NCBI GenBank assembly: GCA_963514005.1
Contig: OY740785.1
Coordinates: 60,822,001 to 60,886,000, forward strand
Length of the DNA stretch: 64,000 nt
Origin: Raja brachyura
Lineage: Eukaryota
Direction of reading: 5' to 3'
Position numbers and translations under genes: made by a program. Numbering within the stretch: the first letter of the stretch is position 1; every line of letters begins with the position of its first letter. This document shows, piece after piece, positions 1 through 64,000 of the stretch. The notes under the pieces are model-generated. The model saw nothing but the letters and a program-made list of their open reading frames with translations. It ran no database searches and was not told the DNA's origin.

Positions 1-11700: not shown

Positions 11701-14700
11701 GCAAAATACTGTTGAATTGGAAATATGAAGTAAACCAAGACGTTGGAAATGCTCATCAGTATTTATAGTTCTTATGCAAAGCCTTTGCGTTGAAATCTGT
11801 AGCCTTTTCTGTTCCAACTACAATAAATAAAAAAAAACAAACGAAGAATATTTAGATATTGTTAAATTACCTTCAATTTTAGACATGATGGTTTTTTCAA
11901 TTACTGTCCGAAGTAACGTTGCATCAGACTGATCACTTTTCTTGAATTCGTCATCTTCCAGGTGACAGTACTCCTCCACAGCTGAAATCCATGGCATTTC
12001 TGACAAGTACGAGTAATCATGCTAAACAACAAAAATGGATTTTAGGAATCTGCAGTCTTCGCGACTTTCAACTAACTCTTGTACCAAACATGGTGAATAA
12101 ACAGTTGCTTTATTCAGACATAATAGGTTCGAAATACACACACGTTGGGTCCGCTAACATATTGTCATTGCTCTGTAGCTGAGCGAACTCAGCTACCTGT
12201 AGACTAATGATCTCCAGGTGAGATCTGCTTATGTAGCAGGACACTCCCCTTAACCCATGATGTCACGTGACAGCCCTCGTAACCACTGACGAGGGTTGGA
12301 CCGTAAGTGGTCTGACTATCAGCTGACGCCACACTCTAATCAATTCACATGAAGCATTGCTACATATTGGAGTGGCAGTAATTCTGCAGGTAATGCAACT
12401 GTTACACAGCTCCAGCGAACCAAGTTTGACCCTCAGCTCTGGTGCCGTCTCCCTGAAGTTTGCACATTCTTTCGGTGATCATGCAGGTTTCATCTGGATG
12501 CTGTTTTCTCCCATACCTCAAAGACACGCCCTTTAATCAGTTAAAAATTAGATACTGTAAACTTGTGCAGGTAGGTGGTAGAAGAATGAGGAGTGGGGAG
12601 GGGATGTGCAACAGAATAGATTGCAGGAAAATAGGTGGGAGAATGCAAATGGTCTATAGTGCCCTCCATAATGTTTGGGACAAAGACCTTCCTTTATTTA
12701 TTTGGTTGTGTACTTGAGATTTGTAATAGAAAAAAAATCACATGTGGTTAAAGTGCACATTGTCAGATTTTATTAAAGGGTATTTTTATACATTTTAGTT
12801 TCACCATGTAGAAATTTCAGCAGTATTTATACATAGTCCCATTTCAGGGCACCATAATGTTTGGGACATGTTTGGTGTATGTAATTGCTCAGGTGTGTTT
12901 AAATGCCTCTGTAACGCAGGCGTAAGAGAGCTCTCAGCACCTAGTCTTTCTCCCAGTCTTTCCATCACCTTTGGAAACTTTTAATGCTGTTTCTCAACAT
13001 GAAGACCAAAGTTGTGTCAATGAAAGTCAAAGATGACAATATGAGACTGGGAAACAAGAATAAAGCTGTTAGAGACATCAGCCAAACCTTAGGCTTACCA
13101 AAATGAACTGTTTGGTACACATTAAGCAGAAAGAGAACACCGGTGAGCTTACCAATCGCAAAGGGGCTGGCAGGCCTCCACAGCTGATGACAGAAGAATT
13201 CTCTCTATAATAAAGAAAAATCCCCAAACACCTGTACGACAGATCAGAAACACTCTTCAGGAATCAGGTGTGGATTTGTCAATGACCACTGTCCGCAGAA
13301 CACTTCATGAACAGAAATACAAGACTACACTGCAAGATGCAAACCACTGGTTAGACGCAAAAATAGGATGGTCGGGTTAGTTTGCCAAGAAGTACTTAAT
13401 AGAGCAACAGTTCTGGAAAAAGGTCTTGTGGACGAATGAGACAAAGATCTTGTATCAGAGTGATGACAAGAGCAAAGTATGGAGGAGAGAAAGAACTGCC
13501 CAAGATCCAAAGCACACACCTCATCTGTGAAACACGGTGGTAGCTGTGTTATGGCCTGGGCATGTATGGCTGCTGACAGTACTAGCTCACTTATCTTCAT
13601 TGATGAAACAACTGCTGATGGTAGTAGCATAATGAATTCTGAAGTGTATGGACACATCTTATCTGCTCAAGTTCAAACAATTGCTTCAAAGCTTATTGGC
13701 TGACGGTTCATTCTAGAGCAAGACAATGATCCCAAACATACTGCTAAAGCAACAAAGGAGTTTTTCAAAGCTAAAAAAATGGTAAATTCTTGAGTGGCCA
13801 AGTCAATCACCCGAACTGAACCCAATTGAGCATGCCTTTTATATGCTGAAGAGAAAACTGAAGGGGACTCGCCCCCAAAGCAAGCATAAGCTAAAGATGG
13901 CTGCAATGCAGGCCTGGTAGAGCATCACCAGAGGAGACACCCAGCAACTGCTGATGTCCATGAATTGCAGACTTCAAGCAGTCATTGCATGCAATGGATA
14001 TGCAACAAAATACTAAACATGACTACTTTCATTAACATGACATTGCTGTGTGCCAAACATTATGGTGCCCTGAAATGGGGGGTCTATGTAATTTCCACAT
14101 GGTGAAACCAAAATGTATAAAAATGGCCTTTATTAAAATCAGGCCATGTGCACTTTAACCACATGTGATTTTTTTCTATTACAAATCTCAAATAGTGGAG
14201 TACAGAGGCAAATAAATGATGGGTCTCTGTCCCAAACATTATGGAGGGCACTGTGAATGCGAATGGTCTTAAAGCCAACATAATCCTGATGGGTGAATGG
14301 CCTCTCTATACAATAAAATATGAAATGTGATGCTGTTAACAAATACCACCAGGGCTTCCAGCTTCATAGCAAACAATGCAACAAACAAATTAGTGATAAT
14401 TTTTCAAAATTCCTTAGATTCTGGAGTAGTTCCTGAGGATTGGAGGGTAGCTAATGTAACCCCACTTTTTAAAAAAGGAGGGAGAGAGAAAGCGGGGAAT
14501 TACAGACCAGTTAGTCTAACATCGGTAGTGGGGAAACTGCTAGAGTCAGTTATTAAAGATGGGATAGCAGCGCATTTGGAAAGTGGTGAAATCATTGGAC
14601 AAAGTCAGCATGGATTTACGAAAGGTAAATCATGTCTGACAAATCTGATAGAATTTTTCGAGGATGTAACTAGTAGAGTGGATAAGGGAGAACCAGTGGA

Positions 14701-17700
14701 TGTGTTATATCTAGACTTTCAGAAGGCTTTCGACAAGGTCCCGCATAAGAGATTAGCATACAAACTTAAAGCACACGGTATTGGGGGTTCAGTATTGATG
14801 TGGATAGAGAACTGGCTAGCAGACAGGAGGCAAAGGGTAGGAGTAAACGGGTCCTTTTCAGAATGGCAGGCAGTGACTAGTGGGGTGCCGCAAGGCTCAG
14901 TGCTGGGACCCCAGCTATTTACAATATATATTAATGATTTGGACGAGGGAATTCAATGCAACATCTCCAAATTTGCAGATGATACCAAGCTGGGGGGTAT
15001 AGTTAGGTGTGAGGAGGATGCTTGGAGGCTGCAGGGTGATTTGGATAGGCTGAGTGAATGGGCAGATGCATGGCAGATGCAGTACAATGTGGATAAATGT
15101 GAGGTTATCCACTTTGGTGGCAAAAACATGAGGGTAGACTATTATCTGAATGGTGGCAGATTAGGTAAGGGGGAGATGCAACGAGACCTGGGTGTCATGG
15201 TACACCAGTCATTGAAAGTAGGCATGCAGGTGCAGCAGGCAGTGAAGAAAGCAAATGGTATGTTAGCATTCATAGCGAAAGGATTTGAGTATAGGAGCAG
15301 GGAGGTTCTACTGCAGTTGTACAGGGTTTTGGTGAGGCCACACCTGGAGTACTGCGTACAGTTTTGGTCTCCAAATCTGAGGAAAGACATCCTTGCCATA
15401 GAGGGGGTACAGAGAAGATTCACCAGACTGATTCCTGGGATGTCAGGACTTTCATATGAGGAAAGATTGGATAGACTCGGTTTGTACTCGATGGAATTTA
15501 GAAGATTGAGGGGGGATCTTATAGAAACCTACAAAATTCTTAAGGGGTTGGACAAGCTAGATGCTGGAAGATTGTTCCCGATGTTGGGGGAGTCCAGAAC
15601 AAGGGGTCACAGTCTAAGGATAAGGGGGAATTCCTTTAGGACCGAAATGAGGAAAACATTCTTTACACAGAGAGTGGTGAGTCTCTGGAATTCTCTGCCA
15701 CAGAAGGTAGTTGAGGCCAGTTCATTGGCTATATTTAAGAGGGCGTTAGATGTGGCACTTGTGGCTAAAGGGATCAGGGGGTATGGAGAGAAGGCAGGTA
15801 CGGGATACTGAGTTGGATGATCAGCCATGATCACATTGAATGGCGGTGCAGGCTCGAAGGGCCGAATGGCCTACTCCTGCACCTATTTTCTATGTTTCTA
15901 TGTTTCTAAACGTTTTTCACTGTACCTCGGTACACGCGACAATAAACTAAACTGAACTGAACTTAGAACATTTCATTCACTCAACTAGAACAAGTGGTAG
16001 ATACTCTTTGTTTTACTTTCATAGCGTATGTTTATGTTAAACTCTATCGTGTATTGTGTTCTTTTGTATTCGTATTGCTGTATGGTAACTCATATCTCAC
16101 TGTACCAATTGGTGCATGTGACAATAAATGTAATTTGAACTATGCCAATTTGTAACTAAATGGTCAACGGCTAACTGTAAAGTTTCAGACAGCTTTACTC
16201 TGAAGTGTGCAATGTTTTCATTGCTCTCTTTGTGAGGGCAAATATCATTAGAGATGTACACTGCAGAACACAACTGCATCCATGCCAGTCCATTATCTGG
16301 CAATACTTTTAGACAGTCACACTTTTGAGGAAGCAGAAACAAGCTGATCTACTTGTAGTGTCATTAGGGTTGTCTGAAGAGATCAAGCTCAGAAAAAATG
16401 AAAACCTGGTGAAAGGGGGAAAATAAAACTAAGAATTAATTTTATTAGTAACTAAATAGATTTGCCCCAGTGCAGGCATCACCAAAGGATTTGCCAACTG
16501 AGAATCCAATGATAACTGGTGTCTGGAAGGTTGTTGCCACTACATTATTCATACAACATAAAAAACATGTTCAAAAAATAAAGGTTTATTGAAGTTCCGT
16601 AATGCCATCAAGTACTTCTAAAAGTGTAAGCGTGGGTATTGTATGTATTCTCAAACCACCATCAATATTTCTGAAAATTTGCAACACTTAGTTGGAACAC
16701 AAACTTCCAATTGCCACACAGCTTTACTATTCACCTCAGTGGTTTCTTATAGTTTACTTCCTGGAGGCAAAAACCCACTGATCAGTGTGTTCCTAGCTGG
16801 GTCGGCCAGAGGCTTTGGAAGGAGAGAGTGCTGTAGCCACATGATACATTGCCCTGCTACCATTATTGTTATAAAAGCAGAAAATGTTGGAAATACTCAG
16901 CATATCCAGGCAGCTTCTTCAGAGAGAGTTAACATGTCAGGTCAACCTGAAGATGAACCACCTGGAGGCATCAGTCAAAATGCCACCCAACTGTTTCATT
17001 TGTTCAAAGACCATGATCAACCAGGGGATGTGACCAGAGTGTACAGAATGACATGCAGAGTTTTCTAACACAAGGTATACTTCCACAGCTAAAGAGCTAT
17101 CCTTTCCTATCTTATAATGAAGATTTATAAACTCAGTCTGTGGGATAAATGTTACTATATTAGCTTCTGGAAGTTCTATGATTATTGATTTAATACTTAC
17201 TTTTAGAGGATTCCATCCAATCAGTTGCAAACGGATTAAAGGATTCAGGATTTTTTGAAGACAGAGACCAATATAAGCATTGTAATATGAATCCGGAAAT
17301 TTCTCCCGCCACAGTTTAAACTTGGCAAAAATTTTGTCAAAACTGTAAAAGTCTTTATGTACATCCTGGAAAATCTTCCTGGATTCCTTCAGAATGTGAT
17401 CTATGTTAAATGACAAAAAGGTTTGTTCAAATAAGAGAAGGATTAAAAAAAAGCACAAAAGAGTTGGAACAAAATAAACATTAAAACCCAGCTGACAAGT
17501 TACAGATCAAAGCATAAAATATAAAATACACCTTATTGAGAATCTGTACCCAAACTGTATTTTATGGTTATTTAAGCATTAAGATTTTAGTTAAAAAAAA
17601 CAATTGCTAGTTCTAATTGTGCATCTCAAGGCACAGATGTTTGTGATATTTGGCAATTACCATGCCTGCTGCCTATACACCTGTCAATATTTTTTTGCAG

Positions 17701-20700
17701 CAGGAAAGAGATGATGCCTTATAGCACTACATGCACAGACAAATTTCATATGGTCTTTGCAGAAGAAAAGTATGACAATCTTAATTGATTATTTCCATAA
17801 CTTGAATATCAACAAAATGCTGCTTTGCAAAGTATGTGTGTCACCTAACTGCATTGAAACACAAGACATTTCATTAAAATGGAAAATAAGAAAGTGAAAT
17901 AGTACACATCCAACAGATCTGGCAGGCCAAATCCAGAAAACAATAATATGCTTACCTTCTTTGTCATGGAACTCAGATATCTCAGCTGGAGACATTTCAT
18001 CATCACTGGACAAGTGTTTGTGATGGTCTACTTCCTTGCCTGCCAATCTTCTTAAGTGTTCCTTATGAGCCCTAGGCAGCAAAAATATATGATTCAAATT
18101 TGTTATTTTCCACACGTAACTTCCCTATCAACTTTGGAAATGTATTAACTTAAATACCTTCTTGCCTCTCGTTTTTCAATTCTCTGCTGTAATAGTTCGA
18201 CGGAGTCCAAGTTGTTGGAGTCTTTGTTGCAACTGGTGATGTCATCTTCCTCTGAAAACACGAGTCAGTATATTGTAAATGCTTAAATATTGAAATTTGC
18301 CCAATTCATTAATTCATACTTAGCACCTGACAGTGCTGACACTTTTAAATAACACATTTAAAAATTATTTTATGCTTCCAGTATTCAACAATTTGTCTCT
18401 AAATCTACCAGCACACTAAATAAATAAATACGCAGAATTGTGGCTTCATGCCTTCCCACTTTTTTAGGATTGTACTGAAATATTACTATTTTTCAGTTAG
18501 AATTTATAACCCAATAAGCAGTTTCTTTAAAATTTGCTGAAAGTAATTATCCAAATCAAATTTCAACTGTAAAACTAAATTCAAAGAAGCACAAGAGCAA
18601 GATTTCAATAAAATGAATGCTCAAAATGACATAATGATTAAACTAACTTGATAGCTGCCAAATATCAGATGTTTCATCTTGAACATCATCCTGTCTACGC
18701 TGCAAGAGTTTTCTTGCCTGCTCCCGCAGTAACTGATGCAGTTCAGATTCCAGTTCATTGATGCGATGTATCTAAAAGAAATAATGTAAGTAAATGTCTT
18801 TCCTCTCCATCTCAAGCCAGGAATTATACTGCACAATATTGTTGCCGTACTATTTCTTGAATTTTATCGTCATAACTTCAACATCCTAACACACACACAC
18901 ACACATAATCTTTGCGAGGGAACAGATAGGTTTTACCTAAAACACAAATCCCACCAATAACTATTTTCATTATCTTTATTTCATGAAAGTCGAACTCAAG
19001 TACACACTGCACCAGTGTCCTGTTATGGCTTTGGACTCACACTTTGACTCTCCACAGCCACTGCAGCACATGCAATGCACAGAATAGGAGCAAAACTCAA
19101 TTTTCCTGAATCTGTGCAGCTCCAACAACACTTGATAAAACTCTTACCATCTGAGACATTCAGCCGATTTGATTGGAATTCAATCGATTTTCTAAAACAT
19201 TCCTTCCTTCTGAAATTCCATGGTCTTGGATGAAGTGTATACAAAATGCAATGCAGATTTTCAACCAGACTATACTGATCAATAACTACCATAAAGGAGC
19301 CAGGGACATTACTCCGCAGGGACACCATCATATACAAGTTCCCACTATATCCACACCATGTTGATTTAGAAATACATACTGGTCCTTCATCATCCCTGGG
19401 TTTAAACACTAGAGCTAACAGCAGTATGGGGATGCCTTCACAAGAAAGAGTGTATCAGTTCAGAAAGAGTTCAAAGATGTTACCCAATCTGCCGAGTACA
19501 TTCACCACCATTAGTTTATATTGCAGATCTCTACATTTAATTCTGCTGCTGCACTGCAAATTGATTCTTATTTTATATAGTCAAGCTGAATTAATTGGCA
19601 TGGATCATTCATGATTATCTTGGCTTTCCTCCAATATTCACCACTGAAGTTAATGAATTTGCAGATCCTGCACCATGAAGGGTCCAGCAATGCATCGTAT
19701 GGAAAATTATCTCTGAATAAGTTCACAACTTCCAGGTTCGACTGAACATGCTTGGAAATCCAAATTTGTTGGCATTTACATGGGTACAAGGCAGCTGGTC
19801 CAAATCTTACACATCATAGTACACTGACTTCAGTGGTGGGCAAATTAATGGAAAAGATACTTAGAGATAATATATAAGTATCTGGATAAAGAGGGTCTAA
19901 TTAGGAACAGTCAACATGGATTTATGCCTGGAAGGTCATGTTTGACTAATCTTCTTGAATTTTTTGAAGAGGTTACTAGGGAAATTGACGAGGGTAAAGC
20001 AGTGGATGTTGTCTATATGGACTTCAGTAAGGCCTTTGACAAGGTTCCTCATGGAAGGTTGGTTAAGAAGGTTCAACTGTTGGGTATAAATGCAGGAATA
20101 GCAAGATGGATTCAACAGTGGCTGAATGGGAGAAGCCAGAGGGTAATGGTGGATGGCTGTTTGTTGGGTTGGAGGCAGGTGACTAGTGGGGTGCCTCAGG
20201 GATCTGTGTTGGGTCCTTTGTTGTTTGTCATGTACATCAATGATCTGGATGAAGGGGTGGTAAATTGGATTAGTAAGTATGCAGATGATACCAAGATAGG
20301 GGGTGTTGTGGATAATGAAGAGGATTTCCAAAGTCTACAGAGTGATTTAGGCCAGTTGGAAAAATGGGCTGAAAGATGGCAGATGGAGTTTAATGCTGAT
20401 AAATGTGAGGTGCTACACCTTGGCAGGACAAATCAAAATAGGACGTACATGGTAAACGGTAGGGAATTGAAGAATACAGTTGAACAGAGGGATCTGGGAA
20501 TAACCGTGCATAGTTCCTTGAAGGTGGAATCTCATATAGATAGGGTGGTAAAGAAAGCTTTTGGTATGCTAGCCTTTATAAATCAGAGCATTGAGTATAG
20601 AATCTGGGATGTAATGTTAAAATTGTACAAGGCATTGGTGAGACCAAATCTGGAGTATGGTGTACAATTTTGGTCGCCCAATTATAGGAAGGATGTCAAC

Positions 20701-23700
20701 AAAATAGAGAGGGTACAGAGGAGATTTACTAGAATGTTGCCTGGGTTTCAACAGCTAAGTTACAGAGATAGGTTGAATAAGTTAGGTCTTTATTCTCTGG
20801 AGCGCAGAAGGTTAAGGGGGGGACTTGATAGAGGTCTTTAAAATGATGAGAGGGATAGACAGAGTTGATGTGGACAAGCTTTTCCCTATGAGAATAGGGA
20901 AGATTCAAACAAGAGGACATGACTTTAGAATTAACGGACAGAGGTTTAGGGGTAACATGAGGGGGAACTTCTTTACTCAGAGAGTGGTAGCGGTGTGGAA
21001 TGAGCTTCCAGTGGAAGTGGTGGCGGCAGGTTCGTTGGTATCATTTAAAAATAAATTGGATAGGCATATGGATGAGAAGGGTATGGAGGGTTATGGTATG
21101 AGTGCAGGCAGGTGGGACTAAGGGAAAAAAGTTGTTCGGCATGGACTTGAAGGGCCAAGATGGCCTGTTTCCGTGCTGTAATTGTTATATGGTTATAGCT
21201 TGTCTGTATGCCGTATTTTGGACATAGAAAAGTACAAATATGAACAGTTAACTAACTGTGAGTTAGGTCCCAGGCCTAATCACAAAACAATTTTCTAACA
21301 CACTTGTTGTACCTTTTCATTGAAGCAATTGGTGAGATTTTTAACATAGGTTCGCATTTCTTGATAAAACCTGTAACGAAGATTGGGGCCAGAAGCTGCT
21401 TCTAGATGTTCAATTGTGCATTGTGAACTCTCAGCAGATTCTTGAATCTTTTCGTGCTCACGACAATGGGACCGGTGAACTTCTTGCAAGGACTCCAGTC
21501 TGAAGAAAAGTTACCAAATAATTCACAACCCAGTTTTGAAATGAAGTCAAAATCATAAAATACAACAAAAGTACTGTGATTACTGTGTGCTTCTATATCA
21601 TTAACTAGGTTACTTCACAATCCATAATTTCTTCTGTGCACATATGTAGACTGCACATCAAAGGAAAATATTTACAAGCCAAAACTTAACATTATTAAAT
21701 GAAATTACATTTTGCAATTTGCTTTCCCACTGCAAGATAGTGTAATATGCTTGCTTTGTAGCCTATTTTAACTTAATAACTGGCTTTTGTAATTAGGTAG
21801 AAGTAAGGAAACAGTTAAAATTGTTCTTTATCAATTTTTATTAGATTAACAGTGCACAGAATAATATAGTTGATTGGTGTTTAGCTTCTGTGAAAATCTA
21901 TGCTGCTATGCTCCGAACCAGTATCGCCATTCACTGTGATCATCCACAATCAATACCCCATTCCCGCCTTCTCCCCATATCCCGTGACCGCTATCTTTCA
22001 GAGCTCCATCTAACTTTCTCTTGAAAGCATTCAGAAAATTAGCCTCCACTGCCTTCTGAGGCAGAGAATTCCTCAGATTCACAACACTCTGGGTAAAAAT
22101 ATTTTTCCTCATCTCCATTCTAAATGGATTACCCCTTATTCTTAAACTGTGGCCCCTGATTCTGGGCTCCCCCAACATCGGGAACATGTTTCCTGCCTCT
22201 AGCGTGTCCAATCCCTTAATAATATTAGATGTTTCAATAAGATCCCCTCCCAGCCTTCTAAATTCGAGTGTATACACACCCAGTCGCTCCATTCTTTCAA
22301 CATATGACAGTCCCGCCATCCAGGGAATTAGCCTCGCGAACTTATGCTTTACTCCCTCAATAGCAAGAATGTCCATCCTCAAATTTGGAGACCAAAACTG
22401 CCCACAATACTCCAGGTGTGGTCTCTCTAGGGCCTTGTACATCTGCAGAAGGACCTCTTTGCTCCGATACTCAACTCATCTTGTTATGAAGGCCAACATG
22501 CCATTGCCTACTGTACCTGCATGCTTACTTTCAGTGACTGATGAACAAGGACACCCACATTGATCCACATTATACTGCATCTGTCCACTCACCCAACCTT
22601 TCCAAGTCACTCTGCATCCTCATAGCATCCTCCTCACAGTTCATGCTGCCACCTAGCTTTATGTCATCTGCAAATTTGCTAATGTTACTCTTAATCACCT
22701 CATCTAAATCATTAATGTATATTGTAAATAGCTGCGGTCCCAACACCGAGCCTTGCGACTAGTCACTGCCTGCCATTCTGAAAGGGACCAGTTAATCCCA
22801 ACTCTGTTTTCTGTCTGCCAACCAATTTTCTATCCATGTCAGTACCCTATCCCCAATACCATGTGCTCTAATTCTGCCCACTAATCTCCTACGTGCAACC
22901 TTCTCAAATGCTTTCTGAAAGTCCAGGTACACTATATCCACTGGCTCTCCCTTGTCCTTTTTCCTAGTCACAGCCTCAATTAGATCAGAAGATTAGTCCA
23001 GAAGATTAGTTAAGCATGATTTCCCCTTCGTAAATCCATGCTGACTCGGACCGATCCTGTTATTGCTATCCAAATGTGTCGCTATTTCATCTTCTATAAT
23101 TGACTCCAGCCTCTTCCCCACCACCGATGTCAGGCTAACTGGTCTATAATTCCCTGTTTTCTCTCTCCCTCCTTTCTTAAAATGGGATAACATTAGCTAC
23201 CCTCCAATCCACAGGAACTGATCCTGAATCTATAGAACATTGGAAAATGATCACCAATGCGTCCATTATTTCTAGAGCCACTTAAGTACCCTGGGATGCA
23301 GACCATCAGGCCCTGGGGATTTATCAGCCTTCTGTCCCATCAGTCTACCCAACACCATTTCTTGCCCAATGTGAATTTCCTTCACTTCCTCTGTCACCCG
23401 AGGTCCTCTGGCCACTACTACATCAGGAAGTTTGTATGTGTCTTCCTTAGTGAAGACAGATCCAAAGTACCTGTTCAACTCGTCTGCCATTTCCATGTTC
23501 CCCATAATAAATTCACCTCTTTCTGTCTTCAAGGGACCCACATTTGTCTTAACTTTTTTTTCTTCTTCTTCACATACTTAAAGAAGAATTTACTATCTTC
23601 CTTTATATTCTTGGCGAGCTCACATTTGTACCTCATCTTTCCTCCCCATATTGCCTTTTTAGTTATCTTCTGTTGCTCTTTAATAGTTTCCCAATTCTCT

Positions 23701-26700
23701 GGCTTCCCTTTCATCTTTGCTGTGATACTTCTCTTTTATTTTGTACTGTCCTTGACTTCCCTTGTCAGCCACAGTCACCTCTTACTCCTCTTTGGAATGA
23801 ACTGATCCTGCACCTTCTGTATTATTCCCAGAAATACCTTCCATTGTTGTTCCACTGTCATCCCTGCTGGGGTATCTTTCCAATCAACTTTGGCCAGCTC
23901 CTCTCTCATGGCTCCATAGTCCCCTTTATTCGACTGTAACACTGACACCTCCGATTTACCCTTCTCCCTCTCAAATTGTAGATTAAAACATGTCATATTA
24001 TGGTCACTACCGCCTAATGGCTCCTTTACCTTGAGTTCCCCTATCAAATCCAGTTCATTATTGCCTTCTCCCTGTTAGACTCCAGTACAAGCTGCTCTAA
24101 GAATCCATCACGGAGGCACTCCACAAACTCCCTTTCTTAGGGTCCTGTACCAACCTGATTTTCCCCAGTCTACCTGCATATTGATATCTCCCATAACCAC
24201 CGTAGCATTACCTTTGCTACATGCCAATTTTAACTATTGATTCAACTTGCACCCTATATCCAGGCTACAGTTTGGGGGCCTGTAGATAACTCCCATTAGG
24301 GTCTTTTTACCCTTACAATTCCTCAGTTCTATCCATACTGACTCTACATCTCCTGATTCTATGTCACCCCTCGCAAGGGATTGAATTTCATTCCTTACCA
24401 ACAGAGCTATCCCTCCCTCTCTGCCCACCCGTCTGTCTTTTCGATATGACGTATACCCCTGAATATTCAGTTCCCAGCTCTGGTCCTCTTGCAGCCATGT
24501 CTCTGTAATTCCCACAACATTATACTTGTCAATTTCTAACTGAGCCTCAAACTCATCCACTTTATTTCTTATACTTTGCATATTCATACACAACACTTTA
24601 ACTTTGTATTCACCTCCCCTCTCACACCCGTCTCCATTGGCCCTGACCGTACTCTCTTCTCCCCTCGCGACCTTTCCTTCCCATTAATTTGGGAGTCTTT
24701 TGTAGCTTTTCCTGTACTCACTACCCCTTTAACTCAATCTTTATACTCCCAATTTGTCAACTGCTTCCCCCCCCACCCCCCCCGCTATTTAGTTTAAACC
24801 CACATGTGGAGCACTAGCAAACCTGCCTGCCAGAACGTTGATCCCCCTCCAATTAGCCCCTGAATATAACTGTTCCACAATTGGCAGCTGCATCTTCAGA
24901 TGCCAAACAGGTTTTTCCACTAAATTACTGTAGTTCTCTTCTTTTCTCCTTAAGGTTAGTTTAACAATCTTAATGCAAGAGTACTGAGTTTACCAAATGT
25001 TCTTTCAGGGAAATTTGTTTATCTATGACAACGCCACCTATTATTGTGCATTCCAATTGTAAACGAAGGATAAACATTGTTCTTGTAATTACTTCCAACT
25101 TTACCAAGGCTTCCTGGGTGGAGCTCTCTCATCACTTTGAAACCATAGGTATTAATTTATCCTTTAAAATTTTAGTGACAATTTAAGATACCTATTGATT
25201 AATCGCTTTTTCACAATTTCCAAGTTGACCGGTGGAAGTTTCTGCAGGTTGTCCAGCATCTTACTCACTATGAGTGGGTTTGGCCGGCTGGCTGCATCAG
25301 CAAACTGTGACAGAAAATCAGCAAAACTTCATAAGCATTACAATGATATTTTAAATACTTGAACAGCGATACTATTTCTGCAACAACATTTCATGTATAT
25401 CTTGCCCAAAATTGGATTGATGGACTGATAACTTCAAAAATGTTTGATGCTGTTCAAAAGATATTGTGGCAACCAAAGATCTGCAATCACATGGGAACAC
25501 CACCACCTTCAGCTTCCCATCCAATTCACACACCATTTAGATCTGGAAACTGCCAACTGTTATCATGGCTGGGTTAAGACCAGAATAACTATAGCAGTTC
25601 GAGACAGCTGCTCATAGCCATTTTCTCCCAGACAATTAGGAATGAGCCAGAAACATCCAGATTTGAAAAGAGCTGACAGTACTGCTGCCTGGGTGCCAGA
25701 GACCCATGCTCAATCCTAACCTCGGGTCTATATGGAATTTGCACTTTCGTCCTGTGGGCTTCCTCCGGGTATTCCTACGGCCCAAAGACATGGAAATTTG
25801 CAGGGTAATTGGCCTCTGTAAATTGCCCCCAGTGTATCGGAGCGGATTAGAAAATGGGATAACATAGAACTAGTGTGAACGGGTGATTGCTGGTTCACAT
25901 GGACATGGTGGGCCATAGGGCCTGTTTTCACACTGTATCTTTCAATTTAATAACTGAAAACAACTCCAAACAAAAGCCAATAATCAGTCCTATTTCCTGC
26001 AGGTTTCTGAATTCATTAAGCTGGATGTTTTTTCTGAGAAAAGTAAACCTAGCAGCCTCATGCATGACACACAATTGCTGTGATAATTGTAAAACAATGG
26101 GGCACGATGTGGGACTGACTTCGCCTGCAGCCTACATGGCATTATTTCATATTTTCCCATCATAGGTTCAAAAGTTTTAGGAACAAAATAAGGCCATTTG
26201 GCCTATCAGGTCTACCCTGCCATTCAATCATGCCTGATCTATCTTTCCCTCTCAACCCCATTCTCTTCCCTTCCTCAAATACCCCCATCACACAGAAATA
26301 GGTCAGTCAGCACCAAATCTATGCCAGCTCTCACTGTCATTTTATCAATCGAATTCTTCTCGATATTTGCTTGTAGCCTATTCTCTCTGACGTCAATAAA
26401 CTCTACTTTGATTATCCTGCAACCCAACTACACACAGATCATTTACAGCACCAGTTAACCTACTTTTGGGTGCAAAGTAAGGCACTGAGAAGCAAATCAT
26501 TGCACAGAGGATTTAAACTTACAGCTCTGAATTCATAAAGTCCAAGTCAAAAGACAAGAACCTTTGGCCCACTGTATCTGTGCCAACTATCAACCACCCA
26601 TTTATGTTAATCTTCCATGAATCCTACTTTCTCCACATTTCCATCAACTCGAACAATAGAACCAACCCCCCACTTCATTGGCCACTGGAAATTCCCCCTA

Positions 26701-29700
26701 GTGTGCAAGTAAGTGGTAGTTGGTTCTATTCTCTCTGACGTCAATAAACTCTACTCTGATTACTTGCACACTAGGGGGAATTTCCAGTGGCCAATGAAGC
26801 TAAGCACATGTCTGGGACATGAGAGGAAAGTGAAGCATCCAAGGAAACCCAACGTGGTCTGGATTGGAATGTGGATGGCAGGATTAAATCCAAGTCACTG
26901 TACCTGGAGGCAGCAACTCCATTAGTTGTGCTATTGTATAGCTCCAGCTATGAAAAATGTAACGTGTGTGATGCAGAAAATGTTGAGTTTCGATACTTCC
27001 ATCTTTGCAGTTAATATTTCGCAAAGGATTCATAACATTGAACAATCTATCATATAGATTGAAGCCCATCTATTCAGCTAAACATGAGAATCCTCCATCT
27101 AACAATTGCTTGATGTTAGTTGTCTCTATGTGGGCAGCACGGTGGCGCAGCAGTTGAGTTGTTGACTCGCATTGCCACAGACCCGGGTTCGATCCCAACT
27201 ACAGATTCTGTCTGTACGAAGTTTGTACGTTCACCCAGTGAGCTGCATGGGTTTTCTCTGGGAAATCCGGTTTCATTCCCACACTCGTAAGACGTAGAGA
27301 TTTGTATGTTAAGTGGTTTGGTATAATTGTAAATTGTCCCCAGTATGTGTAGGAATGGTGTGCAGGAATCGCTGGTCGGCGCAGACTCGGTGTATCTCTA
27401 AAACTAAAGGAATAGGAATGGAGGGGAAATTAAAAATCTTTTAATCTGGGATACAGTCACCAAGATTATTTTGCATCTGACACAAGGAATGTGTTTTAAT
27501 AAATCCATTTTAATTAGCTGGATTAGATATGTAGCAATTCCTACCGAAAGCACTTTTACTCTTTTGATTTGTTGCTGCTCCCATAATTTCTGATCATCAT
27601 CATCCTCTCCACTTCTTAAACTCTCATCGTCGCTTTCATTTATACCTGAAAGTACACAATATCGTGGCTGACCATAGGTATTATTTCTCAAAGTCCTCTG
27701 ACATAACAAACATATTCATTAACAACTCATCCACAGTGGAGTAGACAATTCCAGTTAACAACCCTATCAGTAATAAATAGTTCTTCCTTGTAATCATATT
27801 TCTGAGAGGGAAAACTTTTCATAACTAATAAGATGTGAATTGGAATTGACATCCATGAGAGAATGGGGACCTCAGGGACCACTTTTTTCAAGGACAGTCC
27901 GTATCTGGAATGAACTGCCAGAGGAAGCTATAGGAGTAGACACGATTATGACTTAAGACATTTTTACAGATATATATGGGCAATTAGGATACAGAGGGAT
28001 ATGCACCGAATGCTGGCTAATGGGATGGCCAATATGCCAACTTGGTCGGCAAGGACATGGTGGCTGAAAGGCTTATTTAAGCTGTACAGCTCTATAACTA
28101 TTTCAATTAACACATTTCAAATCATTATCTATTGCAAAACATATCATATTTTTGCCTAGTATTCTAAATCTTGGGGGAGATGCACAGCGGTAAAGTTGTT
28201 GCCTTATGGCGCCAGAGACCCAGGTTTGATCCTGACTACGGGTGCTGTCTGTACAGAGTTTATACGTTCTCCCTATGACCTCGTGGGTTTTCTCCAGGTG
28301 CTCCGGTTTCCGACATTCCAAAGATGTACAGGTTTGTAGGTTAATAAGCTTTGGTAAAAAATGCAAATTGGCCCTTGTGTGTAGGATAGTAGTCGTGTAT
28401 GGCTGTGAACGCTGGTCAGCATGGACTCGGTGGACCAAAGGACCAGTTTCCAGCTATATCTCTTACATCTAAAGTCTATATCCTCCGCTATCTTTCTTCA
28501 ATATTATCTCCTAATTTGTAGCTTACAAATATTTGAAAAACAAAATGAGAATGTCTGTCTGTCAGTCTAAAGGGTCTCGACCCGAGACGTCACCCATTCC
28601 TTCTCTCCAGAAATGCTGCCTGTCCTGCTAAGTTACTCTAACATTTTGTGTCTACCTTCAATTTGAACCAGCATCTGCAGTTCTCTCTCACACATGAGAA
28701 TGTATTTGTTGGACATTTTACCCAGATCTACTGTTGGATGCCAAGTGTCAAAGCTGTAGCTGCAATGTGCAAGACAAGCAACCACCCACACGGAAAGCAT
28801 CCAAATTATACCATGTCCTATTGGTGAAACCAAATCTTTGGTAAAATATCAAGAAGTGACTTTTGACAATTTGTGATAGTTTAAAGGTCAGCTTATTCAG
28901 AGTTTTGGAATTACAGATCATGAATGAAAAAAAAAAAAATCAGATTATTAGAGCCTAGAATATTGATTGATAAAATAATTAACATCAGGAAATGGAGATT
29001 TCAGAAAGTGCATGGCCATCAAACAGTCACTTAAGGAACAAGGCATTGTGCATTTAGTTGGTATATTTCCATATTTCTTCAAACTTACATAATTGACTGA
29101 ATCATTTTGGGAAACAGCTCCAGCTCCATTTTTATATTTGATGACAACCGTTGTTGCACGAATTACAGATAATAAGTCAGAGTACAGGAGGGAGATCGAT
29201 CGTCTGATTGAATGGTGCCAGAAGAATAATGTTTCTGCTCTCAGACATCAATAAGACTAAGGAGCCGATTGGTGACTTAAGAAGAGGAAGGCAGAGGATC
29301 CACAAACCCGTCTTCTTCAACGGATCAGGGCTGGAGAGTGTCAACAACTTCCTGGCCATCCATATACAGTGCATTCAGAATGTATTTAGACCCCTTCACT
29401 TTTTCCACATTTTGATACGTTACCGCCTTATTTTAAAATGGACTAAATCCATTTTTTTTATCATCAATGTACACACGATACCCCAGAATGAAGAAGCAAA
29501 AACAGGTGTTTAGACATTTTTGCAAAGTCATTGAAAATAAATAATCACATTTATATAAGTATTCAGACCCTTTGCTATGATAAAATACAACAATTCCTCC
29601 AGTTTGATGACCTCGAAAAGATCATCCACACATTTACCTCCTCCCGCCTAGATTACTGCAACTCCCTCTACACTGGCATCAGCCAATCTTCCCTGTCCCG

Positions 29701-32700
29701 CCTGCAACTGGTCTAAACACCGCAGCGAGACTCTTGACGGGCAACCGAAAAAGGGACCACATCACCCCGATCCAGGCCTCTCTCCACTGGCTCCCTGTGC
29801 ATTTCCGAATAAATTTCAAGATCCTCCTTCATGTCTACAAAGCCCTCAATGGGCTTGCCCCCACCTACATCAAAAGTCTGCTTACCCACCACACCACCTC
29901 CAGGTCCCTCAGATCGGCCGACTTGGGATTACTGAACATCCCGCGGTCTAGGCATAAGCTCTGGGGCGACTGTGCCTTTGCGGTTGCAGCTCCTAAACTG
30001 TGGAACAGCATCCCTCTTCCCATCAGAACTGCCCCCTCCATTGACTCCTTTAATTCGAGACTTAAAACTCATCTCTACTCCCAAGCCTTTCTTGGCGTGC
30101 TCAGAGCAAGGGCTATATGTATGTAGTGATGTTTGTATTTATTCTGTGAACCACTGTTGTATAACGTTAGTACCTCCACCAATGTAAAGCACTTTGGCCA
30201 ACGAGAGTTGTTTTTTAAATGTGCTATATAAATAAAAGTGACTTGACTTGACACTCAAAATTAAGCTTAGGTTCATCCTGTTTCCATTGATTATTCTTGA
30301 CATGTTTCTACAACTTGATTGGAGTCCATTAGTGGTAAATTAAATTGATTGGACATGATTTGGAAAGGCACACACCTGTCTATATAAGGTCCCACAGTTG
30401 ACAGTGCATGTCAGAACAAAAACCTAGCCATGAAGACGAAGGAATTGTCCATTGACCTCTGAGACATGATTGTGTCGAGAAACAGATCTGGGGAAGGGGA
30501 TAAAACTATTTCTGCAGCATTGCAGGTCCCGAAGAGCACAGTGGCCTCCTTCATTGTTAAATGGAAGAACTTTGGAACCACCAGGACTCTTCATAGAGCT
30601 GGCCGCTTGGCCAATCTGAGCAATCGGGGGAGAAGGACCTTGGTCAGGGAGGTGACCAAGAACCCGATGGTCACTCTGACAGAGCTCCAGAGTTCCTCTG
30701 CAGAGATGGGAGAACCTTCAAGAAGGACAACTTTATCTGCAGCGCTCCACCAATCAAGCCACCAATCTGGCCAGACGGCAGCCACTCCTCAGTAAAAGGC
30801 ACATGACAGCCCACTTGGAGTTTGCTAAAAGGCACCTAAAGGACTCTCAGACCATGAGAAACAAGATTCTCTGGTCTGATGAAACCAAGATTTAACTCTT
30901 TAGCCCGAATGCCAAGCGTCACGTCTGGAGAAAACCAGACACCACTCATCACCTGGGCAATACCATACCTACGGTGAAGCATGGTTGTGGCAGCATCATG
31001 CTGTGGGGACGTTTTTTAGCGGCAGGAACTGGGAGACTAGTGAGGATCGAGGGAAAGAACGGAGCAAAGTACAGAGAGATCCTTGATTAAAACTTGCTCC
31101 AGAGCGTTCTGGACCCAAGACTGGGGCGGAGGTTCACCTTCCAACAGGACAACGACCCTAAGCACACAGCCAAGACAACGCAGGAGTGGCTTCGTGACAA
31201 GTCTGTGAATGTCCTTGAGTGGCCCAGCCAGAGCCCGGACTTGAACCCGATCGAACATCTCTGGAGGGACCTGAAAATAGCTGTGCATCGATGCTCCCCA
31301 TACAACCTGACAGAGCTTGAGAGGATCTGCAGAGAAGAATGTGAGAAATTACCCAAATACAGGTGTGCCAAGCATGTAACATTATACCCAAGAAGACTTG
31401 ATGCTGTAATCGCTGCCAAAGGTGCCTCAACAAAGTACTGAGTAAAGTATCGAACTTAGAGAACGTATTGACTGGATGCATGATGGCCAAGTTCTGCAAC
31501 TCGAATGCTCAGGAACAAAGGAGATTACAAAATATGGTGAACAATGCTAGACCCATCACTGTAACTACCTCCCCACCATCGAAGGGATCGAGAGGAGTTG
31601 CTGCCTCAAAAAGGCAGCCTGCATCGTCACCACCCTCGCCACACTCTCATTTCACTCCTGCCATCAGGAAAAAGGTTTAGGGTCTGAAAACTATGATATC
31701 AATTTTCAGGTACAGCATCTTCCCAACAATCTTTACCCTATTGAATGCTACGATCTCCAACTAAACTACAGACTGCCTTGGTTTCACTAAGGAACTTAGG
31801 GCTTTGCTTTGTTGTTTATACTAAATTGTTTATTTATTATAATATATTGTTTATTTTATACACTATAATATAACAATTACAGCATATAACCAGATAACAA
31901 TTACAGCACGGAAACAGGCCTTCTCAGCCCTTCCAGTCCGTGCCGACCATTTATTTCCCCCTAGTCCCATCTACCTGCACTCAGACCATACCACTCCATT
32001 CCTTCCCGTCCATATACCTATCCACTTTACTTTTAAATGTTAAAATCAATCCTGCCTCCACCACTTCTGCTGGAAGATCATTCCACACAGCCACCAGTCT
32101 CTGAGTTCCCCCTCATGTTACCCCTAAACTTCTCTCCCTTAATTCTCATGTCATGCCCTCTTGTTTGAATCTTCCCTACCCTCAATGGGAAAAGCTTATC
32201 CACGTCAACTCTGTCTATCCCTTTCATCATTTTAAAGACCTCGATCAAGTCCCCCCTTAACCTTCTGCACTCCAAAAAATAAAGACCTAACTTGTTCAAC
32301 CTTTCTCTGTAACGTAGTTGCTGGAACCCAGGCAATATTCTAGTAAATCTCCTCTGTACTCTCTCTATTTTGTTGACATCCTTCCTATAATTAGGCGACC
32401 AAAATTGTTCACCATACTCCAGAATTGGTCCCACCAATGCCTTGTACAATTTTAACATTACTTCCCTACTCCTATATTCAATGCTCTGATTTATAAAGGC
32501 CAGCACACCAAAAGCTTTCTTTACCACCCTATCTACATGCGATTCCACCTTCAGGGAACTATACACAGTTATTCCTAGATCCCTCTGTTCCACAGCATTC
32601 CTCAATTCCCTACATTTACCATGTTCGTCCTATTTTAATTTGTCTTGCCAAGATGTAGCACCTCACACTTATCAGCATTAAACTCCATCTGCCATCTTTC

Positions 32701-33192
32701 AGCCCACTCTTCCAAAAGGCCCAAATCTCACTGTAGACTTTGAAAATCTACTTCATTATCCACAGCACCACCTTTCTTAGTGTCATCTGCATACTTACTT
32801 GTCCAATTTTCCACCCCATCATCTAGATAATTGATGTTCATGACAAACAACAGTGGACCCAACACAGATCCCTGAGGAACCCCACTGGTCACCGGCTGCC
32901 ACCCTGACAAACAGCCATCCACCATTACGCTCTGGCATCTCCCATTCAGCCACTGTTGAATCCATCTTGCTACTCCACCATTAACCCCCAAAGATTGAAC
33001 CTTCTTAACCAACCTTCCATGGGGAACCTTGTCAAAGGCCTTACTGAAATCCATATAGACAACATCCACTGCTTTACCCTCATCAATTTCCCTAGTAACC
33101 TCTTCAAAAAATTCAAGGAGGTTTGTCAAACATAACCTTCCAGGCACAAATCCATGTTGACTGTTCTCGATCAGACTCTGCTTATCCAGATG

Positions 33193-33231
<39 letters not shown>

Positions 33232-36200
33232 CAGGTCTATAACAGGTCTATAATTGCTAGGTTTATTCTTTGAACCCTTTTTAAACAATGGAACAACATG
33301 CGCAGTACGCCAATCCTCCGGCACTATTCCTGTTTCTAATGACATTTGAAATATTTCTGTCATAGCCCCTGCTATTTCTACACTAACTTCCCTCAATGTC
33401 CTAGGGAATATCCTGTCAGGACCTGGAGACTTATCCACTTTTATATTTTTCAAAAGTGTCAGTACTTCCTCCTCTTTGAATCTCATAGTTTCCATAGCTA
33501 CTCTACTTTTTTTCCTTACCTCACAGTTCAATATCCTTCTCCTTGGTGAATACCGAAGAAAAAAAAAATGTTCAATATCTCCCCCATCTCTTTTGGCTCT
33601 GCAGATAGCTGTCCATTCTGGCTCTCTAATGGTCCAATTTTATCCCTCGTTATCCTTTTGCTATTAATATAGCTGTAGAAACCCTTTGGATTTACTTTCT
33701 AACTATCGTTTATTTTATTTGTTGAACTAAGTACTGTGTTCACAAAACTGCTGTGCTGCTGCAAATAAAGAATTTCATATGACAATAAAAGTCTCTTGTC
33801 ATGGGATATTCGAGTTCAAGAAAGGTATCATGCATATCCAGGTTCTATTTAATTAATATCACCTTTAGACATGATACCTCGAAGAACTGAAGTCTTACCA
33901 ATGTCCTCTGCCATTTTCTGTCTTTGTGTTTTGAGTGCCTTGGTGAAGTCTATTCGCTTCTCATGATCATCAAGATCATCGTCACTTATTGGAGATTCTT
34001 CATCAGGGACTGAAGTATCATCTCTTGCTGAGTGAAGGGGAATGAAGTCAGCTTGCGCTCTTGCCCTCTGTCGCTTTTTACGCGCAGCCTGAATGTACCG
34101 AGCATCTGGAATCTCACCTGCACTGAACAAAAATAACAGTGAGGTCAAGAATCATTTTATATATATATAAAAATATATTGCCGTCAATACTAAAAATCCA
34201 TAATGCAGCATTTTACAGCTAAGAACATTCAATCTTTGTTGGCTCACGTCTTTGTCAGGAATCCATATTATTGTTTAAAAGGGTATGATGCATTTTTGCT
34301 TACTGACATAACATGCCCTTGAATGAACATTGTAAAACATGCCCTTGAATGATCGGATTACAATTATTCTTACTTTGACACTTTTATAATTTGGAACTTT
34401 ATAAAGATGCAAGCTATATAACTTTGTGCAACAAAATGCAAAGAACTAGCCAATCTGATAACAGAAAACACAAGTATTGTCATTCGTCCATTTTTCACAA
34501 TGAACTAAGTTATAGAAACACTAGCTTGCATTTAGTGACGTTAACACATTCACACATTGGCATCAAGCCAAAAAGTGCAAACTTTACAGGGGCCGACATG
34601 AGTCAAGATTCAAGAGTAAAGATCCTATAGCGGAGCAAGATAGACCACTTCTGCTAAATGCAATGGGCTGACGTGTAGTACGGAACGGAACGTGGGCCTT
34701 TTTTCCCATCCATTTCAGTAACCCAACCCCAACCAGACTCGCAGTGTAATCAACGTTGCGGGGGAACAGTTTGTGTTAATACATTATAATTCTGAAAATG
34801 AGGAGAAGATTTTCACTAAAGAACTTTTATTTTTACGAGGATGTTTCCATAACCGGCTTCCGTCTCCGCACGGTTACGGAAATGCGGCCTAAAATTACCT
34901 ATGAATCTGCCCATGACTGTACTACGTATTTTTCATCGAGTGGACTATCTTGCTTGCTATAGGATCTTTGGTCAACAGTCAAGAGAGTTTTATTGTCATG
35001 TGTCCCTGACAGGACAATTAAATTCTTGCTTTGCTTCAGCACAACTGAACTACAAAACAGATCAGTGTGTCCATATACCATTATATACGTAAATACACAC
35101 ATCAATAAATAAACTGATAAAGTGCAAATAACAGATAAAGGGGTATTATGTTCAGAGTTTTGTCTGAGCCAAGTTTAATAGCCTGATGGCTGTGGGGAAG
35201 TAGCTATTCCTGAACCTGGTTGTTACAGTCTTCAGGCTCCTGTACGTTCTACCTGAAGGTAGCAGGGAGATGAGCGTGTGGTCAGGATGGTGTGGGTCCT
35301 TCATGATATTGCCAGCCTTTTTGAGGCAGCGACTGCGATAGATCCCCTCGATAGAAGGGAGGTCACAGCCGATGATGGACTGGGCAGTGTTTACTACTTT
35401 TTGTAGTCTTTTCCTCTCCAGGGCAGTCAAATTGCCGAACCAAGCAACGATGCAACCGGTCAGCATCTCTACTGTGCACCTGTAGAAGTTAGAGTCCTCC
35501 TTGACAAGCCGACTCTCCGTAATCTTTGCTGGAAGTAGAGGCGCTGATGAGTTTCCTTAAAAATTGCATCAGTGTTCTCGGACCAAGAAAGATCTTCAGA
35601 GATGTGCACGCCCAGAAGCTCTTGACCCTTTCAACCATCAACCCGTTGATATAAACAGGACTGTGGGTCCCCATCCTACTCCTTCCAAAGTCCACAATCA
35701 GTTCCTTGGTTTTGCTGGTGTTGAGGGCCAGGTTATTGTGCTGCCACCATATGGACAGTCACTCGATCTCCCTTCTATACTCTGACTCATCCCCATCAGT
35801 GATACGTCCCACAACAGTGGTGTCGTCAGCAAACTTGATGATGGAATTCGCACCATGACCGGCTACGCAGTCATGAGTATAGAGTGAGTACAGCAGGGGC
35901 TGAGCATATGACCTCAAGATGTTTCAAATTGTATCACTGACAAAGAAAATGTTTTGAAGTGGTAACCATTTAAATAATGCTGACAGCTGCCTTATGCAAT
36001 AAAGGTCACATACATGGTAATGTGAAAATGAACAAATAATGTTTCAGTTATGTTAATTAATAGATTAATTCTGGATTTTGCATCAGAGATAATTCTTCTG
36101 CCATTCTTCAAAATAGTATCATGGTATATTTTATGTCCGCTTGAGAATGTAGACAATAGGTGCAGGAGTAGGCCATTTGGCCCTTCGAGCCAGCACGGCC

Positions 36201-39200
36201 ATTCAATGTGATCATGGGTGATCATCCCCAATCAGTACCCCATTCCCGCCTTCTCCTCATATACCCCGACTCCACTATTTTAAGAGCCCTATCTAGCTCT
36301 CTCTTGAAAGCATCCAGAGAACCTGCCCCCACCGCCCTCTGAGGCAGAGAATTCCACAGACTCACCACTCTCTGTGAGAAAATGTGTTTCCTCGTCTCCG
36401 TTCTAAATGGCTTACTCCTTATTCTTAAACTGTGGCCCCTGGTTCTGGACTCCCCCAACATCGGGAACATGTTTCCTGCCTCTTGCGTGTCCAGGCCCTT
36501 AACAATCATATGTTTCAATGAGATCGCCTCTCATCCTTCTAAACTCCAGAGTGTACAAGCCCAGCTGTTCCATTCTCTCAGCATATGACAGTCCCGCCAT
36601 TCCGGGAATTAACCTTGTAAACCTACGCTGCACTCCCTCAATAGCAAGAATGTCCTTCCTCAAATTAGGGGACCAAAACTGCACACAATACTCCAGGTGT
36701 GGTCTCACTAGGGCTCTGTACAACTGCAGAAGGACCTCTTTGCTCCTATATTCGATTCCTCTTGTTATAAAGGCCAACATGCCATTCGCTTTCTTCACTG
36801 CATCTTTTTAAGTGCCTCATCCAAAATACAGCAGTAGCAGTGAAACATTAGTTCTGACGAAGGAAGATCCGAAGCATCACCTATTCATGTTCTCTGCATA
36901 TATTGCTGGGTTTCTCCAGTACTTTGTCTCTTTTTTTGTAAACACACATCTTCATTTCCTTGTTTCAGCACTGAAACACTCCCTCGCTGCATTATTGGCC
37001 TCGTTATTTGTGCTCGTGTCTTTGGACTGTGGGACTGGAATGTACAATCTTCAGGAATGTTTTTTGGACACTACTCTGAAAGGCAATAACTATTTTAGCT
37101 CTATGAGCATTATTCATTTTAAAGCAGACGTTTGTCAAATACTTTTGTCAAATGTTGTTTTTCATCCATTTCCAAGCTCAATAAAACAATAATGTTCGAA
37201 AAGATTTTCAAAAACTGTGGACAATCGGAAATAAACTAAAAATACTGCTACTGCTCAGCATTTATAGTAAAATAAGCAGTTTAACGTCTATGGCAATTCA
37301 TCAAACCCATTCTACTGTCCTGATAAATGAAAATTGACTCGAAAAGTTAACTCTCTTCTCTCACCATAGATGCTGCCTGAGCAAATGAGCCTTTCCTTCA
37401 TAATTTATCTTTAAAATAAATTTGTCAAACAATTTATCATTCACCCCTCTTATGTTTTTATTACATAAAATATACAGCATGTGGGGCACCAGTCTGCATA
37501 TCTGCTTGTACAACAGACAAGTCTTCATCTATTTTCTCCACCTATTCACAACTTTTGACCATACCCTTTAATCCTTTTCTCTTATGGACCTGTTTGGTTG
37601 CCTTTTGAGAGGTGCTTGCCCCCATCACTTCCATTTTCTCAAGTTCCATAGTTTAACCTTTCCCAGATAAATATTCTTTCCTCATTTTGCTATTGGGTTT
37701 GTTTATAACTATTTTGCTTTTCTTTTCTCTAGGTTTGTGTAGATTGATGTTGCAGGTTAACCAATCACACACCAGCCAGCATCTCTAACTCCACCCCACT
37801 GTAATATTTAGACTAATACTATTTCTCAGCACCGACAGTTTGAGCAGCCAGGATGTGTTGATAACTAACCATCCTTCATGCTGTTAAGTTTCAGTGCTGA
37901 TTAAAGATGTGTTTGAATCACGTACTGAGTCTGGAGATTATTTACATGGCGTCAGAAGTCATCTGATCCACTCCTTCTGTATAACGGTTTTTTGTTTTAC
38001 CCTTTTGTGAGTTTCTATTTTGCTTTATGATGGCCTCTTCCAGTCGAAAGCCTGACCCTCTCGTCTTTGATGCGGATATCAGCGAACGCTGGGCCACGTT
38101 TGAAATTGATTACCGACACTACATGAACATTACACACCGAAATGAACCTGATGCTGTCAAGGCCTCTCTCCTACTCAACCTTACGGGCCCAGATGCCCTT
38201 CGGCGATCCAGAACATTCCGTTATGCTCCGGCAGTCCTCGATGCCAACGACCAGGTAATAACCGCAGCTGAACCTCCTAATGACCCCAATGTTCTGATGC
38301 GTAAATTTAGCCAGATCTGAGACCTGCCCTCAAATCACATTTTGGATAGGGCTAGGTTTTTCTCTCGCCGTCAATTCCCTTGTGAACGAGTAGACTCGTT
38401 CATCTCAGACTTAATGTATTTAGCCCAGCGCGGCTGATTCCAAAATATGCCGGTTGATCAGCTGACTGATCAGTTAACAAGGGACATTTTAGTGAATGGC
38501 ATTACTGACCTAAATCTCAGATCAAAGCTTCTGAGACGGCCAGATATGATTCTGGATGAAGCAGCACACGCATGCAGGACAACGGAATTCATTGACCCTA
38601 TAGACAGTTTGCATTAAACCAAAACCATCATCAAAATAGGGCAATGTTGTGCATAATAGATCAGTGACTTGCCAGCCTTTTAAGAAAAGTCTGAGATACA
38701 CGTGAAAGGAATAGGCAACGACGAACAATAGCCTCCATTGTCGTCCTCGACCCGATGTTGATGCTGGTGGCGGGGTGGCGGTTTCCCGGCGGTGGAGGGA
38801 GAGGAGGACGTACGGGGTGTGTGTGGAGACAAACGCCACAGACACCACCTCCACGTTGCCCTGCACTGAGGGAGAACTTAAGTTTTAGTACTGATTAAAG
38901 ATGTCTTTGAATCATGTACTGTGTCTGGAAGTCATTTACAGTTTGCATTCTTACATGTGGAAGCATTCCCTGAAGAAGGGTCTTGACCCGAAACGTCACC
39001 TATTCCTTCGCTCCGTAGATGCTGCCTCACCTGCTGAGTTTCTCCAGCATTTTTGTCTACCTTCTCTGTAACCCAGATAATTCCAAACATTTTTTGGGCC
39101 AAATGACCTAATTCCGCTTCTATCATTTATAATTATACTGACCAGCCTCCATCCCAATAACTCTATCTGCACTTCACACTGCAAAAACAGGCAATAAGAT

Positions 39201-42200
39201 CCTTTTCACCCTGATCATTCACTATTTTCCACTATCCTGTCAGGCGGAAGACCCGTGCATGAAAGCATGTACCACCAGATTCAAGAACAGCTTCTTCCCC
39301 ATGGCCATCAAACTACTGAAAGGTCCTCTCAGAGGCTCGGGTGACGTCCTGATCTTGTAACCGAACACGTTGCGGACCTTTGTAATGCTATAATGCTGCA
39401 AGACAATATTGTGCACCCTGGTATTTTTCCCTTTGCGCTACCTGTTGTACTTGTGTATGACTTCATTGTACTCAAGTATGATTTAAATTGATAGCACAAA
39501 AACAAAGCTGTCCCCCTTAACTTGGTGGACGTGAGAAAAAACAATATAGTAAATCCTCTTTTTAATGGACCTCTTTATAAAAGATTTTGGTTATAGCGGA
39601 TGGACCAGCCAACACCATCCCGGCTTGCACTGCTTCACCAGCCACATCTTCCAATGCCACCCCCGGTGCACCAGAGAGCCCTTCGTCACCCAATGCACGG
39701 TCTAGTTGACACGCCTGTTGTTGCGACTCATGTTGTAGCGCCTGGGGACAGTGTTTTCTTCAGACCACTGCCAGCGACAGGATGTGCCTGGTCACCTTGG
39801 GGCTGTCTCCCTTCTCACTAGCTACTGCTTTCTGTTGCCCATTGCTTTGTCCACTTCGTCTCTCCAATGCGACCTCCTCTTCCAACTTCCATCGCTCTGT
39901 CCATTCAACTTCTCGCCCCCTCCACCACTACCACCTCCTCCCCCGACATGCTCCTCTTTGGAAGATGTCTACGACTGCAAGGGAGAAGGGGGAGGCGGTG
40001 GTGGGGGAGAGGACGAAGCGATGGGTGAGAGGAGCCCAACGGTGACCAAGTGGGTCCTGTTGGTGGAAGCGGCCTGAAGAAAGCGCGTCCTGTTGGGAGC
40101 TACAACATGAGCCACAACAACAGTCGTGTCAACAGGTGACGGGCTCGCTGGCATAGACCAGCGGCATCAGTCCCTAGTTTTAAGTTAAAATGACACAAAG
40201 TGCTGGAATAAGAGTGAGAAGACTGAATCAGTCTGAAGAAGGGTCCTAACGTCATCTATTCATGTTCTCCAGTGATGCTTCCTGACCTGCTTAGTTCCTC
40301 CGGAACTGTGTGTTTTTTTGTCGATTAACCATTATCTGCTGTTATTTGTTTAAAAAAAAAAGTCAGAGTATGGCTGCCCTGCCAGCAGCTGCTAGTCTTT
40401 TCACCTTTATTTTTAGTTAGTTAAAAGTGTTTGTTTTGGAGCTCTTTTAGTTTTTTTAGGTGGGGGGTGGGGTAAGGGGGAAACTATTTTTCTCAGTACC
40501 TACCCGGTCGCGGATGCGGCTTTTCTCCGAGCCGTGTTTTCGCCCCTTCCTCGCAATGTCCTTTGTTCTTTGTTTCAACTACGTACAACGATAATACCTT
40601 ACTTGGTTATAGCGGACAATCAGCAATAGCGGACACCATTACACACCCCCCCACCATGGTCCGTTACAACAAGGGTTTACTTAGTGTTAAAGAAACACCA
40701 AGTTTCCCTAGCCCTAAATCCCTAACTAGTCTGAAGAAGGGTCTTGACCCGAAACGTCGCCTATCTCCTTCGCTCCTTAGATGCTGCTGCACCCGCTGAG
40801 TTTCTCCAGCTTTTTGGGGTTTACTTAGCCTCAGTAAACATAGGATACACTGAAGAGGTACAAAATACTGGAACAATGCTGGATTCAAAGACAAAACTTG
40901 ACCGTCTCAAAAATATCTACAAAAAATGCCTTTAGTACTTGTCTGTGGAAGACTATCTAATTCTCTCTTTTCATTTTACCATACCAACAGCAGTAAAAAT
41001 ATGAACTACATAACATCAAGTAACATTAATAGCACTTGAAATTCCAAACCTGATTGCTTTTTATACTGGGCTACTCCAAATGTATCAGATTCCTCATCCT
41101 CCGAAACAATCTCTTCATTTCCTGTTTGTACATCTGTTGTTTCCTCTTCCAAAGAGTCACCTTTTTTAATTTTTGTTGGTATAACATCTTGCAGAGCCTC
41201 CTTTCCTAAAATTGAACATAATATGCATTAGCAATGGCTGCCTCGCCAACAGTCTGTCTTATCCTTTTTTTTTTAGTGCCTGTAGCTTGTTTTATGTGGG
41301 GGGTGGGGGCGGTTGGGGAAAACTTTTTCTAATGTCTTACCTCGACGGGGATGTAATTGTTTTACGTATCGTATCTCCTTCCGCATTGCGGCTTAACATT
41401 GATGAGTTGGTGGCCTTTGCTGGAGGCCGATTTCAAGAGCTCCACCGCCGGTGCCTATGGGACTTTAACATCATGGAGTCCGCAATCCCTTTGCCAGGGA
41501 TCAACTTTAGAGCTCCGACCGTGGGTGCTTACAGACTTTAACATCACGGAGCCCGTGGTCTCTGGTCAGAGACCGACTTCGGGAACTCCAAGCCGTGGGA
41601 GTTTCGACTGCCCGGCTGCGGGAGCTTTGATCGCCCTGACTGCCCCAACCACGGGAGAACAAAGAGGAAGAAGATTGGATTTTTTTGCCGGTCATCACAG
41701 TGAGGAATGTGGGGAATCCGCTGTGATGGATGTTAACTTTTATGTAGTTGTGTGTCTTGTTGCTTTTTTTTCATATGGCTGTATGGTACATATGGTATGT
41801 ACCTTAAATGGTACGTGTGACAATAAAAGACCTTTGAAACCTTTGAACTGAAACCAAATTCAATTCAATTATTTAAAATATAAAACTGAACATGAAAGTT
41901 AAATGCAAGAATCCTGCGAATCTGCAGTAAACTCAGGCAGCAGTGTAACTCATACCACACATATCCTATAATATAATAGGGTTGAAGTAACTGATCTTAC
42001 AAAAGGCATTATAGTCCGCCTTTGCACCTATGGGCTGGATAAGGAAAATGTAATGCACTTGTTACAAGAATGCATGGAACGTCTGTCAAACTAGAATCAG
42101 TTCAAACTTTTGTACTAAAATTCCTCCCAACACTCATGATTACAATCGATCCATTTACAATGTTATAGATACATGATAAGGGAATAAAGTTTAGTACAAG

Positions 42201-45200
42201 TGTAAAGCCAGCAAAGTCAGATCAAGGATAGTCCATGAGTCCCCAAAGAGGTAGATAGTAGTTCAGTACTTCTCACTGGTTGTGGTTGCCTGATAACAGC
42301 TGGGAGGAAACTGTCCCTGAATCTGGTGCTGTGTGTTTTCACACTTCCATACCTTTTACCCGATGGAAGAAGGGAAAAGAGGGTGTGGCCAAGTTGAGAC
42401 TCATCCTTGATCATGCTGCTAGCCTAGCTGAAGCAGCGTGAGGTATAAATTGAGTCATTAGAAGTGAGGTTGGTTTGTGTGATGGTCTGGGCTGCATCCA
42501 CAATTTACTGCAATTTCTTGCGGTCTTGGATGGAGCTGTTCCCAAACCAAGCTGTGATACACCCTGATAAATGCTGTCTATAATGCATCGGTAGAAGTTG
42601 GTGAGAGTTGTAGGGGACATGGCAAACTTCCTAACACTTCTAAGAAAGTAGAAGACCCCGAGTGCTGTCTGTTTGGAGTTTGCATTTTTACATGTTAGTT
42701 TCCTCCAGTTTCCTCCCATGTGCCAGAGGTGACAGTGTAAGTTAATTGGCCTCTGTAAATTGCCCCTAATGTGTGGGCAGTGGATGAGGAGGGATAACAT
42801 GGAACTAGTGTGAACCGGTGATCGCTGGTCAGCGTGGACTCAGTGAGCCGAAGGGCCTGTTTCCATTACCATAACTCTAAACTAAAATAGTAAGATTAAA
42901 CAAGAACTTACCAGTTTGAAGTTTGATCTTTATTTTATGAGGAGTTGCGATGAGGGATTTCGTGAAGACCCCGCCAGGCACGCATGCGCGACATTCTTCA
43001 AAGCAGCGGTGTGGAATCACAGATCACAAACCGAAGATAGTAAGATTAAAACTTGACCATACCAGTTGAATATATAATAGAGGGTTGGGAGCGGAGGGCA
43101 CGAAATCCCTCATCGCAACTCCTCATAAAATAAAGATCAAACTTCAAACTGGTAAGTTCTTGTTTAATCTTACTATTTTACTTCGGAGTCACGTGAGTGA
43201 CTTCGTGAAGATTTCAAAGCTCTGTGATTACATGCCCTGGACCACGCCCATGCTCACACACTGCCGTAATTCTGATGGAGGAAGTATGTTAACGTATTTC
43301 AGACTTGAACAAGCTGAAAAAATAATAACATTTGTTAATACAACAATAACCCCCTGAACTCGGGGACAAACGTTTAGGGAACAGCACTTAAAACTGAATC
43401 CGCCAACGTTGCGGGAGCGGTTATAAATCAGTTATAAAACCGCTGAAGTGTAGATTCACTGGCCCAGCTCGCTATTGCGAGGCCAAAATCCATGAACACC
43501 GCCATAGTCCTTGCCACTGATGTGGATGCAGCCCTGATAGAATGACATTTAAAATATTAGTGTCTTACCTGCTGCACCGAATACCACCTCGTGTCATCTG
43601 GAGATAGTCTGCACAATCACCCTGTGACGTGGGTTACCATGGCTGAAACAGACCCGTCTCCATACATCTGATGCCCATTTGCAGACGTGTAGTCCCAGGT
43701 CTGTGTAGTGTAAGTAATTCTTCTGTAAAGAAGTTACCTTAGTATGGTCCGATCATTCTATCCAGGTTTAATTCCTGTAAAGTCATGACCTGTTGAGCTG
43801 TGTTCAGTGCCATTATCATAAGCACTTTGAAGGTGAGTAAGTCCATCATAGGCGACCAGCTCCTGAGGAGGGTCAACACTACCTCATCCCAGTCCAATCT
43901 AGCGATAGGACGACAATGCACTCCTGGCACTGTATACAGCACTGTAACTGAGGGACTCGTCATAATGACGACCCATGAGTATTCCAGCACCTTGGAGAGT
44001 ATAGCAGATATGTAGATGGTCTAGGTCCGACTACAGAAACCTCCCATATCCTTATGTAGGCGAGGTACTGCTTCCTACTGGACTCTCTCTGCACGATGCT
44101 GTTTGACATCCATGGTCCTTTATGTTGCAGAGCCTGGTTGCGTATCCTGCAGCACCTGTCTGATGAAGCAGAATGGGGAAAACATAGAAACCCCGCATTT
44201 CCCCCCAACGTAGCGAAAACGCGTCCATCGCCACTGCCCCAGGATCTAGTTCTCAAGACATATGTTAGTATCCAATGGCTCAACCTGGACGCAAAGAGGT
44301 CGAAATCTGGTATTCCATATTAGGCTATAATTTTAGCAGATATTTGGAGGTTCAATCTACTTGATGTCGTTATTAATACTTGTGACCTGGTGTCCGCCAC
44401 TATATTGAGCTTATCCAGAAGGTACATAGCTGAACTCAAATTTCTTTCAATCCACCAGAGCCAAATTAATGTTTCCAATTCATCCCAAGATATTAACTTG
44501 ACGCCACCCATAAGGTTTAATATGCCTCCTCAGTGGTATTATTTTGAAGACGAACATACGTATGCTGCAGATTAGTACATTAATGCGCAGCCCTGGACAT
44601 GCTCCCAGCATTTCTAAACAGTTTATACCTTGTGATTGAAGAAAGTAGACTCATGCAATCCCATTTACCGCCCCACCTGGAATGGTGTCAGTAGTTCCCC
44701 AGCCCTCGGCGCTTGCGTCGGTTTGTAACGCGACTACTAGGTTTGATGTAATGATGGGATTTAACAATCACAACCATTGCTAATCCACTGTTGTACCTCA
44801 ATTATGCTTGGATTGGCAGCTGCTTAAGCTCGTAATTGTAAGCATTCGCTATACATGCCGAGATTTTGCTTATTCACCCAAGCTTTGATAGCGTAACGAC
44901 CCAATTATGTGGCTGGAATGTAGCTCCAATTTACCCATAGCTTAGCAGCATGTCGAAAGTCAGTTCCCTGGCGCAAGCAAGGCTGTTACATGAATCTATT
45001 ATGGCTATAGCTCTGTTCCCTGGATAGTGACAAACAGAGCCGCAGAATGTATGTACCTCCCTCCTACTTGTGAGGTTATGCATGCAGCACTTCCAAGAGA
45101 ACCAGGCCCCCTTACCTCCATGGTTACCGGCGAGCCTGACGTTCTGGTTTCTAGTATTCCTTCTTTGCTGGGTGCTGCTCGATCGCCTCGGTAAATCCTT

Positions 45201-48200
45201 GTTCCTGCAGCTGGTGTGTGGTGAGGTAGTCTATGCTGGCTCTGCCCTAACAAGGCTTCTGCTGTTGGGGAGCTGGTGCGGATGTGTTCTTGATGGCCTC
45301 GTCTTTGACCGGCTTGGGCAGGTCCTCCCCAAACAGCTGTCTTGGAGGTGTGGTGGAGGTACGACCCAACCCAGCGAATTCAGGGTTAATGTCGGGCCGG
45401 ATGGAGCTCTGACTAAAACAGTTTCCCGAAGTGTGCTACACAGGAGGGCTAGAGCATCCTGCTGCTCTGCGGATGCACCTGCCCCATCGAGGGTCCTGAT
45501 GAGCGCCGTGATGCCCGACGCCAATAGCTTCAGAATTTTCTGCCTCTTCATCTCTTGTTCCCTCGCATTGGAAATTATGTTCCCTCAGATGGCTGAGTCG
45601 ACCCTCGGGACGTTCAGGGTAACACAGTTTCCAGGATCCTTGTACTTCTCCGTGTTTCTGAAAGCACCTGGTCTAGGAACTGGTGTGTCGTCAAGAATTA
45701 ATACTTACTGCCAATGTAGAGTGCAGCGGTACCCCTGAAAACAGGTTTCGGATTTTCGACACCTCCAACTTCTTCTTCTGGATCGAGAGCAGTGGGCTCT
45801 TCTGCTGCCGCTGCTTTGTCAAATCGGCCATCTGTTGAATGCTAGCACTCCCGATGGACGAAGGTGAGATTGAAGGTGGTGGTCATGATCCGAACTCCCA
45901 GACCGCTGAGACTCCTGCTCTTGCCGACCCAGGTCCTGCTGATATAGTTGCTCCACCATTAGCTCCATCCTAGCCATGCGACCGCTGCCGCTACACACGG
46001 ACAACAGGTCGACTTCCCCAGGCCCTGATGAGTCGCTGGGGCTTCTGCCAGTAGGTCACACCTCAACGAAGTGGCTGACAGGTACTCGTCAGCACCCGCT
46101 CCTGCGGGGCTGAACGACTTCCGCACGGACAACCCGCTAGCCCGGCATCCCTCGGACCTTAGCGGCCTCTCTACCTGACGAGCAGGCAGAGGAAAGGAGT
46201 CGGAACCGGTCCCCAATACCGGTCTGTGGTCCGTGCAGGCACACCGTCACCCTCACCCCCAGGGGTCTGTGACGGCGCTTGGCTGGCTTTACCCGCAGCA
46301 ACGGGATTGCCTAACCGTATTCTGCTGCCACCGGTCTGCGCTCCGGCAGCCTGTTCCGGTGCAGTGCCGGTACCTCCTGCTCCCGCAGGCTGTACGACTC
46401 CTGCACGGACATACCGCTAGTCCGCCGTCGTTTGGACCTAAGCGGCACCTCTGCCTGGTGGGAAGGCAGAGGGAAGGATCGGTACCGGTCCCCAATACCG
46501 GCTCCGCTGTCCGTGCAGGCTTGCCGTCACCCTTAACCACACGGGTCCATGAGGGCGCATAGCCGGCGTTACCCGTAGCAATGGGGTTGCCTAGCCGTAA
46601 ACTGCTGCCACCGGTCTGCGCTCCGGCAGCCTGTTCCGGTGGACACCGGTACCTCCTGCTCCTGCAGGGCTCCCCGATTTCCAGCAGGTCCATCACCGGC
46701 CTGCAGTCTAGCAGGTTACCCCCGGCGGTATGTCGATGCCTCCCACTGCAGCGGGGCATGACCTGTGCGCAGCTCTCCCCATCTCTGATACCTGCATAGT
46801 AGGAGAGACAAAACGAGCCGCCGAGCGGGTCACATGTTTACGCACCTTTGCCCCACAGTCACTATGCATAGGTGAGAGTGGTAGGGAGTCCAGGTCTTGC
46901 CCATCCTGCTCCCACGCGGTGCTCCACCATTTTGCGGCCCCATGGTCAGCCGTGGTGGAGAGACGGGTCCTGGCTGCGCAGGGCTCCCCGACCTCCGCGT
47001 TCTTCTGGAATGGTGGCCGCTGACTCCCATCTGAAGTCGCACGGCCCTTGGAGACCTGCTTCGCTGCCTTCATTCTGGTCTCCATCCCTCTGTAAGCAAA
47101 CTCGAATACAGACGCTTAGCTATTCAAAGTTAGTATCTTACCTGAGGGTCTTTAAGAAGTATGGTGACCAGCCTCTCATGCTTTAATAACTTTTATATGT
47201 TGGCAGTCGGAACTTCTTGAAGACAATGCATACCCTAGAGTAGCAGGGCACTTTAATGTAGCCAGGCCACAGAATCCCTGCAGTTGCAGTGTGGAGTCAG
47301 GCTGCCTTTGCTTGCAAGCCTGCTTCTCCCTGAATGCCAGCAACCCGCAGAACCCCTGCAGGCTGCGGTGTAGAGTCGGGCTGCTGCCCATGGCAAGCAC
47401 AGCAAGCCCTACACCACATGCACACCGCCAGCCCGCAGTATCACCCCCGCGGGCTGTGGTGTAGAGTCGGGGCTGCCGCTCCGCCGTTGAAACTTCTGAC
47501 GGCGAGCCTGCAAGCCCGACTCCTGCATGCACACCGCCAGCCCGCAGTATCCCCCGCGGCTGCAGTGTAGAGTCGGGGCTGCCGCTCTACCGTTCCTACT
47601 TTGAACGGCGAGCCTGCAAGCCCCACGCCTACATGTACACCGCCAACCCGCGGTGTTCCCCGCGGGCTGAGGTGTAGAGTCGGGGCTGCCGCGCTGCCGT
47701 CGCGAACTTTTGACAGCGAGCCGGCAAGCCCCATTCCTTTTCGCCCGCGGCGTCCCCTGCGGGCTGCGGTGTGGAGTCGGGCTGCCTCTGCCGTCCTCCG
47801 CCGGCGAGTGTATGAGCCCGGACCCTCCTGGGTCAACGGGCTTCCCGACTCCAACTATTGGAGCCGCCGCTGACTGCCGCAGCAGTCAGATCCGAGGCGG
47901 CTGCGAGACCCTGCGACAGGGCCACCTAGAAGAAAAAGACCGCAGGTTAGTGTTTTACTTACCTGCAGGTCCCAGCAGTAGAGGAGCAACGCTCCTCCCT
48001 GCCTGTCGCTCGCATGCGGTCGACGATATGTCGCGCATGCGTGCCTGGCGGGGTCTTCACGAAGTCACTCACGTGACTCCGAAGTAAAATCTACATCCAC
48101 AACTAAACATATGGTTAAGAGAAAACTAAGCCATTAACAATGCAAATAAGCACTTCCATTGCTGCTGGAAGATAGAGTGATTGTGATATTTCAGATGTTC

Positions 48201-51200
48201 TTTACAGTTTACCTTTTGTAATAACTCCATCTTTTTCAGTGTTACTGTGTTTTTCTTTATTCCATTGTGGTGCAAACAAAATGGTGTTAACGGATTTCTT
48301 CAACTTAAATTCCTCTTCACCCGCTACATTTTGAGAAAAAGATTTGAACAGCCAGTTACAAAGACTATTGATAAAATGGAAGCATAACTTAAATTCCATT
48401 TCCTACAAATTGATGAGGTTTCAGGTTTGATTTCTGGTTTGTGCTGAATGAGGCATCAGAATAAAGGGAGAACAAAGCCAGGATCCTCATGATCATAAAA
48501 CAACAAACATTGACAAAGAACGCATGTGGTTATATTAAACAAATTATCCTTGCATGAATAAGGTATCGGCTATGTTTGCATGGCATAGCCTGACCTAACC
48601 CTGAATACTTTATCAGAATATACCCCTTGCCTGATCTGACCCCAACACAAAGACTAAATCTTGAATCTAGTAGTCAAGCTCTATTTCAATTGTTGAGTTT
48701 CAAATTTAATCTTAATGTCATCCAACCAGAGCAGGATTGTCAATTGGTGTTTATCTTGCTGACTGTTCTTGAGAAAGGACAATTTATACACAGAGATCTA
48801 CTATCCAGATTTCCCCGTTCAGGACATATGTGTGCACCACAGAAACCTTCCATTTGAGGAAAAAGTAGGACAATTAGACGATAGGGAACCCCAAGAAGTT
48901 AGTGCATACCTGGTGAATTCAATCCATAAACAATACGTCAAGATTTTCCTATAAGCAGTTGAATGTTTATTTGTTTGGCACTCTTTTTCTCTCTTCAAAG
49001 GTTGCATAAACCAGTGAATACCTCTGGTTTATTTCCAGTATATACAGTATTTTGTTTTAATAACATGACAGATATATTCAGAAATGAAGTTTAAACAAAT
49101 TGAAATACAATAAAACATAATGCAGCACGTTAAGGACTTCAGTTGTGTTGCACTATCAGACTTTCCGTGCCATTGCAATAACATTGAATTAATTTTTTAG
49201 ATGTAATACTATTGTAATATTTTTTCCAGTAAAGGAACTGTAGAAACCTCCGACCCTGGTGTGTTTCGAGGGAGCAGAGGCGACATCACCCGGTGAATTT
49301 CTAATAGTCAGATAGCAGAGCAGCAGCATTTTACTGTGTATTTACATTGTGGTGATTACATCAAAACAGCAATTTACAATTTCAAACCAAACAATTCTTC
49401 CAAGAAGAAAAAATATACTTGCATTCCCAGAACATCCCAACATACTTTGCAGCCAAGGAGATCATTTTAAAGTGTACTAAGGAATGCATGAAATAAAGAA
49501 GCTAATTTGCACACAACAAACTTTCACAATTTCTAGATTGCATTTTAATAAGGAGTAGGCCAATCTGCTTTTTGAGCCAGCCTGACCCACTGAGTTACTC
49601 CAGCATTTATGTGGTTTTCTTTGCAACCAGCATCTGTAGTTCAATAAGTTTTCCCATCCAATCTTGGCCTCCACACTTTTCTCTTCTCTTTTCAAGTTCC
49701 ATGGCTCCCTTTAGTTCATACAAGTTTATCTCCACAGCTTGGGGGAGCTCCCCAGAGCAGAGAATTCTGGAGTCACAACCCTCCAAGAAAAGAAATCCCT
49801 CCTCATTTCACCTGCAATTGGATCACTTCTTATTTCACACCTGACCCCTGCAGCACTACAATCTGCACTCCTTTTATCCTTTTTGCACAATTTGTTGTAC
49901 TCATGCACATTATTCAATTTATCATGTATCTGTACTATGTGGATGGCTCATGTATTGTATTTCCGCTGCTGGTTGACACACAATCAAAGCTTTTCACTGT
50001 ACACATGACAATAAACTAAACTGACAAAACCAAACTATGTATTGTATTATCTGCATGGATAGTATGCAGATAGTATGGCCTATCTCCTTTGCTCCTTAGA
50101 TGCTGCTGCACCCGCTGAGTTTCTCCAGCTTTTTGTGTAACCCTGGATAGTATGCATCTCAGTTCATGTGACAATAATAAACCTATGGCATTATCTTGAA
50201 ACTATGCCCCCTAAGTTGCAGATAACTCCACCAGAAAATATATTCTCTCAGCATCCACCAAATTAACCTACTTCAGATCACTTCTCAGCTTTCAAATGAA
50301 CATTTATCTAGGAACAGCCTGCTTAACGTCACTTCAGAAATCAATACCCACATCTCTGGCATCAACCAAGTGACCCCATTCACTGAGCTAGCTCCAACTT
50401 AAATATATCGTTCCTCAAATATGGAGACGAAAACTATCAGCAGTACAATAATATAATCTCAGCTGGAAATTTGTATCAAATGTTCTTTTATAGACACAAA
50501 AAGCTGGAGTAACTCAGCAGGACAGGCAGCATCTCTGGAGAGAAGGAATGAATGACGTTTCGGGTCGAGACCCTTCTTCTATGTTCTTTGGACTTGCAGT
50601 AAAGGCCAACATTACACTTTCCTATTCAGGGTTAAATCTTAATTTGAACAACAGTATTTCTTCTAAATAATGGGGTCATTTACAATAGACAATAGGTGCA
50701 GGAGTAGGCCATTCAGCCCTTCACGTCAGCACCGCCGTTCAATGTGATCGTGGCTGATCATCCACAATCAGTACCCCATTCCTGCCTTCTTCCCACATCC
50801 CCTGGCTCAGCTATCTTCAAGAGCCCTATCCGGCTCTCTCTTGAAAGTATCCAAAGAACTGGCCTCCACCGCCCTCTGAGGCAGAGAATTCCACAGACTC
50901 ACAACTCTCTGGGTGAAAAAAACGTTTCTTCATCTCCGTTCTAAATTGCTTACCACATGGCCCCTGGTTCTGGACTCCCCCAACATTGGGAACATGTTTC
51001 CTGCCTCTAGCGTGTCGAAACCCTTAACAATCTTATATGTTTCAATAAGATCCCCTCTCATCCTTCTAAATTCCAGTGTATACAAGCCCAGCTGCTCCAT
51101 TCTCTCAGCATATGACAGTCCCGCCATCCCGGGAATTAACCTTGCGAACCTACGCTGTACTCCCTCAATAGCAGAATGTCCTTCCTCAAATTTGGAGAAA

Positions 51201-52028
51201 CAAAACTGCACACAATACTCCAGGTGTGGTCTCACTAGGGCCCTGTACAACTGCAGAAAGACCTCTTTGCTCCTATATTCAACTTCTCGTGTTATGAAGG
51301 CCAACATTCCATTAGCTTTCTTCACTGCCTGCTGTACATACATCAGGGGCAGACAGAAACAGAGGCTACCCCTCACAGATCAGACACTCTGAGGATTGCA
51401 CTGGAAGGCCAGTGCGATTTTTTGTACTTAAATCTCTGGGATGCTACCCGAGCCCACAAACCTCTGACTGATTAAAAAGTCTGAGCTTCAACAAAAAATG
51501 GTGAAAATACGCTTCCTGTGGAAAGAGAAATGTTTCCGATTCTGAAGAAAGGCCTTCTACCTGAAATACGGCTGATGTCTGGCCTGCTGAATGTTTCCAG
51601 CATGTGCTGTTTAAAAAAAACAGACTGCCAGTTTCACTTTTCATCGTTGACAGATCTGCCACAAGCAATGTGTTACCTTCTCTGTCACAGCCGAAGCTCA
51701 GTAGATTGTTGTCGTGGACCCGAGCTCCACTGGGACCTCTTTCAGCAGCTTCCCGTACATCTTTTTTAAATTCGATTCCGGTCTCCGCACCTTCCTCGCT
51801 CTCCGAGGCTGAGCTGGGGCTAGTGCAATAGGCCCGAGCAGGACTGCTGGGAGCAGGGGAGGGTTTGGAGGTGCAGGCGAGCCCCCGGTTGCGGCCGCGA
51901 CGCGTTGCAGCAGCCGCCGCCGCCACACACAAGCTCTGCTGTTGCTGCCCAGGCGCTCCCTCGCTATCCTCCTCGCTCGACTGACTCTTCCTGCGGCGGA
52001 ATGTCCGCTTCGAACTCTTGCGGAACAT
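1847..52028 (-). CDS. GCFC2: GC-rich sequence DNA-binding factor 2 (intron large complex / Ntr2-like); 17 coding exons in window, final exon(s) beyond left edge
   Basis: Hand-spliced exons join in frame with GT-AG sites (2489 nt). Peptides match the GCFC family and GCFC2 in particular: [85 protein letters not shown]. Confidence 0.93.
2567..2713 (-). CDS. GCFC2: GCFC2 exon 16 (147 nt)
   Basis: TAG|[12 protein letters not shown]...[10 protein letters not shown]...EKCEM|GTAAAT. Confidence 0.94.
3271..4215 (-). mobile_element. Penelope-like element remnant with decayed hammerhead core, interrupted by a CR1 3' tail (~3700-3806)
   Basis: [14 protein letters not shown]...PLVLAFHP peptide; pLTR-like end shared with the 62.3-kb copy; CTGAAGA..GAAAC on minus at ~3362-3390. 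Confidence 0.75.
4508..4574 (-). CDS. GCFC2: GCFC2 exon 15 (67 nt)
   Basis: TAG|.[22 protein letters not shown]|GTGAGA. Confidence 0.92.
4839..5623 (+). mobile_element. Non-autonomous Helitron A
   Basis: A|TC start into (TCTA)n(TCCA)n; 3' hairpin GGACCC-AAC-GGGTCC, then CACTTGGTCCAG (CTAG variant); 5' boundary uncertain. Confidence 0.65.
5624..5932 (+). mobile_element. Non-autonomous Helitron B with internal (TGTC)n
   Basis: TCTAT start; hairpin GCAACCC-CAAC-GGGTTGC (5904-5921); ends CTAG|T. Confidence 0.75.
6763..7020 (+). repeat. ~40-bp minisatellite (CCCACACATGTGACTAGGGGGACACTGTACCACT) inside Helitron C
   Basis: About 7 visible tandem units. Confidence 0.85.
7740..8886. repeat. ~1.1-kb C/T-rich low-complexity tract
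   Basis: Plus strand is strongly C/T-dominated and nearly G-free. Confidence 0.9.
9005..9081 (-). CDS. GCFC2: GCFC2 exon 14 (77 nt)
   Basis: TAG|[25 protein letters not shown]|GTAAAT. Confidence 0.93.
9400..11265 (+). mobile_element. Rex1/Babar-like LINE, decayed RT region to 3' tail
   Basis: [14 protein letters not shown]...[21 protein letters not shown]; GAPQ..VLSPLL motif region; tail TGACAATTAAAC; many stops and frameshifts. Confidence 0.85.
11390..11511 (-). CDS. GCFC2: GCFC2 exon 13 (122 nt)
   Basis: CAG|..[21 protein letters not shown]...SKASQ|GTAGAG. Confidence 0.93.
11871..12021 (-). CDS. GCFC2: GCFC2 exon 12 (151 nt)
   Basis: TAG|[18 protein letters not shown]...[11 protein letters not shown]|GTAATT. 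Confidence 0.92.
12657..14253 (+). mobile_element. Full-length decayed Tc1-family transposon with long IR/DR-type TIRs
   Basis: TIR (C/T)AGTGCCCTCCATAATGTTTGGGACA at both ends after TA; ~200-bp inverted arms with an inner repeat CCATAATGTTTGG; transposase remnants [25 protein letters not shown]. Confidence 0.92.
14388..15907 (+). mobile_element. Young 5'-truncated CR1 LINE (subfamily A) with uninterrupted RT ORF
   Basis: ORF 14327-15811: [33 protein letters not shown]; tail (CTATGTTT)n. Confidence 0.96.
17201..17400 (-). CDS. GCFC2: GCFC2 exon 11 (200 nt)
   Basis: TAG|..[13 protein letters not shown]...[18 protein letters not shown]...IGWNPLK|GTAAGT. Confidence 0.95.
17956..18071 (-). CDS. 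GCFC2: GCFC2 exon 10 (116 nt)
   Basis: TAG|.[38 protein letters not shown]|GTAAGC. Confidence 0.92.
18158..18251 (-). CDS. GCFC2: GCFC2 exon 9 (94 nt)
   Basis: CAG|..EDDITSC...[10 protein letters not shown]|GTATTT; followed by an 86-nt intron. Confidence 0.88.
18648..18771 (-). CDS. GCFC2: GCFC2 exon 8 (124 nt)
   Basis: TAG|[33 protein letters not shown]...QLS|GTTAGT. Confidence 0.92.
19828..21198 (+). mobile_element. 5'-truncated CR1 LINE (subfamily B, HER1-like)
   Basis: ORFs 19924-20841 and 20825-21121 (YADD), split by an extra G in a G7 run; 3' end GGCCTGTTTCCGTGCTGTA shared with V-SINE tails. Confidence 0.95.
21313..21499 (-). CDS. GCFC2: GCFC2 exon 7 (187 nt)
   Basis: CAG|.[11 protein letters not shown]...[19 protein letters not shown]|GTAC. 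Confidence 0.93.
21910..24855 (-). mobile_element. CR1 LINE (subfamily A): end of ORF1 plus decayed ORF2 (APE endonuclease + RT)
   Basis: GITETWL, VIYRPPN, GGSDHN (endonuclease); [16 protein letters not shown] (RT); ORF1 end [11 protein letters not shown] near 24790. Confidence 0.94.
25192..25304 (-). CDS. GCFC2: GCFC2 exon 6 (113 nt)
   Basis: CAG|[10 protein letters not shown]...[15 protein letters not shown]|GTATC. Confidence 0.9.
27132..27408 (+). mobile_element. Full-length tRNA-derived V-SINE (HE1-like)
   Basis: A box GGTGGCGCAGCAG, B box GGTTCGATCCC (27186-27196), V-core, tail TATCTCTAAAACTAAA; related copies at ~12360-12620, 25680-25950, 26550-26930(-), 56570-56890(-), 57195-57490. 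Confidence 0.85.
27545..27645 (-). CDS. GCFC2: GCFC2 exon 5 (101 nt)
   Basis: CAG|..INESDDES...[17 protein letters not shown]|GTAGGA. Confidence 0.9.
28175..28480 (+). mobile_element. HE1-like V-SINE
   Basis: Degenerate A/B boxes, core GTGGGTTTTCTCCAGGTGCTCCGGTTTCC, CR1-derived tail. Confidence 0.8.
29367..31447 (+). mobile_element. Tc1-family transposon (right TIR lost), inserted in a Rex1 LINE and carrying an L2 insertion
   Basis: TA|CAGTGCATTCAGAATGTATTTAGACCCC; transposase from 30430 (MKTKELS) with [20 protein letters not shown], ending KGASTKY* at 31441. Confidence 0.92.
29581..30251 (+). mobile_element. L2-clade LINE 3' fragment
   Basis: [38 protein letters not shown]; tail AATAAAAG(TGACT)n. 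Confidence 0.92.
31862..33700 (-). mobile_element. CR1 LINE (subfamily B, HER1-like)
   Basis: ORFs 32728-33531 and 32078-32605 ([20 protein letters not shown]); closely similar to the 19.8-kb copy. Confidence 0.94.
33899..34117 (-). CDS. GCFC2: GCFC2 exon 4 (219 nt)
   Basis: CAG|[28 protein letters not shown]...DDHEKRIDF...RQKMAEDI|GTAAGA. Confidence 0.92.
34617..34970. mobile_element. MITE, probably hAT-type
   Basis: TIRs AAAGATCCTATAGC..GCAAGATAG.CCACT at both ends; flanks TTCAAGAG / GTCAACAG resemble an 8-bp TSD, but the site is itself a short tandem repeat. Confidence 0.7.
34971..35910 (-). mobile_element. Rex1/Babar-like LINE 3' part
   Basis: [11 protein letters not shown]...[29 protein letters not shown]; KFADDTT region near 35820. 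Confidence 0.88.
36148..36802 (-). mobile_element. CR1 LINE 3' fragment (subfamily A)
   Basis: [13 protein letters not shown]...[15 protein letters not shown] plus 3' UTR. Confidence 0.93.
37738..38940 (+). mobile_element. Internally deleted Ty3/Gypsy LTR retrotransposon
   Basis: 5' LTR TGTA...TACA (37738-37946); PBS TGGCGTCAGAAGT (tRNA-Leu-like); gag remnant from 38027; partial 3' LTR ending TTTACA at 38940; 5-bp TSD GTTTG. Confidence 0.88.
38970..38997 (+). ncRNA. Minimal hammerhead-ribozyme core in a Penelope-derived repeat (repeat extends to ~39065)
   Basis: CTGAAGA-A-GGGTC-TT-GACCC-GAAA-CG-TC; activity not demonstrated. Confidence 0.6.
39547..40682. mobile_element. pogo/Tigger-like non-autonomous DNA element with nested inserts
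   Basis: Degenerate TIRs AGTAAATCCTCTTTTTAATGGACC / GGTCCGTTACAACAAGGGTTTACT; subterminal TTGGTTATAGCGGA repeats. Confidence 0.6.
40731..40758 (+). ncRNA. Minimal hammerhead-ribozyme core in a Penelope-derived repeat (~40705-40822)
   Basis: CTGAAGA-A-GGGTC-TT-GACCC-GAAA-CG-TC, identical core to 38970. Confidence 0.6.
41050..41205 (-). CDS. GCFC2: GCFC2 exon 3 (156 nt, phase 1-1, acidic)
   Basis: TTTTAG|..[24 protein letters not shown]...[17 protein letters not shown]|GTTTGG; open and in phase, but low-complexity with a weaker donor. Confidence 0.7.
41232..41850 (+). mobile_element. Non-autonomous retroposon with a Rex1-type 3' tail (partial second copy at ~40370-40555)
   Basis: Shared head ATGGCTGCC..GCCA.CAG; internal repeats GACTTTAACATCA; tail TGACAATAAAAGACCTTTGAAACCTTTGAA. 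Confidence 0.55.
42140..42655 (-). mobile_element. Rex1/Babar-like LINE 3' fragment
   Basis: [29 protein letters not shown]; [10 protein letters not shown]. Confidence 0.8.
42655..42883 (+). mobile_element. V-SINE whose tail received the DIRS insertion
   Basis: Core TTTCCTCCCA and tail GCCGAAGGGCCTGTTTCC...CTCTAAACT. Confidence 0.75.
42884..48089 (-). mobile_element. DIRS1-type tyrosine-recombinase retrotransposon; termini intact, coding region decayed and RT deleted
   Basis: ITR pair 42959-42994 / 48028-48063; ICR 43099-43211 complementary to both ends; gag [17 protein letters not shown]; RNase [10 protein letters not shown] and MGG...NIVADTRS; MT-like DLFASRL and DAFSLRW..FYVFP; [10 protein letters not shown]...[11 protein letters not shown]. 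Confidence 0.93.
48213..48323 (-). CDS. GCFC2: GCFC2 exon 2 (111 nt, phase 1-1)
   Basis: TAG|..[16 protein letters not shown]...VITK|GTAAAC. Confidence 0.82.
50683..51341 (-). mobile_element. CR1 LINE 3' fragment (subfamily A)
   Basis: [16 protein letters not shown]...LGESRTRGH plus 3' UTR. Confidence 0.92.
51677..52028 (-). CDS. GCFC2: GCFC2 coding exon 1 (352 nt)
   Basis: ATG 52028, [23 protein letters not shown]...[10 protein letters not shown]; donor AAG|GTAACA; lies in a CpG island. Confidence 0.88.
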
Positions 52029-52160
52029 TCCAAAGACAATCGCGGAAGGAAGGAACACGGTCCCCGCCGCCGACACCGCGTTCTCAGCGCACGCCACGCG
52101 AGATGGAGGGAGGATTCTTCCACGGTGCAAGGCGGGGGGGGGGGGGGGGGGGGAGAGAGC
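51760..52160 (-). promoter_or_regulatory. CpG island / promoter of GCFC2, with a G20 run at 52134-52153
   Basis: Strong CpG and GC enrichment over exon 1 against a CpG-depleted background. Confidence 0.75.
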
Positions 52161-55149
52161 AGAAACGATAAGCAGTTACTTTAAACATTTCATTTTGAAG
52201 TAATTTCGTTGACACGAAATTTGCACGAATGTTCATTATTACACCACAAAAGCAACTTATTTCACTCTATGTCTAATCTATCACCGAAGCATCTTACACG
52301 TCACTCCCCCACCCCCAAACAATATGTTAAATCCCCGGGTCAAGAGTTGCCCCTGTTTCCTTGCAAAAGTTATGCTTGTGAGGAACATCAGGAATTGGAG
52401 TAGGAGTAGGCATTTGCTCATTGGATAGACACAAAATGCTGGAATAACTCAGCGGGATAGGCATTTTGTGTCTCTCTTCAGCGTATATTTGGTGTAAACC
52501 AGCATCTGCAGTTCCTTCCAACACATTTGCTCCTTGGAGTCTGAAGGGTCCCAACCCGAAACGTCCGTCACCTATTTATGTTTTCCAGAGATGGTGCCCG
52601 ACCCACTGAGTTACTCCAGCCCTCTGTGTATTTTTTTTTCTGCACCAGCATCTGCAGTTCCTTGTATCTACTATCATTATTGCATTGTAATTCTCTGTAT
52701 TTATGTCAAAAAACATTTAAAAGATGGGATTGCTGCAGGATAAGTGTAAATCAAGTGGCAGACCTGTAGACTTTAGCAGAATTAATAGGCCGAAGGGCCT
52801 TCGCCTTCTCCGTCTCTGCCTCAGAGGACGGTGGAGGCCGGTTCTCTGGATACTTTCAAGAGAGAGCTAGATAGGGATCTTAAAGATAGCAGAGTCAGGG
52901 GATATGGGGAGAAGGCAGGAACGGGGTACTGATTGGGGATGATCAGCCATTATCACATTGAATGGCCTACTCCAGCACCTATTGTGCTGTTTCTCTATGT
53001 TATTCCGTGAGTTGTTTCTGTCCCAAGTTTCACATTCTCAAGTCCAACAGAATACAAAATGCCATCATCCTCTGATCAATAATTCCTAGGGGATGTTTTA
53101 TTGTAAGTTCATTCATTAAACTTTATCGTCTCATTATCGATTATCAGATCCAAATGGCCATATTGCTGATTGGCTCCATAACATAATGCTCTAGATAACT
53201 GCAAATTTACAGGAGACAACACTATGAATGTGTTCTTGGAACTATCCTTTTCAAATTAATTAACCTTATCTATAATAAAATGAAAGTCTCCCATGATTAT
53301 ATTTTTGCATGTCCTCATTATTAGACCATAAGACATAGGAGGAGCCTTAGGCCATTCGGCCATCGAGCCTGCTCCACCATTCGATCATGGCTGATCTATT
53401 TATCTCAACCCCACTCTCCTGTCGTCTCCCATAACCTTTGACGTTACTAATCACAAACCTATCAATCCCATATTTAAAAAAAACCCAATGACTTGGTCAC
53501 CCTGCTGTCTGTGGCAATTAATTCCACAAATTCGCCACCGTCTGAAAATTCCTCCTCAATTACATTTTGAAGGTACGTCCTTTTATTTTGAGGCTGTGCC
53601 CTCTGGTCCTAAACTCTCCCACTACTGGAAACATCCTTTCCACATATATTATTTGTTGTCGTACTCTTTTCTGCAGTGTGGCTAATAGTTTAGGAGTCCA
53701 TATACCACTCCTATAACATATATCAGCATTATCTTTACCTCTCTATTTTTAATGCCAATCCAAATGAATTCAGCCTCAATCATCACTACCCATTGTATTT
53801 ATATAATTGTTTATAATAGTGCTATCGCAACACATTTTTTCCCATTTCGACCTGAATGTCAATATTTCCAGGATATAAAGTTCTTAGCATTAATCCTAAG
53901 ATTAGCATATCATCGGCTATGTCATATCCATTGATCTCCATTTATGCCATTGTTTTCAACCTACCTTAGTGCGTATGCTTTGTGCATTAAGATACAATAG
54001 CTTTAGGCTTATTTTTGTCAACTTTAATTATCTTCCCATGTTGTTGATACTTTGGCTCTGTTTGTCACTTGTCATTGATTTCCCAGCCACGTGCTTTTGC
54101 ACTCGTTCACTTGTCTCCTACTTCTCCCTCTCTTGCCTTCCAGTTTACACAAGGTCTGAAGAACGGTTCCAAGCCGAAATTTTGCATGACCGCCAGAGAT
54201 ACTGCCAGACCCGTTGTGTTACTGAAACACATTTTTTTGATTGGGTTCCCTTCCCCTTGTCATTCCAGTTTGAACTTTCCACCACAACTCAGCAACCACC
54301 CTCACATGCAAAGATAGTATCTTTGCTCACAAGGTCGTCAATCCCAGGTCCTCAGGCAATAACCTGCCCCACCTGCACAGGTCCAACCTTCCCCAAAGTC
54401 TGTTATGGTGTCTCAGGAATGTGCCCTTCTTGCTGAGCCCTCAAATGCTCTCCCAAATGGCACACACCGAATCAAACAGCCATTACAGAGACATGGTTTT
54501 GCTTGTGGATTAACATTTAATATTCATGGAATTTTTACTTTTAATAAGAACATGTGGGAAGAGAAAGTGGCGGGTTAACACTATTAAACGACCAAATGAG
54601 TACGGTTGACAGAGATGATCGAGGCTATGAGAGTATTGAGTCAATTTGGGTAGATGTTTGAAATATTGAGGGCAATAGGATGTTTAAGTAAAGTATCCTT
54701 TATTGTTATTCAGACCTTTCGGTCTGAACAAAATGTTGTTCCTTGCAGTCATACATTTAATAAAATGACAAACCACACAATAAACACAAATTAACATCCA
54801 CCACAGTGAGTTCACCAAGCGCCTCCTCACTGTGGTGGAAGGCAAAAGTCTTAAGTCTTTGTGTCTTCCCTCCTTGCTCTCCCTCTGCGCTGAGGCTATC
54901 CAGAAGGAACTGCAGATGCTGGAAAATCGAAGATAGACAAAAATGCTGGATAAACTCAGCGGGTGAGGCAGCATCTGTGGTCTGAATAAGGGTTTCGACC
55001 CGAAACGTTGCCTATTTCCTTCGCTTCATAGTTAGATGCTGCCTCACCCGCTTAGTTTATCCAGCATTTTTGTCTACCGAGGGAAATAAGATTTTGGCCT
55101 TCAATTGTGCTACCCCTTGGGCTCTCAATTTACCCCAGGATTTTTCCTG

Positions 55150-55630
55150 TCTGGCCCCGTCTCCGGTCTACTCGTGTATTTCATTTCTACCTCCTCTTCT
55201 CCGGCCTTCTGCTCTGCTCCGCTCCGCTCTGCTGGGCTCGGTCCTCCCCCTATCTCCTCCCTCCCTCCCTCCCCCCGGACTCTCTTCCTGTCTCGCTGCT
55301 GTCAGCGCCATGTTATCGCTGTGACACTGCGGCTCCGCAACAGGTCGGAGGGGGATCGCGGTTGCCGCGCTGCGGGCAGAGGCGGCCGGGCCGGACCGGA
55401 CCGGACCGGACTGGGCGGGGAGCGAGCGGAGGAGGAGGCGCGGGTTGGAAGGCGCAGGGAAGGAGGTGAGACTCGGAGGCTTTGCCGGCGGGGCCGGGCC
55501 GGGCCTCCGTCACCAGCCGCCCGCCGGTGGATCGGGTCCGGGGGCAGCTGGAGCGTCTACCCCGGGGGAGAGTTCACCTCGGCGTCGGTGAGCAGTGAGT
55601 GGGCTCAGCTGGTGGACACGGGGCAGAGGT
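55150..55630. promoter_or_regulatory. Second CpG island; probable promoter / non-coding first exon of a divergent gene
   Basis: GC/CpG-rich; GC box GGGCGGGG near 55413; YY1-like CGCCATGTT near 55306; + strand donor-like GAG|GTGAGA at 55466. Confidence 0.6.
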
Positions 55631-57599
55631 GGAAGGTTGGATTTATGGTCCTCCTGTGCAGAGAAAGCTTTGAATTTGTCATTTACAAACGGAGTTGTGT
55701 GTTGCCAGGACGCAGCTCTGGCTTGGGCAAGGCCATCTGAAATCATAGCATTTTTTCAATTGGCTGGATTAGTTGGCGATTTGTTACTTCCCTTTAAACG
55801 CGGGTTTTGCATTTTGATTCGCTGGCTCTAACATCAACATCATTTCAATGTGTAGTATATTTCATAGAAGCGTTTACTTCGGAGATTATAAAGTACAAAG
55901 CGTAAGTAGACAGTATTACAGAAAAGAAATGTAGGTCAGTAATTTTCTTGGCTGTAGATCTGCTTTGGAGCAGATCAACTCATTTAAAACTTCCATGTTA
56001 CGAAATGGTATGTATTTTTGAAAAATGAATTTTAATTTTTTTTATTTTGATAAACTTGTCTCAAAATTAAAAGCTTTCCGTAATCCATGGTATCTTCATT
56101 ATAAAAGTGGTTCACATTCCTGGTTTGCTTTAATCAATTAGGCTGCATTAAGTTGAAATTGTTTTGCTGCATTAATTATTATTGTCCCATTTCTTTGTGT
56201 GTTAGCCATGATTCGGCGAATGTCATTTTGCCTGTGTTAGAAACCACACTTTACCATGTAGATTTTCAGCAATTGAAAGATTGAGCTGATGTATTTTATT
56301 AAGATTGTTAAATTGAGGCCCTTATTTATCAAATAAAGTGAACATTGCACCATTCGTGAAGGAATGTGATAGTTTACCCGTGTGTGGTAAAGAACTGGAT
56401 ACACCACAGGATGACTTACTGGGAACGTGCAGCAATATATTTTTTAAATGATAAAGTCTTACTCAGTAACTTCTGTGGTGGATAACACCACCGTATTTAA
56501 AATAATATTTTAAGCAAGTGAATATCCCTGGTAAAGCTAATTTGTCCATTGTCAGTTATTTGTTAATCTTGGAGACAAACAGCACAGAAACAGGAGATTT
56601 GCCTTACCGAGCCCACGATGACCATCAACCATCCTTTTGCACTAATCTTACCTTGATCACTTTTTTTAATTCTCCCCACATCCTTATTTATTACTTCCCC
56701 ATCCACTTGTCATACCAGTTATTAACACAATAGAGGCAATTTGCAGCAGCTAATTAACCTATCAATGTGCAAGTCTTTGGAATGTTGGAGGAAAGCAGAG
56801 CATCTGGAGGAGCCGATATTGTCATAATGTGCAAAGTACACATAGACATGACCTGAGGTCAGCAGTGAATCCAAGCCTCCACCACTGTACCTCCCTTTTT
56901 CTTCTGAATAGTTAGAAATTACCCACCTTCATGCACTGTTGCAAGGAATGAATAACATGTTAATCATTTCTGAAGACATTTAAGGTGAAGAAATCTTATC
57001 AAGCTTAGGTTGAAATTTATTTCCCAAAAGGATACAAGTGAATTGGATGTTTTTCTCCCATAATCTGACATTTTGGTATTAATTTTACTGAGACTATTAT
57101 GATTTGGAATATTGCACTTGCTTTCTATTTATTTTTTCTGCATTATAGTTCATGCTGTGTATTCAAGTTATTGTGCTTGTTTAAAATAATTTTCATAGTG
57201 GTACAGCTGGTAGAACCTCACAGCACCAGAGTTCAAGGTTTGATCCTAACCCCACTGTCTGTGTGGAGCTTGCATGTTCTCCATGTGACCGCATGAGTTT
57301 CTTCCACGTGCTCTGTTTTTTCCCCCACATCGCAAAGACCTACTGATTTGTAGGTTAATTGCCCTGTCTAAGTTGTCCCCAGTGTGAAGGGGGTGGTTAT
57401 GAAAGGGGGATAACATATAACTAGTGTGAAAGGGTGATCGTTGGTCCAAAGAGCCTGTTGCCATGCTGTATCTCTAAACTAAACTAAATACAGTGGAAAA
57501 AGATGTAATCCTTAATTCTCCAGTATGTTCAAAATAATTTATCTTTCAAAGTGCATAACTGATCATTCTGCAGACTGGTGTTAAATATCACCAACAAGG

Positions 57600-57740
57600 T
57601 CTTCTCTTCTTCTTCTTCTTCTGGTGTATGGCGTGCATAGCCTAAAGTTGTAGGACAACTTGGTCTATTTGATTTTGCACGCCAGGTTGATTACATTCGT
57701 TGAAGCAGGGTGGACCACGTGAAGGTTGCAATCTCCCACT
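57600..57740 (-). mobile_element. Probable RTE-clade retroposon 3' end with (GAA)n tail
   Basis: (TTC)n run followed by a CpG-containing unique stretch; family assigned from tail type only. Confidence 0.35.
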
Positions 57741-60149
57741 AAAAACCACAGGGTGTTGTTACAGACTTACTTGGCATACAGCTCAGAAACAGGCCTTTTG
57801 GCCCAACTTTTTCATGCCCCATCTAGGCTTATCCCATTTGCCCACATTTGGCTCGTATTCCTGCAAACCTTTCCTTTTCATGTAGCTGCCCAAATGTATT
57901 TTAAATGGTGTTATTTTAGTTGCCTTAATTATCTCCTCTGGCAATTTGTTCCATCTAGCCACCACCATGACAAGGTACATGAAAACGTTTCACTTCAGGT
58001 TCTTGTTAATCTTTTCCCCCTATGTTCATACAAATCAGGTGGATGTACTGTGTTTATTTACCAAATAAATATCTACCACCACTATGTAACCAAGTAAGAA
58101 GAGTATTCACAATGATTGAAAACGAGTTCTAACAGATTTCTAATTTGATAGCTTAATTTTAAGTGATGTGGATATATTAAGCAACAAAGCGTAATGGCAA
58201 TGTCTAGCCCTCCCATTTTATGCACTAATTAAAATTTGCAGGTGGCTAGCATCTAACATATTAGACAACACCGATTTAATAGCAGAGTTCTTCAACTGAG
58301 CCCTTGTGTTTTGAAATGTAGCTTCCAGTAAAGCTGTAGCCAACTATTTCTCTGTGGACATTCAAAACTTTTTGCATCAGTACAAACACTGCACTTATTT
58401 TCTGTGATGTAGACAATAACTGCCCAATGAAGTTAGCAGTAAGCATATACTCCAATGGAGATAGCTTCATGACATCATAAACTGAATTTGCATTTTCTGT
58501 GGTTAAATACATATTGTGAATCCTGATCTGTTTCTCTGTCTTTTCTAAAGAAGATATCTACTTTTGAATCATGAACCTCTTGAAAATAATAACCATATGA
58601 GTAAATTGTGAGGTGCATTTGGACTTGGTGAGTTCACCTTCTTCTTTTGAAAATGGTGGCAGTAAGTTGCTGTTAATTATCTCAACTTGCAAGAGCACAG
58701 GGGGGAATATGGGGGTTGGGAGTGGTAGGATAACGAGAAGATACGTTTTAAAGGTTATTCTGGTGTGCACAATTAGAGTGGTCTTTTTTTGAGATACAGA
58801 AGCATTTTCACTTTCACTCCATAACAGGAGGAACAATCCGAAGTAAAATCAGACAAACCTTTTTTCTAAAATTGGTAAATGGACTCAATTTTAAGCTGTT
58901 TTGAGACTATTGAAATATATTAGTTGAAACCATTGTATTTTTGAGGAAATTGAACCAAACCAATGAAAGTTGTTTCATTATGTATAAATATCATACCAAT
59001 GTCTTGGTATGTTAATTATTGTCCATTAATCTTTCGGGTACTGAAAATCAGAAATACAAATTCTTGGTTTCAATTTTTTAGTTTAATTGTTGAAGACATT
59101 TAAAATTCAAATTCTCTGAATCTCTGTTTTCCCCTTTTTTCTCCAGCAGAGCAAAGGATAAACTAACTGCCTTCTCAAACCTTATGCTTGTTACTTTGCA
59201 GTCCTTCAATCTGATTGGGTAAAGCAGAGTTACTTGCTGTTTATTCATTTGAGATCTCTTGTCAGCCTTGTACCACAATATCAGTTCATCATTTCAGATT
59301 CAGATTCAGATTCAGATTCAGATTCAATTTTAATTGTCATTGTCAGTGTACAGTACAGAGACAACAAAATGCATTTTTGAATGGATTTCAATAATTTGCC
59401 AAGCGAATAGGTGCAGGTTGAATTGTAGGCAGATGCCATTTGTAGCAAAATCTCTGCGATTGAGTTTTCTTCTTGTCTACCTCCATCTCTAATAGCTGGG
59501 GATTCAAATTAATGACAAGGTACTCAAATAATTAAAATAAAGACAGAGAGGTACTGCATCTATACTGTACACTACTTTCACAGAAGCAAACCAGTTGTGC
59601 CTAGTTTCCTACTGAAACATTTCTGCCAACACAGAGCAACAGGTCACGTTATGATTCTTAAAGGAGTACACACCCAATATTACATAAGCCACGATTGGAC
59701 ACATTCAAAGCCTATGACCTAATTGGATTAGTTTGGCTTATGGGTATGTACACCAGAGTGCAATAACATTTCCTGTTCACATGAGCCTCGCAGGGTAAAT
59801 CATACACAATAGTGATAAATACAACAATAAATACAATGATTAATTCAAAACCGAAGAATGGTGCAAGATTGTATTACAATCTAAAGAGCTGCAAAAAAAA
59901 TAAAACACAATATTGGGACAATCAAAAGAGATATAATTAAGAGTACTATCACAACGTTTAAGAAACATTCAGAAAGGTATATGGATAGAATAGGTTTAGA
60001 GAGATATGGGCCAAACGCAGGCTGGTGGAACTAGTGCAGGTGGGACATCTTGGTCGGTGTGGGCAAGTTGGGCCAAAGGGCGTGTTTCCACAGCATATGA
60101 CTATGAGTTAGGGAACGTATGCATACATCTGGGAAAAGTGGGGTGAAAC

Positions 60150-62262
60150 GTGATTAATTCAAGAATCTGATTGCCATGGGGAAGAAACTTTGTGTCTGGA
60201 TATCTGAGCTTTTAAGCCTTTGTATCTTCTCCTAGAAGGTAGAAGAGAGAAAAAAGAAGGACCGAGGTGTCAGCCATCCTTGCTAATACTTCCACCCTTC
60301 TTGATGCAACGCACTGTGACAATGGAAATAAGTGACGTGCCTGTGATGGGAAGGGCTGTGTTCAAGAGACCCTGCAGGTTCAACCAAGGTCTGCCTGTGA
60401 AGAGTACAGTGGTTGCCATACCTGGGTGAGGTGCATCACATCAGAGTAGTTTTTATGATGCATTCGTAGAAGATGGAGAGAATTTTTGGGTGAATATCCT
60501 GATGTATTTTCTTGATTACAGTGTGAAGGGATAAGGTTAGGTTGCTGGTGATACCGATACTCAAGAACCTGAAGCTGTTAACCATTTCTGCAGCAACAAT
60601 ATTGATGAGGGCCAGGTTGTGTTCACCCCTGCACTTTCCTATCTCAATAATCAACTCCTTCCTCTTACTGACGTTATAGGTTAGATTTTCGTCCTGACAC
60701 CATGGCACATGGTCCTCGAAGAGTATGGATTAACGGGTCCCTTTCAGAATGTCAGGCAGTGACTAGTGGTGTGCTGCAAGGCTCGGTGCTGGGACCACAG
60801 CTATTTATAATATATATTAATGATTTAGATGAAGGGATTAAAAGTAACATTAGCAAATTTGCAGATGACACAAAACTAGGTGGCAGTGTGAACTGTGAGG
60901 AGGATACTATGAGAATGCAGGGTGAGTGGGCAGATGCAGTTTAATTTGGATAAATGTGAGGTTATCCACTTTGGTAGCAAAAACAGGAAGGCAGATTATT
61001 ATCTAAATGGTGTCAAGTTGGTAAAAGGGGAAGTACATTGGGATCTGGGGTTCCTTGTTCATCAGTCACTGAAAGTAAGCATGCAGGTACTGCAGGCAGT
61101 GAAGAAAGCGAATGGCATGTTGGTCTTCATAACAAGAGGAGTTGAGTATAGGAGCAATGAGGTCCTTCTGCAGTTGTACAGGGCCCTAGTGAGATCACAC
61201 CTGGAGTATTGTGTGCAGTTTTGGTCTCCAAATTTCAGAAAGGACATTCTTGCTATTGTAGGTTTACAAGGTTAATTCCCGGGATGGGCGGGACTGTCGT
61301 ATGTTGATAGAATGGAGTGGCTGTATATGCTGGAATTTAGGATGATTATTAATGGTTTGGACATGCTAGAGGCAGGAAACATGTTCCCGATGTTGGGGCA
61401 GAACCAGGGGCCGCAGTTTAAGAATAAGGGATAAGCCATTTGGAACAGAGATGAGGAAATACTTTTTCACACAGAGAGTGGTGAGTCTGTGGAATTCTGG
61501 ATCCCAGTTCTCTGGATGCTCTCAAGAGAGAGTTAGATAGATCTCTTAAAGATAGCGGAGTCAAGGGATATAGGGAGAAGGCAGGAACGGGGTACTGATT
61601 GTGGATGATCATCCATGATCACTTTGAATGGTGATCCAGAGCTGAACATAATGCAAGGGAAATTATGTCCTCCGTAGCCTATTTTTCCTGTATATAGATG
61701 TTCGAGTGGTTGAGATTGTGCAGGAAACTGGGGTAGATATGAGCCATTTTGATTTCTACAATGTACTTAATTGTAGTCGATGTTAGGGCTGCTGGGTTGT
61801 AGTCATTGAGACAGAACGCCATTATTCTTAGGGACTGGAATAATGGAGGTTTTCTTGAAACAGATTGGGACAATAGACTGTTGAAGTGAGAGGCTGAAGA
61901 TATTGGTGACGACTAGCCAGTTGACTGGTGTACAATTTCAGGACTCATCCAGGGATCCATTTCAACCAGCCACTTTCAGAGAGTTCACCTTCTCGAGAGC
62001 AGATCTGACTTTGTTTCTGAAATGTACGGGACAGAGCCAGCTCAGTGGAACTTTGTTTGCCTATTCAAAACCGGCGTACTGGGCATTAAGCTAATTTGGT
62101 AGAGATGCAGCTTTCACAGAGATCGCTTTCAATTGGTGCATGTGGTATGTGATGATATTCAGGCCCTGTCTCAGTCGCCTGGCATCCACTTGATTGAATG
62201 AAGTCACCAACTTGTTTTGGAATACTCTCTCGGCATCCCTGATCCCTTGCAGGATCATCCTT
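60150..62262 (-). mobile_element. Decayed Rex1/Babar-like LINE interrupted by a + strand CR1
   Basis: WCQDENLTYNVSKRKELII (60436-60708) and CLNDYNPAALTS (61679-61873) lie on either side of the CR1. Confidence 0.7.
60706..61633 (+). mobile_element. CR1 LINE 3' fragment (subfamily A)
   Basis: [19 protein letters not shown]; KKANGMLVFITRG. Confidence 0.92.
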
Positions 62263-62271
62263 CTTGAAAAT

Positions 62272-62990
62272 CTCAGATAGACACAACATGCTGGGAGTAA
62301 CTGAGTGGAACAGGCAGAACTTTTGCTGGAGAGAAGGAATGGGTGATGTTTCAGGTTGAGACCCTTCTTCAGATTGATGTCAGGGGAGAAAGCAGTACAT
62401 AGATAAGGAAGTGTAAGGTATGAAAATGGGACAGAGAGAATGGAGATCAAGGAAAAGGTAGATTATGGAAAATGTAGAAAAGATTATTGTTAGTTGGGAG
62501 AAAGTAACAACAAAGCAAACAGAGATAAAATGTAGTCTGAGACAGTAAGACTGGTCAAAGAACTGACAAGAAATGGGATGGAGAGGGATGGTGAGAGAGG
62601 GAAAGCAAGGTTACTTGAAGTTAGAGGTCAATGGTCATACCGCTGGGGTGTAAGTTGCTCAAGCGAAATATGAGGTGCTGTTCCTTCAATTTGCGCTGGG
62701 CCTCACTCTGACAATGGAGGAGGTCCAGGACAGAAAAGTCAGTGTGGGAATGAGAGGGGGCATTAAACTGTTTAGGAACCGGGAGATTAGGTAGGTTTAG
62801 GCAAACTGAATGGAGGTGTTCAGCGAAATGATCGCCGAGCCTGTGCTGGGTCTCACCAATACATAGGAGTCCACGCCTGTAACAGTAGATGAGGTTGGAG
62901 GAGGTGCAAGTGAACACTGCCTCTCCTGCAAAGGCCGTCGGAGTCCTTGGACAGAGTCGAGGGGCGATGTATAGGGACAGGTGTCTAAAA
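62272..62990 (-). mobile_element. Penelope-like element 3' part: GIY-YIG endonuclease remnant plus pLTR with decayed hammerhead
   Basis: FTCTSSNLIYC...IGETQHRLGDHFAEH...[14 protein letters not shown]; CTGAAGAAGGGTCTCAACCTGAAAC on minus at ~62347-62371. Confidence 0.85.
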
Positions 62991-64000
62991 CTCAGATCTG
63001 GACTTTATCAGAGAGGGAATCTCCCTGGTCAGCAAGGTCTCTTTATAGGATGGATCTTAATTTTCTTTCTTTCAAGACATTAGTTTTTTGGAAAGAAAAG
63101 CTATTTTATTCATTCAATTTCATATGTTGCCTTGTGGATGGCTGAAAGAATATTGGGTTGTTAATTGATCTACTGCGACAAGTCATGTTGATCTATCTGT
63201 TGAATTTTACTTTTGCTGATATTGCATATTTATCACAGATTCGATGATCTAATGTTATTAAAAGCAAGCAGTCGAAAAAGTCAGCCGCTCACCCGTGTTT
63301 CTTAGTATTGATAACAATTATCCACCAGTTTATAAGTAGGCAGAAAAATTGCATGTTAAGAACTGGCTCTAGAGCCCTAGGCCAAGTAGGTAGTTGAGAA
63401 AAGTACATGAGAGTTCATATTTCTGTCCCAGGAACCCCATCTTCTGGATTGCACATACAAGGCCAGTTTCGCATACAGCTATCCTTGGCAACATAATTGT
63501 GTCGTGTATGGTACAGAAGGATCGCAGTTTAATTAGCAGTTCTGGTAGTTCTGTATCCTTGCATCACATCCTGTTTGTGAAGACCGTAGGAGTTGCTTAT
63601 GAATCTGCCCCCAGTTCATTGTTAATTAGAAATTGAATTGTGACAGGACGGAGAAAATATGTGAAATTTGGTGTGAAGTATGTTCCTTATCTGACAATGG
63701 CAATTGCATTCATGTAACATTGTTCCAGTGCTTTTCAGTTATATTCAAAATAATGGGTTGTGCAGTTGTCTAATAGAAAGATAGAATCATTGAATAACTT
63801 TTAGAGCAGAAATTGATCTAATTGACTAAATTATGGTTTCATCTTGTTTGTCTACAAATGTGCAAGCACAGTATCCTACCGGTGTGACTGGCATAATAGT
63901 GATAAAACAAACATCTGATTTGTTTACTTCTGATGTAAATATCTGCTCTTGAAAAGTGGAGCAGAATGTAAAGCTGGCTCATGGGAGATCTCCGCCACAC

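Follow-up and report, generated by a model that had tools for sequence, protein, structure and literature searches.

The 64,000-nt window of the Raja brachyura genome analysed here contains a DIRS1-like element with flawless ends and no open gene, which raises the question of how such a copy came to be made. An initial annotation had proposed that a defective lineage is being copied in trans by an autonomous partner. The three mismatch-free complementary pairs that it described were all recovered (42884-42964 with 43099-43179, 81/81; 48054-48089 with 43176-43211, 36/36; and the inverted terminal repeats (ITRs) 42959-42994 with 48028-48063, 36/36), as was its reading of the internal complementary region (ICR) as an end-to-end junction: 43099-43211 reads as the right end joined to the left end, with AAAA in common. 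The ICR lies near the 3' end and complements both termini through halves that overlap by this AAAA. Relics of gag, reverse transcriptase (RT)-RNase H-methyltransferase (MT) and tyrosine recombinase (YR) were present in that order, the RT core being absent, and 38 flanks placed an AAAAT core at the insertion, with no target-site duplication (Table 1). An empty site, which skips 5202 nt, was found in contigs of runs X1 and X4 that join 42882 to 48085 at the same depth as the unique flank (contig depth was left out as a copy-number measure); in runs X3 and X10 no contig spanned the insertion site. Published DIRS1-like elements with a short conserved ITR are alike in their ITRs, right extension, two overlapping ICR halves and ATT-type junction, in the order gag, RT-RNase H-MT, YR and in having no target-site duplication, and the conserved ITR of AcaDIRS2 is 36 nt, as here (Piednoel 2011, PMC3266345). 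The present element differs from them in lacking the RT core, in having all frames dead, and in a leader of about 1 kb with a tandem hairpin array.

Table 1. Features of the RT-less DIRS1-like element (positions within the window)
Feature	Positions	Strand	Remarks
Whole RT-less DIRS1-like element	42884..48089	-	5206 nt; member of young burst N1; ends fixed by 38 sibling flanks and the empty site in contigs of two runs
5' terminus	48028..48089	-	ICR complements its outer 36 nt; right ITR complements 48028-48063
First intron-like motif in leader	47924..47960	-	GTAAGT, CTAAC, pyrimidine tract, AG; 37 nt; splicing putative
Tandem array of 106-nt GC-rich units	47300..47800	-	3 full and 2 partial units; two hairpins per unit; RT-less elements only
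Second intron-like motif	47091..47142	-	52 nt; directly precedes relic gag ATG near 47085; splicing putative
gag relic, broken	45230..47085	-	Internal 280-nt tandem duplication at 46108-46668
RT-core deletion junction	45030..45065	-	About 735 nt lost; from alignments to relatives and sibling copies
Relic of RT C-terminus, RNase H and MT	44150..45023	-	6 in-frame stops
YR relic	43377..44100	-	4 in-frame stops; several deletions and frameshifts
ICR	43099..43211	-	113 nt; spells end-to-end junction
Loop between ICR and right ITR	42995..43098	-	Young family-A type here; family-A' type in oldest RT-less copies
3' terminus	42884..42994	-	Right ITR 42959-42994; extension 42884-42964 complementary to ICR

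The coding region proved to be as damaged as had been claimed, with 13 in-frame stops in those parts of the gag, RNase H/MT and YR relics that align well and many frameshifts of 1-2 nt, the exact count of which varied with the alignment. No Y-x-D-D occurred in any of the six frames, and the pol of an RT-bearing relative (706 aa, YLDD at aa 280) was matched only from aa 342 onward, in agreement with the described jump of the pol frame to post-RT sequence. Of five relatives aligned pairwise with the element, three put a deletion of 734-735 nt close to 45040 (with the other two it was split or unplaced), and its ends were not GT-AG in the alignments used to place it. A Pfam search of 12 stop-to-stop relic pieces found no DIRS domain; the relics were recognised by tblastn with same-genome relatives (30-74% identity), in which RVT_1, weak Dam and Phage_integrase matches were obtained. 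Neither an open pol with YLDD/YIDD nor an open YR, as expected of an autonomous element, was present. For a neighbouring exon, Atlas and PDB searches gave no match.

In the leader, two intron-like motifs flank the tandem array; RT-bearing families carry a longer intron-like motif immediately 5' of gag. The array, overlooked in the initial annotation together with the 280-nt duplication in gag (47402-47738 and 46108-46668, respectively), had a fold z of -8.15 and none of 100 shuffles was equally stable, but covariation was not above that of shuffles (two-sided change in 1 of 31 pairs; 443 of 500 shuffles as high), and the array was rejected as a selected structured RNA. Rfam gave no match for it.

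Each of the 39 siblings fetched was a copy of this 5.0-5.2 kb element inserted elsewhere (98.6-99.9% identity over the main match); they had been selected for a fully identical 3' end (100%), a criterion biased towards young copies. The sibling copies were spread over more than 25 contigs, and in 38 the flanks diverged from the fifth or sixth base outward. The RT-deletion junction occurred exactly 170 times, the whole RT-less lineage being estimated at about 500 copies. In a census that was less biased than the 3'-end selection and covered one contig (contig 1), the dead lineage made up 40 of the 64 elements with the exact ICR core. Elements carrying this ICR number about 800 in all. Each of the 13 stops was found in all informative young siblings (38-39 per stop), and the same RT junction in 66 of 67 aligned RT-less copies. 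Many dispersed copies with shared inactivating lesions make this a non-autonomous family, and neither of the findings that, according to the initial annotation, would refute its proposal (a single-copy element, or siblings with intact ORFs and other lesions) was obtained.

That the damage predates this insertion, as had been suggested, was borne out by two young bursts, N1 and N2, which share 13/13 stops at a median pairwise distance of 3.5% between them (0.25% within N1, n=40; 0.49% within N2, n=11). Three older copies had 11/13 stops in common, and the two oldest shared 5/9 and 0/9, yet had the same RT junction; because stop sharing falls from young to oldest copies, the lesions seem to have accumulated stepwise. 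The RT-less copies formed one clade (100% bootstrap), ladder-shaped, with older copies down to 82% identity. The tree path to the window copy added up to about 0.17 substitutions/site, compared with 0.03 on the branch of the oldest copy itself, a pattern that repeated copying should leave. Values of dN/dS were 0.60-0.99 in nine RT-less pairs and 0.72-1.03 in four deeper pairs, compared with 0.08-0.26 in nine pairs of RT-bearing copies (a tenth being saturated); one RT-bearing A' pair, at 0.38, counts against this separation. Both termini were perfectly paired to their own ICR in 39 of 40 N1 copies, but not in old copies, and in young and middle RT-less copies the ICR was 97-100% identical to that of family A. 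Judged by these values, the relics appear free of purifying selection while the cis elements stay conserved.

The proposed search for an intact partner with identical ITR and ICR did yield RT-bearing families whose ICR and termini match those of the element exactly or almost exactly, but the ICR alone was not diagnostic, several families sharing it at 96-100%. In families A, A' and D the ICR and 3' end were 96-100% identical to those of the element and the interiors 67-74%. Family A has an ICR identical to that of the element (113/113 in five of the seven stretches scored) and an interior 70% identical; its 5' terminus was identical over 36/36 in six of seven stretches having both ends located, and gag, pol with YLDD and YR were all open in three of eight stretches. 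Three A copies differed by 0.26-0.5%, which makes them comparable in age to N1 and N2; other RT-bearing families are young too, with medians of 0.93% (D), 1.3% (C) and 1.7% (B). Family D shares the ICR at about 97% identity and had three open frames in four of nine copies. Family C and other first-found intact-YR families, and B, were rejected as closest partner (ends 89-97%, interiors 56-70% identical). By sequence comparison a candidate autonomous partner with matching cis elements, family A, is present in the same genome, and the loop beside the ICR is a better indicator of the probable partner than the ICR.

The loop type shifts with age, starting at A' and passing by way of old A to young A; the interior, by contrast, remains A'-like (74 A' against 20 A states among 121 sites). 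In six young RT-less copies the loop was 0-2 events away from that of the closest young A copy; in the two oldest it was 10-13 events away and 4-7 from A', the whole early state resting on these two copies. Deletions in the loop were shared, the loops of copies L155 and L169 carried old-A letters at 43057 and 43076, and younger copies carried young-A letters. In approximately unbiased (AU) tests on this short alignment (104 nt for the loop) either tree was rejected on the other region (p 9e-5 and 1e-11). These conflicting trees point to recombination with A, the likely helper, and the short end segment appears to have been swapped with an intact family more than once. The A type does not extend to the ITR, so the exchange would need two crossovers around the patch of about 100 nt. 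A further point against this reading is that the youngest A trio has loop changes which are absent from the window copy.

The element is thus very probably a young member of a DIRS1-like lineage of long standing, in which the RT was lost once and no gene is open, and which intact DIRS families, likely A, copy in trans; with A the loop was likely exchanged. This reading builds on the shared lesions, the dispersed near-identical copies, near-neutral interior decay, precise insertion at the AAAAT core, the existence of families that share the ICR and have intact frames, and the conflicting trees. Trans-mobilisation, the circle and every RNA step we infer from the DIRS-1 model: the element would be transcribed, its RNA copied by helper Gag and RT, both ends restored from the ICR, so that each new copy would show perfect pairing, and the copy inserted by the helper recombinase. 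The loop could have moved, in either direction, through gene conversion or through a template switch when co-packaged RNAs were copied. The circular intermediate, which the initial annotation took as established, is a model; in Dictyostelium the cDNA found was for the most part linear, and no junction was obtained by inverse PCR (PMC7192593).

It is possible, though we rather doubt it, that any young DIRS family with the same ICR (D, B or C) mobilises the element promiscuously, and that exchange of the A loop came about incidentally, as similar sequences recombined, and confers nothing. The ends shared by A, A' and D despite divergent interiors, and the young, partly intact D copies, accord with this, and a family other than A could have served as helper in the latest burst. 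The loop, however, tracks A through two states and is always 22-27 events from D. A DNA-level route, in which the recombinase excises the element and the circle replicates and reinserts, is improbable. The RNA step of the main reading is itself putative, and a DNA route would agree with the persistence of both intron-like motifs in copies and with the lack of GT-AG placement in any indel of at least 25 nt between the window copy and 22 others, by which a splice origin of interior indels was rejected; against it, there has been a net increase by hundreds of copies, the path of the lineage is some five times as long as the old copy's own branch, and the ICR, used in DIRS-1 at a step that follows reverse transcription (PMC7192593), has been retained. 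Still less probable is a semi-autonomous element that supplies a protein piece: an antisense frame of 235 aa (45031-45738) is stop-free, but intact GC-rich gag genes have antisense frames of about that length too, no ATG frame on the coding strand exceeds 156 aa, and dN/dS is near 1. Segmental duplication or assembly artefact of one decayed insertion, for which the very high identity among copies might speak, is refuted by the differing flanks and the empty site; the many contigs and the nested subfamilies of different ages also count against it.

Non-autonomous DIRS elements are already known: Chlamydomonas TOC1 is of the split-direct-repeat (PAT-like) type, not ITR/ICR, and zebrafish DIRS-N1, non-autonomous by its Repbase naming, is like the present element non-coding, of DIRS order and able to amplify. 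The same likeness holds for TOC1, described as a non-autonomous DIRS element (PMC9940879); DIRS-N1 is named in PMC5400779, and tracking of a helper was not found for either in the accessible text of these two papers. In Dictyostelium DIRS-1 the ICR, complementary to both ends as here, is essential (Malicki 2020, PMC7192593), and the RT acts in trans, in an ICR-dependent manner, on a construct without GAG, RT and RNase H coding. That case is a laboratory construct without resistant clones (PMC7192593), whereas the present one is a natural lineage that persisted through about 17% sequence change. Wheat RLC_Angela subfamilies (Wicker 2021, PMC9744471) are alike in full size, degenerate coding and monophyletic interior, and in terminal sequences that group with autonomous partners and change partner; there, however, whole LTRs of a Copia element track the helper, and here a patch of about 100 nt in a tyrosine-recombinase element. 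Non-autonomous grass pararetroviruses likewise have non-coding regulatory sequence homogenised with a partner via region-specific recombination (PMC5491270), but are plant viruses and not genomic retrotransposons.

What is new is the age-linked change of the 100-nt loop type. The literature search returned no full-length RT-less DIRS1-like lineage that swaps end sequence with a helper; Repbase Reports and most subscription journals lay outside its scope, so the family may already carry a Repbase or Dfam name. Tentatively, and with somewhat less than even confidence, the lineage might have arisen from an A'-like ancestor, switched host family and re-captured the current A loop at least twice, since this loop of roughly 100 nt would be the helper-specificity signal of DIRS1-like elements (in priming, packaging or end restoration), the 106-nt array being a second device competing for helper proteins. 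The priming of DIRS reverse transcription and the choice of RNA are still open (PMC7192593). A parasite without coding constraint reveals the sequences needed in cis, namely both termini, the ICR and, apparently, a loop following one helper family; a specific 100-nt segment thereby becomes testable, and helper tracking known from plant LTR elements would extend, in a cartilaginous fish, to tyrosine-recombinase retrotransposons.

The three complementary pairs described in the initial annotation were exact on re-checking (81/81, 36/36 and 36/36 bases), and the internal complementary region (ICR) spells the end-to-end junction, as had been claimed. Relics of gag, RNase H, methyltransferase and recombinase were detected at 30-74% identity when RT-bearing relatives in this genome supplied the query frames. 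The pol relic does skip the reverse transcriptase (RT): its match begins only at amino acid 342 of 706, beyond the YLDD at amino acid 280, no Y-x-D-D is present in any frame of the element, and 734-735 nt are deleted near 45040 relative to three of the five relatives aligned.

Features of the window (entries marked 'presumably' are our own assumption)
Feature	Positions	Strand	Remark
RT-less DIRS1-like element	42884-48089	minus (coding)	
ICR	43099-43211		right end + left end via shared AAAA
Intron-like motif	47924-47960	minus	one on each side of hairpin array
Intron-like motif	47091-47142	minus	
Stop-free frame, 235 aa	45031-45738	plus	antisense over gag relic; no function indicated
GCFC-domain exon	17192-17338	minus	PF07842, E 2.8e-7
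Presumably a first exon resembling GCFC2/PAXBP1	about 51729-52028	minus	
Long frames, presumably CR1/L2-type LINE reverse transcriptases (motifs)	14324-15811, 19849-20841, 32728-33639		
Presumably tail of CR1/L2-like LINE repeat	about 42430-42885		holds the element

The element proved to be multicopy. A search with its 3' 517 nt, in which 40 of 2387 candidates were scored, all at 100%, yielded 39 siblings (the window's own copy excluded), each of which is the same 5.0-5.2 kb element with unrelated flanks; main-match identity was 98.6-99.9% in this set, which favours young copies as it was picked on 3' identity. Median pairwise distances are 0.25% within this burst (N1, 40 copies) and 0.49% within a second young one (N2, 11 copies), and the two are 3.5% apart. 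A 39-mer across the RT junction occurs exactly 170 times and an ICR 53-mer 1255 times, the first 100 matches of the latter representing 64 elements on contig 1. Counted by hand, 40 of these belong to the RT-less lineage, 21 are RT-bearing and 3 are other, 52 having been fetched and 12 assigned via an adjacent RT-junction match or sibling alignment. Genome-wide scaling of this census gives an estimate of about 500 RT-less copies, and the leader-array motif (1340 matches; 41 elements per first 100 matches) one of about 550. Shorter, deleted derivatives (1.7-4.9 kb) that retain both or most of the end signals (L171:4727-6576, L093:5620-8825, L090:about 4900-9824, L164 and L177) are possibly further non-autonomous families; several bear the same hairpin units as the RT-less leader array.

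The damage to the coding region had been proposed to predate this insertion, and the siblings bear this out: all 13 in-frame stops in well-aligned relics are shared by 38-39 of 38-39 informative N1 siblings, and every informative N2 copy has them too. The same RT junction was found in 66 of 67 aligned RT-less copies, the remaining one carrying a further deletion. In the three older copies L155, L160 and L169, 11 of the 13 stops are fully shared; these copies keep pieces of 80 nt and 84-85 nt that are missing from the window copy. Two copies older still, L222n and L223n, adjoin family-A (RT-bearing) copies and have interior identities of 82% and 84%; they possess the same RT junction and share 5/9 and 0/9 tested stops, respectively. 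RT was thus lost first, and the remaining coding parts decayed stepwise during continued copying. A tree built from 28 interiors, with the young siblings reduced to two rows, places the RT-less elements in a single ladder-shaped clade (100%), sister to the RT-bearing clades A + A' (100%); ~0.17 substitutions/site separate the window copy from the root of the RT-less clade, and the oldest copy's own branch measures 0.03. The dN/dS ratio was 0.60-0.99 (9 pairs) and 0.72-1.03 (4 deeper pairs) for RT-less elements, and 0.08-0.26 (9 pairs, one further pair being saturated) and 0.38 (one A' pair) for RT-bearing ones. In 39 of 40 N1 copies the ICR is a perfect complement of both termini; in old copies the pairing is imperfect.

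The families first found to have an intact recombinase (ends 89-97%, interiors 56-70% identical) are not the closest partner; family A, found in the ICR census, is closer. Its interior is about 70% identical to that of the element; gag, pol with YLDD and recombinase are all open in 3 of 8 fetched stretches, and the ICR is identical (113/113) in 5 of the 7 scored, as expected of the intact partner that had been postulated. In family D, 4 of 9 copies have open frames, and the ICR matches at about 97% identity. Several RT-bearing families were active recently, because within-family distances are low (0.26-0.5% in a family-A trio; medians of 0.93%, 1.3% and 1.7% in D, C and B, respectively). At least four RT-bearing DIRS families, with young copies whose frames are mostly open, occur side by side in the genome; their ICR and 3' end hardly vary, although their interiors differ by 30-45%.

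The 104-nt loop between the right inverted terminal repeat (ITR) and the ICR shifts in type with age among RT-less copies. With deletion columns counted singly, 15 of the 16 diagnostic columns are in the A' state in the two oldest copies; the split of A to A' columns is 10 to 6 in L155 and L169 and 14 to 2 in six younger copies (the window's included). With each indel run counted once, the younger six lie within 0-2 events of the nearest young A copy, against 11-13 for A'; for the two oldest, young A is 10-13 events away and A' 4-7. Positions 43057 and 43076 agree with old A in L155 and L169 and with young A in the younger copies. The RT-less interior stays A'-like (74 A' vs 20 A states among 121 sites), and AU tests rejected both a single RT-less clade on loop data (p 9e-5) and, on the interior, the grouping seen in the loop (p 1e-11). 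Recombination, in either direction, is the simplest reading of this conflict, although the stretch compared is short, the window copy lacks loop changes seen in the youngest A trio, and two crossovers would be needed because the adjoining ITR is not A-type. Convergence would require identical deletions; the states in common include deletions of 5 nt and 2-3 nt.

The leader is about 1 kb long in the RT-less element vs about 195 nt in family A. The long leader contains a tandem array of 106-nt units, which folds much more stably than shuffled sequence (z -8.15). Array units were present in 30 of 152 loci scanned, those examined being RT-less elements, and none were found in RT-bearing elements among these loci. 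When 25 units were aligned in register, pairing held in 88% of cells, and covariation was no higher than in shuffles, giving no evidence of selection on the structure. Directly before the gag ATG, a GTAAG..AG intron-like motif is common among RT-bearing families (first 200 nt of L203, L211, L146, L183 and L179).

The first junction base of the left flank is A in 33 of 38 siblings, and T follows AAAA on the right in 37 of 38, the likeness fading farther out. This fits recombination inside an AAAAT core without further duplication, the same pattern as in the ATT-junction DIRS1-like elements treated in PMC3266345. DIRS elements are often arranged end to end or nested, up to three in a row (L091/L092 (G000:C41), L090 (C1), L093 (C33), L222, L223 and L186), which fits a target core identical to the junction of the elements themselves. 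An empty site (42882 joined to 48085) was seen at unique-flank depth in one contig each of the public runs X1 and X4, which may or may not be of the same species, with shorter sides of only 24 and 44 bases. Contigs of X1, X4, X5 and X9, runs whose organisms have four different codes, fill 29-30 of the 30 bins of window 43200-46000, the RT-junction bin included, which suggests that related species have the RT-less lineage in common; no long contig spanning the junction was among those listed. Since a GCFC-domain exon and a presumed first exon flank it on the minus strand, the element likely sits co-oriented within an intron of a GCFC-domain gene.

TOC1 (PMC9940879) is a known non-autonomous DIRS element, and DIRS-N1 is another, judging by its name. 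Full-size dead elements with ends tracking autonomous partners are already known from wheat (PMC9744471) and from pararetroviruses (PMC5491270); for DIRS, no report of helper tracking was found in the literature searched, Repbase and most subscription journals lying outside it. In DIRS-1, according to PMC7192593, RT works in trans and the ICR is essential after reverse transcription, but the cDNA seen there is mostly linear and the circle invoked in the initial annotation is a model. The RT-less element would be transcribed and copied by helper proteins, its ends restored from the ICR and the new copy inserted by the helper recombinase, and the loop may be exchanged during co-packaging or by conversion. 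The element is a member of a real non-autonomous DIRS1-like lineage, with family A as its likely helper.
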